Shown here piece after piece: positions 1 through 64,000 of a DNA stretch of 64,000 bases. How positions within the stretch are numbered: position 1 is the stretch's first letter; each line of letters opens with the position of its first letter. The DNA is from Candidatus Coprovivens sp. (lineage in GTDB: Bacteria; Bacillota_I; Bacilli_A; RF39; UBA660). Under the pieces are notes generated by a model. It was not told the origin of the DNA. It searched no databases and saw only the letters and a list, made by a program, of their open reading frames with translations. Position numbers and translations under genes: made by a program. The stretch spans positions 1-64,000 of the forward strand of contig JBJFGS010000036.1 of NCBI GenBank assembly GCA_051892935.1, written 5' to 3'.

Positions 1-196
1 AGATCATTTCTTGCTACCAAGCTTTTTCTTGGTTGCATTAGTAATATACCAAATCCTATATCGCTTTGTCAACTTTTTTTTCGCTTTTTTTAAAAAAACT
101 TTTTTCATTGACATTTTTTAGCATATCTTCGGTATTTTTTGATGATTCTTTTCGAAACATCTTCCTCAGTATATAACAAAAAAGAACTTAATGCAA
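1..196 (-). promoter_or_regulatory. Tandem sigma-A promoters (P1/P2), probably of an rRNA operon lying beyond the left edge
   Basis: Minus strand: TTGCAT(196-191)-17 bp-TATACT(173-168) and TTGACA(72-67)-18 bp-TGG-TATATT(48-43), each with A-rich upstream tracts. The window ends in AAATGATCT, compatible with the start of a boxA (GATCTTTGAAAAC). The rRNA itself is not visible. Confidence 0.6.
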
Positions 197-214
197 GAAA
201 AAAATCAAAAAAAC

Positions 215-748
215 TCAATTTTTTTTGATTTTCTCATATAGTTCATTATATTTACTAACAACACCAGGAGCAAAAGGACCATTTTCACTTCTTTTTAAAT
301 CAATTAAATAAGATAGCTCTGACTTTATAATAAAATCCAAATCTTCAGAATAATGCATCAACTTCTTATGATAATTATACTCATTACGATCTAAAATTCT
401 AAACCCACCATCAGGAAATACCCTCAAATCCAAATCATAATCAATATACTTTATTGATTTCCCATCAATAATATAAGGCGAAGCAATATTACAATAATAA
501 AATAATCCAAATTTTTTTAACTGACCTATAATATTAAACCAATGTTTTTTATAAAAAAACAATACTGCCGGTTCATTTGTCATATGACTACGTCCATCTT
601 TTTCTGTTATCTTAGTTCTACCATTTCCACAAACTAAATATTCTTCTGTATCCTCTAGAACAATAGCTTCTTCAGAAGTATGTTCTAACGATCCATCATG
701 CTTATAACAATAAATCTTTAGTTTATCTCCTACTTTAATATCATTCAT
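215..748 (-). CDS. DUF402/YgaC-family nucleoside tri/diphosphate phosphatase
   Basis: Motifs YKHDGSL, EPAVLFF..WFNII, YYCNIASP, YIDYDLDLRVFPDG. Start moved to MNDIKVG. Confidence 0.85.
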   Translation of the reverse strand: MNDIKVGDKLKIYCYKHDGSLEHTSEEAIVLEDTEEYLVCGNGRTKITEKDGRSHMTNEPAVLFFYKKHWFNIIGQLKKFGLFYYCNIASPYIIDGKSIKYIDYDLDLRVFPDGGFRILDRNEYNYHKKLMHYSEDLDFIIKSELSYLIDLKRSENGPFAPGVVSKYNELYEKIKKN

Positions 749-800
749 AAAATCCCGCTTTCGCAATACATTATATAATATTTTTTTCAAAATAACAAAC

Positions 801-826
801 AAAGACACTACAATAGTGTCTTTTTT
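801..826. terminator. Intrinsic terminator-like hairpin after ctpA
   Basis: AAAGACACTA-caa-TAGTGTCTTT perfect stem with A/T tails. Confidence 0.7.
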
Positions 827-827
827 A

Positions 828-2210
828 CTAACTTAACAATTTAATTGCTTTATCCAATTGTAAATCATAGATAACATTATTTCCATATTGAATATCAACA
901 TCATAATCTGGTACTATACCAATCTCATCAATGCATTCACCATTTGGTCTCAACCATTTTGCAGAAGTATACTTAATCATTGTATCTTCATAATATTTCA
1001 TAGTTTGAACTTTTCCCTTACCAAAAGTAGTTTTACCCACAATAGTTGCACCATACGAATCTTTTAAAGCAGCAGTTAATATTTCTGCTGCAGAAGCAGT
1101 ATTACTATTAACTAATATTACAATTTTATATTCTCTTTTATCTTTTGTTTCATCTTTATATGTAGTAATATTATTCTTACTCTCCAAAGAATACAACACT
1201 TCACCTTTTTTCAAAAATAAACTAGCAATATCAGTAGCTGAATTCAAATACCCTCCACTATTATTACGTAAATCAATAATTAAAGAATCAATTTCATCGT
1301 TTTCAAGTTTTAATAATGATTCCTGAAAATCTTCAAACGAATGCGATGAAAAAGAACTTAAAAATAAATATCCTATTTTTTCACTTTTATCCTCACTAAA
1401 AATTATGTCACTTTCAACTGAAGGTATTTCAACTTCATCAACATTAATATAAAATGTTAATTCTACATTATCTCTTTTTACAATTACCTCATTTTCTTTA
1501 TCCTTATTTAACAAATCAGCAATTATAGTATAATTTTCAGAAGTAATTTCTGTACCATTAATACTAATAATTTCATCATTAGCTTTTATACCAACTTTAT
1601 CCGCCGGAGAATTATCATAAACCTGATAAACCACATTACTCATTACAACTATACCAATGCCTTCATAAGTACCATCTAAAGATTCAGATAACATATCAGT
1701 CTCATTCTTATCCAAAAATATAGAATAATTATCTTTTAAGAAGTCAAGCATCCCTTCCAACGCAGCTTCAATCATAGCATCCTTATCAACTTCTTCATAA
1801 TAATTATCAACAACCTCAGAATAAGTATCTAAAAATTCTTGAACTTTTTTATCAGAAACTGCATCATTGTATAAATAATGATAATTCTTTTGATATTGAT
1901 AATTTAATATTAATCCAGTACATACACAAGATATAATGGCAACTATTACAACCATAATAAGTAAATCAAATATATCTAAAGAAAACCTACCATTACTATA
2001 TTTTTTATTATTTTTCTTTTTCTTCTTTCGTTTACTGTTTTTTCCAGATTTATTTAAAAAAACACTTTTTCTTTTTTTAAATAATTTATCTAAAAAAACA
2101 TTGCTTTTTTGATTACTATCATTATTTTTATTCTTTTTCTCATCTTTTATTATTGTATTACTTTTAGAAGATGTACTTTTATCTAATTGTATTTCTTTAC
2201 TTTTTTTCAT
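828..2210 (-). CDS. ctpA: S41 family carboxy-terminal processing protease (PDZ + S41), membrane-anchored
   Basis: IIDLRNNSGGYL, TASAAEI, TFGKGKVQ, GIVPD and QLDKA motifs; N-terminal basic tail plus TM helix. Confidence 0.92.
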   Translation of the reverse strand: MKKSKEIQLDKSTSSKSNTIIKDEKKNKNNDSNQKSNVFLDKLFKKRKSVFLNKSGKNSKRKKKKKNNKKYSNGRFSLDIFDLLIMVVIVAIISCVCTGLILNYQYQKNYHYLYNDAVSDKKVQEFLDTYSEVVDNYYEEVDKDAMIEAALEGMLDFLKDNYSIFLDKNETDMLSESLDGTYEGIGIVVMSNVVYQVYDNSPADKVGIKANDEIISINGTEITSENYTIIADLLNKDKENEVIVKRDNVELTFYINVDEVEIPSVESDIIFSEDKSEKIGYLFLSSFSSHSFEDFQESLLKLENDEIDSLIIDLRNNSGGYLNSATDIASLFLKKGEVLYSLESKNNITTYKDETKDKREYKIVILVNSNTASAAEILTAALKDSYGATIVGKTTFGKGKVQTMKYYEDTMIKYTSAKWLRPNGECIDEIGIVPDYDVDIQYGNNVIYDLQLDKAIKLLS

Positions 2211-2278
2211 AATAAACCTCTCCTTAAAATAATATCATAAAGAATAAAACAAAAAAAGTTTAATAATAAAATTAAACT

Positions 2279-2827
2279 TTATTCTTCAACACCTAATTCT
2301 TTTTCCATTTTAGCGTAATCTACGATATATTTAGTAATTTTACCTTTTTTTACCTTTAATAAAGTAATATCTCCAACCTTCATATCCTTAACTGCTTTAG
2401 CATCAACATTAACATTCTCAGGATCATAATATCCTTCATTTAACTTATTAGATAAATCCACAGTATAGACAGGTAAATGATTTTCCTTTTCATTATAAGC
2501 GAATACTAAAGTTAACATATCTGCAACATATTTTCCCTTATCAGATTGATCATAAATTACAACATAGTACTCTTTATCTGCTTTTTGTAAAATAGTTCCC
2601 ATAATAGCAACTTCATAATCTATTTCACCAGGAATTACTTCCTCTGTTTCAGTATCATTCTTATCTTTAAACAAATCTTTTGTTACAAATAGTCTTGTTG
2701 CTAAATATAAAGCACCTACGCAAAGCAAAACAACTAATATTACAATAATAAAATTTCTAATTTCCAATTGTTCAGCTGTTTGATATTTTACTTTATTTAT
2801 TTTTGCTTTTTTATTTTCTTTTCCCAT
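2279..2827 (-). CDS. Hypothetical single-pass membrane protein, possibly a degenerate thioredoxin-like extracellular domain
   Basis: ORF with RBS and one TM helix; no CxxC. Confidence 0.6.
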   Translation of the reverse strand: MGKENKKAKINKVKYQTAEQLEIRNFIIVILVVLLCVGALYLATRLFVTKDLFKDKNDTETEEVIPGEIDYEVAIMGTILQKADKEYYVVIYDQSDKGKYVADMLTLVFAYNEKENHLPVYTVDLSNKLNEGYYDPENVNVDAKAVKDMKVGDITLLKVKKGKITKYIVDYAKMEKELGVEE

Positions 2828-2927
2828 TTAAACCACCTTGTCCCAATTATACCACATTTGATAAGTAAATCAAATAAATGTTATAATTACCTACACTATA
2901 ATGGGAAAGAAAATCATTATTTATTCA

Positions 2928-3935
2928 CTATTTTTCCTCAACAACATTAGCAACACTCAAAGAATCAGCTATTGATAAAATCTCGCTTGTAGATAAATCA
3001 TTACTTGCCAAATAATAATCAATATTATTATGAGACCAAGATAAGGAATTAGTACTTAATGCACCAATAGTATTACTTAACATTAATGGATCTCCATAAA
3101 CAGGTATTATTTCAAATTCCTCACTTACATTAGCTACTTCTTCAATCAATACAAAGTTTTTATCTCCATTAAATGTAAGAATTACCCTCTCACCATTTTC
3201 AGTATTAATTGTCTCTCGATTCTTTAAAAAAGTATTTGCTGGTACATAAAGAGGATATACAATTTCATCTAATATAGAAGTTTCTTCCGTTTTATCATCA
3301 TCAATAGAGCAACAATTTTCATCAATCAAACTTTCCACATCAAAATCTTTCTTACTTAAATTGGCTTTATAATCGATTTTATTAAAAACAACTTTAATAG
3401 ACATTATATCTTCTACATCATAAACAGCTACCATCTTTAGATTTAACTTCTTATCAAAATATAATACTTCATACTCCAAATCATTATTATTTGGATAATC
3501 AACACCAACTTTTAAAGAATACCCATCCTCTTCTTCTTTAAATTCCATTATTTTATTATTTTCCATATCTTTTACTAAAGAATTTAATATATAAGATTGA
3601 CTACTATTATAAGGCCACTCACTCTCAAACTTATAGCTTTTATTTAAACTAGGCGTAACAACATATACATCTCCAGAATTACGTAGTATTACTTGCTCAT
3701 GATTACTTAGAGTATTTATCATATCAACTTTAAAATAATCATCATCCATATAATAAACTTTTATATCATACTCGAAAGTATCATCACCATTATATATTTC
3801 CATACTACTCTGAGCTATATAAGACTTAGAAGACTCAACCTGATTCTTAAAATTCTTAACAAGTTCTTCTTCATTAACTTTACCACAACCTGTTAATAAT
3901 AAAACACTTATCAACAATAATATAAATTTTCTCAT
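2928..3935 (-). CDS. YdcC-like lipoprotein (LolA-like fold, sporulation-associated family)
   Basis: Lipobox LLLTGC; EQVILRN..VYVVTPSLNKSYKFESEWPYNSSQSY closely matches the YdcC family. Confidence 0.8.
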   Translation of the reverse strand: MRKFILLLISVLLLTGCGKVNEEELVKNFKNQVESSKSYIAQSSMEIYNGDDTFEYDIKVYYMDDDYFKVDMINTLSNHEQVILRNSGDVYVVTPSLNKSYKFESEWPYNSSQSYILNSLVKDMENNKIMEFKEEEDGYSLKVGVDYPNNNDLEYEVLYFDKKLNLKMVAVYDVEDIMSIKVVFNKIDYKANLSKKDFDVESLIDENCCSIDDDKTEETSILDEIVYPLYVPANTFLKNRETINTENGERVILTFNGDKNFVLIEEVANVSEEFEIIPVYGDPLMLSNTIGALSTNSLSWSHNNIDYYLASNDLSTSEILSIADSLSVANVVEEK

Positions 3936-4039
3936 AACACCATACCTTTTCTAATTAATAATATTTATTAAAAAAATATTTATTCATACATAAATAAAGA
4001 ATTATTAGCAATACTATAAATAGAAAAGGAAGGTAATAT

Positions 4040-4237
4040 ATGGAAATAGTTAAAAAAATAGCTCTTATATTAACAATTATTGGAGCATTAAACTGGGGAT
4101 TAATAGGTTTATTCAATTTAAATATTGTTACACTACTAATAAAAAGTTCAATAATCAATAATATTATTTATATTATTATAGGAATTGCTTCATTAATAAG
4201 TATTGCTTATTTATTCCACGAAAAAGTAAGAGATTAA
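4040..4237 (+). CDS. DUF378 small membrane protein
   Basis: LTIIGALNWGLIGLF signature; RBS AGGAAGG. Confidence 0.88.
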   Translation: MEIVKKIALILTIIGALNWGLIGLFNLNIVTLLIKSSIINNIIYIIIGIASLISIAYLFHEKVRD

Positions 4238-4247
4238 TTTCAAAAAC

Positions 4248-4275
4248 AAAAGACATACAAATTGTATGTCCTTTT
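4248..4275. terminator. Bidirectional terminator between DUF378 and cdaR
   Basis: GACATACAA-a-TTGTATGTC stem between convergent genes. Confidence 0.7.
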
Positions 4276-4278
4276 ATT

Positions 4279-5670
4279 TTACTCAGCTTTTGAAAGCACT
4301 ACATTAACAGTTTTGGTAACAATATATTGTAACCTTGAATCTTCACCTTCAACCTTAACTGGTACTGGATAAGTTCCAGCACTATAGCCAGCTAAATCAA
4401 CATATGCGTATATTCCAGGTGAATTTTCATCTATAGAATTAATTACAGACTCAACGCCAATAACTTGAATTTCAATTTTCGCATCATCTTGCGATACTAA
4501 ATTAGCATTCAATCCATTAGGTACATTTGCTGTCCTAACACCACTAATTATAATTGTCTTTTGTTTAGCTTCTCCAAAATTCAAAACTACAGAAACACTT
4601 TCATCACTAATACTTCTAACACCTGCTGGCTTAGAAAAAGCATACTTAGATGTCTTTGAGCCATTATTTCCTTGACCCTCAACATCAATAGAAACAGTTA
4701 AATAACTAATATCTTCTAACGCCGCTTCATCACCATATATAGTTGTTTCAAAATCGTTTGCGTTAACACCATTAATTGTAATTGAAGAAATAGCTTTACC
4801 GCTTACTAATTTACCAGTCGTTTCAACCTTAACAGACACTCTCTTAGAATAAGAATCTAAAACTACTTTTGCACTTACAGTAGCTGGTATTTCTACATTT
4901 TCAATTATTTTTCCATCATTTCCATAAGCAATTAGTTTTAAATTATCAATAGTATATGTTCCAGCTTTAGTAAAATCATCATTATCCAAATTAACTAATG
5001 CTTTAATAGACGCTATAGAATCAATAGTTTCCTGAGATCCTCTAACAATAACTTCAGATTTAGATAATTCAACAGATTTAACACTAAGTTTAGAATCTAA
5101 GTGATCTTGATTTAATAAATCATACGTAATAGTTTTATTATCGCTAACTTTTTCTTTAATAGTTACAGTTACATAATCAGGAGATATTTGATAACTTAAA
5201 TTATCAATTGGTTTGTTATAAGTTAATTTTACCTTTACAGCTTTATCACTTGCTTGATAATCAGTTAAATCAACAACAACTTCATTATCTCCCAATTGTC
5301 TTGCTAAGTATAACTCACTAGTTTTACCAATTAATGTCATATCAACAGTTTGTGGAATTCCTTCTATAACATATGCACTACTATTATATATTACCTTAAC
5401 AGGAATATTAGTCAAAAACTCTGCATCTTTACTTACAAAAGAAGAAGCTTTCATATTTACTAATAAAGTAAACGTAGCTGCTATAATACCAGACAATATT
5501 AGCAGAGCATATGGTCTACTTAAGAGTTTTTCAAACTTATTATCATTTCCTATTTTCTTTTGTATTTTATAAACCAATGTACTTATTGGAGTAACAATCA
5601 ATCCATCTATAACATTATATAGTTTTTTTAAAATTTTTTTACTTTTACTATTCTTTTTATTAGATTTCAT
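4279..5670 (-). CDS. cdaR: YbbR-repeat regulator of diadenylate cyclase
   Basis: TM helix plus YbbR-like beta repeats; overlaps the cdaA stop. Confidence 0.85.
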   Translation of the reverse strand: MKSNKKNSKSKKILKKLYNVIDGLIVTPISTLVYKIQKKIGNDNKFEKLLSRPYALLILSGIIAATFTLLVNMKASSFVSKDAEFLTNIPVKVIYNSSAYVIEGIPQTVDMTLIGKTSELYLARQLGDNEVVVDLTDYQASDKAVKVKLTYNKPIDNLSYQISPDYVTVTIKEKVSDNKTITYDLLNQDHLDSKLSVKSVELSKSEVIVRGSQETIDSIASIKALVNLDNDDFTKAGTYTIDNLKLIAYGNDGKIIENVEIPATVSAKVVLDSYSKRVSVKVETTGKLVSGKAISSITINGVNANDFETTIYGDEAALEDISYLTVSIDVEGQGNNGSKTSKYAFSKPAGVRSISDESVSVVLNFGEAKQKTIIISGVRTANVPNGLNANLVSQDDAKIEIQVIGVESVINSIDENSPGIYAYVDLAGYSAGTYPVPVKVEGEDSRLQYIVTKTVNVVLSKAE

Positions 5671-6487
5671 CGATATCACCATCCCTTTCAGCACCATCTG
5701 CATCATAGAATAGTTCAGTTTTTGGCTTTAATTCCTCAACCAACATCATTCTAAATTCATCTAAGCTTAAATTATAGTGAATCTCATGATCAACAGCGAT
5801 ACTAATACGACCAGTTTCTTCAGAAACAATCAAAGCAACAGCATCACTCTCTTCAGCTATACCAAGCGCAGCTCTATGACGTGTACCAAGCTTTTTATTT
5901 AAATTAGGATCCATACTCGTTTTAAACACTGCACCTGCACAAGTAATTCTATTACCTTGAATAATAACACCACCATCATGAAGTGGACTATTTGGAAAGA
6001 ATATTGTTCCAAGCAATGGACTTGTCAAATCAGCATATATCTTAGTAGCTGGAGCAATATAATCCTGTAAAGAAACATCTCTTTCCAAAACAATTAATGC
6101 ACCAATCTTATTTTTCTTAAGATATTCAACAGCATCCATTATTTCATAAACTACTCTTTCTCTCTCTTCAACAGTTAAAACTTTATGTCTACCAAGTAAT
6201 TTCGTTCTTCCAATAGTTTCCAAAAAACTTCTAAGTTCTGGTTGAAATAATACAATCAAAGCAAGAGGTCCCCATTCAAATACATACTCTAATAAAATAC
6301 CGACAGTATATAAATCTAACCAATCACTTAATAATTTAAATATTAAAATTATAACTACTCCTTTAACAATCAAAATCATCTTGGAGTTATTCTTTACATT
6401 TTTAAGGATGTAATAAACCATACACCATACTATACAAGCATCTACTAACATTGTAAGTACAGACCACACAACAGAAGATAAATTCAT
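5660..6487 (-). CDS. cdaA: Diadenylate cyclase CdaA
   Basis: Three TM helices, FQPELR, PLHDGG, LGTRHRAA, VSEETG. Confidence 0.95.
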   Translation of the reverse strand: MNLSSVVWSVLTMLVDACIVWCMVYYILKNVKNNSKMILIVKGVVIILIFKLLSDWLDLYTVGILLEYVFEWGPLALIVLFQPELRSFLETIGRTKLLGRHKVLTVEERERVVYEIMDAVEYLKKNKIGALIVLERDVSLQDYIAPATKIYADLTSPLLGTIFFPNSPLHDGGVIIQGNRITCAGAVFKTSMDPNLNKKLGTRHRAALGIAEESDAVALIVSEETGRISIAVDHEIHYNLSLDEFRMMLVEELKPKTELFYDADGAERDGDIDEI

Positions 6488-6579
6488 CTTATCTGCCTCC
6501 TCTTTACGTTACTAATTATATCAAATAAATAGTTAAAAAAACAACCTAAAGAAAAAAAGAACAAAATGTTCTTTTAACT

Positions 6580-7635
6580 TTATTTAATCGTAATAGACTT
6601 TGACTTAGGTTGAATTTGAATAAAAGTATTTCCATCATTAACATCAATTTCCGTTCCATCCATATATGTATAGACAGTTTGAGAACTTCTACTTTTTTTA
6701 TTCCACTTAATCAAAACAGCATACCCATTAGAAATATAATAACCTGTACCAGTGCCAATATTGTCAATTTCTTGTCTTCCTTTTACATCACTGGTTAACG
6801 TACTATTAGACACTTGATATGTAATAATATTTTTAACAGAATATTGCTCTTTAGTTACATAATCTCTGTGCTCTTCTCCATTTACATATCTCAAATACGT
6901 TTTACTATTTGAATCATAAACATAACTAGTATCAACAATACCAGAATAAGGAATATCAACACTATTAGCTACAATAGCACCATCCATTTTAGATAAATCA
7001 ACTTCATCAACTGAATAATTAAGCAATAAATCTTTAGTTGAAGTATTCCTATATTCAAAATTATCAATAGCTTTATTTATCAAATCCATTGTTGTAAATC
7101 CACGATGTTCATAATTAACATTCAAAGAATTATCTCTATAAAAATAATACTGTTCATGAGTAAGTCCATTAATATTATTAATTCCAAAATTTTCTATATC
7201 TTCTTCAGCTTCAGGACTCCATCCCCAATGTACATAAATAGCATCATTTTCTAAAGCATAATCCAAAAAATAATGTCTAGAACTTCTTACAGAACCAATC
7301 TTATCAACTCTAGAATCTTTATATAAGGCCATATATCTAGTATAGCCACCTTCAACTATTATTTCATAAACTAAATAAGCTTCTTGCAACCCAGTATGAT
7401 AAGGTCTAGCACTACCATGATTATTAATCATAACAGCTATAGGCCTAGAATTAGAATTAATATCAACAATATTTAAAGACTTAACTTCTTTTACAGATAA
7501 AGAATCCTTAACCTTATCAACAGTATCAAAAACTTTATCTTTGTGCTTTATCAAAAAAAATATTAACAATAACACTACAATAACAAAGAAATAAAACACC
7601 TTTTTAGATTTTCTCTTCTTGCTTTTTTTAACCAT
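6580..7635 (-). CDS. DUF3048/YerB-like membrane-anchored protein
   Basis: RPIAVMINN..ARP, VEGG.TR, GSVRSSRHY, HWGWSP. Confidence 0.85.
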   Translation of the reverse strand: MVKKSKKRKSKKVFYFFVIVVLLLIFFLIKHKDKVFDTVDKVKDSLSVKEVKSLNIVDINSNSRPIAVMINNHGSARPYHTGLQEAYLVYEIIVEGGYTRYMALYKDSRVDKIGSVRSSRHYFLDYALENDAIYVHWGWSPEAEEDIENFGINNINGLTHEQYYFYRDNSLNVNYEHRGFTTMDLINKAIDNFEYRNTSTKDLLLNYSVDEVDLSKMDGAIVANSVDIPYSGIVDTSYVYDSNSKTYLRYVNGEEHRDYVTKEQYSVKNIITYQVSNSTLTSDVKGRQEIDNIGTGTGYYISNGYAVLIKWNKKSRSSQTVYTYMDGTEIDVNDGNTFIQIQPKSKSITIK

Positions 7636-7669
7636 ATAACCACCTACTATTTATAAATATATTATAACA

Positions 7670-9493
7670 CTATTTAAAAAATCTAAATATTCTTCTAAAT
7701 AAAATAATTAATAAACAAAATAATCCTAAAACAACAATAAATTCAACTACATCGTCTTTTTCAAAACTATCAATAGCAATTAATCTATCAACATCAAAAG
7801 AATCATATTTCAAAATCAATTCATTAGCTTTCTCCTCTACATTATCAATATCATTATAATTTAGAAAAAAGCTCTTAGTTTCATTCATCCACTCATTAAC
7901 AATACCAATATCACTATTACTTAACAATGCAGCCTCATATAATTCTTTCAATTTTAACACAGTAGTTGGTATTTCATACAAAGAAGGAGTTAACTTCGAA
8001 GTTTCAACTTTATTACCATTTACTTTTTCAAATTCGAAAGCAACATTATACAAAACATCTTCTTTAAAATCCTTACTCAAAAACTCTATACCATAAGAAA
8101 AGTCTCCAACATAACCCATAGGAACTGTAATAGATGGATACCCTATAACACTGCCTAAACTACTTCCAGGACTTATATTACCTGTTTTATTATATTTAAA
8201 TACTTTATTTTTTAAAGAAGGATATAACAAAACATCCAAATCATATTCATCAAAATAATTACTAACATAATCACGATAAATCTTTTTCTTAGCATCTCTT
8301 GTACTCTTTCCAGATGTATAAGTACCACATGATTCCAAATATCCAGATAATACTTGTACATGTCCACTTGAAGAAGCCAACTGTTCAAAGCTTCTAATTT
8401 TACCAGTTGTACCAAGTATATATTTATTAAAATTATCACACATTGTTCTACCGGCATAAGTCGTACGAGCAATCGAAATATTAGAATTCTTAACAAAATC
8501 CGATAAATAAATTATATTAGCTCCAGCATTTTCAAGCTCTTGAATACTTTTTTCAAGCAAAGCATAAATATCGCTATCAGTAAGACCAGTTATCCCAGAA
8601 CCACTTTCACTACCTTTAACATATTGCATTACTACACCAATATTAACACCTTTTAAAGAAGTATTACTCAAATCATAATTCTTAGTAGAAACACCTTTAG
8701 TTATTTCATCAACACCATCATCACCAGAAATAATCCCCAAAATAAGAGCATTATCTGACACATTCCTACTCAAAACTCCAACAGTATCTCTCTCTATATC
8801 ATAAGGAATAACCCCAGTTCTACTAACTAATCCTAAAGTTGGCCTCATTCCAACTAAACCAGCTCCAGAAGCTGGTAATCTTACTGAAGAATTAGTATCA
8901 GTTCCTAAAGATGCCGCTGCAAAAGCAGCTTTTACAGCTACAGCTGAACCACCACTACTACCATAAGGAGTATAACTAGTATTAAAAACATTTCTAACAT
9001 ATCCATAAGAACTATAAGAATTAGCAGCCGAAAAAGCAAGCTCACTCATATTAGTAGAACCTAATATAATAGCTCCCTCATCAATTAACTTCTCAACAAC
9101 ATACGAATCATCCAGAGGATAATTATCTATTAAAGATTTAGTACCAGCAGTTGTAGGCATTCCATAAACATCTATATTACATTTAACTAATAAAGGTATT
9201 CCGTGTAATTTACCTTTTATATTCCCAGATTGCCTTTCCAAATCCAATTCACGCGCTTGTTCTAAAGCATGTTCATTTAACTGATTAATTGAATTAAACA
9301 TATCATCATATGCTTCTATTCTCTCCAAATAAATATTCACTAAAGTCTCACTAGTTAGATATCCCTTATCCAAAGCTTCTAACAATTCACTAATACTCAT
9401 AGTTGTAACATCTACTGGAGCTTTAGTTAATGCATTTACTTTCCCAAATAATAAAAAAAGAGAAATAGCAAATACAATAATATACTTTCTCAT
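7670..9493 (-). CDS. Amidase-signature family enzyme with signal peptide and C-terminal TM anchor
   Basis: LHGIPLLVK, GSSGGSA, GTDTNSSVRLPAS, GYPSITVPMG. Confidence 0.88.
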   Translation of the reverse strand: MRKYIIVFAISLFLLFGKVNALTKAPVDVTTMSISELLEALDKGYLTSETLVNIYLERIEAYDDMFNSINQLNEHALEQARELDLERQSGNIKGKLHGIPLLVKCNIDVYGMPTTAGTKSLIDNYPLDDSYVVEKLIDEGAIILGSTNMSELAFSAANSYSSYGYVRNVFNTSYTPYGSSGGSAVAVKAAFAAASLGTDTNSSVRLPASGAGLVGMRPTLGLVSRTGVIPYDIERDTVGVLSRNVSDNALILGIISGDDGVDEITKGVSTKNYDLSNTSLKGVNIGVVMQYVKGSESGSGITGLTDSDIYALLEKSIQELENAGANIIYLSDFVKNSNISIARTTYAGRTMCDNFNKYILGTTGKIRSFEQLASSSGHVQVLSGYLESCGTYTSGKSTRDAKKKIYRDYVSNYFDEYDLDVLLYPSLKNKVFKYNKTGNISPGSSLGSVIGYPSITVPMGYVGDFSYGIEFLSKDFKEDVLYNVAFEFEKVNGNKVETSKLTPSLYEIPTTVLKLKELYEAALLSNSDIGIVNEWMNETKSFFLNYNDIDNVEEKANELILKYDSFDVDRLIAIDSFEKDDVVEFIVVLGLFCLLIILFRRIFRFFK

Positions 9494-9503
9494 ATATATC
9501 ACC

Positions 9504-9932
9504 TTATCTCATTCTTTGCGCTTCTCTTTTTAAATCTCTTTCTTTAATAGTTTCACGCTTGTCATAAAGTTTTTTACCCTTACCTATACCAAGCAACACT
9601 TTAACTCTATTATTCACTAAATAAGCCTTTAAAGGTACTAAACTATAACCTTCTCTATCCACTTTTTCTTTAATCTTCTTAATTTCATTCTTATGAAGTA
9701 ACAATTTTCTAGTACGTCTTTCATCATGATTAAATATATTACCTTCCTCATATTTAGCAATATACATATTATGCAAAAAAACTTCTCCATTCCTAATTAA
9801 TGCAAAAGTATCCTTTAAATCACCAGATCCACGTCTTAAAGACTTAATCTCAGTACCTTTAAGCTCAATACCACATTCAATTGTATCTTCAATAAAATAA
9901 TCAAAATAAGCTTTTTTATTTTTTATTTCCAT
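9504..9932 (-). CDS. smpB: SsrA-binding protein
   Basis: [36 protein letters not shown]. Confidence 0.97.
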
Positions 9933-12036
9933 CTTCATCAACCTTCACTATTTCAAAGTCAACCATTGAAGTTTCCTTAGAAGCCGAAACACACTTAACT
10001 CTGACTTTATCCCCCAAACGATACATCTTCTTAGTAGATTTACCAATCATACAAAGTAAATCTGGAACATATGTAAAATAATCACCTTTTAAAGTTTGAA
10101 CACGTACAAGTCCTTCAACCATATTAGACAACTGAACAAAGAACCCAAAGTTAGTAATTGTATCAATAACACCTTCAAATTCCTCTCCAATATGATCTTC
10201 CATATATTCTGCAACTTTCATATCAAATACATCTCGCTCTGCATCAACTGCTGCTACTTCTCTTTCACTAGAATGTTGAGCAATCTCTACTAAATTATTC
10301 TCTAGTGTTTGAATAGTTGTCATCGACATATCATTCTCAACTAAATACTTCTTAAGTAATCTATGTACTACCAAATCAGGATACCTTCTAATTGGACTAG
10401 TAAAATGAGTATAAGCTCTACTAGCTAATCCAAAATGTCCAATATTTTCTTTACTATACTCAGCTTTCCTCATACTTCGTAACAACAAACTTGATAGAAT
10501 TTCAAACTCTTTCTTATCTTTTAATTGATCCAAAATATTCTGCATTGACTTAGGAGTTAAATCATTAACATTTCCTCTTAATTTATAACCTAATATTTTA
10601 ACAAGAGTCATAAAATCATCAACTTTTTCTGGTTTAGGTACATCATGAATACGATAAATAAAAGGCAATTGCATATTATATATATGACTAGCTACAGTCT
10701 CATTAGCAGCAATCATAAAGTCCTCAATTAACATTTCGCCCTCTTCACGTACTCTTTTAACAACATCAATTGCTTTACCATTTTCATCCTGAACTATCTT
10801 TGCTTCATCTAAATCAAAATTAATATAACCACGACTATTCTTCTCTTTTCTAAGAATTAAATGTAATTCGTTCATTAACAATAAATCATCTTTAAATTCC
10901 TCATAATCAGGAGCAACTACATTTCTAACTATTACATCATTAACTTTTTTATATGTCATTTTTTTACGACTTCTTATATAACTTGGAAATATATCATAAT
11001 CAACAATCTTCCCTTTAGAATTTATTTCCATAACACAAGACATTGATAATCTAACAACGCCTTCATTTAAAGAACAAATACCATTAGATAACTTATGAGG
11101 TAACATAGGAATAACTGTATCTGCTAAATAAGAAGAAGTACCTCTTTCATAAGCAGCATCCCCTAAAGCTGTATTTTCTTTTACATAATGAGAAACATCA
11201 GCAATATGAACACCCAACTCATAATTACCATTAATTAACTTTTTAATTCCAATAGCATCGTCTATATCCTTAGTATCATCACCATCAATTGTAAAAATAA
11301 CATCTCCAGTTAAATCTCGACGATTAACTAAGTCTTTTGGATCTACTTCATTAGGTATATCAATCAATTCAGACTCAACATCATCACTAAATTCTTCATA
11401 TATACCATGTTTATAGGCAATCGTTAAAATATCTGTCCCAGGATCATTTTTATGTCCTATTATTTTTATAACCTCTGCTATATACTTATTCTTATTTACT
11501 TCTTTTAATATTCTAACTAAAACTTTATGACCCTCAACACAATCTTTTGTACTGTCCTTAGTTAATTCAATAGTAATTTTTTTCTTATCATCTTCTAAAT
11601 CTAAATAAGGATTACCTTTATCATCATAAAGAATTTCACCAACAACATCTTTTAAATCTCTTTTTATAACTCTAATTACTTTAGCTTCTTTTCTAACACC
11701 AGACATAAAGACTTCTGCCAAAACAATATCATCATGTATAGCTCCATTCATATTTTTGGAATCAACATATAAATCGTCTTCTTTTTCTAAAATAATAAAT
11801 CCAAAACCCTTTTTACTAACAGAAAGTTTTCCAATCTTCAATCCAGGGCAATTAGCTAACAAAATATATTTACCTTTTTTTGTATAAAAAACAAGATATT
11901 CATTAACTAATAATTCAAGTGTCTCCTGTAACTCCCTTAACTCATCACTAGATTTTAATCCTAATAAATCATTAATTTCAATTAACTCTTTAGCTTCATG
12001 AATATCTTTAAGTAATTCAAGCACTCTTTCTTTCAT
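9916..12036 (-). CDS. rnr: Ribonuclease R
   Basis: [34 protein letters not shown]-terminal S1 domain; secG-rnr-smpB synteny. Confidence 0.96.
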
Positions 12037-12127
12037 ATTTAATCACCCTTTTTATATACTTATCATCCAATTATTAATATAACATAAAAAAGGTAAAATT
12101 AATAGTATTAAAAAAAGTCCTTACGGA

Positions 12128-12346
12128 CTATCTAACAAACAATATAAATGAAATTATAAAAAATGCAGCTCCCAACAAAATAGTAAGTCTAGTTATAAAC
12201 AACTCAACTCCACGTTCTTTTTGATTTTGGAATAAAACATCATTTCCTCCAGATATTATTTGACTAGAATCGCTAGCTTTATTACTTTGTAATAAAACAA
12301 TAGCAATTAATAAAATTGATACTACTAAAAGTGCTGTTTCTAACAT
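12128..12346 (-). CDS. secG: Preprotein translocase subunit SecG
   Basis: Two TM helices, VLLQ..K, LF..QKERG; synteny. Confidence 0.92.
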   Translation of the reverse strand: MLETALLVVSILLIAIVLLQSNKASDSSQIISGGNDVLFQNQKERGVELFITRLTILLGAAFFIISFILFVR

Positions 12347-12421
12347 AAAATCACTTCCATTCCAATATCTAATTTAACATATTATATTAAATAAATCAAG
12401 AAAAAAAGGCATAAAGCCTTA

Positions 12422-12991
12422 TTATTTAAACATACTCAAAATATAACTAGCCCTTTTTCTAAATAACATACAAGTTAAAATATCAAACAATCCACCACAA
12501 ATGATAAATAATCCAACTAATCTTGAAATAACCATAAACAACTGAAATGGATTCAATACAGAAAGAACAGCCATTACAAAAAACAAAATTGATATGAAAG
12601 TAACCAACGGATAAATATCTTCTTGTTTCTTATAAAAAAGAACACCATAATATAATTTTTCTCCACCAGAAATAAATAGCCAAATACAAAACAATATACC
12701 TAAAACAGACAAAGGATCAAAAGTATTAAAAATAGTAAACACTCCTAATATTATAGAAGCAACACCTGCAATCAAATCTACAGAAAATACTTTTTTACCT
12801 AATCCATCATATAAGTATCTAATAACATAAAATAATCCGTGTACTAAAATAGTAGCCCCTAAAATTACCATATTTACTTTAGTTGAAAAAGAAGTACAAA
12901 CAATAAACAATACTCCTACAATTACATCAATTAAAGAAACTCCCATAGAAATCAGCATCATTTTTTCAAATCTATTTGTTATTTTACGCAT
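12422..12991 (-). CDS. DUF308/HdeD-like multi-pass membrane protein
   Basis: Six hydrophobic helices with repeated G-x-x-x-I...NP pattern. Confidence 0.65.
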   Translation of the reverse strand: MRKITNRFEKMMLISMGVSLIDVIVGVLFIVCTSFSTKVNMVILGATILVHGLFYVIRYLYDGLGKKVFSVDLIAGVASIILGVFTIFNTFDPLSVLGILFCIWLFISGGEKLYYGVLFYKKQEDIYPLVTFISILFFVMAVLSVLNPFQLFMVISRLVGLFIICGGLFDILTCMLFRKRASYILSMFK

Positions 12992-13091
12992 TCTAATACA
13001 CCTCTAGTATAATTTTAAAACATAAATAAACATATTGCAATATTTTTTAGATATGATATAATATCCTCTTATTTAAAGAAAGGGGTATAAT

Positions 13092-14345
13092 ATGAAACTC
13101 AAAAATCTGTCAATTTTTGAATTTGATGAATATGCAAAAAATCATCCTCTTGGTAGTTATCATCAAAGTTCAAGTTATGCCCTTTTTATGTCTGAACAGG
13201 GATTTGAATATGACTTATTAGGATATGTTGACGATACAGGGAATATAAAAGCAGCTTCTTTAATTCTTTATAAAAAGCTTGGAATGTTTAATAGATATGG
13301 TTATGCTCCAAAAGGTTTCTTAATAGATTATTATGATACCAATCTTTTAAAAGACTTTACTAAAGCATTAAAAAAACACTACTATAATAAAAACTTTGCT
13401 TTTATCAAATTTAATCCGGAAATATCAATTGGAACAGTAGACTACAAACACAAAATAGTTACTTATAATAAAAATCAAATAATAGATAGTACATTACGTG
13501 GTCTTAATTGTCGTAAACTAGAAGGAAATATAAGATTTGAAACAAAACTTCCTAAATATAATGCCGTTCAAATACTAAAAAATACCAATTTAAGGACAAT
13601 AACAAAAAATACAAGAAATAAAGTTAATAAAGGCATTAAAAACGGATTATCTTTAGTAAAAGGAAAAAGAGAAGACTTAGACATACTATTTAAGTTTATT
13701 AAAAATAAAAAAGATTATCCAATCTATCATTATTACAATTACTACAATGCCTTTTCTAAAAACAAAGATATGGACATATTCTTAGTAAAAATAAATTATG
13801 AGGATTGTTTAATTAATTTAAGAGAAAAATTTGAAAAAGAAAACAACAACAATATCTCATTAACTGAAAAAGTAATGAGAAATCCTAGTAATGAAAATCT
13901 AAAAAGAAAGTTAAATTCTGATATTTCATTAAACACATATAAAGAAAGCATAGCAATAGCTACAAGAAACTTAGCAAATAATAAAGAAGAATATATTGCT
14001 GGAGCTATTACCATAAAATACAAAAACCGTGTAAATATATTAATAAGTGGATATAATTTAAATTTTAAAAGATTCAGTCCTAATTACTTCCTTCATTACA
14101 AACTTATCGAATACTACAAAAACGATTTCGACTTTATGGATTTAAATGGTATAACAGGTGACTTTACTGATACAAATCCATACAAAGGACTAGATGAATT
14201 TAAATTAGGATTTAAACCTCTTACCTTTGAATATATAGGTGAATATGATTTTATTATAAATGATGGCTTATACAAAAGTATGGAACAAAGTGGACAACTA
14301 GCTAAAGAATTTAAAAGAAAAGAAAAAAGTATTAGTGAAAACTAA
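13092..14345 (+). CDS. FemAB/FemX/MurM family peptidoglycan bridge aminoacyltransferase
   Basis: YHQSS, YAPKGFLIDY, FIKFNP, GITGDF, GL..FKLGF....EYIGEYD. Confidence 0.9.
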   Translation: MKLKNLSIFEFDEYAKNHPLGSYHQSSSYALFMSEQGFEYDLLGYVDDTGNIKAASLILYKKLGMFNRYGYAPKGFLIDYYDTNLLKDFTKALKKHYYNKNFAFIKFNPEISIGTVDYKHKIVTYNKNQIIDSTLRGLNCRKLEGNIRFETKLPKYNAVQILKNTNLRTITKNTRNKVNKGIKNGLSLVKGKREDLDILFKFIKNKKDYPIYHYYNYYNAFSKNKDMDIFLVKINYEDCLINLREKFEKENNNNISLTEKVMRNPSNENLKRKLNSDISLNTYKESIAIATRNLANNKEEYIAGAITIKYKNRVNILISGYNLNFKRFSPNYFLHYKLIEYYKNDFDFMDLNGITGDFTDTNPYKGLDEFKLGFKPLTFEYIGEYDFIINDGLYKSMEQSGQLAKEFKRKEKSISEN

Positions 14346-14351
14346 TACTTT

Positions 14352-15977
14352 TTAACTGCCATAAATCTCTAGTTTACAAATCTGTTCTCTATTATTGTAA
14401 TAAATGCTTTGTAACTCATAAACATGTTCATTGATATCCTTAATAATATTTAAATAATCACTTTTACCTTCGTGAGTTAAAATCGCAATTACATAAGGAT
14501 GCTCATCATAAACAATACCTATATCATGATAATAATAACTATATTCACCATATTTATGTGCAGCAGAAATTCCTAAATCACTAAACTCTAATCCATTTTG
14601 TTCTGCTCCAACAAAATAAGATTGTAACTCCTTACCCAACTCACCATTTTCATTAATAAAATCATTTATTGCTTTCATATATATAATAGCATCAGCTACA
14701 GAAATACTTCCAAAATTATCTAAACCATCTAAAGTATAGAGTGCACCTAAGCTACGTCCAAAATTCTTTAAATTGTCTTTACCTATATAAGAAACCAACA
14801 TTTGATGAGCGGTATTATCACTAACAGTAATAGCATATTTAACAAGATTTCTAATACTCACCTTATCTCCGTAGTTATATTTACTCATCTCTTTACTAGA
14901 ACCCCACTTATATTTACTAGAGTAAGTCATAGTATCATCCAAATCAATCTCTCCATTTATTGCTTTAGTATAAATATATAAAGCATCTAAAGATTTGATA
15001 GTACTTGCAGCATAATATACGACATCTTCATTATAAGAGTACGAAAAACCAGTCTCCAACTCTTCATACATAACAGAAACATCATAATTGCTTTTCAAAT
15101 ATTCATTAAGTCTTTCAACAGCTAAAATTACATCTCCAGAATTATCATCATCACTATAATCTCTTTTTAAACATTCATCATATAACTGTGGTCTATTATC
15201 TACAGTTTCTTGTTTTTTAAAATTGGTCATAAACTCGATATCATCGTCTTTATTGACTCCAAACATAACAAAAATTATTACAACAAAAATTAAAATAAGA
15301 AATATACATGAAAAAGACATAAATACTTTACTATTTAAGAAATTTATTTTATCAATACGTTTAGTTTCAACAGGAATATTACCTTCATCACTGGTTTTAT
15401 CTTCAATCTTATTTAACTCATCAAATTCCTCAATAGCTTTTCCTAACTGCTTTAACAGCTTCTTATTATTTAAATCAATATTATCTTCATCAAATATGAT
15501 TTCACGAGTAATAATATTTTTATCATACGTTTCTACTTTTTTATTATCATCAGATAAATCTAAATTTAGATTAACACTACTATTTTGAACTTGATATTTT
15601 TCTTCGAAAGAATCAACACTATTAACTGAAGATGAATTATCAACTTGTACTTTTGAGTCTTCACTTATAACACTCTTTTTTTTCTTTACATTTCTCTTAG
15701 CTTTTATTAAATCATATAATTCATCACTAGATAATTCTTCATTAAAATCATTAACTTTTTTAGAAAAACCATTATTTTTTTCAGAACTATTCTTATTAAT
15801 AGAACCACTCTTTTTTTCATGAGTATTATTGATAGTTTTATTCTTTTTCTTAGCTAATATTTGTTCCATCAATTCATCACTAGACAAATCAGAAGCAGGA
15901 ATTTTTCTTTTAGACACTTTTCGTACTTTAGAAGTATTAGATGTCTTTTTTTGGGCTGTTTTCTTAACTTCCTCCAT
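14352..15977 (-). CDS. Membrane-anchored serine hydrolase (class A beta-lactamase-like fold) with long cytoplasmic N-terminus
   Basis: AASTIK (SxxK), SDN, HKYG; TM helix at about residues 218-240. Confidence 0.82.
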   Translation of the reverse strand: MEEVKKTAQKKTSNTSKVRKVSKRKIPASDLSSDELMEQILAKKKNKTINNTHEKKSGSINKNSSEKNNGFSKKVNDFNEELSSDELYDLIKAKRNVKKKKSVISEDSKVQVDNSSSVNSVDSFEEKYQVQNSSVNLNLDLSDDNKKVETYDKNIITREIIFDEDNIDLNNKKLLKQLGKAIEEFDELNKIEDKTSDEGNIPVETKRIDKINFLNSKVFMSFSCIFLILIFVVIIFVMFGVNKDDDIEFMTNFKKQETVDNRPQLYDECLKRDYSDDDNSGDVILAVERLNEYLKSNYDVSVMYEELETGFSYSYNEDVVYYAASTIKSLDALYIYTKAINGEIDLDDTMTYSSKYKWGSSKEMSKYNYGDKVSIRNLVKYAITVSDNTAHQMLVSYIGKDNLKNFGRSLGALYTLDGLDNFGSISVADAIIYMKAINDFINENGELGKELQSYFVGAEQNGLEFSDLGISAAHKYGEYSYYYHDIGIVYDEHPYVIAILTHEGKSDYLNIIKDINEHVYELQSIYYNNREQICKLEIYGS

Positions 15978-16067
15978 ACAATCACCTATAAATTATTATA
16001 ACCAATTTTAACAATAAAAAAAAGTGAAATAAATTTCACCTTTTTAATTTGACACTTTATTACTAAA

Positions 16068-17237
16068 TTATTTAATAATTTCAGTAACAACACCAGCACC
16101 AACAGTACGTCCACCTTCACGAATAGAGAATTTAGTACCATTTTCAAGAGCAACTGGAGCTATTAATTCTACTGTCATATCTACATTATCACCAGGCATA
16201 ACCATTTCAACACCTTCAGGAAGTGTAATTACACCAGTAACATCAGTAGTTCTGAAATAGAATTGTGGTCTGTAGTTTGCAAAGAATGGAGTATGACGTC
16301 CGCCTTCTTCTTTACTTAATACATAAACAGAACCTTTGAAGTTTGTATGTGGAGTAACTGTTCCAGGTTTAGCTAGAACTTGTCCTCTTTCAACTTGATC
16401 TCTAGAAATACCACGTAGTAATGCACCAGCATTATCACCAGCGATAGCTGAATCTAGTGATTTTCTAAACATTTCGATACCAGTAACAACAGTTTTTTGA
16501 GTTTCTCTTAAACCAACGATTTCAACTTCATCATTAAGTTTTAATTCACCACGTTCAACACGTCCAGTAACAACTGTACCACGTCCTGAAATAGTAAATA
16601 CGTCTTCGATACTCATTAAGAAAGGTTTATCAGTATCACGAACTGGTAGATCTATATAAGAATCTACAGCTGCCATTAAATCTTTAATAGCTTGAACATC
16701 TGATTCATTTCCTTCAAGAGCTTTAAGAGCAGAACCTCTAACAATTGGGCATCCATCGCCATCGAAATTATATTCATTTAATAATTCACGGATTTCCATT
16801 TCAACTAAGTCTAATAATTCTGGATCATCAACTTGGTCACATTTATTCATGAATACAACAATTTTTGGAACACCAACTTGACGAGCAAGTAAGATATGTT
16901 CACGAGTTTGAGGCATTGGTCCATCTGCAGCAGAAACTACAAGGATAGCACCATCCATTTGAGCAGCACCAGTAATCATATTCTTAACATAGTCAGCATG
17001 TCCTGGGCAATCAACGTGAGCATAGTGACGAGTTTCAGTCTCATACTCAACGTGAGCAGTATTAATAGTAATACCTCTTTCTCTTTCTTCTGGAGCTTTG
17101 TCGATATCAGCATAATCAACAAATTGTCCAAAATATTTTGTGATAGCAGCTGTTAATGTAGTTTTACCATGGTCAACGTGTCCAATAGTACCAATATTAA
17201 CGTGTGCTTTAGAACGGTCAAATTTTTCTTTTGCCAT
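16068..17237 (-). CDS. tuf: Elongation factor Tu
   Basis: [25 protein letters not shown]. Confidence 0.99.
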
Positions 17238-17307
17238 TATATTTCTCCTCCTTTTATATATACATACATATTTTATCTAATGCTTGAATTATTTTCAAGT
17301 ATTATTT

Positions 17308-19380
17308 TTATTGAGCGCTGTTTTTCTTAATTATTTCTTCAGCGATAGATTTTGGAACTTCTTCATAATGGTCTTTTTCCATTTGGAAAGTTCCACGACC
17401 TTGTGTATTACTTCTTAAATCAGTAGCATATCCAAACATTTCTGAAAGTGGAACCATTGCTATAATTCTTAAAGTATTACCAATAGATTCTTGACCTAGT
17501 GGACGTCCACGTCTACTAGTTAAATCTCCCATAACATTTCCCATATATTCATCTGGAACATCAACAACAACTTTCATTATTGGTTCAAGAAGAACTGGCT
17601 TACATTTATTTTTAGCTTCTTTTAATGCCAAGCTAGCAGCAATCTTAAATGCCATTTCTGATGAGTCTACATCATGATAAGAACCATCAAATAATGTAGC
17701 CTTAACATCAACCATTGGATAACCAGCAAGGATACCACCAGCTAAAGCTTCTTGTAATCCTTTATCTGTAACTGGAATATATTCACGAGGAACAACTCCA
17801 CCAACGATAGCATCAACAAATTCATAACCTTTATCTTTATTTGGCTCAAATTTAATCCATACATGACCATATTGTCCACGACCACCAGATTGTTTAATAT
17901 ACTTACCTTCACAATCAGCAGCAACAGTAATAGTTTCACGATAAGCAACTTGTGGTTTACCTTTATTAACTTCAACGTTAAATTCACGTCTCATACGATC
18001 AACAATAATATCTAAGTGTAATTCACCCATACCAGAAAGAACAGTTTGTCCTGTTTCAGCATCAGTTTTTACTCTTAAAGTTGGATCTTCTTCAACTAAT
18101 TTTTGAATAGCTATAGCCATTTTATCTTGATCATTTTTACTCTTAGCTTCAATTGCTATATCAATAACTGGTTCTGGGAATTCCATACCTTTCATAATAC
18201 AGAATGAATTTTCAGCACATAATGTATCGGCTGTAGTAGTATTCTTTAATCCTACTGCAGCAGCAATTTCACCTGCATAAACTTCTGTAATTTCTTTTCT
18301 TTGATTAGCATGCATTTGTAAAATACGACCAATTCTTTCTTTTTCACCCTTAGTAGAGTTTAAAACATAAGAACCACTCTTTAATACGCCAGAGTAAACT
18401 CTGAAGAATGATAAGCGTCCAACAAATGGATCAGTCATAATCTTGAATGCTAAAGCGGTAAATGGTTCAGAATCACTTGGATGTCTTAAAACATCATTAC
18501 CATTCTTATCAGTACATACTATAGCTTCAACATCAGTTGGAGCTGGTAAATAATCGATAATTGCATCTAATAATGGTTTAATACCTTGATTACTTAATGC
18601 ATCAGCACATAATACAGGGAAGAATTCTACAGATAATGTAGCTTTTCTTATTGCACTCTTTAATTCAGCTTCAGTAAGTTCTTCGCCTTCTAAGTATTTT
18701 TCCATTAATTCATCATCAAATTCGACAACAGCTTCAATTAATTTTGTTCTATATTCTTTTGCTTTTTCAACCATATCAGCTGGAATCTCAATTTCCTCAG
18801 CATTTTCATGCTCAGAGCCATCGAATTTATATGCTTTCATTGTAACTAAGTTAACAACTCCACAGAATTCAGATTCAGCACCAATAGGTAATTCGATAGC
18901 AGCAGCATTAGCTCCTAATCTATCTTTAATAGTTCCTAAACTATAATAAAAATCAGCGCCTAATTTAGCCATTTTATTAGCACAAATCATTCTAGGAACT
19001 TTATATTCATTGGCTTGACGCCATACTGTTTCAGTTTGAGGTTCAACACCAGCTTGAGCATCAATAAGTGCAACAGCACCATCTAATACTCTTAAAGACC
19101 TTTGAACTTCAATTGTAAAGTCTACGTGACCAGGAGTATCAATGATATTTAATCTATATCCCTTCCAGTGAGCAGTAGTTGCTGCACTAGTTATAGTGAT
19201 ACCACGTTCTTTTTCTTGCTCCATCCAGTCCATTTGAGATTCACCATCATGAGTCTCTCCAATTTTATGAGTTATACCTGTATGGAAAAGAATTCTCTCA
19301 GTAGTAGTAGTTTTACCAGCATCAATATGAGCCATAATACCAATATTACGAATTTTATCTATTGTAACATCTCTTGCCAT
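17308..19380 (-). CDS. fusA: Elongation factor G (variant G4/G5 motifs)
   Basis: [33 protein letters not shown]; str operon synteny. Confidence 0.98.
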
Positions 19381-19392
19381 ATATTTATTCTC

Positions 19393-19860
19393 CTACCATC
19401 TATAATGAGCAAATGCTTTATTAGCTTCAGCCATTTTGTGAGTATCTTCACGTTTCTTAACAGCTCCACCTACACCATTTGCAGCATCCATTATTTCATT
19501 AGCTAAATTAATAGCCATTCCTTTTCCGTTTCTAGTCTTAGCATAATTAACTAACCATCTTAAAGCTAGAGCTTGACTTCTTTCATCAGTAACTTCAATA
19601 GGAACTTGAACATTTGAACCACCAACTCTTCTAGATTTAACTTCTAAAAGTGGTTTAATATTTTCTAAAGCTTTTGTATAAACTTCCATTGGTTCTTCAC
19701 CAGTTTTTTCTTTAATTATATCGAAAGCTTCGTACAAAATTCTTTCAGCTGTACCTTTTTTACCATCTTGCATAATTTGATTAATTAACTTAGTAACAAC
19801 TTTTGAATTATATATAGGATCTGGTAATACATCTCTTTTAACTGCACGTCTCTTACGCAT
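19393..19860 (-). CDS. rpsG: 30S ribosomal protein S7
   Basis: [23 protein letters not shown]. Confidence 0.99.
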
Positions 19861-19897
19861 ATTTATCTCTCCTTCCTTATTTTTTTATAATATCAAA

Positions 19898-20308
19898 CTA
19901 CTTAGGTCTCTTAGTACCATATTTAGAACGACTTTGTTTTCTATTATTAACACCTTGAGTATCAAGTGTTCCACGAATAATGTGATAACGAACACCGATT
20001 AAGTCTTTAACACGACCGCCTCTTATTAATACAACACTATGTTCTTGTAAGTTATGTCCTTCTCCTGGAATATAAGTATCAACTTCTCTTCCGTTTGATA
20101 ATCTAACACGAGCATACTTTCTTAAAGCTGAGTTAGGTTTCTTTGGAGTACGAGTACCAACCTTAGTACAAACACCTCTTTTTTGTGGACTATTTTGAAC
20201 AGTAGCTTTTCTTTCTTTACTGTTAAAACCAACATTTAAAACAGGGCTCTTACTTTTTCTAGTTTTATCTTTTCTGTTTTTTCTAACTAATTGATTAATA
20301 GTTGTCAT
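19898..20308 (-). CDS. rpsL: 30S ribosomal protein S12
   Basis: [26 protein letters not shown]. Confidence 0.99.
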
Positions 20309-20311
20309 ATA

Positions 20312-20390
20312 GTTCCTCCTCTCATATACACACTTCCTGGTGTATCGAATAATCCATTAAATCAGGTTCTACCTAAGCAGAACCACAATT
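20312..20390 (-). promoter_or_regulatory. Structured rpsL 5' leader
   Basis: Minus strand hairpin GGTTCTG-cttagg-TAGAACC, then CACCAGGAAGTGTG (similar to Bacilli rpsL leader motif CACCTGGATGTGTG) just before RBS GAGGAGG. Confidence 0.45.
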
Positions 20391-20477
20391 TAAAATGCAA
20401 ACATAATATATCATTTTACATTGATAATGTCAATATTTTTTATTTAAAAAAATTAAAATAATGAGAAATGAATCTCA

Positions 20478-20996
20478 CTATTTATAATCACTATAACCTT
20501 TAGTAGTATATTTATCACAATTAATATAAGAATTAACAACATAATCTTCGTTTTTATCATCATAGTAAACAAGAGAAAAACCGGTACAACTATTATCTTT
20601 AATAGCTGAATCATAAACATAATTGTCTTCTCTTAAAAAATCCAAATCTAATTTTAATTTATTCTCCTTAACTGGATATAAAGAATTCGAAGTAACATAA
20701 TCTAAAGCACCAGAACTAATCGCATTTTCTGTATCAATATAGTCTTGTAAAAAAACTTTATTACTATTACTCAATAATATTAACGAAATAATTAATATAA
20801 AAATAACTAACCACACATAAACTATATACCTTGTTTTAGATGGCAAAGACATAAATTTTTTCCAAAGTTCCTTAAACCAATTCACTATTTTTTTTAATAA
20901 CCTGGTAAAAACAATTTTCATTTTCTTCAAAATACTTTTTTTCTTACTTGAACTATTCTTTACTTTTTTAGTCGCATTTCCTTCCACATTAACCAT
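20478..20996 (-). CDS. Membrane-anchored pilin-like (ComG-like) protein
   Basis: TM helix plus C-terminal domain CTGF...YINC.KY.T.GY shared with the neighbouring prepilin-like gene. Confidence 0.5.
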   Translation of the reverse strand: MVNVEGNATKKVKNSSSKKKSILKKMKIVFTRLLKKIVNWFKELWKKFMSLPSKTRYIVYVWLVIFILIISLILLSNSNKVFLQDYIDTENAISSGALDYVTSNSLYPVKENKLKLDLDFLREDNYVYDSAIKDNSCTGFSLVYYDDKNEDYVVNSYINCDKYTTKGYSDYK

Positions 20997-21009
20997 TATT
21001 TATTCCTCC

Positions 21010-21477
21010 TTAATATCCTTCAGTTATATAATTTTCACAATTAATATATGGCCTTATGACATATTCCCCATCGGCACCTAAATACGAATTACTATACCCA
21101 GTACAAATATTATTATTGTTTTGATCATAAATAGCGCTTGTATATCCCAAATTAACTAGAGTTTCTAAAGTTGTCTTTAATATTTGATTACTTAATTCGT
21201 AATTATAATCATTTAAATAATTAAGTGTAGCGTTTTTTATTTTCAATTCCATATTATTATAATATGTATAATCAACAATTACATCTTGAGGCTTTTGAGT
21301 ATTTACATTTTCATTTACTTGTTGTTGTACTTCATTATTAATATTATTAGCATTGCTTGTATTCAAGCCATCATATAAATAATTAATATTATATGTTGCT
21401 ATTAACAAAAAAAACAAAATAACACATCCATAAATAATCATATCTTTATAACCCCATCCATGATTATTTAGTTTCAT
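21010..21477 (-). CDS. Prepilin-like protein
   Basis: MKLNNHG|WGYKD followed by a hydrophobic helix (variant class III signal); two Cys in the C-terminal domain; RBS GGAGG. Confidence 0.55.
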   Translation of the reverse strand: MKLNNHGWGYKDMIIYGCVILFFLLIATYNINYLYDGLNTSNANNINNEVQQQVNENVNTQKPQDVIVDYTYYNNMELKIKNATLNYLNDYNYELSNQILKTTLETLVNLGYTSAIYDQNNNNICTGYSNSYLGADGEYVIRPYINCENYITEGY

Positions 21478-21586
21478 CCGTAAAACGCCTCCACCTCTAC
21501 ATATCATTATAATACAATTTAATTATATTTACTAGTTTGATATCAAAAAAAAACAACATAAAGTTGTTTTTTTGCTCAATATTGAA

Positions 21587-21955
21587 TTAAGCTAATTCAA
21601 CAGTTGCGCCAGCTTCTTCTAATTGTGCTTTAATTTCTTCAGCTTCTTTAGCAGGAACGTTTTCTTTAACATTTCCACCATTGTCAGCTAATGCTTTAGC
21701 TTCAACTAATCCTAGACCAGTAATTTCCTTTAATAGTTTAATTACAGCCATCTTAGTAGCTCCAGCTTCTTTTAATACTACAGTTTTAGCAGCATTATCT
21801 TCTTGAGCAGCACCAGCAACAGGAGCAGCAGCTACAGCTACAGCACTTGGATCTACTCCAAATTCTTCTTTCATTGCGTCAACTAATTCTTTAACTTCAA
21901 GAATAGTCATTTCTTTTAAAGCACTTATAAAATCTTCTCTAGTTAATTTTGCCAT
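21587..21955 (-). CDS. rplL: 50S ribosomal protein L7/L12
   Basis: EEFGV, ITGLGL.EAK, LEEAGATVEL. Confidence 0.98.
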   Translation of the reverse strand: MAKLTREDFISALKEMTILEVKELVDAMKEEFGVDPSAVAVAAAPVAGAAQEDNAAKTVVLKEAGATKMAVIKLLKEITGLGLVEAKALADNGGNVKENVPAKEAEEIKAQLEEAGATVELA

Positions 21956-21984
21956 TTTACATTTTCCTTTCTTCTATACCAAAA

Positions 21985-22476
21985 TTATTTTTCTAATTGT
22001 TCTGCATACATGTTTAATCCGATAGCTAAATCTTTAACATATTGAATCATACCACCAGCCAACATTGTTAACAATCCATCTCTTGATGGGATCGATGCAT
22101 ATTCTTTAATAACTTCTAAATCCGCAGGAACTCCATCGATAATACCAACAGTAATGTTAGCTTTTTCATGTTCTTTAGCAAATTCTGAAATTACCTTAAT
22201 TGGTTCTAACAAATCTTTTCCAAATACAACAGCATTTGGTCCTTCTAAGAAACCATCTAAGTTGATTTCTAAATCATCAACAGCTCTTTTAAATAATGTA
22301 TTTTTATATACTTTTACTTCACTATCAGTTTTCTTAAGTTCTCTTCTTAAATCACTAAGTTCAGAAACTGTTAAACCTTGGTAAGTAAAAACAATAACAG
22401 ATTCACTATTTTGAATGTTTGACTTAATTTCTTCAACTATAGTTTTTTTATTTTCTAAAATCTTTGCACTTGCCAT
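21985..22476 (-). CDS. rplJ: 50S ribosomal protein L10
   Basis: YQGLTV, KVYKNTL, GPNAV, IPSR; synteny. Confidence 0.97.
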   Translation of the reverse strand: MASAKILENKKTIVEEIKSNIQNSESVIVFTYQGLTVSELSDLRRELKKTDSEVKVYKNTLFKRAVDDLEINLDGFLEGPNAVVFGKDLLEPIKVISEFAKEHEKANITVGIIDGVPADLEVIKEYASIPSRDGLLTMLAGGMIQYVKDLAIGLNMYAEQLEK

Positions 22477-22494
22477 TATTTCCCTCCTTTAAGG

Positions 22495-22605
22495 ATATTG
22501 AAAAAAGCTTTCCTTCCGGGAAAGCTTAAAATACACATTAAAATTAATGTTATTATAAGTCTTTCCTCGGCAAGATTTATCGAGCACTTGCTGTCTTAGG
22601 AAGAA
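22495..22605 (-). promoter_or_regulatory. L10 leader (autoregulatory RNA with attenuator)
   Basis: Minus strand CCTAAGACAGCAAG...CTTGCCGAGG core, then hairpin AAGCTTTCC...GGAAAGCTT plus T-run upstream of rplJ. Confidence 0.85.
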
Positions 22606-22645
22606 TGCTTTTTTTCTAACAATTCATATTATATTCTAATAACAA

Positions 22646-23344
22646 TTAAATGTCAAAAGAATTTTGATCAATTTTAATTCCAGGACCCATAGTACTAGAA
22701 ATTGAAATATTAGTTATATATTTACCTTTAACAACGCTTGGCTTAGCTTTTACTATTGTAGAAACAACATAATTTAAGTTTTCTAATAGTTTGGCCTCAT
22801 CAAAAGATACTTTACCAATAATAGCATGAACATTACCATAAGAGTCAGTTTTGTATTCAACCATACCTTTTTTAATGTCATTAACAGCCTTAGCCGTATC
22901 CATTGTTACAGTACCAGTCTTAGGGTTTGGCATTAAACCTTTAGGTCCTAAAACACGTCCGATTTTACCTAATTGAGCCATCATATCTGGAGCAGCAACG
23001 ATAACATCATAATCAAACCAATTTTCATTTTGGATTTTATCAATCATATCAGTATCTCCAACATAATCAGCTCCAGCATTTCTAGCAGCTTCTGCAGCTT
23101 CACCTTTAGCAATAACTAAAACTTTTTTAGTTTTACCAGTCCCATTAGGTAATACCATAGAGCCTCTTAATTGTTGATCAGCTTTTTTAGTATCAAGATT
23201 TAGTTTAATAGCAACTTCTACTGAACTATCGAAAGAAGTAATAGAAGTTTCTTTAACTAATTTTACTGCTTCTTCTTTAGTATAAAGATTATTCTTTTCT
23301 ACTTTTTTAGAAGCTTCCACATACTTTTTACCTAACTTTCTCAT
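22646..23344 (-). CDS. rplA: 50S ribosomal protein L1
   Basis: [29 protein letters not shown]. Confidence 0.99.
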
Positions 23345-23416
23345 TATTTTACCTCCTAATTGTGGTTTATTAGCGGATTTTTATTAAATAAATATTTGTT
23401 TTTCAATTTTTACTAA

Positions 23417-24001
23417 TTATTCAGCGCTTTCATCATCAGTTTTTTCACCGATAACTTCAACTTCATGAGCTTCATTAACTTCAGCTTCTAACTTAGCTAA
23501 TTCAGCTTCTCTTTTAGCTTCTTTGATTTCTTCAGCTTTTGCTTCTGCAGCTTGTGCAGCTAACTCAGCATCATTTAATCCTTTAACAGCTACACCCATA
23601 TTTCTAGCTGTACCTTCAACAATTTTCATTGCTGCATCAACATCATAAGCATTTAAATCAGGTAACTTAGTTTCAGCAATTGCTCTTAAATCATCAACTG
23701 TGATAGTAGCAACTGTTTCATTAGCACCTTTTGTACTACCTTTTTGAATCTTAGCAGCCTTCTTAATTAAGAATGCAGCTGGTGCAGTTTTAAGAACGAA
23801 ATCAAATGTTCTATCTTCATAAAGACTAATTTCAACAGGAACTATATCTCCCATTTTGTCTCTAGTTGCATCATTAAACTTAGTACAGAATTCTTGTAAA
23901 TTAATACCTGCAGGTCCTAATACAGTACCAACTGGTGGTGCTGGAGTAGCCTTCCCTGCTGGGATTTGTAATTTAATTTTCTTTACGGCTTCTTTTGCCA
24001 C
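23417..24001 (-). CDS. rplK: 50S ribosomal protein L11 with C-terminal extension
   Basis: [23 protein letters not shown]; GTG start after RBS AGGAGG. Confidence 0.97.
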
Positions 24002-24029
24002 GAAAAACACCTCCTAAAAAATTTTTTTC

Positions 24030-24072
24030 GCGAAAGTGGTCAAAGGCAATCCGCTTATTCCCTCCCACTTCA
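24030..24072 (-). promoter_or_regulatory. Putative L1-binding leader of rplK-rplA
   Basis: Minus strand GTGGGAG...GACCAC, the pattern of L1 autoregulatory sites. Confidence 0.6.
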
Positions 24073-24246
24073 ACAAATTATGCAAAAATACATAATTGCA
24101 CCTAAGATACTAACACATAAAGGAAATAATTGCAAGAATTATTTTTTATTATTAATACTTAATAAAAATATATCTCAATATCTATACATAAACATATCAA
24201 TTACTTAATCACTTAAATAAAAAAATACTTTATAAAAAAGTATTTT

Positions 24247-24783
24247 TTATTGTAATTTATTAACTTGGAATAATTCAACTTCTACTGGTGTTTCTTGACC
24301 AAATAAATCAATTAATACATTTAATCTATTATTTTCCATATCAATACTATCAACAACACCATTCATTCCTTTGAATGGGCCATCAACAATAGTAACTTTA
24401 GAACCAACAGTCATCTCAGATTCAATATTTACTCTACTCATTCCCATAGTTGCTAAAATACGATCTATTTCTTGAGGCATTAAAGGCGTAGGTTTAGCTT
24501 TATGTCCAGAAGAACCTATGAATCCAGTAACACCAGGTGTATTACGAACAATATACCAAGCTTCATCAGACATAATCATTTCAACTAAAACATATCCAGG
24601 GAACATTTTTTTAACTTTCTCTTTTTTTACGCCATCTTTAACTTCAACTTCAGTAGTTTCAGGAACAATAACACGAAATATATTATCAGTCATTCCCATA
24701 GAAACCGCTCTTTGTTCTAGTTTCTCTTTTACCTTTGATTCATGACCACTATAAGTATTTACTACATACCATTGTTTTTCCAT
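24247..24783 (-). CDS. nusG: Transcription elongation factor NusG
   Basis: WYVVNTYSG, FPGYVLVEM, RNTPGVTGF, KOW domain. Confidence 0.98.
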   Translation of the reverse strand: MEKQWYVVNTYSGHESKVKEKLEQRAVSMGMTDNIFRVIVPETTEVEVKDGVKKEKVKKMFPGYVLVEMIMSDEAWYIVRNTPGVTGFIGSSGHKAKPTPLMPQEIDRILATMGMSRVNIESEMTVGSKVTIVDGPFKGMNGVVDSIDMENNRLNVLIDLFGQETPVEVELFQVNKLQ

Positions 24784-25232
24784 TATGCAAACAACCCCTT
24801 TACTAATGATGCCAAAGCATCAACTCCTAAGAAGAATAAACAAAATAATATACAAAATATAATAACAGCAAAAGAATATTTAATTACAGAACCAAAACTT
24901 GGCCATACTACTTTCTTTAACTCCCTTGCAACTTTTGCAAAATATCCTTCTTTCTTATTCTTATTTTTTTTCTTATCTTTCTTTTTATCTTTTACCTTTT
25001 TCTTAGTATCTTCATCGTCTTCTTCGATATCTTCTTCATCATCTGTTACATCTTCTTCGATATCATCATCTTCTTCAAAGTCATCATCAAAATCTTCTTC
25101 ATCAATTTCTACATCTTCTTCAAATTCTTCTAGTTCCTCTTCATTTTTTTTAGTCTTTTCTTCCTCAATTTCTCTTGATTTTTTTGAATCTTCTAAAACC
25201 TCAACATCTTTAATAGTTTTCTTTTTTGCCAT
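24783..25232 (-). CDS. secE: Preprotein translocase SecE with acidic N-terminal extension
   Basis: ELKKVVWPS plus TM helix; directly upstream of nusG. Confidence 0.92.
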   Translation of the reverse strand: MAKKKTIKDVEVLEDSKKSREIEEEKTKKNEEELEEFEEDVEIDEEDFDDDFEEDDDIEEDVTDDEEDIEEDDEDTKKKVKDKKKDKKKNKNKKEGYFAKVARELKKVVWPSFGSVIKYSFAVIIFCILFCLFFLGVDALASLVKGLFA

Positions 25233-25341
25233 AAGCCCACCTCTTAAATTATTGTATTAAAAAAACACCTTAACGTGTTCAACTAAAATATAACATAAAT
25301 TTCCCTTAAAAACAAGAAAAAGTTCACTATAATATGAACTT

Positions 25342-25956
25342 TTATCTATTACTTAAAATTTTTTTAATTTTATTTCTTACTCTCTGAATAGTATTATCTA
25401 CTTGCTTTAAATTTTTATTTAATAAAGTAGCTATTTCATCATATTTCAAACCATTTATCATTAAAGAATATACTTCATACTCAGAATCAGACAAAGAATC
25501 AGTAATACTATCAACCAACTCTTTAAGTTTTTCTTCTTTCAAAATATTTTCCAAAGGATCATTAGCACTATTATCACTTAGCAAATCCATTAAAGGCGAA
25601 GCATAACTTTCATAGACATGTTCTAAACTTAAGGATTCATTTAATAATTTATTTTTTAATCTACCAGCTTTTTTTATTGATACTTGTAATTTCCTATCAA
25701 CACACAACGTAATAAAACTAGGTAAAGCAGCCGGTTTATCATCACGATAACTAACCAAAGCATCAGAAAAACCGACTAAAGCATCCTGATATAAATCATT
25801 AATATCATATCCAAGAGTTCTAGCCATCCTCGAATATTTCTTTAATTCAATATCTATTATATATTTATATTTATCAAACAAAATATTTTTAGCATCTTCA
25901 GATGCTTCATGAATCATACTTATTAATTGGCTATCATCAATATCTTTATATTGCAT
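25342..25956 (-). CDS. sigH: RNA polymerase sigma factor SigH
   Basis: DLYQD, F..LC, Y.EIA..L..KQVDNTIQRVR.K; rlmB-sigH-secE synteny. Confidence 0.88.
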   Translation of the reverse strand: MQYKDIDDSQLISMIHEASEDAKNILFDKYKYIIDIELKKYSRMARTLGYDINDLYQDALVGFSDALVSYRDDKPAALPSFITLCVDRKLQVSIKKAGRLKNKLLNESLSLEHVYESYASPLMDLLSDNSANDPLENILKEEKLKELVDSITDSLSDSEYEVYSLMINGLKYDEIATLLNKNLKQVDNTIQRVRNKIKKILSNR

Positions 25957-25957
25957 C

Positions 25958-26644
25958 TCAACCTCTATTTATTATCCCATATATTAATATAGCAGCTGCA
26001 ACAGATGCATTCAAACTATTAACATGTCCATTCATTGGAATAGCTAATATTTGATCACAATTCTTTTTAACTAATCTTCCAACACCATTACCTTCACTAC
26101 CAATAACAAGTAATACTTTACTAGCATAATCAACATCTTTATAATTTTCTCCATCCATATCAGCAGCATAAACAAAAAAACCATTATCTTTAAAATCATC
26201 AATAACATTAACTAAATTATTAACCATAGCAATTTTTACATGCTCTAAAGCCCCTGCAGAAGTCTTCATTACAGTAGAAGTAACACTAACACTTCTATCT
26301 TTAGGAATAATTATTGATTTAATACCAGCTGCTTCACATGTTCTAATAATAGCTCCAAAATTATGCGGATCTTCTAAATGATCCAACATAACAACGACAT
26401 TATCACTTAACATAGTTTTATAATCTACGTATTCATAATCATCAATAATAGCAATAATACCTTGATGTCTTCCTTCAACCATACCATCCATATTCTTAGC
26501 ATCAGTAACAGAATAACTAATTTTATTGTCCTGAATAAACTTAATTATATCCTTATCACTAAAGTTTTTAGCTATATAAACCTTCTTAATACTTTTAACA
26601 TTATCTCTTAATTCATTAAAAACATTTTTACCAAATACTTTCAT
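25958..26644 (-). CDS. rlmB: 23S rRNA Gm2251 methyltransferase (TrmH family)
   Basis: HQG, DPHNFGAIIRT, GSEG.G, SLNASVA. Confidence 0.94.
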   Translation of the reverse strand: MKVFGKNVFNELRDNVKSIKKVYIAKNFSDKDIIKFIQDNKISYSVTDAKNMDGMVEGRHQGIIAIIDDYEYVDYKTMLSDNVVVMLDHLEDPHNFGAIIRTCEAAGIKSIIIPKDRSVSVTSTVMKTSAGALEHVKIAMVNNLVNVIDDFKDNGFFVYAADMDGENYKDVDYASKVLLVIGSEGNGVGRLVKKNCDQILAIPMNGHVNSLNASVAAAILIYGIINRG

Positions 26645-27009
26645 TATTCTTCTCCTACTATAAAATTCATTATTTCTTTAATACGCTCTAATTTACCATC
26701 AAAATATAGCTTACCAATCAATGTTTCTAAACCAGTTGCCAACCTATAAGTAACTATATCCGCATTTTTTGTTTTAGCTCCTTTAGCATTTCTTCCCCAT
26801 TTAATAATATCTATTTCTTCTTCAGTCAAAAAATTAGCATTTTCAAGTCTCTCTAAGTGTTTTCTTTGACTTTTAGCACTCACAAAATCTAAGCTCTTTT
26901 GTTGTAAATCACCTATTTTAGAGATTCCTTTTCTAATTAAAAATTCTCTTATATGTTGTTCATATATTGTATCTCCCATATAAGCCATTACTAAAGGATT
27001 ATCTATCAT
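26644..27009 (-). CDS. mrnC: Mini-ribonuclease III
   Basis: AYMGD..YE, VSAK.Q, GRNA, YR.ATG.E.LIG.LY. Confidence 0.93.
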   Translation of the reverse strand: MIDNPLVMAYMGDTIYEQHIREFLIRKGISKIGDLQQKSLDFVSAKSQRKHLERLENANFLTEEEIDIIKWGRNAKGAKTKNADIVTYRLATGLETLIGKLYFDGKLERIKEIMNFIVGEE

Positions 27010-27058
27010 ATTAACCTCACCACCAAGAATATACCACAAAAAAAAATAAATGCAAATT

Positions 27059-27949
27059 TTATTTGCATTTATCTATTATATTTGTTGCAACTATCGTTCC
27101 TTCTGCAACAGCAGTACTAATTTGATATATTTTCTTACTTATAATATCACCAATAGCATATATTCCTTTTATTTTAGTTTCATAGTTTTTATCAACAATA
27201 ATATAATCATTATTATTTGTTATCCCTAATGATTTAGCAAACTCTGTACTAGGAACAAACCCAATATATACAAATAAGCCATTTACATCCAAATAATCAC
27301 CACTATCTAAAAACACTCCACTTAATTTGGCATTTTCTTTTTTTAAACCAACAATTTTACTATTAAAAATTTTAACTATGTTATCTGTTTCATTTACTTT
27401 ATCTTCTAGTTCACTTATTGCTTTATATTTTTCTCCTCTATGTATTAAATAAACTTTGCTTGCAATTGTTGATAAATATAAAGCCTCCTGTAATGCACTA
27501 TTACCTCCACCAACTACTGCCACAACTTTATCTTTATAAAAAGCCCCATCACATAAAGCACAATTACTTAGTCCTTTGCCCAATAATTCATCTTCACTAC
27601 TTAAACCCAATTTACGAGCTTTTCTTCCAGTTGCTATAACAATATATTTAGACAAATATTCTCCATCACTAGTAACAACTTTTTTAATATTACCATTTAT
27701 AATAGATAAAACTTTTTGATTTTTATATTCTATATTTAAACTTTGAATATGCTCATATAGTTTAAAAGCAAAATCTGGACCACTTATGCCATAAAGTCCA
27801 GGATAATTATCAATTCTATCAATATAATTTAAATAGCCACCAATCATCGCTTCATCAAAACATAAAATATTTAAACCAGCTCTTTTTGCATATATTGCAG
27901 CACTAACTCCAGCAGGCCCCATTCCAATAATTATTAGATCATATATCAT
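27059..27949 (-). CDS. trxB: Thioredoxin reductase
   Basis: GMGPAG, CALCDG, VGGGNSA, GIYAIGD. Confidence 0.9.
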   Translation of the reverse strand: MIYDLIIIGMGPAGVSAAIYAKRAGLNILCFDEAMIGGYLNYIDRIDNYPGLYGISGPDFAFKLYEHIQSLNIEYKNQKVLSIINGNIKKVVTSDGEYLSKYIVIATGRKARKLGLSSEDELLGKGLSNCALCDGAFYKDKVVAVVGGGNSALQEALYLSTIASKVYLIHRGEKYKAISELEDKVNETDNIVKIFNSKIVGLKKENAKLSGVFLDSGDYLDVNGLFVYIGFVPSTEFAKSLGITNNNDYIIVDKNYETKIKGIYAIGDIISKKIYQISTAVAEGTIVATNIIDKCK

Positions 27950-28764
27950 AATTTTTCCCTCTTTACCTCTCGTTTATCATAATACTTTCCTTTTTTCAAA
28001 GGATTAAAACACAAGTATAAAAATATAATAAAACCTACTAAAAACATAACAATTGAAATAACTTGCGCTACTTTAAAGTTTCCAAACATTAATGAATCTG
28101 TTCTTAATGACTCAATAAAAAATCTTCCGATACTATACCACATCATATAAATACAAGTTAATTGTCCGTTCTTTAATGATTTATAAAACTTTCTTATCAA
28201 TAAAAGAAGAATAAAACCCATTATACACCATAATGATTCATATAAAAAAGTAGGATGATAATATACACCATTTATATACATACCATTTATTATAAAATTT
28301 GGAATATGTAAACTTTGTAAATTAGCTAAAGAAGTAACAGGGCCATGAGCCTCACTATTAAAAAAATTCCCCCATCTTCCAATTGCCTGAGCAATTATCA
28401 AAGATGGAACAGCTATATCCATCATTCTAAATGGATTTACTTTTCTTATCTTACAATATATCAACAAAGTAATAAGACCTCCAATAATCCCACCATGAAT
28501 AGCTAAGCCACCATTCCATACCTTAAAAATACTTAGTAAATCCCCTTTATAATAATCAAAATTAAAGATTACATAATATAATCTTGCTCCTATAACTCCA
28601 AAAACTACAACCCAAAAAGTTAAATCAAATACAAAATCTTTTGGCAAATTAAACTTTTTACCTTCATGATTAGCTAATAAATAAGCAATAATAATACCAA
28701 AAAGTATTAATACAGAATACCATCTTATACTAAAACTACCAATTTTAAAAATCTCTGGATTCAT
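27946..28764 (-). CDS. lgt: Prolipoprotein diacylglyceryl transferase
   Basis: GARLYYV, GGLAIHGG, GRWGNFFNSE, HPTFLYES. Confidence 0.97.
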   Translation of the reverse strand: MNPEIFKIGSFSIRWYSVLILFGIIIAYLLANHEGKKFNLPKDFVFDLTFWVVVFGVIGARLYYVIFNFDYYKGDLLSIFKVWNGGLAIHGGIIGGLITLLIYCKIRKVNPFRMMDIAVPSLIIAQAIGRWGNFFNSEAHGPVTSLANLQSLHIPNFIINGMYINGVYYHPTFLYESLWCIMGFILLLLIRKFYKSLKNGQLTCIYMMWYSIGRFFIESLRTDSLMFGNFKVAQVISIVMFLVGFIIFLYLCFNPLKKGKYYDKREVKREKL

Positions 28765-28843
28765 AATATTCCTCCTAAGTAATCGTATTATACCACAACA
28801 TTAAATTAATTATTCCTAAATAAAAGAAAAAGAAGTAATATTA

Positions 28844-29200
28844 TTACTTCTTAATCGTTCCAACCAAATAATTATATAAATCTTCATTATCAAAAAGAAA
28901 AAATGTACCATTGTCAATTATAACTTTATAAGATTCATTATTATTAACTATTTCTATTTTTTCAATACTATCTAAAGAAACTTCAAAAAATACTTTTTTA
29001 AATTTAATAACCCCAATAACCTTACCAGGAATCATTTCATCAATTGGATCATTTTTTAAATAAGCCATAAACAAAAGTCGTTTATTAGTTAATGCAACAG
29101 CAATTTGTTTATCTACACATCCTTGTTTAATATTTACCGGATCAAATATTTTTATTAAAGATTCTCCATCGTTAAAACATAAATTATACAAAAATCTCAC
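28844..29200 (-). CDS. Hypothetical protein, possible bacterial PH-like domain
   Basis: VALTNKRLLF motif; GTG start after AGGA-like RBS. Confidence 0.45.
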   Translation of the reverse strand: MRFLYNLCFNDGESLIKIFDPVNIKQGCVDKQIAVALTNKRLLFMAYLKNDPIDEMIPGKVIGVIKFKKVFFEVSLDSIEKIEIVNNNESYKVIIDNGTFFLFDNEDLYNYLVGTIKK

Positions 29201-29212
29201 TCCTTGTCTTAA

Positions 29213-29926
29213 TTACTTACACGTTTTAGTAAAAATCTCATCATTATAATCAGTTGTACATATATAATTGTCACAAGTTACTCTTATACCAGTTGCAGCA
29301 CCAGAATCATAATAACCATTTTTATCAACACTTAAACATGCTTTTTTTAAATCATCATCAACTTCATTTTCCATTTCTTTTAGTTTTTCATATTCATCAT
29401 AAGATATACGATGATAAGTATTACTACCACACTCTACATAATTAATCATACCTGATTTTTCTATTTTAATACATACTCCATCATAACAATAATTCTTTTT
29501 TGACATTATTTCATATATTTCAGCATCGGACATATTAGTAAAATCAAAACTATCTATATAAGAAAGATACTCATCGTATTTATAAGAACCATTAGAATCA
29601 ATTATTTTACATAATTTAACCAATTCATTCTCATTTTTCTCTTCATCAGACATTATAACATCTTCATCAGAAGAATTATTAACTACACTACCTGTTTCAT
29701 CCTTTTTATTAGAATCGTCATCTTCCAATTTATTATTTGTACTTACAAAATTTATAATATGAACAATCATAATTAAAAAAGTTAATACTAATAACAACCC
29801 CAAAAATATTTCAGTAATTTTAAAATTACTTCCATATGGAGACTTTTTATTATCTTGCATCTGATTATTATACATATTATTTCTATTATTTGAATAACCA
29901 AAATTATTATTAAAATACATAATCAA
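29213..29926 (-). CDS. Hypothetical single-pass membrane protein with duplicated Cys-rich extracellular module
   Basis: Asn-rich N-terminus, TM helix, internal repeat. Confidence 0.65.
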   Translation of the reverse strand: MIMYFNNNFGYSNNRNNMYNNQMQDNKKSPYGSNFKITEIFLGLLLVLTFLIMIVHIINFVSTNNKLEDDDSNKKDETGSVVNNSSDEDVIMSDEEKNENELVKLCKIIDSNGSYKYDEYLSYIDSFDFTNMSDAEIYEIMSKKNYCYDGVCIKIEKSGMINYVECGSNTYHRISYDEYEKLKEMENEVDDDLKKACLSVDKNGYYDSGAATGIRVTCDNYICTTDYNDEIFTKTCK

Positions 29927-29943
29927 ATCTCCTCTATATTAAG

Positions 29944-30010
29944 ATTATAAAATAAAAAAAGAGTCAAGTAAACTACTTTAACTCTTTTAACAAATCCAAA
30001 AACTTCATAA
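29944..30010. repeat. Direct repeat copy 1 (gene 3' end, terminator and downstream -10)
   Basis: ATTATAAAATAAAAAAAGAGTCAAGTAAA-CTACTTTAACTCTTTTAACA... near-identical to 30693-30760. Confidence 0.9.
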
Positions 30011-30104
30011 TATTATCAAGCAAACTAAACTTTTTAGCTCCTTTATTAGCCAAAAACAAATATATAATAATATCAATATTAAACTTTTCCAGATTCATAT
30101 TCAT
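29973..30104 (-). pseudogene. 43-aa remnant or mini-paralog of the 30723-31091 gene
   Basis: Ends GAKKFSLLDNIMKFLDLLKELK*, versus GALSYPPDFMKLVDMLKELK*. Confidence 0.55.
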
Positions 30105-30176
30105 TTTTTCTAAAAATTCACATTATACTATAATATATAAATCATATACAAATAAAAAGTAGTATTCTTACTACTC

Positions 30177-30449
30177 TTATCTTCTCATACCCTGAGATAC
30201 ATTTTCCATTGCTGCATTTTGTTCCTCCATAGCTATAATCTCAGCTACAGCTTGATCAACAACTTTTTCTCTATATAATTCTGGATGCTCTAAAATAGTT
30301 TTCGCAGCCAATTCTCTACTTCCCATACCAGCCTTTATGTTGTCTAATGCATCTAAATCTAATTCATCATCCTTCTCTGCAACACTTTGATTCACTTGAT
30401 AACCAGCAGTAACTTGTTCTAATTCTTGTTCTATTAATTCTCTTTCCAT
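30177..30449 (-). CDS. Small acidic protein with two double-glycine-leader-like motifs
   Basis: Strong RBS AGGAGG; ELIEQELEQVTAG and ELDLDALDNIKAG. Confidence 0.7.
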   Translation of the reverse strand: MERELIEQELEQVTAGYQVNQSVAEKDDELDLDALDNIKAGMGSRELAAKTILEHPELYREKVVDQAVAEIIAMEEQNAAMENVSQGMRR

Positions 30450-30692
30450 AATATCCTCCTATATATTAACTTTCCCTACAATTTATCGAATACTTATTAC
30501 AATCTTTTTTATAATAACAAATAAAATAACTAAACTTCTAAATGGATTTTGTTTATTATTATGATAATTTTGATTATTCATTAATTATTGATTATACATA
30601 TTAGAACCATTCATTCAATTATAATTACATCAATCATTCATATTATATATACTATCTTAATCGTATATTAAGTATTCCTCCTATCAAATATA

Positions 30693-30760
30693 ATTATAAA
30701 ATAAAAAAAGAGTCAAGTAAACCTACTTTAACTCTTTTAACATATCAACAAGTTTCATAA
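30693..30760. repeat. Direct repeat copy 2
   Basis: Matches 29944-30010 with a one-base insertion and a diverging tail. Confidence 0.9.
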
Positions 30761-31091
30761 AGTCAGGTGGATAACTTAAAGCTCCACTTTTATGATAATA
30801 TGTATCAAATTCATCATACCAAGCAATTCTCCACATAAGTGACATTGGTTTATGATCTTTAGACTTATCTGGCCAATAATCAAATTCATCTATTTCTTCA
30901 AAATTCCAAATTAGATTGTGAATAACTTTAGACTTATCATCAGCTATTGAGTATTCCCATAATTCACCATTAACATCTATTACTTTAGCTTCAAAGTTAA
31001 TGATGATATAGTTTTCACCTTTATACTCAAGTTCCAATCTCTTAACACTTGGTTTATTTCTAACCATCTTTTTTACATCTAATTCTGTCAT
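30723..31091 (-). CDS. Hypothetical protein downstream of uvrA
   Basis: RBS GGTG; 8 bp from the uvrA stop. Confidence 0.65.
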   Translation of the reverse strand: MTELDVKKMVRNKPSVKRLELEYKGENYIIINFEAKVIDVNGELWEYSIADDKSKVIHNLIWNFEEIDEFDYWPDKSKDHKPMSLMWRIAWYDEFDTYYHKSGALSYPPDFMKLVDMLKELK

Positions 31092-31099
31092 CTAATCAC

Positions 31100-33904
31100 C
31101 TACAAATATTTTTTTAACCATTGACCAGTATAACTTTCTTTTACTTTAGCAACTTGCTCTGGAGTACCAGTAGCAACTATCATACCACCTTCATCTCCAC
31201 CTTCTGGCCCTAAATCAATTATATAATCAGCTACTTTAATTACATCTAAATTATGTTCAATCACTATAACAGTGTCACCATTATCAACAATTCTTTGTAA
31301 AATAACTAATAACTTTTTAATATCATCAGAATGCAACCCGGTAGTTGGTTCATCCAAAATAAACACACTCTTACCAGTAGCTTTCTTTTGTAATTCTTTT
31401 GCAAGCTTAACACGTCCTGCTTCACCACCAGATAATGTTGGAGCTGGTTGACCTAATTCAATATAAGATAAACCAACATCTTGCATTACTTGAATCTTAT
31501 TTCTTACTTTAGGTATATTATCAAAAAATTCCAACGCTTCAGAAACTCTCATATGTAAAACTTCTGAAATATTTTTGTCTTTAAATTTAACATCTAAGGT
31601 CTCTCTATTATATCTCGTACCTTTACATACTTCACAAGGGACATAAACATCAGGTAAAAAATTCATTTCTATTTTTTTAACCCCGTCACCCCAACAAGCT
31701 TCACAACGCCCACCTTTAACATTGAAAGAAAATCTATTTTTTCCATATCCTCTCATTTTAGACTCTTTCATTTCGGCAAAAACATCACGTATATTATCAA
31801 ATACACCAACATATGTTGCCGGATTACTTCTAGGTGTCCTACCTATTGGATCTTGAGTAATATGAACAACTTTATCAACATTCTCCATTCCTTTAACTTC
31901 TTTACATTTACCAACAACAACTTTTGATTTATATACTTTCTTAGTTAAAGCATTAAAAAGTATATCATTTACTAAAGTTGATTTACCGGAACCAGAAACT
32001 CCAGTTACACAAATAAACTTTCCTAAAGGGAACTTAACATTAACTTTTTTCAAATTATGTTCTTGAGCACCCTTTATTTCTAAGAATAAACCATTTCCCT
32101 TTCTTCGTTCCTTAGGTACATCTATTTTTTCTTTTCCTGTTAAATACTTACCCGTTAATGAATTAGGATTTTTCATTACTTCTTCAGGAGTACCTGCAGC
32201 CATAATATGCCCACCTAAAACACCAGCACCAGGACCTATATCAACTAAATAATCAGCTGCCATCATCGTATCTATATCATGTTCAACAACAATTAGTGTA
32301 TTACCTAAATCTCTCATTTCTTTCATTGAAGCAATAAGTTTTTCATTATCTCTTTGGTGTAATCCTATACTTGGTTCATCTAAAACATATAATACACCAG
32401 TTAGTTTACTACCAATTTGTGTTGCCAATCTAATACGTTGTGCCTCTCCACCAGACAAAGTTCCTGCAGCACGATTTAAAGTTAAATATCCTAAACCAAC
32501 ATTATTTAAAAACTCCAGTCTATTACATATTTCCTTAACTAATAGTTCACTAATCGTTTGTTGCTCCTTAGTCAATTTTAAATTATTCATAAATTTATAT
32601 AATTCAGAAATAGATAATGCTGTCATATCATAAATATTCTTTTTATTAATATAAACATTCAATATTTCATGTTTTAACCTAGTTCCATGACAAAGTGAAC
32701 ACTCTTGTTCTATCATAAAACCTTCTATCCATTCTCGTATCCATCCAGCAGTTGTTTCTATATATCTTCTCTCTAAATTTGGAATAATTCCTTCAAAAAA
32801 ATCACTTTTAGTACGAATATTTCCATTTTTTGAAACATATTTAAAATCCATTATCTCCGTAGTTCCATAAAGAATTTTATCCAACTTTTCTCTTGGAATA
32901 TCTTTTACAGGCATATTTAAATCAATATCATAATAATCTGCTACAGTAGAAATTTCCGTATATTGAATATTTTGGTCCAAAGATATTGTTACTATTGCAC
33001 CATCATTAATACTTTTACTCGTATTAGGTATTAGTAATTCTTCAGAAATTTTCATTTTCATTCCTAAACCATTACATTCAGGGCATGCTCCCCAAGGAGA
33101 ATTAAAAGAAAACATTCTTGTTTCTAATTTAGGCATCGAATAATTACAATGAATACAAGCATAATTTTCACTCATTAAAATTTCTTCTTGTCCTATTATA
33201 TTAAATAGAACTATCCCGCTTGCAAGCCCACAAGCATTTTCAATAGATTCAAAAATTCTAGATCTATCCTCTTTTCTTACTACTACTCTATCAACAACAA
33301 CCTCTATATTATCCTTCTTATTTTTTTCTAAAATAATATCATCAGCTAAATCTTTTACTTCACCATTAACTCTTACACGACTATATCCTTTTTTTCTCAA
33401 CTCATCTAATACTTGCGCATGAGCACCTTTTTCTCCTCTAACAACAGGTGCCATAATTTCAATTTTCGTTCCTTCCGGAAAATCCATCACTTTATTAGTC
33501 ATTTCTTCTATACTTTGACTCTTAATAGGCTCCTTATGGTTAGGACAATATGGTACTCCAATACGAGCAAACAATAATCTCAAGTAATCATATATCTCCG
33601 TAACTGTTCCAACTGTACTACGAGGATTATTATTAGTACTCTTCTGATCAATACTAATACTTGGACTTAAACCCTCAATACTATCTACATCAGGTTTACT
33701 AGTACCTCCCAAAAATTGTCTTGCATACGCCGATAAGCTTTCGACATAACGTCTTTGTCCTTCTGCATAAATAGTATCAAATGCCAAACTACTCTTACCT
33801 GAACCGGAAACACCAGTCATTACAACCAAAGAATTCTTTGGAATCTCTAAATCCACATTTTGTAAATTATTTTCTCTTGCACCCTTTATTATTATCTTGT
33901 CCAT
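31100..33904 (-). CDS. uvrA: Excinuclease ABC subunit A
   Basis: Two GVSGSGKS P-loops, zinc fingers, LSGGEA signatures. Confidence 0.98.
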   Translation of the reverse strand: MDKIIIKGARENNLQNVDLEIPKNSLVVMTGVSGSGKSSLAFDTIYAEGQRRYVESLSAYARQFLGGTSKPDVDSIEGLSPSISIDQKSTNNNPRSTVGTVTEIYDYLRLLFARIGVPYCPNHKEPIKSQSIEEMTNKVMDFPEGTKIEIMAPVVRGEKGAHAQVLDELRKKGYSRVRVNGEVKDLADDIILEKNKKDNIEVVVDRVVVRKEDRSRIFESIENACGLASGIVLFNIIGQEEILMSENYACIHCNYSMPKLETRMFSFNSPWGACPECNGLGMKMKISEELLIPNTSKSINDGAIVTISLDQNIQYTEISTVADYYDIDLNMPVKDIPREKLDKILYGTTEIMDFKYVSKNGNIRTKSDFFEGIIPNLERRYIETTAGWIREWIEGFMIEQECSLCHGTRLKHEILNVYINKKNIYDMTALSISELYKFMNNLKLTKEQQTISELLVKEICNRLEFLNNVGLGYLTLNRAAGTLSGGEAQRIRLATQIGSKLTGVLYVLDEPSIGLHQRDNEKLIASMKEMRDLGNTLIVVEHDIDTMMAADYLVDIGPGAGVLGGHIMAAGTPEEVMKNPNSLTGKYLTGKEKIDVPKERRKGNGLFLEIKGAQEHNLKKVNVKFPLGKFICVTGVSGSGKSTLVNDILFNALTKKVYKSKVVVGKCKEVKGMENVDKVVHITQDPIGRTPRSNPATYVGVFDNIRDVFAEMKESKMRGYGKNRFSFNVKGGRCEACWGDGVKKIEMNFLPDVYVPCEVCKGTRYNRETLDVKFKDKNISEVLHMRVSEALEFFDNIPKVRNKIQVMQDVGLSYIELGQPAPTLSGGEAGRVKLAKELQKKATGKSVFILDEPTTGLHSDDIKKLLVILQRIVDNGDTVIVIEHNLDVIKVADYIIDLGPEGGDEGGMIVATGTPEQVAKVKESYTGQWLKKYL

Positions 33905-34424
33905 ACATTAACACCTTCCTTATCTGTTTTTCTGCTGATGAATAACTATTATATATATCCAAATAATCAAAATGATAATACAATAAAGATCTAATCACTC
34001 CAAAATCATTTCTAAAATTTTTCAAAAATAATATCTTTTCTTCTTCACTTAATCTACAAGTGCTTAAAAATTTTAAAACATCATGAGGAGGCGAAACAAG
34101 CATCTTATCTATAATTTCATCTCTCGTTAAAAATCTATCAATAGTCATTTCTTCAAAACAATACATATCATAATATCCATTATAATCATCATCTCTTCGA
34201 ATAAAAGCACCTCTACCAGTAACTTCTGCAACTACAACATCTTCTTCCATTGCATTTACATATCTAAATACATCAGATAAAGCTGTACACATATGCCATC
34301 CATTACCATTATTACCGAATTTTAATTCTCCTTTAGTATAATACGTTTTTCCCACAGTAAAAGGCATACCATATCTATTAGTTTCATCTTTATTAAAAGC
34401 CTTATATCCTTTTACTTCAACCAT
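33867..34424 (-). CDS. Hypothetical protein with phage-type 'KGYKAF..GKTY' N-terminal domain
   Basis: VKGYKAFNKD....YG..F.VGKTY.....GWHMC....DVF.Y resembles a domain I recall from Firmicute phage proteins. Confidence 0.55.
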   Translation of the reverse strand: MVEVKGYKAFNKDETNRYGMPFTVGKTYYTKGELKFGNNGNGWHMCTALSDVFRYVNAMEEDVVVAEVTGRGAFIRRDDDYNGYYDMYCFEEMTIDRFLTRDEIIDKMLVSPPHDVLKFLSTCRLSEEEKILFLKNFRNDFGVIRSLLYYHFDYLDIYNSYSSAEKQIRKVLMYGQDNNKGCKRK

Positions 34425-34426
34425 AG

Positions 34427-35230
34427 TTATCTCCTTAAATCATAAAAATTACATTTACAACAAAGTTTATGTATTTTTTTATTATTCAAAAAACCTTGTT
34501 TCATTTCTTTAAACAAATCGCCACTTATTATACCATTTAAATCCTGTTTGTAAATATTTCCTAAATTAATAACTCCTTCACTATCTAAACAACATGGAAT
34601 AACAGTTCCATCCACTAATATACCAATATGATCCCTTAATCCTCTACACGAACCAATCTCATTATAATAAGAATTTTCAAAACTAGGCCAAATAAACTCT
34701 TCTTCTACTTCATAATAAATATTATTTGCTAATTTTAAATTTTTAGAATCATTAATATGTACATTATATTTTTCATTTAATCTATTCAATATAGTATCTT
34801 TATACTTACTATCAACCCAAACTCTATATTTAACATAAGTGTTATTAAGTACTAATTTATCAACAACATTAAAAACATCATCTATATATTCATCAAAAGA
34901 TTTATTATATCTATCATCAAAACTATGCAATGATATATTTATCTGTCTAATATTTTTATTATCTTGAATCCTCTTAATTAAATAACCATTACTAGTTATA
35001 TTAACGTAATAACGTTTACTAGCTAAATTAATTAATTCATTTATATTAGGATGTAAAAGTGGCTCTCCCATAACATGAAAATACAAATACCTAGTATATC
35101 CTTCTAACTTATCTAATAATACATTAAATTGTTCTAAAGAAATAAACTTTTTATCTCTTTTATTTCTTATACAAAAAGAACAATCTAAATTGCAATTATT
35201 AGTTATTTCTAAATATATTTTTTTAAACAT
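34427..35230 (-). CDS. Radical SAM protein with SPASM/Twitch domain
   Basis: CNLDCSFC, GEPLLHP, C-terminal C...PCC...CCKC. Confidence 0.9.
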   Translation of the reverse strand: MFKKIYLEITNNCNLDCSFCIRNKRDKKFISLEQFNVLLDKLEGYTRYLYFHVMGEPLLHPNINELINLASKRYYVNITSNGYLIKRIQDNKNIRQINISLHSFDDRYNKSFDEYIDDVFNVVDKLVLNNTYVKYRVWVDSKYKDTILNRLNEKYNVHINDSKNLKLANNIYYEVEEEFIWPSFENSYYNEIGSCRGLRDHIGILVDGTVIPCCLDSEGVINLGNIYKQDLNGIISGDLFKEMKQGFLNNKKIHKLCCKCNFYDLRR

Positions 35231-35247
35231 ATAAAACACCCAAGAAT

Positions 35248-35275
35248 ATTATAGCACACATTTGTTCGTTGTAAA
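35248..35275 (-). promoter_or_regulatory. Sigma-A promoter with putative LexA (Cheo) box in the spacer
   Basis: TTTACA-16 bp-TATAAT with extended TG; spacer contains CGAACAAATGTGTG (35268-35255). Confidence 0.5.
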
Positions 35276-35396
35276 CTAATCTCTTATTTTTTATACTACA
35301 CAACATGAATATAAATATAATTAATATTCCATTATAGATATAGTATCTAAATAATATAAATATTTTCTATAAAATTAAATTAGTAACATTAATGGA

Positions 35397-35744
35397 GTGA
35401 TTCTTATGAACAGAATAAAAGAGTTAAGAAAAAAAAGAAAAGTTACCCAAATAAGACTAAGCATCGCTGCAGAGGTATCGCAAGAAACAATTTCTGCTTA
35501 TGAAAATGGTAAAGCAGAGCCAAAAATGGACAAACTTATTAGAATCGCCGACTTTCTTAATACATCAACAGATTACCTGCTAGAAAGAACAGATAACGAT
35601 TCCCCATTAATTGAAATAACTAATAATATAGTCGATGAACAACTTAATGAATTAATAAATAACTATGCTAAATTAAATCATTATCAGAGAAAAGACTTAG
35701 TATGGTATAGTGGAATTATAGAAAATAAAGACCTTAACAATTAA
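35397..35744 (+). CDS. XRE-family helix-turn-helix regulator
   Basis: RIKELRKK..TQ..L...VSQ.TIS.YE.G..EP....L..IA.FL..S.DYLL. Confidence 0.92.
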   Translation: MILMNRIKELRKKRKVTQIRLSIAAEVSQETISAYENGKAEPKMDKLIRIADFLNTSTDYLLERTDNDSPLIEITNNIVDEQLNELINNYAKLNHYQRKDLVWYSGIIENKDLNN

Positions 35745-35760
35745 GGTCTTTATTTTCTAT
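35718..35760. terminator. Bidirectional terminator, perfect 20-bp inverted repeat
   Basis: ATAGAAAATAAAGACCTTAA-caa-TTAAGGTCTTTATTTTCTAT overlapping both convergent stop codons. Confidence 0.8.
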
Positions 35761-36488
35761 TCTTTATAAACATTTTTTATTGTTACGCTACTAGCTTCAC
35801 CATCTCCACCTTTAGTAATAACAATCTCTTTACCATCTTTAACATTTCCAACTCCATCTAAAGAGTCACTAATTTTACCCAAATCTCTAATTATTTCATC
35901 AGAAGTCTTATTTGACATAAAGTCAAAATAATCCATTTCATCACCAATCAAAGATTGATATACATCTTCTTCTGAATACTTAACTGGCGGTACAGTGATT
36001 GATTTTTTTTCTCTTTTCAAAGCCCTATTAAAAGAATTAATAGCTCCATTTACTTCCATTCCCATATAAGCATTCTTTAAATCTAACAATCCCGTTAATT
36101 TAATGTCCTCTGCTTGTGAATCAACATTCATTTGATCAGTTTGTCTCATTATATCTTCCATATTTCTAAGACCAAAAACACCAACAATTTTATCTCTCTC
36201 ATACGATCCATATTCATCTGAATCTTCAATTTTTCCACGAGCCAAATGTTTACTCATTAAATCTTCAGCTTTAGCCTCTGGTACTTCAGTGCCACTTTCA
36301 ACATGTTTATAATTTCCATTATCCATTAAAATATAAAAAGATAAATAATTATCTACATAAGTAAACAAAAAAGAATCATATACCAATTTACCATTTTCAA
36401 TACTAGTCATAATAGTAAAACTTTTACGAACACTATAACCACCAAAAATATATTTAGCAGGAATATTTTTTAACATATAATTAAACAT
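35757..36488 (-). CDS. Hypothetical protein
   Basis: 243-aa ORF coupled to the SDR gene; no motif recognised. Confidence 0.6.
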   Translation of the reverse strand: MFNYMLKNIPAKYIFGGYSVRKSFTIMTSIENGKLVYDSFLFTYVDNYLSFYILMDNGNYKHVESGTEVPEAKAEDLMSKHLARGKIEDSDEYGSYERDKIVGVFGLRNMEDIMRQTDQMNVDSQAEDIKLTGLLDLKNAYMGMEVNGAINSFNRALKREKKSITVPPVKYSEEDVYQSLIGDEMDYFDFMSNKTSDEIIRDLGKISDSLDGVGNVKDGKEIVITKGGDGEASSVTIKNVYKE

Positions 36489-36490
36489 TT

Positions 36491-37243
36491 TTAACGAACC
36501 TTCTTTCTTTGAATAATACCTACTACTTTTAAAGACAATTTATATGGAATAAATCTATTTAAAAATAATCCAAGCTTAGTAGAAAAACCAGGTACAATAA
36601 GCATTTTACCTTTTAACATTTTATCAACAGCATACTTTGCTACATACTCACTACTTAAAGCCTTTATAGTAAATTTACCTCCAGCTACTTTATTAAAATT
36701 AGTATTAACAGGACCAGGACACAAACAACTAATATGAACATTACTTTTAATATATTTCAATTCCTCATATAATGCCATTGTCCACTTAGCAACATAATTC
36801 TTTGTAGCATAATAAGTATTAAGACCAGGTCCCGCTAAAAATCCAGCACTACTAGAAACATTAAGTATATATCCAGAATTTCTTTTTACCATATCTTGCA
36901 AAAACATCTTAGAAAGAATATGTAAAGCCGTAATATTAAGCTCTATCATTTTTAATTCTCTATTAATATCAGTCTCCCAAGTATTCCCAAACAAACCAAA
37001 TCCAGCATTATTAACTAGTATATCTATTTTCTCATTTTTATATTTATCATATAATTTAAAACAATTATCTTTTCTGGTTAAATCCATAGGACATATTTCA
37101 ACATTAGTATTTATTGAATTAGCGGTCTCCTTTAATCTATTTTCATCTCTACTAACTAAAATCAAATCATATCCAAGATTACCCAAATATCTTGCAATAT
37201 CCCTTCCGATTCCAGAAGAAGCTCCAGTTACTAATGCTTTCAT
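36491..37243 (-). CDS. Short-chain dehydrogenase/reductase
   Basis: TGASSGIG, NNAGFG, YYATK, LCPGPV. Confidence 0.93.
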   Translation of the reverse strand: MKALVTGASSGIGRDIARYLGNLGYDLILVSRDENRLKETANSINTNVEICPMDLTRKDNCFKLYDKYKNEKIDILVNNAGFGLFGNTWETDINRELKMIELNITALHILSKMFLQDMVKRNSGYILNVSSSAGFLAGPGLNTYYATKNYVAKWTMALYEELKYIKSNVHISCLCPGPVNTNFNKVAGGKFTIKALSSEYVAKYAVDKMLKGKMLIVPGFSTKLGLFLNRFIPYKLSLKVVGIIQRKKVR

Positions 37244-37294
37244 ATTATCACCTAATAATATTTTACCATAAAAAAAGAAGAATACTCTTCTTTT

Positions 37295-38632
37295 TTATCC
37301 CAAATATCCAGATGAATCAGCAAGATAGATAACATTCGTATTTACAGAATATTTTTTTAAGAAAGTATCAACATCTATAGGAGCTGCATTATCATCATTT
37401 TTATCAGCTGAATCCGATATGTAAAATTGATCTGTTTTAGGATCATAATCAACAATAGCAACCCAGTGAGTATTATTCGTATATTTATTATTATATCGAG
37501 AATCAACAGTAACCATAACCATATTACCTTTCGAAACCTCAGTAGTTAAATGGTTTTTATAAGCCGGATAATTACTCCTAGATACTTCATCTCTTGAACC
37601 AACAGGTATTCCAAGTTCATTTTCCAAGTAATTTTTAATCGTACCAGCATATAAAAACTTTTGACCCATAGCTACAAATAATTTTTCCGGAGTAACATCA
37701 TCATACTTAGAACTCAAAATACTAGCTAAGGCATTATAACCACAACCTGCACTCCTTAATGTCTTACCTGTATCAACAAATCTTAGGTTTTCATTCCATC
37801 CCTGCTGGAATACAGTAACAACCTTTCCGTGAGAAGTAACAATTTTTCTACTATATCCCTCTTCTTGACTTCCTTCATCATTTAATAATATAGTTTGTCC
37901 TGATCCCAACAAAGAAGACAAATCCTCATCGCCACTTTCTAAAGCTTTATTTACAGCTTCGGTTGCCATTGCCACATATTCTTCTTCTTTTGCAGTCAAA
38001 TCTAATCCTTCTATTTCAGATATTTCTTCGTCTTCAGTTGCATTATTACTTCCTTTTACAGCATTAAAACTTGCAACACTACCATTTAAACCCTTAATGG
38101 TATCGACAGTTGAATCAATATTAACAATTAATTCTTCCAATTCTTTTTTTAACTGATTTACTAATTCTGTCAATTCTTTTTTCTTTTTTTCATATTCCTT
38201 GTATTCAGAAGTTAATTCACCAGTATCAACATCTTTACCATTAACTCTTTTAGTTTCATATTTTGGAGAAGGTTCTTTTAAACTATTCAATTCATCCAGT
38301 TTCTTTTCATACAACTCATCTTTTTCTTTTAAAGTAGTTACAAAAGGCAACAACGTATTAATAGACTCTGTACAAGCAACCTGCAACCCATTAGAAACAC
38401 TAGCTTGAAACTTTTCCAATCTCTCTTTCAAAGCAGGAACAGAAACCGTAACAAGTTGTTCTTGCCCTAACTCCTTCCAATCCGAAGACTCTAACTGCGA
38501 TTGCAACTTTTCTACCGACTTAATTAATGAAGAAACATTGCCGGACAATGTACTAGCCTTACCAACAATATCGGTAGAAGCATTTAATTCCTCATAATAT
38601 TTAGTATAAGGAGCAACAAAAAAAATTGCCAT
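37295..38632 (-). CDS. WXG100-like/coiled-coil N-terminus fused to a C39-like cysteine peptidase
   Basis: Helical hairpin with central DWKELG; C-terminal QQ.W...GCG..ALA.IL...HWVAI.DYD....Y.SDS. Confidence 0.72.
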   Translation of the reverse strand: MAIFFVAPYTKYYEELNASTDIVGKASTLSGNVSSLIKSVEKLQSQLESSDWKELGQEQLVTVSVPALKERLEKFQASVSNGLQVACTESINTLLPFVTTLKEKDELYEKKLDELNSLKEPSPKYETKRVNGKDVDTGELTSEYKEYEKKKKELTELVNQLKKELEELIVNIDSTVDTIKGLNGSVASFNAVKGSNNATEDEEISEIEGLDLTAKEEEYVAMATEAVNKALESGDEDLSSLLGSGQTILLNDEGSQEEGYSRKIVTSHGKVVTVFQQGWNENLRFVDTGKTLRSAGCGYNALASILSSKYDDVTPEKLFVAMGQKFLYAGTIKNYLENELGIPVGSRDEVSRSNYPAYKNHLTTEVSKGNMVMVTVDSRYNNKYTNNTHWVAIVDYDPKTDQFYISDSADKNDDNAAPIDVDTFLKKYSVNTNVIYLADSSGYLG

Positions 38633-38643
38633 AATATCACCTT

Positions 38644-38973
38644 CTATATTACATCAAGCTCATCAGCTTGAATATCAACACTTTTCTCCTGAACATTTTC
38701 TTCTTGTTTATATAAACTTAATGTATTCTTTAAAAAAATATCATATTCTTCCAATCTATTTTCAATTTCAGGAAACTTAGAAGCTATTTTTTTATAATGA
38801 TTATAAAGTATTTCTTGAGCCTTACCACTCCAAATTGTTAAGTGCGTACCATCAACTTTGCTCATTTCATCATTAATATCTTCAATTAATTTTTTCACTT
38901 CAGAAATCTTACTTTCAAATAAATCTAAGTTTTTTTCAAATTCCGAAGCATTAATCTTTAATATCTTAGACAT
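38644..38973 (-). CDS. WXG100-family protein
   Basis: 109 aa, central WSG, C-terminal YKQEE (YxxxE); RBS AGGAGGAG. Confidence 0.82.
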   Translation of the reverse strand: MSKILKINASEFEKNLDLFESKISEVKKLIEDINDEMSKVDGTHLTIWSGKAQEILYNHYKKIASKFPEIENRLEEYDIFLKNTLSLYKQEENVQEKSVDIQADELDVI

Positions 38974-39274
38974 TGTCAAACTCCTCCTCTTTACTAACAA
39001 CTTCTTTCCATTCGACATCAGTCATATTATATAAACCAGAAGATTTCTTTATCAAAGCACCTACACGTTTTACTTCTACAACATCAGATTTTCTATTTTT
39101 TAAATATGTAGTTGAATTGTTAATAAAAATTGAACAATCATTTCCTTCCCAACAATCCCCAAAATTATTAATTAAAACAATCAATTCATTAATCTTTCTA
39201 TTCAAATCAATAGCTTTATTTTCAACAGAACTACCAATTCTACTTATTTCCCTATAATTAACATTTAATTTCAT
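38966..39274 (-). CDS. WXG100-family protein
   Basis: About 102 aa, central WEG, C-terminal YNMTD (YxxxD). Confidence 0.82.
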   Translation of the reverse strand: MKLNVNYREISRIGSSVENKAIDLNRKINELIVLINNFGDCWEGNDCSIFINNSTTYLKNRKSDVVEVKRVGALIKKSSGLYNMTDVEWKEVVSKEEEFDNV

Positions 39275-39276
39275 TT

Positions 39277-40218
39277 TCAAGCCCCTTTTAAATCTCCTAA
39301 ATAATCAACACTACTTAATACTTTCTCGGTAGTTACTCCATTATCTTCTGCTACTTTATCAACAAATTCTCTAACCATGCTAACAGTATTATCACTAATA
39401 TCATATTCAGATAGATTTTCTCCTAAATATAATTTATTAATAGAGTTTAATAATAAATCTTCATATTTTTCATCTAATAATAATTCACTTATAGAAATAT
39501 TATTATTCTTAGCAATTGAAACGAAATACTTCTTAGCCATAAAAATTACATTATCATTAAACTTTATATTATCTACAATACCTTCATTATTTAACACTTT
39601 TTCTAAAAATAGTTTTTGAATATTAAAAGATTCTTCTGAGATTTCAGTATCTATATTAATAGTTGTATCTCCGTAATATTTTTTTAGTAAACATAACAAA
39701 ATACCAGATCCTACATCCGAAAGTAAAATATCATTTATAGAATATTCACCCTTATTAATATCTAAAAAAGACACAATACTTTCAACTTCAACACCTGTAA
39801 TAGAATTAATACTTTCTGAAATATTAGAATTAGAAATAGATACATTATTATTAACATCAGAAACTTCTACCGATTCTATAGAAGAATAATAAGAACCACT
39901 TCCACCACTAGCTGCTGCAGCACCAATAATCTCTTGCTGTATCTGTTTAGCAATACTCTCCTCTAATTCTGATATCTCATCAGCATGTAAAGTTATCTTT
40001 GTCATTAAATTCTCATTACTTTGTTTCAAAGCTTCAATTTGAGATTTCAATTTTGCCAAACCTTCACTAAACAAATCCAAACTCACAAGTACATCAAAAT
40101 CTTTAGATAAAGATGCAAGCATCGAATTCTCAATTATGTTTAAAGTACCATCTAATATAGTTATTACATTCATAACATCATCAGTACTAATATTAATTTT
40201 TTCTCCGTTAGTAGCCAT
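39277..40218 (-). CDS. Hypothetical protein with WXG100-like helical N-terminus and acidic repeat C-terminus
   Basis: About 95-aa two-helix N-terminus without the Trp, AAAASGGSGS linker; first gene of the coupled operon. Confidence 0.6.
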   Translation of the reverse strand: MATNGEKINISTDDVMNVITILDGTLNIIENSMLASLSKDFDVLVSLDLFSEGLAKLKSQIEALKQSNENLMTKITLHADEISELEESIAKQIQQEIIGAAAASGGSGSYYSSIESVEVSDVNNNVSISNSNISESINSITGVEVESIVSFLDINKGEYSINDILLSDVGSGILLCLLKKYYGDTTINIDTEISEESFNIQKLFLEKVLNNEGIVDNIKFNDNVIFMAKKYFVSIAKNNNISISELLLDEKYEDLLLNSINKLYLGENLSEYDISDNTVSMVREFVDKVAEDNGVTTEKVLSSVDYLGDLKGA

Positions 40219-40295
40219 TTTTAATCACTCTGTTCTATTTACTATTTTCTCTATTATATAATATCAAAAAAAACCATTAATAAACACCCAAAAGC

Positions 40296-40661
40296 TTAAT
40301 TTTTTACCAACATAACACCTTTTCTTAACATACTACTTGAAACATTAAGTAATTGAATACCAACATTTTCACCTTCACTAGCTGAATCAAGTATTTGTCT
40401 AAATTTTTCAATTTTACCAACTATTACAACTTCACCAGTATCTTTAATAATAAGTTGATCTCCTGATTTAACAGAACCTTTTACTATTTGACCAACAACA
40501 ACTTTCCCAAGACCAGAAACAGAAAAGATATCATCAATTATAAAGCAAAAAGAATAGTTTCTTCCAACTTCATCATGCATTTGCATATCTTTCATATAAC
40601 TACTTGTATTCCCAGTAACATCAATTTCCCTTTTCTTAAAAATTAAATCTAATAATCCCAT
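40296..40661 (-). CDS. Stand-alone EF-Tu domain II-like beta-barrel protein
   Basis: IDDIFSVSGLGKVVVGQ...IEKFRQILDSASEGENVG aligns to [17 protein letters not shown]...[18 protein letters not shown] of tuf in this window. Confidence 0.85.
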   Translation of the reverse strand: MGLLDLIFKKREIDVTGNTSSYMKDMQMHDEVGRNYSFCFIIDDIFSVSGLGKVVVGQIVKGSVKSGDQLIIKDTGEVVIVGKIEKFRQILDSASEGENVGIQLLNVSSSMLRKGVMLVKN

Positions 40662-40711
40662 ATATTTCACTCCTTATCATATATCTATTTTACCACAAAA
40701 AGAAGAAAGGT

Positions 40712-42343
40712 TTATCTCCTTTCTTCTAATTCTAGTAAAGGTGGTAACATTTGTTTCTTCCTTGAAACTACACCATCCAAATAAACACCTTGTATAGCAT
40801 GAGATATTCCATAAGCTTCTTCTAATATATTTTCACTACTATCATTAAAGAATAGATAAGAACCATTCTTTATAATATCAGTAACAAATAACAAAGATAC
40901 ACTGAAATTACCAAACTGTGTCATATTATTTAACTCAGAAACAATTTCATCCTTACGTTTTAATAATTCATCAAAATCCATTGTAACAACTTGTCCAATA
41001 GCCATATTAGAATCCCCATATTTAAATGTCTTCATATCATTATGTATTATTTCATCAACAGACAATCCAGCTACCGAAGAAGCAGCCTTAAACATCTTAG
41101 TACCATACTCTAAAATATCAACACCAGCTATTTTAGCTAATTCTTCACCAACTTCTTTATCTAAAGAAGTTGTAGTAGGAGACTTAAATAATAAGGTATC
41201 AGATAAGATAGCAGACAACATAATACCAGCTATATCTTTAGGAATCTTAATACTAGCTTCTTGATATAACTTATAAATAATAGTACATGTACATCCAACA
41301 GGCATACATCTAAAATTAATAGGCATAGAAGTACCAATAGTACCCAAATTATGATGATCAATAACTTCCAATATATTAGCTTCCTCAATACCATCAACAC
41401 TTTGTGATTGTTGATTATGATCAACTAAAATAACTTGTTTTCTTTCAAAATCATTTGCATCAACTAATCTCATCATTCCTAAACAAATATTCTTTTTATT
41501 AACAATTGGATAATTAGTATGTCCTAACTTACTACTTACATCAATAAAATCATTCCTATAATCATAAACATTAAAAGTAACTGGTGTAGGATTAATATTA
41601 ATCAACTTAACATAATTACATAACTTAATCATATTAGAAGTCTTATAAGTTCCCATTGGAACACACACTACATTTATCTTTTTCTTCCTAGCTTGTTCCA
41701 ATAAATCTGCAGATAATTTAACATTATTAACTAATAACATTAGTTTTACTCCCGAATCAACACAATACTCTTGAATTTTATATCTATCACCAACAATAAC
41801 TATATTATCAGAATTTAATTTTACTCTATTTATAAAAGTTTCACTTTTATAAGCCGCAGCTAATATATTACCTTCTATCTCATCATCAAATCTCAAAACT
41901 TCAGTAGCATTCAACGTTTTTAAAACATTATCGTAAGAAGTATATAAATAATTAATATCTCCTTCAATTAAATATTTAGAAATTCCTTTCACATTAACAT
42001 ATCCTGTTAACTTCTTATTTTTATTAACAAGAGGAAAACCTGTTACTCCAAATTGTACCAAAGACTTATAAGCTTCAAATATAGAAATATGTTCTTCAAT
42101 CATAGCTTCAGTATTATAATTCATATTCTTAATTTGAACTTTTACATCATTTAAAAACTCAGGCTCCGGAATATTAAAATAATCTAAAACAAATTTTGTT
42201 TCTTTATTTAAAGTCCCAAGAACTCTTGGTTCAGTATCCATTCCCAATTTATTTTTTAAGTAAGATAAACTGATACTTGCACATACTGAATCAGTATCGG
42301 GCATTTTATGTCCAAATATATAAACTGTTTGCATCAATATCAC
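40712..42343 (-). CDS. ppaC: Mn-dependent family II inorganic pyrophosphatase with CBS/DRTGG insert
   Basis: GHKMPDTDS, VGDR, LVDHN, IDHH, SDTL, VVSRKKQ. Confidence 0.93.
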   Translation of the reverse strand: MILMQTVYIFGHKMPDTDSVCASISLSYLKNKLGMDTEPRVLGTLNKETKFVLDYFNIPEPEFLNDVKVQIKNMNYNTEAMIEEHISIFEAYKSLVQFGVTGFPLVNKNKKLTGYVNVKGISKYLIEGDINYLYTSYDNVLKTLNATEVLRFDDEIEGNILAAAYKSETFINRVKLNSDNIVIVGDRYKIQEYCVDSGVKLMLLVNNVKLSADLLEQARKKKINVVCVPMGTYKTSNMIKLCNYVKLININPTPVTFNVYDYRNDFIDVSSKLGHTNYPIVNKKNICLGMMRLVDANDFERKQVILVDHNQQSQSVDGIEEANILEVIDHHNLGTIGTSMPINFRCMPVGCTCTIIYKLYQEASIKIPKDIAGIMLSAILSDTLLFKSPTTTSLDKEVGEELAKIAGVDILEYGTKMFKAASSVAGLSVDEIIHNDMKTFKYGDSNMAIGQVVTMDFDELLKRKDEIVSELNNMTQFGNFSVSLLFVTDIIKNGSYLFFNDSSENILEEAYGISHAIQGVYLDGVVSRKKQMLPPLLELEERR

Positions 42344-42377
42344 TCCTATCCTTATTATTTAGTATAACATATTTAAA

Positions 42378-43808
42378 CTAAATATTAACAGCTTTAATTT
42401 TGGGATTAGTATTATTTAAAGAATAAACTAAATCCCTATCAACCAATACAATTGGATTCCTCTTAAACCAATCTGGCAATAATTCCGGATTATCACAATC
42501 AGCATCTCTATAATCTTCAAGATGACGACAATTAGCTCCAAATTCATCATCAATTAATCTATCTTTTATATAATAACCGCTTCTCATAAATGCTTGTTGA
42601 AAATTAATAATATCTTGGACTTCAGACGCTAAAAGAGGTCTACTTAAATACTTTTGTACTTCAATAGCACCAGTAACTTCACCTTTATTATTTCTAACAA
42701 TATCTTCTTCTAAATTTTTTAAAATTAAATACCCATTAGGACATATATTTTCCTCAAAAGACCATTTTTTATCAGAACACTTTATAACATAGTCACCTAT
42801 TCTAAAAGTTCTAGTACAACTTCCTCTTCCAGCATCACAAACCACTCTAGAACCAGTACTTAAAGCCAAATATTTTGAAACATATTCTAAAAACTTATCT
42901 CCTAAAGAATTAATAAATATATTTTCAATCATTTTCTCATCTATTTCAATAAATGGTCTAATTTTAGAATAAAATTCATCATATATCACCTTATTTAGAT
43001 ATTTTCCATACTTAGTAAATAAAACATATTTATAATTCTTTGAAGTTTTAAATAATATATCAATATCACTTATCAAATAAAATAAATTTAAAGGATTAAC
43101 ACTTTCTATTAATTTACCATATCTATCTAACTCAGCCGCTAAAGAATTACTAGAATAATTATTTAATATAAAATCTCTTATTTTTAAATATAACTCCTCA
43201 TTAGTAGTATGCATTAAAATTAAAGAAGCTATCTTAGAAACATAACATTCTTTCATTTTTTCTACTTCTATTCCTTTTTCATTATATTTAACAAAACATT
43301 CTATAACATCATCAAATAAAAAATTAAATAACTCAGGAAAAGAATCTAATACTTCTATAATAAACATTGCTCTTATTTTCATATTAGGACTATCTTTTAA
43401 CTTATTAGTTAATCTATAATCATTAGTTCTTTTAGAATACCTAATAATAGCAAATAAACAATCCTTATTATCACTAACTATATAATTTAATTCTTCATAT
43501 ACAAAATTAACAACCCATTCACCAGATAATAAAAAATACAATAAAAATTGATAATCAAGTAAAATACTATAATTATTCCTTAATAATCTTATCCAATAAG
43601 CTTGATAATACTCTATATCATAAGTGATTTTAAACGCAAATACCGGATACTCATTAACGATATCTTTAAAAGAATTAAATAAAATATTATTTCTATAAGG
43701 CGACACTCTAACTTCATTTGCTAAAGCATCCAATTGATCAGATGTTAATTTACCTAAAAAACTAATATTACAAGATAACAACTTATCTAAAATTCTTTCA
43801 GATAACAT
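42378..43808 (-). CDS. Hypothetical helical protein with C-terminal protein-kinase-like domain
   Basis: GRGS loop, YVIK, EVQKYL, YIKD......N, VLVD in the expected order. Confidence 0.55.
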   Translation of the reverse strand: MLSERILDKLLSCNISFLGKLTSDQLDALANEVRVSPYRNNILFNSFKDIVNEYPVFAFKITYDIEYYQAYWIRLLRNNYSILLDYQFLLYFLLSGEWVVNFVYEELNYIVSDNKDCLFAIIRYSKRTNDYRLTNKLKDSPNMKIRAMFIIEVLDSFPELFNFLFDDVIECFVKYNEKGIEVEKMKECYVSKIASLILMHTTNEELYLKIRDFILNNYSSNSLAAELDRYGKLIESVNPLNLFYLISDIDILFKTSKNYKYVLFTKYGKYLNKVIYDEFYSKIRPFIEIDEKMIENIFINSLGDKFLEYVSKYLALSTGSRVVCDAGRGSCTRTFRIGDYVIKCSDKKWSFEENICPNGYLILKNLEEDIVRNNKGEVTGAIEVQKYLSRPLLASEVQDIINFQQAFMRSGYYIKDRLIDDEFGANCRHLEDYRDADCDNPELLPDWFKRNPIVLVDRDLVYSLNNTNPKIKAVNI

Positions 43809-43910
43809 AATATTTCCCCTTTTCTTTAAGAGAGATATTTTATCACACAATAATACTACTAATATATAAATTTTTTTTATATGGATATAAAAAACTACAT
43901 AATGTAGTTT

Positions 43911-45869
43911 TTACTCACTTTTTAACTCAAATAATATATCTCTAAGTTCCATAGCTTTTTCAAAATCAAGATTTTTAGCAGCTTCCTTCATTTCATTTTC
44001 TATCTTTATCATTAGTTGATTTTTTTCCTGCTTACTCATCTTAACTTCTTTCTTATTATTAGATACATTATCTAATATTTCATTACTTACTACTTCTCTA
44101 ATCTCTTTAATAATTGTTTTAGGAATTATATTATGTTCTTTATTATAATCTTCTTGTATTTTACGACGACGTTGAGTTTCATTAATAGCAACATCCATAG
44201 CTTCACTAACAGTATCAGCGTACATAATTACATGACCATTAGAATTTCTAGCACATCTACCTATAGTTTGAATCAAACTTCGACTACTTCTTAAAAAGCC
44301 TTGTTTATCAGCATCCATTATACAAATTAAACTAACTTCAGGAATATCTATACCTTCACGTAATAAGTTAATACCCACAACACAATCATATTTTCCCATA
44401 CGTAATTCTTGTATAATTTTTAACCTTTCTAATGTTTTTACTTCACTATGTAGATAAGCAACTTTAATACCAACATCTTTTAAATAATTTGTTAATTCCT
44501 CTGCCATCCTAATAGTTAACGTTGTAACTAAAACTCTTTCGTTCATAGATTTACGTATATTAATTTGTTCTATAATATCATCTATTTGACCTTCTGTTTC
44601 TTTTACTTCTATCGTAGGATCTAACAAACCAGTCGGTCTTATAATCTGCTCAACAACTTCTCCATAAGTCTTATCAAGTTCATAATCCCCTGGAGTTGCT
44701 GATACATAAATAGCTTGATTAATTTTACTTTCAAATTCTTCATATTTAAGAGGTCTATTATCTAAAGCACTAGGTAATCTAAAACCATAATCTACAAGAG
44801 TCTGCTTACGCATTCTATCTCCGTTATACATTCCTCTTACCTGAGGTAATGTCACATGAGACTCATCTACAACTAGTAAAAAATCATCAGGGAAAAAATC
44901 TATTAAACAACTAGGTGTCTCCCCTTCTTCACGTAAAGCCAAATGTCTTGAATAATTCTCTACACCATTACAAAAACCAGTTTCTTTAAGCATTTCTAAA
45001 TCATAATTTGTTCTTTCTCTTAATCTTTGCTCTTCAATCAATTTATTATTTTGAAGTAAAACTTTTAATCTTTCTTGCAACTCATTTTCTATTCTACGTA
45101 TAGCTTCCTCTAATTTTTCACTTCCAGTAACAAAATGCGAAGCCGGAAATATACTAATAGTTTTTTTATTTTGCATAACAACACCAGTTAATGGATCAAA
45201 AGTACATATCCTATCAACTTCATCACCAAAAAGTTCAATTCTTATTGCATGCGCTTTTTCATTTACAGGAACAATATCTATAACATCCCCACGTACTCTA
45301 AAAGTTCCTCTATGAAAATCAAGATCACTTCGTTCATAAGTCATATCAACTAATTTATTAATAATATCATTTCTTTTAACAATATCTCCAACATTAACAG
45401 TTAACATCATTTTTTCGTATTCTTCTTTTTCACCTATACCATATATACAAGATACAGAAGCAACTACAATAACATCTCTATTATTAATTAAGGAACTAGT
45501 AGCACCATGTCTTAACTCATCTATTTCATCATTAATAGAAGCATCCTTTTCGATATACGTATCACTACTAGGAACATAAGCTTCTGGTTGATAATAATCA
45601 TAATAACTAACAAAATATTCAACATGATTATTAGGAAACAACTCTTTAAATTCAGCATAGAGTTGACCAGCCAATGTTTTATTATGAGCGAGTACTAATG
45701 TAGGTTTATTAACCTCCTTAATAACATTAGCTATCGTAAAAGTTTTACCTGTTCCAGTTGCTCCTAATAATACTTGTTCCTTTCGACCAGCTTTAATACC
45801 ATCAACTAAACTTTTTATAGCTTCTGGTTGATCACCAGAAGGAGAATATTTTGATACCAAATCAAACAT
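43911..45869 (-). CDS. uvrB: Excinuclease ABC subunit B
   Basis: [31 protein letters not shown]. Confidence 0.98.
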
Positions 45870-46156
45870 AAAATCACCTCTACATAATTCAAACATACTA
45901 TATCATTTATTATGAAACAAAACAAGAAACTTAAAATTACCTTTAACAAGTATTTTTATTGCCATTCTAATGTTTATTTTTCATTATTTATTAATACTCT
46001 AAACAAATTATGCAATATAAAAATACTAAACTGCATTATCTACTAAAAAATCTTTTACTCAAACAATTAAAAAACAATTAATAACATTTAATAAATTCCA
46101 AATATCTTCTACATTTATTATATATAAATAGATTTAAAAAGCACTATAAAGTGCTT

Positions 46157-47599
46157 TTAGTTTATAAATAAGTCATTAAATTCATCAAACAAAGATTCAT
46201 CAAACGTATAGGACATCTCTTTATCCTTATCTTCATAAACCTCTTTTATTAATTCAATAAGTTTATCTTTATTTTCATCCTCAAAATAATCAAAAGGTAT
46301 TATTCTTCCATGTTCTCCATCAACTACTCCCAATTCATCAAATACCTCTAAAGGAGTAACTAATACCTTAGTATGAAGAGACAATGCTTCAACAACACAA
46401 TATGAAAACGACTCGCTATCACTTAACAAAACAAAATAATCACTATCTTTTATATAAGGCAAAGGATTAGAAGTCCTTTTACGATATATAACCCCACCAT
46501 CGCAAGTATTTTCATTTCTATCTGTAAATACATTCCAAGTAAAAGGAATATCCAACTCATTAAGTATATTAGCAATTACATTTATTCTATCTGGTCTCTT
46601 AATTGATGAATACCTTTGGGCAGATACTAGTTTTAAATGTGGCTTAACCATTGAATTATCTAGTTTAAAAGGATTTAAAATATAATCAATTTTATCAGTT
46701 GGTAAATATCCCTCAGCTTTCTTAGCCGATACTTCAGAAACAGCAATATACTTTGTAAATACATCATCGTGAAATCTTCTTGTTTTAGGATAATCAGACA
46801 TATTACCATGGATAAAAACATAATTTTCATCTAAAGTAAAAATATTTTTAGGATAATAATAAGTAGAATAGGTTAATAATAATCTATTACATAAATAATC
46901 TATTTCAGAATCATACTTTACACATTTAAAATATTTAGAAAAAATATTCAAAGTAACTTTTGGAATTTGATCATATAGAATAGTAATATCATATTTATTT
47001 CCAAAACATCTTCCTATATTATTAATCCAACTAATATAGCCATTAAATACACCATTACATCCATTTCCTACATAGATAACATTTTTTAAATCTAAAGATT
47101 CCCTCACATCTTTATAACAACAATGTTTTAAAAATTTATAACCATCTACAATATGAGTATATAAAATATCACCTATAGCTATACCACGTATCAATAAAGA
47201 ATCTACCTTTTCATTAAATTTATATAATTCCTTATAATCAAAAAGTTCCAAAAACTTATCAGTCCTATAAATAAAACTCCATATATAAGTTCCATAATAA
47301 GGTTTATTAATTAACAATTCCTTTTTATTTTTTAATAATTTAACCTGTTCATCTATAACATCCAAACTATAATTAATATAACAATAATCGAAATCTTCAT
47401 TAACTACTTCAGATATCCTAACAAAATAATCTTCACTTACAATATCGCCAGCTTTAATAAAAGCAATATATTTAGTTTTTACTTCCTTAACAGCGCTATA
47501 AAATGTACTTTTATCAACTCTAGTAAGTTCAATATTACTAGGTATAACTCCACAATTGCTTTCATCATCGCCTAATATAATTATAGTTATATCTTTCAT
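46157..47599 (-). CDS. Glycosyltransferase (degenerate GT-A-like N-terminus plus GT-B/GT4-like C-terminus)
   Basis: DYFVLLSDSESFSYCVVEAL (E-x7-E); N-terminal KYIAFIKAGD. Confidence 0.75.
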   Translation of the reverse strand: MKDITIIILGDDESNCGVIPSNIELTRVDKSTFYSAVKEVKTKYIAFIKAGDIVSEDYFVRISEVVNEDFDYCYINYSLDVIDEQVKLLKNKKELLINKPYYGTYIWSFIYRTDKFLELFDYKELYKFNEKVDSLLIRGIAIGDILYTHIVDGYKFLKHCCYKDVRESLDLKNVIYVGNGCNGVFNGYISWINNIGRCFGNKYDITILYDQIPKVTLNIFSKYFKCVKYDSEIDYLCNRLLLTYSTYYYPKNIFTLDENYVFIHGNMSDYPKTRRFHDDVFTKYIAVSEVSAKKAEGYLPTDKIDYILNPFKLDNSMVKPHLKLVSAQRYSSIKRPDRINVIANILNELDIPFTWNVFTDRNENTCDGGVIYRKRTSNPLPYIKDSDYFVLLSDSESFSYCVVEALSLHTKVLVTPLEVFDELGVVDGEHGRIIPFDYFEDENKDKLIELIKEVYEDKDKEMSYTFDESLFDEFNDLFIN

Positions 47600-47676
47600 A
47601 CTACCACCTATTTTATTATATCAAACATTACATAAATAATAAAAGGTTATAGTAAAAAAGATAAGAATCAAATTCC

Positions 47677-50205
47677 TTATCTCTTAATAAAATTAGTATA
47701 TTCATTAGTATTTGAATAAACATCTTTTACATAGTTTTTAAACAAATTCAAAATCTCATCTTCTGTAATTGAATAATCAGATTGTTCTTTTGATAATAAT
47801 CCATAATAATCTAATACTGTTTCTAAGAAAATTTCATGATATTCATCTCCATCATATTGAATTTCATCTTCTACACTACTTGAATATAAAAATCCAATAC
47901 ATAAATGAGATTCACTAGACATAAGCTCCAAATATACCTCATTAAAAGGAACAATCACTCCATCTTCAAAAATCAAGTTATAAACAGGATGAATATTTAC
48001 AACATCTTTTTCAGCATCATATGTAAAATTACCATAGTAACGATTAATAATTCTTGAATAATCAGCACCGGCAATAAATTTATTAAAATAAGTACCATTT
48101 AAATACATAGAAACATCTAATGAAAATAAGTCAACTCCAAATTTATAATCACCAATAAAATCGCACAATTTCATATCAAGGCCTTCTACGAAGTCATTAT
48201 CTTGATAAATTATCTGACTATTACTCTTCAACTGAAAACAATTAGTACCATCTGCTCTTTGTCCTATATTAACTACTGCTTCATAGAAATAATCTTGGCC
48301 TATTTCTTCTTCACCCATATAAAATATAATCTTTTTATAATCAACCGAATCTAACCTAAATACATCTTGCCAATAATTTTCATTTAACAATACATTTTCA
48401 ATATTTAAATTAGAAAATAAACTTTTAAAAAATCGATGTTGAAAATAGTAATCTTCTGTCGATGTATTAAATCCTCTAAAATCACTTTTATCCATAACAA
48501 CTACTTTACCATTTTCATTAAGTACAAAAACTTCTTTCTCTGTATTAATATGTTGATCATAATCTTCTACTTGTATTATTGGATAAAGAACATCATCATT
48601 AGTAACACCATAGCCAATTACTACAATATCTTTATATTTATTTATTATATTTTTCATTTCCTCTACTGTCATGGTCTTATCTCTACTAATACCATGACAA
48701 TACAAATAATCATTATAAGTTTCTAATAACTTACAATAATGATTTTCTAATTCTTCTAAAGTTACAAAATCATAAAAATAAAACTCACTATCAACAAAGT
48801 CTCTAAAAAATCTATACAAATCATCTTGAATAATAAAATTCTCATCTTCAGTAGATAAAACATTTCTCATATGAGTTATTTCATTTGTACAATAATCATA
48901 CATTATAATAAACTTATTCACACTAGTTAGTAACTTTCCTTCATCATATCCATAATCCAATAAAATGCTATTATACTCATTCAAATAATAATCAGCAACT
49001 TCAGAATAAGCACTACAATTAACTAACTTCAAAAATTCTACTAAAGGTTGATAAATACTATTACTTGTCATATCAATATTCAATTTACAAATTTCAAAGA
49101 GCTCATCTAAAATATGAACATTCTCTTCTAAACGTAAATTCTCGCCAAACTCAATTTCTGTATCATTCATTGCATCTACTGCATTAATAATATAATCAAT
49201 ATCAACTGAAGGATATTTATCATTCAATAATTTAATTAATTTTGGTATTCCTTCTCTTTCATAATCATAATAATTATAATTTACACAGCTTAAAAAATAT
49301 CTTAATACTTTACCTTCTCTTGCATAAGTAGTAACAGGAACTATTCCATTTGTTATTTCATTTGTCATTGCTTCATCTAAAGAATAGCCTACTTCTTCAC
49401 AACGAATCTTAGGATATATAGCCTTATCCTCTTTCCAATGATGATATGAATGTACCATTTCATGGATTATTACATGCTCACTTTCAGCATAATCTTCTCT
49501 AAGTGATGTAACATTAAGATGAGCATTATAAGTACCAGCAACATACTTACTCATCGAACTTTTAGATACTACTCTGACTAAACCATCTTTAACATTCTCG
49601 TAAAAGATTCTTGCATCAGCTTTTGGATATTTATTCATTACATAGTTTATTAAATTAACTGCATAATTCTTATAATAAGTAGATATTTTATTATTAGTAT
49701 TAATTGCTTCTATTATTTCCTCTTTACTAACGTAATCATACCCCAATATTTCATCAAGTTCATTGGTATTATTAATCACAGTTCCATTTACATAACCCAT
49801 AGTAACTTTATAACGATCATTTTCTTTTACTAATTTAAAATTCCTACTCATAGGCATTCCTGCAATTGACATTGCTCCGATTAATAATGCCATTTCAATA
49901 GCTATAGCCCCTGTAAAAACTCGTACAGCTTCTTTGAAAACTATTATTCGATTTTTCTCCGAATGAATAGGAAGTGATGCTCCAACAGAATAAGTAGATA
50001 AATTATTATGAGAAATAAATAAGTCACGTTCATTATATACTCGATGTAATTTCATAAAATCATCTAACAATGGATATTCATAATTTCCCCTATCCGACAA
50101 CTCTAAAAATGTTCTTCGACCATATCTATCTATAAAGATAGTAAAATTTTTATCATTATATTTTATATTAAATAATCTTTGATAAACCATATCTTTTTTT
50201 TCCAT
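47677..50205 (-). CDS. Large membrane-anchored protein with HExxH zinc-metallopeptidase motif
   Basis: TM helix near residue 110-130; HEMVH followed by LDEAMTN. Confidence 0.6.
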   Translation of the reverse strand: MEKKDMVYQRLFNIKYNDKNFTIFIDRYGRRTFLELSDRGNYEYPLLDDFMKLHRVYNERDLFISHNNLSTYSVGASLPIHSEKNRIIVFKEAVRVFTGAIAIEMALLIGAMSIAGMPMSRNFKLVKENDRYKVTMGYVNGTVINNTNELDEILGYDYVSKEEIIEAINTNNKISTYYKNYAVNLINYVMNKYPKADARIFYENVKDGLVRVVSKSSMSKYVAGTYNAHLNVTSLREDYAESEHVIIHEMVHSYHHWKEDKAIYPKIRCEEVGYSLDEAMTNEITNGIVPVTTYAREGKVLRYFLSCVNYNYYDYEREGIPKLIKLLNDKYPSVDIDYIINAVDAMNDTEIEFGENLRLEENVHILDELFEICKLNIDMTSNSIYQPLVEFLKLVNCSAYSEVADYYLNEYNSILLDYGYDEGKLLTSVNKFIIMYDYCTNEITHMRNVLSTEDENFIIQDDLYRFFRDFVDSEFYFYDFVTLEELENHYCKLLETYNDYLYCHGISRDKTMTVEEMKNIINKYKDIVVIGYGVTNDDVLYPIIQVEDYDQHINTEKEVFVLNENGKVVVMDKSDFRGFNTSTEDYYFQHRFFKSLFSNLNIENVLLNENYWQDVFRLDSVDYKKIIFYMGEEEIGQDYFYEAVVNIGQRADGTNCFQLKSNSQIIYQDNDFVEGLDMKLCDFIGDYKFGVDLFSLDVSMYLNGTYFNKFIAGADYSRIINRYYGNFTYDAEKDVVNIHPVYNLIFEDGVIVPFNEVYLELMSSESHLCIGFLYSSSVEDEIQYDGDEYHEIFLETVLDYYGLLSKEQSDYSITEDEILNLFKNYVKDVYSNTNEYTNFIKR

Positions 50206-50514
50206 CTCTATCATCCAATTCTCATTAATTATTATAACATACATCAAAAAAGTAATAATTAATAACTATAAATTATAATAAATCTATTATTCATATAAAA
50301 AACATCTAATAAAAATAAATCAGTAGCGAGGAATTAAAATGATTTTTAGTACACCTATTTTAGCATTAATAACCATCCTACTACAATTTAATAAGATTAT
50401 CTTTATTTGATTAACTAAATAAAAAATGTAATAAAAACACTATTACATCAACTCATTTCTCATCATATTAAATAAATATTTAGAAAATACTAACTTTTAA
50501 AGTAATTTCTTTAT

Positions 50515-51033
50515 TCACCATACTACTCCGTCACCATAATCAACACCGGGAACTCTCTCTGGTTCTGGTTCTTTATAATCATCAGGAATATCTATAATAC
50601 CATTATCATCATCATCTTCTAAACTTTCAACTTGATAATCATAAGATAAACGTAAACCTTTTTCATTATAATAAATAGTACCAAATACTCTTATTTTTTC
50701 ACCAATATCTAAATGATTATATAAATAATTTCCAATTCTAATTTCATATTCTTCTTTATTATCATAACAAGTAATTACATACTTTTTACCATTGTTTTCA
50801 TTAATTACGTCCTTTTTATCAACAATTGTTTCAAAATCAATATTTTTTTTATAACCATCATTAGTTTCAATTAACTCAGGATCATTGAGATCAACATATA
50901 TATTTTTATTAAAAAAAGAATTATATACAACTACTAACAAAACTAACACAATGATAGCTACAATTATAGTTACAATAGTACCAACTATATTTTTAAGATT
51001 AATATTTTCGTTTTTTGGATTACTATCTTTCAT
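50515..51033 (-). CDS. Hypothetical single-pass membrane protein
   Basis: RBS AGGAG, N-terminal TM helix. Confidence 0.65.
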   Translation of the reverse strand: MKDSNPKNENINLKNIVGTIVTIIVAIIVLVLLVVVYNSFFNKNIYVDLNDPELIETNDGYKKNIDFETIVDKKDVINENNGKKYVITCYDNKEEYEIRIGNYLYNHLDIGEKIRVFGTIYYNEKGLRLSYDYQVESLEDDDDNGIIDIPDDYKEPEPERVPGVDYGDGVVW

Positions 51034-51097
51034 ATAATCACTCCTACTATATAAAGTATAACATAATTATATTAGATTATAAAAAAAGAAACTCAAA

Positions 51098-51755
51098 CTA
51101 TACATCAAGTTTCTTTTCAATTATACTATTCATGTCTTTAACTATCTTATTGCTACTAATAACACCTCTAACCCTAGTTAAAGGATAAATATTAGTACTA
51201 GGAAATATTATAGTAGCAGGACATAATACAGAATTACATCCAATTTCAACATAGTCACCTATTATAGCCCCAAGCTTTCTAAACTCAGTTTCTATAGTCA
51301 CTCCATCAATATTAATTTTAATATCTTTTTTATCACTTTTTACATTAGAAAGAATAACTCCTGCATCAGTATGAGCATATTCTCCTAATATAGAATCACC
51401 TATATAATTATAATGAGGACATTGAACATTATTAAATATAATTGCATTTTTAACTTCAGTACTATTACCAATTATTGATTTTTCTCCAATTATTACATTT
51501 CCTATTATATAGGCGCAATGTCTTTTTTCAGCACCATTACATATAATTGTAGGACCTACTATACAAGCACTTCTTGCAACTTTAGCTTCCTTATGTACAT
51601 ATACATTTTCTTCTATCTCATAATATTTATCACCTAAAATAGGAATAAATTTAATAATAAATCATCAATTAAAGATAATACCTCCATAGATTACACCTTT
51701 CAAATAATTCTTTAGCTATAGTAGCATCTAAATTAAAAAGATTATCATATATTTT
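51098..51755 (-). pseudogene. Frameshifted GlmU-like hexapeptide-repeat acyltransferase (UDP-GlcNAc pyrophosphorylase-like)
   Basis: Frame open from about 51660 to 51098 (GNSTEVKNA, PHYNYIGDSILG, GAIIGDYVEIGCNSV) with no start codon; N-terminal LFNLDATIAKELF in other frames; frameshifts near 51685 and 51662. Confidence 0.8.
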
Positions 51756-52606
51756 TAATTATTTATATATTTTTTAACTATATCAGGAATAATAGTATTT
51801 CCCCTAGAAGCATATAAATAGTATTCATCTGTATCCACATCATATTTATCTATTCGGTATACCTTAGTATAAAAACTAGACATATCATAAACAATAAAAA
51901 CATACATATCAACTTTTTCATCAATAACATATTTCTTCAATTTATTTAATACTTCATCCATAATAGAATCAACCATTTTTATATCATTAATTTGAATAAA
52001 AGATGAATGCAAAACATATCCAGAAAAATCATATTTCTTTATACCATTAAAAATAATTTCATCTACATTTTTTAAATCCGTTAAACAAAGACCATCTCTA
52101 TACATTTGATCATAATCAAAATGATATTTAGTACACATATCATTTATCCAATTAATATCACTTTTTCTTGTCTTTGTCGAATGAAAAGACGCTGTATCAA
52201 CAAAAGTAGCCATACAAGCTAATTCAATATCTTTTTTTCCCAATAATTCTTCAAATTCCTGTGCTATCATACAAGCTGTTGATGAAGCACTTTCTATCTT
52301 TACATATTTTACATCTAGCTCATCACTAGGATGATGATCAATAATGGCAATTATATCTCCAAAAACTTCTCTTTTATTATGATCAACTAAAATATATTTG
52401 CATTTTTCTTTTAATAATTCTTTTTTATATTTACCAATAAATAAATTATATTTATTACATAACATCTCTGAATCTTTTGATATTTCTTTATCAGGAATTA
52501 CAAATTCTACATCGTAGCCTTTTTTTATAAGTACCTTTTCTAATAAGTATCCACTTACAATACTATCTACATCCGGATTTTCATGACCGAGAATAATATA
52601 TTTCAT
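51755..52606 (-). CDS. DHH-family phosphoesterase, second family II pyrophosphatase-like paralog
   Basis: GHENPDVDS, LVDHN, IDHH, VDT, ASR. Confidence 0.85.
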   Translation of the reverse strand: MKYIILGHENPDVDSIVSGYLLEKVLIKKGYDVEFVIPDKEISKDSEMLCNKYNLFIGKYKKELLKEKCKYILVDHNKREVFGDIIAIIDHHPSDELDVKYVKIESASSTACMIAQEFEELLGKKDIELACMATFVDTASFHSTKTRKSDINWINDMCTKYHFDYDQMYRDGLCLTDLKNVDEIIFNGIKKYDFSGYVLHSSFIQINDIKMVDSIMDEVLNKLKKYVIDEKVDMYVFIVYDMSSFYTKVYRIDKYDVDTDEYYLYASRGNTIIPDIVKKYINN

Positions 52607-52658
52607 AAAATCACCTACAATAGTATTATAACATATAAAAAGTTTCCAAAAGGAAACT

Positions 52659-54005
52659 TCAATATAATTTTTCATCTTTTAATATACTATTAAATATCTC
52701 ACTTTCCCCCTTATTAAACCTATCTTTTATTATATTTACTAAACATTTTTGTAAATCAATAAAATGCTTAGAACTAAGTCTTTCTCTTATCATTATACTT
52801 TTTAAATTAGTATATAATTTAGCTAAATCCATAATATTCATAAACCTTGTATAACCATATATCAGATTAATTTTGTTAAAAATAGTATGAATATTTTGAC
52901 ATAAATAAATCATAATTTTATCATTAACAGCTTTATAAACATCATCTATTGAAGGTAAAAAAGATTCAATATTTCTAAATTCAACATAACCTTTCTCAAC
53001 AATCATATATTTAGATGAATCCATAATCTCTTGTTTAGTAATAATATCTACATTTTCTATAGATTCTTTTAAATAAGTATAAAGCTTAGAATATAAATTT
53101 ATTTTAGAAATACCACCATATGCATTTATTGTATAATTCATTAAAACTCCTAAAGTAGAACTCTCACTACTATAGTTAATAAGTTCTCTATATATGCAAT
53201 CAACTACTTCTCTAGCGCAATTAAAAACTTTATCAACAGGATAGGTTATATCAACTGTTTTAGAAGTCAAATTATATATTCGTCTATCCAAATCATACAT
53301 ACATTTAACATAAATTCTCCTTTTCTTTTCAAAAGAAGAATAATTTAACTTACTATCTGTAACAAACGGATTATCGTTACTATTAATTAATGCATTTTTA
53401 TAATTATCATTTTCTAATTCAAAAGACTTTTCATCAAAAACCATTTTATTATTAGTAATCTTTATATGTACAAAATAATTATTATTTCTATCTAAACTAG
53501 TAACAACAGAATAACTAATTTTTTTTTCTTCTTTCATATGACCATTTTGAATTATTAAATCATTTTTTAATTTTGTTTTCTCATTATTCTTTCGTACATC
53601 AATCATATTTAAAAAAATAGTATATTCATTTAATAAATAATTAAGTATTTGCCCAAGACTTTTTAAACATTGTAATTCTCGCATTATTTTTTTACAATAT
53701 CTAACATCACCTTTTTTTAAAGATTTATTAATTAATAAAAGATTACTTACTAATACTTCTTGTAAAAATCTTTCATCACTCTGTTTAATTTCTATTTTTT
53801 CAACTTTATCTATATTTTTTTTTATTTTATCAATATATTTATTTTTATTACCAGTTTCAATAAACTTATTCCAATTTGAATCAAGAGAATTAGCTAAAAA
53901 TTCTGAAAGTTCATTAACATAATTCAAATTATTTTTAAACAATATATCAATAAGAGTTAACTTATTAATAATCTTCTCTTGCTTTAAAGTCATAAGAACC
54001 ACCAT
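52659..54005 (-). CDS. Hypothetical protein
   Basis: 448-aa ORF; no motif recognised. Confidence 0.6.
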   Translation of the reverse strand: MVVLMTLKQEKIINKLTLIDILFKNNLNYVNELSEFLANSLDSNWNKFIETGNKNKYIDKIKKNIDKVEKIEIKQSDERFLQEVLVSNLLLINKSLKKGDVRYCKKIMRELQCLKSLGQILNYLLNEYTIFLNMIDVRKNNEKTKLKNDLIIQNGHMKEEKKISYSVVTSLDRNNNYFVHIKITNNKMVFDEKSFELENDNYKNALINSNDNPFVTDSKLNYSSFEKKRRIYVKCMYDLDRRIYNLTSKTVDITYPVDKVFNCAREVVDCIYRELINYSSESSTLGVLMNYTINAYGGISKINLYSKLYTYLKESIENVDIITKQEIMDSSKYMIVEKGYVEFRNIESFLPSIDDVYKAVNDKIMIYLCQNIHTIFNKINLIYGYTRFMNIMDLAKLYTNLKSIMIRERLSSKHFIDLQKCLVNIIKDRFNKGESEIFNSILKDEKLY

Positions 54006-54031
54006 AATAATATAATATCACAATTTTTTTA

Positions 54032-54625
54032 TTACTTAAAATCTCTTTCTATCATTAATGATAAATCACCTTTTCTTAAAAACTCAATATTATCATTATT
54101 TACCCTTATAATCGTTGAAGGAACGTTTTCTTTAAATCCATCATCATAAATATAATCAATATATTCAAGTAATTCAAAATTAATCTTATCTACACTAGTA
54201 ATAGTTTCTTCACCAGCCAAATTAGCACTTGTAGAAACAAGTGGTTTATCAAGTATATTCATTAACTCAATTAATTCTTTATTATCAGGATATCTTATAG
54301 CAATAGAATCTCCTTTACTATTTATACAAGATGGTAATATATTGCTTTTTTTAAATAGAATGCTCAATTTACCAGGCCAATATTTATTGATTATTCTTTT
54401 TTCAAGTTCACTTACTCCATCAACATATTTATATAACATTTCAATACTTGATACCATTATAATCAAAGGTTTACTATAATCTCTTCTTTTAGCTTCATAA
54501 ACTTTTTTAATTGCTTTTTCATTAGTAGCATCAGCAATTATTCCATAAACCGTATCTGTAGGAACAATAGCTAATCCACCACTATTTATTACTTCTACTA
54601 ATTTATTTATATCCATATAAATCAC
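54032..54625 (-). CDS. tsaC: L-threonylcarbamoyladenylate synthase (Sua5/YrdC)
   Basis: PTDTVYG, K.R...KPL, WPG, STSAN, PSTI. Confidence 0.93.
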   Translation of the reverse strand: MIYMDINKLVEVINSGGLAIVPTDTVYGIIADATNEKAIKKVYEAKRRDYSKPLIIMVSSIEMLYKYVDGVSELEKRIINKYWPGKLSILFKKSNILPSCINSKGDSIAIRYPDNKELIELMNILDKPLVSTSANLAGEETITSVDKINFELLEYIDYIYDDGFKENVPSTIIRVNNDNIEFLRKGDLSLMIERDFK

Positions 54626-54667
54626 CTTCTGTATAATATCAAAAGAAACAAAAAAAGACCAGAGGTC

Positions 54668-55630
54668 TTATAAATCTAAATATTCTCTTGGTCCAACTAA
54701 CAAAACATTATTATTTTCATCTACAAACATAGAAGCATAAAAAACCAAATTAGAATAGTCTCCTTCATAATCTTTTTTATCTACAGCACTAACACAAGTA
54801 TTCCCATTATCTAAACACATATAGTTTACTTCTATCAAATAAGAATCAGCATACAAAACATTTCTAAATTTATATTTACCATTATTCTCAACTAATTTAA
54901 TTTTAAAAGTTCTTAAATTATCAACATCTAATTTATTATTATCTATTAAATAATTCTTAATACTTTCAGTATATTGCTCAACAAGTTTCTCATAATAATC
55001 ACCAGAATTCTTAAAATAAATAATATCATAAACTTCATTATATTTATTAATTCTTACATAAAAATTAATATTGCTTATATCAAAAAATTCTTTTTTTGTT
55101 TTAAAACAAGTAGTTTTATCATCTGAACACTTATAAGAAACATTAACTAAATAGTCACTACCACCTTTATCATTATTCTCATCAAAAGTTAATGATAATA
55201 TATCAAAACTATCTAATTTAGATTTATCTAATAATTTTTCATCAATTGCATAATCAATCAATTTTTTATAAATAAGATTACTATATTCAATCATATCAGG
55301 CTCTTCACAAGATTTATATAAAACACTACCTATATATTTTTCTCCATTACTACAATATAAAACTTTATAACCTAATCCAGTAAACATAGTCCCCTTATCT
55401 ACTTTTTCTTCAATAGCAAAAATTGGCTTAGCATCAAAAAAGTTAACTCTAAAAAAATCAAACAATATAACCCCTACAATCAATAAAAAGATAATTACTG
55501 CAATAGTAACATTACGATGTTTTCTTTTTATTTTCAAAAACTCTTTTTCTACAGCGGCTTTATTATTAACATCTACTCCATAAAAAATATTCTCAGGTGT
55601 TTCAGAAGGTTTCTTATCTATTATTTTCAT
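54668..55630 (-). CDS. Hypothetical membrane protein with duplicated Cys-containing domain
   Basis: TM helix; DYLVNVSYKCSDDKTTC and SYLIEVNYMCLDNGNTC. Confidence 0.65.
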   Translation of the reverse strand: MKIIDKKPSETPENIFYGVDVNNKAAVEKEFLKIKRKHRNVTIAVIIFLLIVGVILFDFFRVNFFDAKPIFAIEEKVDKGTMFTGLGYKVLYCSNGEKYIGSVLYKSCEEPDMIEYSNLIYKKLIDYAIDEKLLDKSKLDSFDILSLTFDENNDKGGSDYLVNVSYKCSDDKTTCFKTKKEFFDISNINFYVRINKYNEVYDIIYFKNSGDYYEKLVEQYTESIKNYLIDNNKLDVDNLRTFKIKLVENNGKYKFRNVLYADSYLIEVNYMCLDNGNTCVSAVDKKDYEGDYSNLVFYASMFVDENNNVLLVGPREYLDL

Positions 55631-55717
55631 ACTAAATCGCCTCTATTCTAGAATAATTATAACATTAAATAAAAAAAGATGAGTATTTTTCAAAATACTT
55701 CACCTTTTCATTTACAT

Positions 55718-56395
55718 CTATTTTTTCTTAATATTATAAACTATCTCATTATACAAACTAGAAATACTAGTTAAAATAGTCATTAAATACATATATGGTA
55801 ATGCTCTAAATAAACCAGTACCTTTTTCTATTTCTTCTTTATTAAGAATATCATATTTATCTAAGCTTTCTTTAGCTTTCTTAGTAGCATCAAATTCTAC
55901 AGGTAATGTAATTAAATGAAATACTATAGCAACTAACAATAACATTGCAGACAATCTTATAATACTAAAATCTTGTAAACATAATCCAACTATAAATAAT
56001 ATATATCCAACATAAACATCAAATGTTACAAATTGATTAAGTACAAATCTAAATTTCATAAATAAATTATTTTCTTTATCTTGTATAGCATAACTGCATA
56101 TTTTAGCAGCTATTATAGCAGAAGACACATTTTCACCATGATAAACATCACTAGATAATCTAATTACTTTTTGATTATAATCATAATGATCATTTAAATT
56201 TCCTTTGACTTCTACAATATACATATTCTTTAAGTCGTTATTATCTAATATCTTTCTTGCCACTTCAAATCCACTTAGTTTATTTTTTATATTAGTTTCA
56301 AAATGATTACCAAAAGCAATAGACACCATAGTAAAAGCAATACTTGGTAACGCTAACATTCCTATAAACAGAATTATACTTTCCAAATAAATCAC
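55718..56395 (-). CDS. YugP-like neutral zinc metallopeptidase homolog, probably inactive
   Basis: SG.EVAR.ILD, L.DHY, IRLS..VY, TLPVEFDA; HExxH absent. Confidence 0.8.
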   Translation of the reverse strand: MIYLESIILFIGMLALPSIAFTMVSIAFGNHFETNIKNKLSGFEVARKILDNNDLKNMYIVEVKGNLNDHYDYNQKVIRLSSDVYHGENVSSAIIAAKICSYAIQDKENNLFMKFRFVLNQFVTFDVYVGYILFIVGLCLQDFSIIRLSAMLLLVAIVFHLITLPVEFDATKKAKESLDKYDILNKEEIEKGTGLFRALPYMYLMTILTSISSLYNEIVYNIKKK

Positions 56396-57706
56396 CTAAA
56401 TAATCTTTCTCTCAACTAATTGTGCTCTCATCTTATCTGCATTTTCAAAATCTTTATTATTTCTATATTCTAACCATTTATTATATATATCTTTATCTTC
56501 TGAAGATAATTCAACGAAGTCATAAACTAACCCAAGAATATAAGTTATTAACATAATCTTATCATACGTTTCAACAAAATTTTCTTTAACTCTTATTTTA
56601 GAATTTAATTCTTTAATTAAATCAAGTAAATATGTAATTAAATTAGATGTATTAAAATCATCATCCATTATTTCATTTATTTTTTCATCTTGTTTAATAA
56701 TACCTGTTTTTAAACTCTTAAGTTGAACCTCCAAATTAGCTTGTTTTAAAGCATTATAGACTTTGTCATTTATAGTACCACATTCTTTAAATAAAGTATC
56801 AGTAAAATCAAATGGTAATTTATAGTTTGTTTTTAAAATACTAAGTCTAATTACATTAGCAGGATACTTTTCTAATAACTCATGAGCAGTAATGAAGTTA
56901 CCTAAACTCTTACTCATTTTCACTCCATTAACCATTACATGACCATTATGCATCCAATAATTAGCAAGATTAGTACCACAAGCTGCGCAACTTTGAGCCA
57001 TCTCATTTTCATGATGTGGAAATTTCAAATCTACACCGCCACCATGAATATCAATATTATTACCAAATATCTTATTAATCATAACAACACATTCAGTATG
57101 CCAACCAGGTCGACCAGCACCCCAAGGAGAATCCCAAGTTATACCCTCCTTTGTTTTTTTCCATAAAACAAAATCATAAGGATTTTCTTTATTATCATCA
57201 ACTTCTATTCTATTACCAGCATTAAGTTCATCAACAACCTGTTTACTAAGTTTTCCATAATCTTTTATCTTACCAACTCTAAAATAAACATCATCCCCAC
57301 TTTGATAAGCATATCCCTTATCCATTAATAATTGAATATATTCAATTATTTCATCCATTGTCTCAGTAACCCTTGGCCTATAATCAATATCCAAACAATT
57401 TAGAGCTTTAACATCATCCAAATATATCTTGATATACTTATCAGTTAGCTCTTTTTCCGTAATGCCAGCTTCTTTAGCAGCTTTAATAATTTTATCATCA
57501 ACATCTGTAAAATTACTAGCATACTTAACATCATAACCACGATACTTAAAGTATCTATAAACCATATCAAAGATAATAACTGGACACATATTTCCAACAT
57601 GAGCATAACTATATACAGTTGGTCCACAAACATACATATTTATTACTCCGTCTTTAATTGTTTTAAATTCTTCTGTTTTTCCACTTAAAGTATTAAATAT
57701 TTTCAT
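56396..57706 (-). CDS. cysS: Cysteine--tRNA ligase
   Basis: YVCGPTVY, HVGN, GRPGWHTEC, DLKFPHHENE, KMSKS. Confidence 0.98.
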   Translation of the reverse strand: MKIFNTLSGKTEEFKTIKDGVINMYVCGPTVYSYAHVGNMCPVIIFDMVYRYFKYRGYDVKYASNFTDVDDKIIKAAKEAGITEKELTDKYIKIYLDDVKALNCLDIDYRPRVTETMDEIIEYIQLLMDKGYAYQSGDDVYFRVGKIKDYGKLSKQVVDELNAGNRIEVDDNKENPYDFVLWKKTKEGITWDSPWGAGRPGWHTECVVMINKIFGNNIDIHGGGVDLKFPHHENEMAQSCAACGTNLANYWMHNGHVMVNGVKMSKSLGNFITAHELLEKYPANVIRLSILKTNYKLPFDFTDTLFKECGTINDKVYNALKQANLEVQLKSLKTGIIKQDEKINEIMDDDFNTSNLITYLLDLIKELNSKIRVKENFVETYDKIMLITYILGLVYDFVELSSEDKDIYNKWLEYRNNKDFENADKMRAQLVERKII

Positions 57707-57775
57707 AATACAATCTCCCTCCAATTAATATCTAAGTTTTCCATATCATATCATAAATTAGCAAATAAAAAAATA

Positions 57776-58123
57776 CTAATAATCAGTATTAATTATATTT
57801 AAATAAATTGCTTCTATATCTACCTTCATAGATAACAAAAGATTATACGCAATACTATCATCATTAGTTAATATTTTAATCATAGCTTCATATATATTGT
57901 GACAATCATTTTTTATTGTTCTTAAAATAGGAGTATATAATATATATTCACTACCTTTATGAGAACTACCTATTACCTTTAATATATAACTTTTAAACTC
58001 ATTATAATCTAAATATTTATTACCATATTTCTTTAAATAAGCCAACATAAAATGTTCTGTTCCTACATAAGGATGTTTTAATTCAATCATTTCTTTTTCT
58101 GCTAAATCAAACAATTCTTCCAT
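57776..58123 (-). CDS. Stand-alone Clp N-terminal domain protein
   Basis: AEKE..ELKHPYVGTEHFMLA.L, then a degenerate second repeat; no ATPase domain. Confidence 0.78.
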   Translation of the reverse strand: MEELFDLAEKEMIELKHPYVGTEHFMLAYLKKYGNKYLDYNEFKSYILKVIGSSHKGSEYILYTPILRTIKNDCHNIYEAMIKILTNDDSIAYNLLLSMKVDIEAIYLNIINTDY

Positions 58124-58180
58124 CTTATCACCTATTTAATTCTATTCAATCACACAAAAAAAAGAAGTAAAACTTCTTTT

Positions 58181-59602
58181 TTACATATATACAACTATAG
58201 ATAAGAATATCATAGCTACAATAGCAAATGACACTACAAATTTCCATATATATTTTATCCAACTCTTATATGATACATCTACATAACTCAATGCCATTAA
58301 CAATACAAAACTAGTTGGTACTATTAATGCTGCTAAAGCTCCACCAAGCCTCCAAACAATAGTAGAAACTATTATATTATCAGCAAAAGCATAAGTTAAA
58401 AATGGTCCATAAACTGCAGCAGCATACCCAGGATCAACACAGAATATTGTAATCAAAAATGATGCAATAAATAATGTGAACAAATTATAAGAATTTTCTC
58501 CAAAAATTGCATGAATAATAGTAGCTGGCCATGGAGATAACGCAAATAAATATAGTAAAGTATAAACCAATGCATATATTATAGCAACTTTAGAAATCTT
58601 TTTAGCTCCCTTACCAAAATCACTAATCATATCTGATATAGAAACTCTATTAATTAAAGCTACTATAAAAGTTGCAATCAATAACAAGAATACAACATGA
58701 ACAAAGTCTGACCATTCACCTAAACCAGACATACTTGCACCTATAAAAGTACTTGGAAGTGCAACATCATTAACCATCATTGCACTTTGGAAAGATGTAT
58801 TAAGTTCAGTAAAGAATTTTACATCAAAACTATCATTCCAAGATATATATCCTAGTAAAACAATTATTAAAGTAATAACCATAACAACAATAGTAGGCCA
58901 TACTTTAGTTTTCTTTCTTTTAGGAATCTTATCTTCATTAAGCTTTTCTGGACAATATAAATCAGAACTAGTTCTATCTTTCTTTTTAACACGTTTCATA
59001 TGTAAAATACCAAATAATACATACAATACATAAGCTATTCCAAAAATCACCCATTTTTGCCATATATAGTCAGAATAAACTACACCAGTTGTATCTAAAA
59101 TATTTTTAAATCCATATGTACCAAATGTTTGACCTAAATAACCAACAAAAATCCCACCAAAACCAGCTGATATAGCGGTTATTCTATCACATCCACGTCT
59201 TAAGAATACACTAACAATAAATGGTATTATCCAAAATAAAGATAATAATTCAGAAGATATTGAAACATACAATCCCATTAATAAAATAATAACTGCAAAT
59301 GCAATATTTTCTCTACCTTTTATTAACATAGATGTTTTATCAACCAATTTCCTATAAGATTTAGTATTTTTAAGTATTTCATAACATCCACCAACTATCA
59401 AAATATAGAGAATAACATCAATTTCTCTTTGAAAAGAATAGAATATCATTGACAATATTTCAAACAAACCTAATCTTATAATTTCTCCATCAACTAACAT
59501 ACCAGAAGTATTAACTGATGATATTTTAATAAACCAAGATAGTACTAAAAAAGCTAAAATAGTTATTAAAATAATTATAACTTTATCATTTTTCCTATTC
59601 AT
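58181..59602 (-). CDS. YfcC/ArcD-like (DcuC superfamily) transporter
   Basis: About 12 TM helices; IL.VGG, PTS..L..AL....VSY..W.KYIWK. Confidence 0.7.
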   Translation of the reverse strand: MNRKNDKVIIILITILAFLVLSWFIKISSVNTSGMLVDGEIIRLGLFEILSMIFYSFQREIDVILYILIVGGCYEILKNTKSYRKLVDKTSMLIKGRENIAFAVIILLMGLYVSISSELLSLFWIIPFIVSVFLRRGCDRITAISAGFGGIFVGYLGQTFGTYGFKNILDTTGVVYSDYIWQKWVIFGIAYVLYVLFGILHMKRVKKKDRTSSDLYCPEKLNEDKIPKRKKTKVWPTIVVMVITLIIVLLGYISWNDSFDVKFFTELNTSFQSAMMVNDVALPSTFIGASMSGLGEWSDFVHVVFLLLIATFIVALINRVSISDMISDFGKGAKKISKVAIIYALVYTLLYLFALSPWPATIIHAIFGENSYNLFTLFIASFLITIFCVDPGYAAAVYGPFLTYAFADNIIVSTIVWRLGGALAALIVPTSFVLLMALSYVDVSYKSWIKYIWKFVVSFAIVAMIFLSIVVYM

Positions 59603-59696
59603 AATCTAACCTCCTAAGGCCTATTATAACACATTAATACTTATAAGGCCTAGAAATTTAATGAAATTTTATTCACAAAAAAGACTAATAAGAATA

Positions 59697-60512
59697 TTAG
59701 CCTTCAATATACAATCCTGAAGAAGCTTCAATAGTATAATCACCACTCTGAGGTCTAATCACATGATTATAAAGTTTTTCAACACTTTCATATCCTTTAG
59801 CATAATTATATACAATACCATCTAAGTTAATATCTTGCGTTACAGAATAACCTCTATAACTATGACTAACAATATTATTACTATTTAATTTTAAATTATC
59901 ATATTTCATTGCAGCATACAGAGTAACTTTTTTACTACCTTTTTTAGAAGTATAAGTATGTTTCATAACTGTATATAGTATATTTTTTTTACCATCTTTT
60001 GATACTAATAAATAACTGCCAACTTTACTCCATTCTCCACATGTATAATCACGATTGTCACTACAATACAAATTTGCTTTTGAATTATCATAGAATGTTT
60101 CCAAGGAAATACTATCTATATCACTTAACTTTGTAACATATTTTATTTGTTCCTCTTCATCAAAATTATTATCAACATTAATAATAGAATCAGATTTTTC
60201 TATATCGTTCCTCTTTTCATTAAAAACAGAAACATTTATAATAATAAACACTATAACAAAAAATATAATAAATGGAACTACAAAAAAACCAAATAAGCTA
60301 TTAAACATAAAAGCTTTAGCAATAGGTTTACCAAATTCATTAACAAATTCATAAGCATCGCTTATATGATCTTCATCAACACTTTCAATTTTTGCTTCAT
60401 CCTTTTGAATATAAAAAGTTTTATTACAATATTCACACACAACATTTGTATCTTTATCATCAAACTTCAAAGAAGCTCCACACCCAGGACATTTTTTTTC
60501 TATAAGTCTCAT
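59697..60512 (-). CDS. Zinc-ribbon membrane protein
   Basis: CPGCG...CEYC, TM helix, extracellular domain. Confidence 0.65.
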   Translation of the reverse strand: MRLIEKKCPGCGASLKFDDKDTNVVCEYCNKTFYIQKDEAKIESVDEDHISDAYEFVNEFGKPIAKAFMFNSLFGFFVVPFIIFFVIVFIIINVSVFNEKRNDIEKSDSIINVDNNFDEEEQIKYVTKLSDIDSISLETFYDNSKANLYCSDNRDYTCGEWSKVGSYLLVSKDGKKNILYTVMKHTYTSKKGSKKVTLYAAMKYDNLKLNSNNIVSHSYRGYSVTQDINLDGIVYNYAKGYESVEKLYNHVIRPQSGDYTIEASSGLYIEG

Positions 60513-60612
60513 AATCTCACCAACCTTAACTAATTATATCACAAAATATAATAATATATTATTTTAAGTAAAAATCCAAGAATAAATAATTATCTTGGAT
60601 TACAAATATTTT

Positions 60613-62544
60613 TTAATATAATTTAGCTCCTGCAGGAATTTTATCATCTACAATTAATAAATTAAGACCTTCATGATCATCTTCTTCATGTACTGCTGAT
60701 ATAAGCATACCTTCAGAATCTATTCCCATCATTTTTCTTGCTGGCAAGTTTACAATTGCAACTGCAGTCTTTCCTACAAGTTCCTCTGGAGAATAATATT
60801 CATGAATACCACTTAAAATTGTACGTCTTTTTTCTGTTCCATCATTCAAAGTGAATTTTAAAAGCTTTTTAGATTTTGGTACCTCTTCACAAGCTTCTAT
60901 TTTTACTACACGAAAATCTGATTTAGAGAATGTTTCAAAATCAACCATATCTTCAAATAATGGTTCAATCTTTACTTTTGAAAAGTCTATTTCAGGAACA
61001 CTCTTTTCATTGCTTGAAACATTAACAACACTATCGTTTCCATCACTTTTTTTACTTACACTATTTATAGTCTTCATAGTAGGGAATAACAATACATCAC
61101 GTATAGATTCCTGTTCGGTAAACAACATACATAATCTATCAATTCCATACCCAATTCCACCAGCAGGTGGCATTCCATATTCTAATGCTTCTATAAAATC
61201 CATATCAATATCATTAGCTTCATCATTACCTAAATCTTTTTCAGCTAATTGTGCTTCAAATCTTTCTAATTGATCATCTGGATCATTTAATTCTGTATAT
61301 GCATTAGCAAATTCTTTACCAGCTATAAATAATTCAAATCTATCGACAAATCTACCATCTTCAGGATTCTTCTTTGTTAAAGGAGAAATCTCAATTGGAT
61401 GTCCATATAAGAAAGTTGGTTGAATTAATGTTTCTTCTACATATTTTTCAAAAAACAAATTAATAATATGCCCAACTGTTCTTTCATGTTCTTGAACCTC
61501 AATATCATGTTTTTCTGCTAATTTCAAAGCTTCATCAACAGACATTTCCTGTTTAAAATCAATACCAGTTTGTTCTTTTATGGCATCAACCATACTAACT
61601 CGTTTCCAAGGACCTTCTAAATTAATTTCATATCCACCGAAATTATAAGTCATTTTACCTACAACATCGCGAGCTATAGTTTGGAACATATTCTCTGTTA
61701 AGTTCATCATACCTTCTAAATCACTATATGCTAAATAGGCTTCCATAAGAGTAAATTCCGGATTATGCTTAGGATCCATTCCTTCATTTCTAAATACTCT
61801 TCCGATTTCATAAACAGCTTCCATACCACCAACTAATAATCTCTTTAAAGGTAACTCCAAAGCTATTCTTAAATACATATCTAAATTTTGCGTATTATGA
61901 TGAGTTATAAAAGGTCTTGCAGAAGCACCTGTAAGTAAAGTAGTCAATATAGGAGTCTCAACCTCAGTAAAACCTTGACCATCCATATAATTTTGAATAC
62001 ATCTAATAATTTTTGGTCTCAAAAAAGCAACTCTTTTAGAATCATCATTCATTATTAAATCAACATAACGTCTTCTATATCTTTCTTCTATATCAGTTAA
62101 TCCATGAAATTTTTCAGGCAATGGCTTTAATGCTTTAACCAAATGAGTATATTCTAAACATTTTATAGTTACCTCACCAGTTTTAGTTTTCATTATTTTT
62201 CCTCTAACACCTACTATATCTCCTATATCAGAAGTTTTAAACAATGAATATGCTTCTTCACCAATATCATTTATTGAAATATATATTTGAATAGAACCTG
62301 TTTTATCCTTTATTGTAAAGAAAGAAGCTTTACCCATCTTTCTAATAAACATAATTCTACCAGCTACAATAGCTTCATCACTCATATTTTCAAAAGCATC
62401 ATGCTCAATATCTTTATATTTTTCTTTTATTTCCTCAGCATAGGCTGTTCTTTCAAATTTATGTCCAAAAGGATCCAAACCTAATTCTCTTAATTTTGTA
62501 CACTTTTCTCTTCTTACTAATTCTTGCTCAGTAAATTCACGCAT
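60613..62544 (-). CDS. lysS: Lysine--tRNA ligase (class II) with C-terminal Trbp111/MetRS-type tRNA-binding domain
   Basis: [34 protein letters not shown]; tail FSKSDFRV...[15 protein letters not shown]. Confidence 0.97.
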
Positions 62545-62622
62545 AATTTCCACTCCTTTTTCTTTTTCTAGTATATCATTATTAAAGAAAAAATCAATTT
62601 TTTTACTAAAATGAAACAATTA

Positions 62623-63576
62623 TTAATCATTTTTTAAACTTAGGATTGCAACATTATCAGATTCGTTTTTTTCTTTAACTTCTTTTGATATTACTTTCAT
62701 TTGTTTTACTATTTCCAAAATAGTATTAATCAATTCATTTCTACCATTATAAATTTCAATCAATTGCCAAGGTAATTCTGTACGAAATCCATAATCTTTA
62801 ATCATTTGTAAGATACTATCAGTCTTCAATTGTTCTCCAAAAGGCCAAAAATCCCTAAAATTACCTTCCAAGTCAATAAATTGAGTTTTAGCATATCTAA
62901 CAATATTTCTACCAACATCTAAACCATATGAGCCTTTTTTTAAAAATTCAATTAATCCATAATCTCTAATTAATGTCATCTTATATCCAACCATATCATC
63001 ACCAAACTCAACTTTAGTATAATATTTTGATCTTCTAGGAAGAATGCCTTTCTTCGGATACCCTTTTTTAGTATATTCTTCATCTATATATAAACAATCA
63101 ATTTTCTTTGTATGATAACCATATATAATAGGTCTATCATCAATCTCCCTATACATATGTTGAAACCTCATTTCACATAATGTATCATTATTTGGATTAT
63201 ACTGTTTATATGAAACATATCCATCATAATCATCCGCGTCTTTTAAATCAAGAGCAGACAAAACTAAGTGTTGTTCAATATTGTTACCATCAACAAAATA
63301 TAATTCATCACCAAAAAACACTTCAAAATCATCTACTCTAACAGCACCTAATTCTTCATTCTCATTCAAAGTAAAATTATTATATCCATTTTTATGAATA
63401 TATACACAATTTTCACCAGATCTTGCGACAAAACCAAGTTCATTATCAACAACTACCGCAAATAACCCAATAGTTTTTGCACCATATATTTCATACAATA
63501 ATTCTAATACATTTGGAATATTATGTATTATTTCTTCATCTATCTTAACTATCTGCACCATCATCATCATCTCCAA
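62623..63576 (-). CDS. Hypothetical protein (tandem paralog 1)
   Basis: C-terminal half aligns with the adjacent ORF. Confidence 0.65.
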   Translation of the reverse strand: MEMMMMVQIVKIDEEIIHNIPNVLELLYEIYGAKTIGLFAVVVDNELGFVARSGENCVYIHKNGYNNFTLNENEELGAVRVDDFEVFFGDELYFVDGNNIEQHLVLSALDLKDADDYDGYVSYKQYNPNNDTLCEMRFQHMYREIDDRPIIYGYHTKKIDCLYIDEEYTKKGYPKKGILPRRSKYYTKVEFGDDMVGYKMTLIRDYGLIEFLKKGSYGLDVGRNIVRYAKTQFIDLEGNFRDFWPFGEQLKTDSILQMIKDYGFRTELPWQLIEIYNGRNELINTILEIVKQMKVISKEVKEKNESDNVAILSLKND

Positions 63577-64000
63577 ACTTTAAATTCAATTTAATAACTT
63601 CATCAGGAGGTGTCATTTCAATCTCTCTCATAAATTCAGCAACTGCTTCATATCTTTTTAAATCAATATTATCACCATTATGAATAGATAACAAAAATTC
63701 AGGTACTTCACTTTTAAAACCATATTCTTCAAATGTTGTTAGAAAGTCCTCATATTTATATTGTCTACCAAAAGGAAAAGTAGTAATAGCATAACCATCT
63801 TTTGTTCTAGCAAGCATTCTATAATACCTAGATAACTGTTTATTATTTAAAATTGAAAATGAATTCCCATGTAAATAATCAGACAAACCACTATCTTTAA
63901 TTAAAGCAATTTTATATAAGTAAGGATCATCCCTAAAATCATATTCTCCTTTAATATATCTTTCAGATTTAATAGGCTTTAAACTTCCTTTTTGTTTAGC
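63545..64000 (-). CDS. Hypothetical protein (tandem paralog 2), 5'-truncated by window edge
   Basis: Frame open to position 64000; YKIALIKDSGL...YGFKSEVP..L..IHNG matches paralog 1. Confidence 0.65.
   Translation of the reverse strand, partial: AKQKGSLKPIKSERYIKGEYDFRDDPYLYKIALIKDSGLSDYLHGNSFSILNNKQLSRYYRMLARTKDGYAITTFPFGRQYKYEDFLTTFEEYGFKSEVPEFLLSIHNGDNIDLKRYEAVAEFMREIEMTPPDEVIKLNLKFGDDDDGADS

Follow-up and report, generated by a model that had tools for sequence, protein, structure and literature searches.

The block analysed here lies at positions 37295-40218 of the window, by which we mean the whole 64-kb stretch of DNA from Candidatus Coprovivens sp. that was examined, and comprises four translationally coupled genes, all on the minus strand, whose products are 313, 102, 109 and 445 amino acids long. 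Gene 1 (39277..40218) and gene 4 (37295-38632) are open reading frames of 313 and 445 residues; starts and junctions were assigned by reading the sequence and comparing it with orthologues. The longest open reading frame at gene 2 (38966-39280) gives 104 residues from a TTG codon, and the start of this gene (38966..39274) is most likely the ATG at 39274, which lies 2 bp past the gene 1 stop codon and has AAGGGG ahead of it. Gene 3 (38644..38973; longest open reading frame 38644-39018, 124 residues) starts at the ATG at 38973, with GAGGAGGAG ahead of the start and an 8-bp overlap with gene 2 (ATGTCTAA), and gene 4 starts 11 bp past the gene 3 stop codon with AAGGTGA ahead. Each junction (+2, -8 and +11 bp) has its own ribosome-binding site, and the spacing given in the original prediction (2-11 bp gaps or an 8 bp overlap) proved exact when start and stop positions were read from the sequence. 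A minus-strand hairpin with a T-run at 37265..37296 (-9.3 kcal/mol, z = -2.5) overlaps the gene 4 stop codon and directly follows the gene; it is likely to be an intrinsic terminator that closes the operon, though its G-C pairs are too few for a consensus terminator scan, which did not report it. Ahead of gene 1, on the same strand, the 77-bp intergenic region (40219..40295) contains an A/T-rich block conserved with the related locus L001 (TTTTTTTGATATTATA), which is a possible promoter; a promoter scan listed no site in this interval. The ribosome-binding site in front of gene 1, AG(A/G)GTGA, is conserved across all three loci.

Comparison with three related genomes showed that two of them, L001 and L002, keep all four genes with order and coupling unchanged. 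In the third and more distant one, L003, the peptidase gene stands by itself, and 10 kb on each side of it contain no partner. Upstream genes for small, predicted helical partners are found in three of four genomes (the window, L001 and L002), and the look at synteny in relatives proposed earlier recovered the block in L001 and L002. All four genes are under purifying selection, with dN/dS values against L001 of 0.18 (gene 1), 0.21 (gene 2), 0.29 (gene 3) and 0.08 (gene 4, the lowest of the block). With four minus-strand reading frames at the positions first reported, dN/dS of 0.08-0.29 and the block kept in L001 and L002, the operon itself is confirmed. Its neighbours, in an order shared with L001, are uvrA, uvrB, a pyrophosphatase gene and a dehydrogenase gene, the last encoding a short-chain dehydrogenase and lying 51 bp downstream of gene 4. 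The L003 peptidase gene sits among the housekeeping genes rimP, nusA and infB, with rimP directly after it. No immunity-like gene follows gene 4, in line with what was noted for the window at the outset: the terminator and the dehydrogenase gene come next in the window and in L001, and rimP in L003, while the L002 sequence stops ~300 bp past gene 4. Neither an ABC transporter gene nor a bacteriocin-like gene was found in the neighbourhood of the block. Both the window and L002 contain spore-former markers, and the reduced genome that the original prediction assumed for the lineage was not borne out.

Genes 2 and 3 behave as genes for WXG100 relatives, and their products are predicted to be helical. 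The gene 2 protein (102 aa) has a central W42-E-G44 and a C-terminal Y82xxxD86xxW89xxxV93, the gene 3 protein (109 aa) a central W48-S-G50-K-A-Q and a C-terminal Y88xxxE92, and the WxG and YxxxD/E elements, recognised in both ~105-aa proteins by the original prediction, are invariant in 3/3 orthologues. The published C-terminal WXG100 pattern HxxxD/ExxhxxxH (PMC3935865) is present in gene 2 of all three orthologues (Y82xxxD86xxW89xxxV/I93); in gene 3 it is complete in one of three, Y88xxxE92 being present in every one and the position "h" being Q in two. Amphipathic 100-degree periodicity gave z = 1.5 for gene 2 and z = 2.6 for gene 3. When the ESM Atlas was searched with gene 2, the first match scored 0.95 (217 of 256 features shared) and WXG100 clusters accounted for 25 of the 30 matches. 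Profile searches of the PDB aligned gene 2 end to end with Bacillus anthracis EsxB, at marginal E values of 0.006-0.015 (4j41, 0.0062; 4iyh), EsxB making up six of the nine matches, and aligned gene 3 over its full length, again marginally, with EsxA and other solved WXG100 chains (EsxA 3zbh, E 0.0012; 2vs0/2vrz, 0.011; 3gvm, 0.014). The family models that gene 3 matched all scored below their cut-offs: ESAT6_2 (NCBIfam NF035934; E 1.5e-6, 28.3 bits versus 100), TIGR03930 (E 0.002, 18.3 bits versus 44.85), Pfam YwqH-like (E 0.0059) and Pfam WXG100 (PF06013; E 0.013, 16.2 bits versus 27.3). Gene 2 had no Pfam match at E <= 1. For the suggested kinship with PF06013, the full-length profile matches to EsxA and EsxB are marginal, and with the Pfam model itself gene 3 is below cut-off and gene 2 gives nothing. 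None of the Lap families DUF3130, DUF3958, DUF5344 and DUF5082 matched genes 1-3 at E <= 1, the nearest being the YwqH-like match of gene 3.

The gene 1 product is an acidic protein of 313 residues that belongs to no known family, with no match in Pfam, NCBIfam, PHROG or the PDB. It consists of ~100 N-terminal residues, a Gly/Ser/Tyr linker at ~100-115 and a conserved C-terminal part of ~190 residues. The N-terminal part, first described as lacking tryptophan, is predicted to be helical and amphipathic (100-degree periodicity over residues 1-105, z = 3.0), and the Trp count of the entire protein is 0. Its 23 homologues are lineage-restricted, and 22 of them have no precomputed Pfam domain. As a component of such a block a 313-aa partner is new, and we regard the protein as a candidate third partner or chaperone.

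Gene 4 encodes a protein of three parts, the first of which (residues 1-195; 38048..38632, minus strand) belongs to a family that no library names. This N-terminal domain has the signature M-x-x-Y-F-x-x-x-Y-x-x-Y-Y-x-x-L ... W52-x-E/G-x-G56 ... L94 ... K102; the DWKELG motif singled out earlier is D51-W-K-E-L-G56, of which W52, E54 and G56 are invariant in 26/26 sequences. Amphipathic 100-degree periodicity, which is what supports the putative helical hairpins and coiled coil of the original prediction, is pronounced here (z = 4.0, versus -0.9 for the catalytic part), and we presume that residues 1-195 form a helical trafficking (shaft) domain. Searches with the domain returned 153 representative clusters at E <= 1e-3 (83 at E <= 1e-10), and in 143 of the 150 representatives listed the match begins within residues 1-20. 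Behind it, the C-terminal regions of the 104 representatives of at least 300 aa fall into 22 clusters and include C39-like peptidases, a glucosaminidase, a PIG-L deacetylase, zincins and giant proteins of 1400-5353 aa. Pfam annotation of 145 of the 150 representatives identified PF13529 in 15, together with Glucosaminidase (P0191, E 1e-31), PIG-L (P0131, E 3e-9) and an M90 zincin (P0175); weak matches below cut-off were to GDSL (P0192) and ATLF (P0144). The N-terminal domain is therefore a portable front end on many unrelated enzymes, several of which are predicted to act on the cell envelope from outside.

The family of this domain, for which there is no Pfam model that names it, is newly found here, and it stands apart from LXG. 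The non-LXG nature of the gene 4 N-terminus, proposed originally, was upheld: LXG (PF04740) matched neither gene 4 nor 16 N-domain sequences at E <= 1, and it was absent from the 145 annotated representatives at E <= 1e-4 and at 1e-3. In the ESM Atlas the best matches scored 0.87-0.88, and LXG occurred in one neighbour cluster only (score 0.87), in 23% of its members. Several weaker signals point towards WXG100. Among the weak Pfam matches of 16 N-domain members WXG100 was the commonest (4/16), tied with a coiled-coil family and having the lower best E value; a canonical W-x-G occupies the motif position in 29 of 121 aligned representatives; and gene 3 matches the N-terminal part of one member (P0196). 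Profile-profile comparisons among the N-domain, gene 1, gene 2 and gene 3 were not significant.

An acidic linker of variable length (residues 196-244; 37901..38047, minus strand), which is a gap-rich, poorly conserved stretch of the alignment, connects the N-terminal domain to a papain-fold cysteine peptidase domain resembling Peptidase_C39_2 (residues 245-445; 37298..37900, minus strand). Pfam Peptidase_C39_2 (PF13529) matches residues 293-409 with 29.2 bits, above its gathering score of 24, and in precomputed annotation is assigned to 29 of 31 gene 4 homologues. C297, H389 and D407 are invariant in 26/26 sequences and also present in 9/9 divergent ones, and would form the catalytic triad; the intact Cys/His/Asp C39-like domain of the original prediction is thus supported by both the Pfam score and the conservation. 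The nearest relative of the catalytic domain outside the family, one of the nine divergent sequences (L004), is a Sec-exported protein with a signal peptide and a dockerin. There is also a weak profile match (E 0.0012) to the pseudomurein endoisopeptidase PeiR (8z4h), over the part of the domain that holds His and Asp. A classical C39 bacteriocin-leader peptidase was considered and is ruled against by the lack of a PF03412 match in gene 4 at E <= 1 and of an ABC transporter nearby. The payload would act as a peptidase or as a cell-wall hydrolase.

None of the four proteins has a signal peptide, as first stated, or a membrane segment (highest 19-residue Kyte-Doolittle mean, 1.54). The window contains no match to EssC/FtsK-SpoIIIE, EsaA, EssA, EssB or YukD, which extends the initial observation that EssC, EsaA and EssB are missing from it, and the same set is absent from the DNA of the L001, L002 and L003 loci (~54 kb in total). 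Loci for LXG proteins are often distant from the machinery genes (PMC10765036), and one survey describes N-terminal helical domains of the WXG-like kind as going strictly with type VII secretion (PMC3482391). In architecture, as judged from sequence, the block corresponds to polymorphic type VII effectors of the LXG kind together with their Lap/Esx partners, and we consider it probable, at roughly 0.6, that the block supplies cargo to a type VII (T7SSb-like) secretion pathway. The effector-plus-carrier reading of the original prediction gains from the small WXG100-like partners and the portable non-LXG N-domain, and loses from the absence of visible machinery and of partners in L003.

The closest parallels are the LXG toxins, which depend on two helical Lap proteins encoded upstream and make a shaft together with them (PMC9600955; PMC10801868). 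Like Streptococcus intermedius TelC-LapC1-LapC2 and TelA-LapA3-LapA4, the block combines an N-terminal domain of ~200 residues, here predicted to be helical, and a variable C-terminal enzyme with two small, predicted helical proteins encoded directly upstream, no signal peptide, a partner bearing a motif of the YxxxD/E or FxxxD type and a locus that may sit away from the machinery (PMC9600955; PMC10801868; PMC10765036). It differs in giving no match to Pfam LXG and in having the motif W-x-E/G-x-G where LXG proteins have L-x-G; in that the partners match WXG100 weakly and none of the four Lap families; and in its extra 313-aa partner, its C39-like payload and its lack of an immunity gene, which almost all characterised LXG toxins have (PMC10765036). 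Staphylococcus aureus EsaD likewise needs three small partners encoded upstream, EsxB, EsxC and EsxD, with which it forms a long shaft (PMC10653861), and the block resembles it in having three proteins, at least one of them of WXG100 type, encoded upstream of one large effector. EsaD, unlike gene 4, is a nuclease served by the immunity protein EsaG and the chaperone EsaE, with the machinery genes alongside, whereas here the third partner is a 313-aa protein of no known family and neither an immunity gene nor a chaperone was recognised. Genes 2 and 3 share with EsxA/EsxB (PF06013; 3zbh, 2vs0, 4j41) a length of ~100 aa, the central WxG, HxxxD/ExxhxxxH, the bicistronic arrangement and marginal end-to-end profile alignments (PMC3935865), but adjoin the effector rather than the machinery and score below the curated cut-offs. 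The payload resembles Peptidase_C39_2 (PF13529) and Tox-PLC39 in its papain-fold Cys/His/Asp domain, which passes the Pfam cut-off. C39-like domains have been predicted as heads of polymorphic toxins, and a toxin-domain table in that survey lists Tox-PLC39 with T2SS, T6SS and PVC, not T7SS (PMC3482391). The His-Asp half of the domain aligns with PeiR, a cell-wall isopeptidase and, like PeiW, a pseudomurein endoisopeptidase (PMC4592898), but the match is marginal and covers part of the domain only; for PF13529 proteins, one source gives no known substrate (PMC10318531).

By analogy with Lap1-4 and EsxB/C/D, the proteins of the bicistronic WXG100-type pair encoded by genes 2 and 3 would bind the gene 4 N-domain to give an elongated shaft, on which a helix surface of the YxxxD/E type would serve as the recognition site for the EssC ATPase. 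The gene 1 protein may be a third accessory factor, either a further shaft partner or a chaperone. The papain-fold Cys-His-Asp payload of the C39_2 type, which has no signal peptide, would then be exported and do its work beyond the producing cell, where it would most likely cleave peptide or isopeptide bonds in the wall peptides of other bacteria. That no immunity gene adjoins gene 4 suggests the producer itself is spared. More tentatively, and with the odds against it, the N-domain might represent a separate, unnamed branch of the WXG/LXG trafficking superfamily that, in uncultured low-GC Bacillota, delivers an arsenal made up mainly of envelope-degrading enzymes and giants of up to 5353 aa, with a WXG100 pair and the new 313-aa factor as delivery aids and no cognate immunity genes. 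Such modules would then serve as weapons against the cell walls of other species, or as tools directed at a host, as opposed to the kin-directed toxin/immunity systems known so far.

An unlikely alternative keeps the same export route and gives the enzyme a housekeeping role in trimming the cell's own wall: it would be an autolysin, an enzyme of sporulation or germination, or a helper that, like EssH, opens the wall for the secretion machine. With no weapon involved, the missing immunity gene would be explained, and the dehydrogenase gene, rather than an immunity gene, next downstream, the slow evolution of gene 4, the solitary L003 copy among housekeeping genes and the spore-former markers of the lineage all fit. 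Against this, the presence of the N-domain on at least 22 unrelated C-terminal regions and on proteins of 1400-5353 aa is the pattern of polymorphic effectors, and the module changes more quickly than the genes around it (identity to the L001 copy is 79% for gene 4 and 94% for uvrB). EssH, moreover, is Sec-exported. In favour of the housekeeping role, T7SSb secretion requires EssH, a wall hydrolase of the papain (CHAP) fold (PMC13059805; PMC10765036).

Export by a route other than canonical T7SSb appears improbable. The lineage might lack EssC, in which case, with another Sec-independent route in use, the WXG-like proteins would act as carriers within another, or a strongly simplified, machine, and the absence of machinery genes from the window and the related loci, the position of the N-domain outside the LXG model and the novelty of gene 1 as a component are consistent with this. 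However, characterised WXG100 and LXG-type substrates all depend on an EssC/EccC ATPase (PMC10765036; PMC3482391), substrate loci are often distant from the machinery (PMC10765036), and the DNA covered is a small fraction of each genome.

We think it still harder to sustain that the proteins stay in the cytoplasm, as a helical scaffold with a processing peptidase such as a C39-type maturation protease, whose target might be a leader peptide with a double glycine, such as those cleaved by classical C39 peptidases (PMC3482391; PMC10318531), or the Gly-rich linker in gene 1. This linker is conserved, with G106 invariant in the alignment, and any export signal of a known kind is putative. The Gly-Gly of this linker is, however, not conserved in L002; neither a PF03412 match nor an ABC transporter or bacteriocin-like gene nearby accompanies gene 4; the same N-domain is found on a glucosaminidase, whose substrate is outside the membrane; and the catalytic domain has its closest relative outside the family in a Sec-exported protein. 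Finally, the block can hardly be what is left of a lysis or tail module from a prophage (for instance an endolysin and its helical partners), even though PF13529 is among the domains used in phage-lysin mining (PMC10541714) and the weakly matching PDB entry is the lytic enzyme of a methanogen virus, as tblastn of gene 4 gave zero matches in 50,697 phage records and 72,556 plasmids, the best PHROGs E value across all four proteins was 0.006, and the flanking uvrA, uvrB, pyrophosphatase and dehydrogenase genes occur in identical order in L001.

The main new result of our analysis is that the front end of the 445-aa gene 4 protein (residues ~1–195, here called the N-domain) is a portable domain carried by many different proteins. 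A profile made from residues 1–200 of the window protein and of its relatives at three loci in other genomes (L001, L002 and L003) was searched against 1.84 billion representative proteins, giving 153 matches at E <= 1e-3, 83 at E <= 1e-10 and 16 at E <= 1e-30. The match begins within residues 1–20 in 143 of the 150 listed matches, and the proteins that carry the domain are between about 65 and 5353 aa long. A handful of tail matches (a YadA-type protein, a NACHT-HEAT protein and a MraW fragment) are clearly coiled-coil or repeat artefacts. A homologue search with the N-domain alignment, confined to 'longer' proteins, returned two close relatives only.

What follows the N-domain varies widely. 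Single-linkage clustering (blastp E 1e-4, at least 60 aa) of the regions past residue 195, done with 104 representatives of at least 300 aa (10 artefactual or N-terminally truncated rows removed), separated them into 22 clusters. A Pfam scan covered 145 of the 150 listed proteins, one (P0166) being too long and four known beforehand. It placed PF13529 (C39_2) at the C-terminus in 8 of 75 at E <= 1e-4 plus 7 of 70 at E <= 1e-3, a glucosaminidase in P0191 (E 1e-31), a PIG-L deacetylase in P0131 (E 3e-9) and an M90-type zincin in P0175 above the cut-off and weakly in P0144, P0099 and P0116, together with a weak GDSL esterase in P0192 and a weak NlpC/P60 domain in P0094; LXG was found in none of the 145. 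Only 6 of the 104 long representatives were matched by an HMM built from the C-terminal part of gene 4, so in the largest C-terminal cluster the C39-like label rests on near-cut-off Pfam matches. One 17-member cluster includes giants of 1400–5353 aa with a common middle domain. In P0166 (5353 aa), P0190 (3014 aa), P0173 (2376 aa) and P0170 (1648 aa) the N-domain stands at the start with the conserved middle region just behind it, and Pfam matched nothing in the last three.

Among 121 aligned N-domains the signature comprises Y9 (111), Y12 (101), L16 (108), W52 (105), G56 (86), L83 (111), L94 (116) and K102 (97). Position 54 is E in 88 and G in 29, so that 29 representatives carry a canonical W-x-G. 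WXG100 was the commonest weak Pfam match of N-domains (4 of 16), tied with a coiled-coil family and having the lower best E value (1.9e-4). Two further links are likewise weak: the Pfam WXG100 model matches the N-terminal parts of P0180 and P0196, the latter also being matched by gene 3 in a phmmer search of a 146-sequence set (E 4.9e-5). Against a link to WXG100, a language-model search with the N-domain gave values of no more than 0.87–0.88, with LXG present in one neighbour cluster (23% of its members), and hhalign comparison of the N-domain alignment with those of genes 1, 2 and 3 gave no significant pair. PDB profile searches with full-length gene 4, the N-domain, the C-terminal part alone, gene 1 and P0196 returned coiled-coil noise or nothing significant.

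Gene 4 is the last of four minus-strand ORFs at 37295–40218, which read as 313, 104 (TTG start), 124 (longest form) and 445 aa. We read the junctions from the DNA and checked them against the orthologues in L001 and L002. Gene 2 starts at ATG 39274 (102 aa), 2 bp past the gene 1 stop and preceded by AAGGGG; a TTG start at 39280 (104 aa) was dropped because the ribosome-binding site and the orthologues fit the ATG. Gene 3 starts at ATG 38973 (109 aa), preceded by GAGGAGGAG and with an 8-bp overlap with gene 2. Gene 4 starts 11 bp past the end of gene 3, is preceded by AAGGTGA and has a hairpin (-9.3 kcal/mol, z = -2.5) and T-run directly after its stop. A hydrophobic stretch of the kind expected of a signal peptide or membrane helix is absent from all four proteins (maximum 19-residue Kyte-Doolittle mean 1.54); the original prediction had likewise stated that none has a signal peptide. 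What it said of genes, gaps and motifs is thus correct. Rfam gave no match between 35000 and 42000.

The proteins of genes 2 and 3 had been called WXG100-like, which motifs and marginal end-to-end profile alignments favour without reaching the curated cut-offs. The C-terminal pattern of the WXG100 superfamily is HxxxD/ExxhxxxH (PMC3935865), and gene 2 is like the superfamily in ending this way: W42-x-G44 and Y82xxxD86xxW89xxxV/I93 are invariant in 3/3 orthologues. In gene 3, W48-x-G50-K-A-Q and Y88xxxE92 occur in 3/3 orthologues, and the 'h' position is hydrophobic in one of the three. Gene 3 falls below the cut-offs of PF06013 (16.2 bits against 27.3), TIGR03930 (18.3 against 44.85) and NF035934 (28.3 against 100; E 1.5e-6), and gene 2 has no Pfam match at E <= 1. 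In PDB searches with profiles of three orthologues each, gene 3 aligned end to end with EsxA (3zbh, E 0.0012), S. aureus EsxA (2vs0/2vrz, 0.011) and SAG1039 (3gvm, 0.014), its top row, a viral spike, being discarded as a coiled-coil artefact. Gene 2 aligned end to end with B. anthracis EsxB (E 0.006–0.015; 6 of 9 matches) with the Trp aligned, and its language-model search (0.95, 217 of 256 features shared) found WXG100 in 25 of 30 matches. We therefore regard both proteins as divergent members of the WXG100 superfamily, no single line of evidence being strong.

The 23 clusters homologous to gene 1 are all lineage-restricted; 22 of them lack a Pfam domain and the other covers 20% of the query. 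Gene 1 had no match in Pfam, NCBIfam, PHROGs or the PDB. Over residues 1 to ~105 its amphipathic helical periodicity is strong (z = 3.0), and a Gly/Ser/Tyr linker (G106 and Y111 invariant) and a conserved part of ~190 residues follow. A conserved C-terminal L-K-G was considered as a secretion signal and given no weight, because its codons double as the ribosome-binding site of gene 2. Going by position, we would guess that the protein serves as a chaperone or as a third partner in the shaft, by analogy with the three partners of EsaD (PMC10653861) and the toxin-specific chaperones of LXG toxins (PMC12478183).

Homologues of the gene 4 protein at E <= 1e-3 fall into 31 clusters, none of them named, and 29 of these carry PF13529. 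A scan of representative genomes matched 20 stretches, four of which encode relatives. L001 (76% identity to gene 4) keeps the uvrB-to-uvrA neighbourhood of the window and all four genes in order and coupling, and L002 (52%) keeps the four genes in another setting, next to genes for a transposase, a germination protease and SpoIIP. In L003, from an uncultured Bacilli MAG (40%), the peptidase gene stands alone between a metallo-beta-lactamase-fold gene and rimP-nusA, and HMMs of genes 1, 2 and 3 found no match there or elsewhere in the window; the four-gene cluster is thus kept in L001 and L002 but not in L003. Measured against L001, dN/dS is 0.18, 0.21, 0.29 and 0.08 for genes 1–4, compared with 0.07 for the neighbouring dehydrogenase gene and 0.05 for uvrB, and protein identity is 68–79% for genes 1–4 and 89–94% for the two neighbours. 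Genes 1–4 are under purifying selection, yet evolve faster than their surroundings.

PF13529 covers residues 293–409 of the gene 4 protein above its gathering score, and C297, H389 and D407 are invariant in a 26-sequence family alignment (the window protein and 25 clusters; one near-identical copy, the near-duplicates P0007 and P0020 and the shorter P0014, P0029 and P0031 were left out). They are invariant too in a nine-sequence alignment with divergent payloads and the protein of L004, an Oscillospiraceae locus whose 29% identity to gene 4 is limited to the C-terminal part. The C39-like Cys/His/Asp domain appears intact, as first proposed. The L004 protein (9797–10792, +; 331 aa) consists of a hydrophobic N-terminal leader, a C39-like domain sharing the core GHWVAIVDYD with gene 4, and a type I dockerin, and looks like a cellulosome-attached cysteine peptidase; given leader and dockerin, the payload's nearest relative outside the family leaves by the general export pathway for the cell surface. 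The one non-trivial PDB match of the domain profile was the pseudomurein endoisopeptidase PeiR (8z4h, E 0.0012; His-Asp half only), described as a virus-encoded lytic enzyme that cuts a cell-wall isopeptide bond. PF13529 is used as a domain in lysin mining (PMC10541714) but has no substrate that is established (PMC10318531). From these weak similarities and from the companions of the N-domain (glucosaminidase, deacetylase, possible esterase and NlpC/P60), we infer that the target may be a cell-wall peptide.

The module resembles polymorphic T7SSb effectors in its putatively helical front-end domain, variable enzymatic heads, small, probably helical partners encoded upstream, absence of a signal peptide and YxxxD/E-type motif (PMC9600955; PMC10801868; PMC10653861; PMC3482391). 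It differs in that its proteins match neither LXG (PF04740), in line with the predicted non-LXG N-terminus, nor any of four Lap families. We file it as a module that would work like an LXG/Lap or EsaD/EsxBCD system while standing outside the LXG family as now modelled. Overall, we favour, with a probability of about 0.6, the reading that it is type VII cargo with a cysteine-peptidase head acting outside the cell. In PMC3482391 the C39-like toxin class is tied to T2SS, T6SS and PVC, not T7SS, and the characterised T7SSb effectors reviewed in PMC10765036 are nucleases, NADases, membrane-depolarising toxins, a lipid II phosphatase and lipases. Our literature search, aimed at C39-like and papain-like T7SS payloads, found none besides EssH, a CHAP hydrolase that aids the T7SS machine (PMC13059805). 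An immunity gene adjoins nearly all characterised effectors (PMC10765036), whereas none is present at this locus, in agreement with the original prediction. The same export in the service of self-directed wall remodelling is the foremost alternative, and we consider it unlikely.

No FtsK/SpoIIIE, YukD, EssB or EsaA-type gene was found in the 64-kb window, family-less ORFs being re-scanned against Pfam and NCBIfam at lax thresholds, which agrees with the reported lack of EssC, EsaA and EssB there; nor was T7SS machinery found in the DNA fetched for L001–L003. The missing machinery is weak evidence against type VII secretion, because ~118 kb was read in all and because LXG loci often lie far from the core genes, S. 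aureus TspA and the loci of B. subtilis being examples (PMC10765036). A non-canonical export route is less likely again than self-directed remodelling, and a cytoplasmic processing complex is quite improbable. A phage remnant is scarcely credible, tblastn of gene 4 against plasmids and phages having found no match and PHROGs nothing for the module proteins.

If the reading as type VII cargo is true, the N-domain would stand for a family of front-end domains that escapes the present LXG and WXG100 models, and surveys of type VII cargo would therefore undercount it. Cysteine-peptidase, glucosaminidase and deacetylase payloads would then point to an attack on the wall from outside, the gene 1 product would be a new 313-aa accessory protein, and type VII secretion would be placed in uncultured Bacilli lineages for which the payload-directed literature search brought up no such report. 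Should the genomes lack EssC, WXG-type cargo without the known machine would be more surprising still.

The window is low-GC chromosome (GC 0.22–0.35; GC skew strongly negative, -0.19 to -0.49, in every 2-kb bin) with an extreme strand bias, all large ORFs but two lying on the minus strand. It holds ordinary housekeeping genes (uvrA, uvrB, EF-Tu, EF-G, ribosomal proteins, nusG/secE, lgt, cdaA and tRNA synthetases) and, across its 64 kb, no tRNA gene. Spore-former markers occur both in the window (a CtpB-like S41 peptidase and a GerS-like lipoprotein, 828–2210 and 2928–3935) and in L002 (Gpr germination protease and SpoIIP, 3081–5125) and speak against a strongly reduced, Mollicutes-like lifestyle; the lineage, earlier described as reduced-genome, is not obviously so. 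Directly upstream of gene 1, at 40296–40670 (-) and behind a terminator-like hairpin (40701–40727), lies a gene for a stand-alone 124-aa EF-Tu domain-2-like barrel (Pfam GTP_EFTU_D2, E 2.2e-9; selB and EF-Tu models match in part), present in L001 (7962–8327) and absent from L002. A conserved 490-aa protein without a Pfam or NCBIfam family is encoded at 42378–43850 (-), between a DHH/DRTGG pyrophosphatase gene and uvrB (L001 counterpart 4815–6245), and no family was assigned by Pfam or NCBIfam at lax thresholds to ORFs of 856 aa (47677–50247, -) and 448 aa (52659–54005, -). A radical SAM/SPASM gene, then a DUF7666 gene overlapping the uvrA start, and beside them an opposite-strand XRE-type HTH regulator form a trio (33867–35239, -, and 35397–35744, +) also found in L001. 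One of the two large plus-strand genes, at 13092–14345, encodes a FemAB-family peptidyltransferase. Enzymes of the FemAB type alter peptidoglycan cross-bridges, and this gene could be relevant to how the producer might withstand a wall peptidase of its own.
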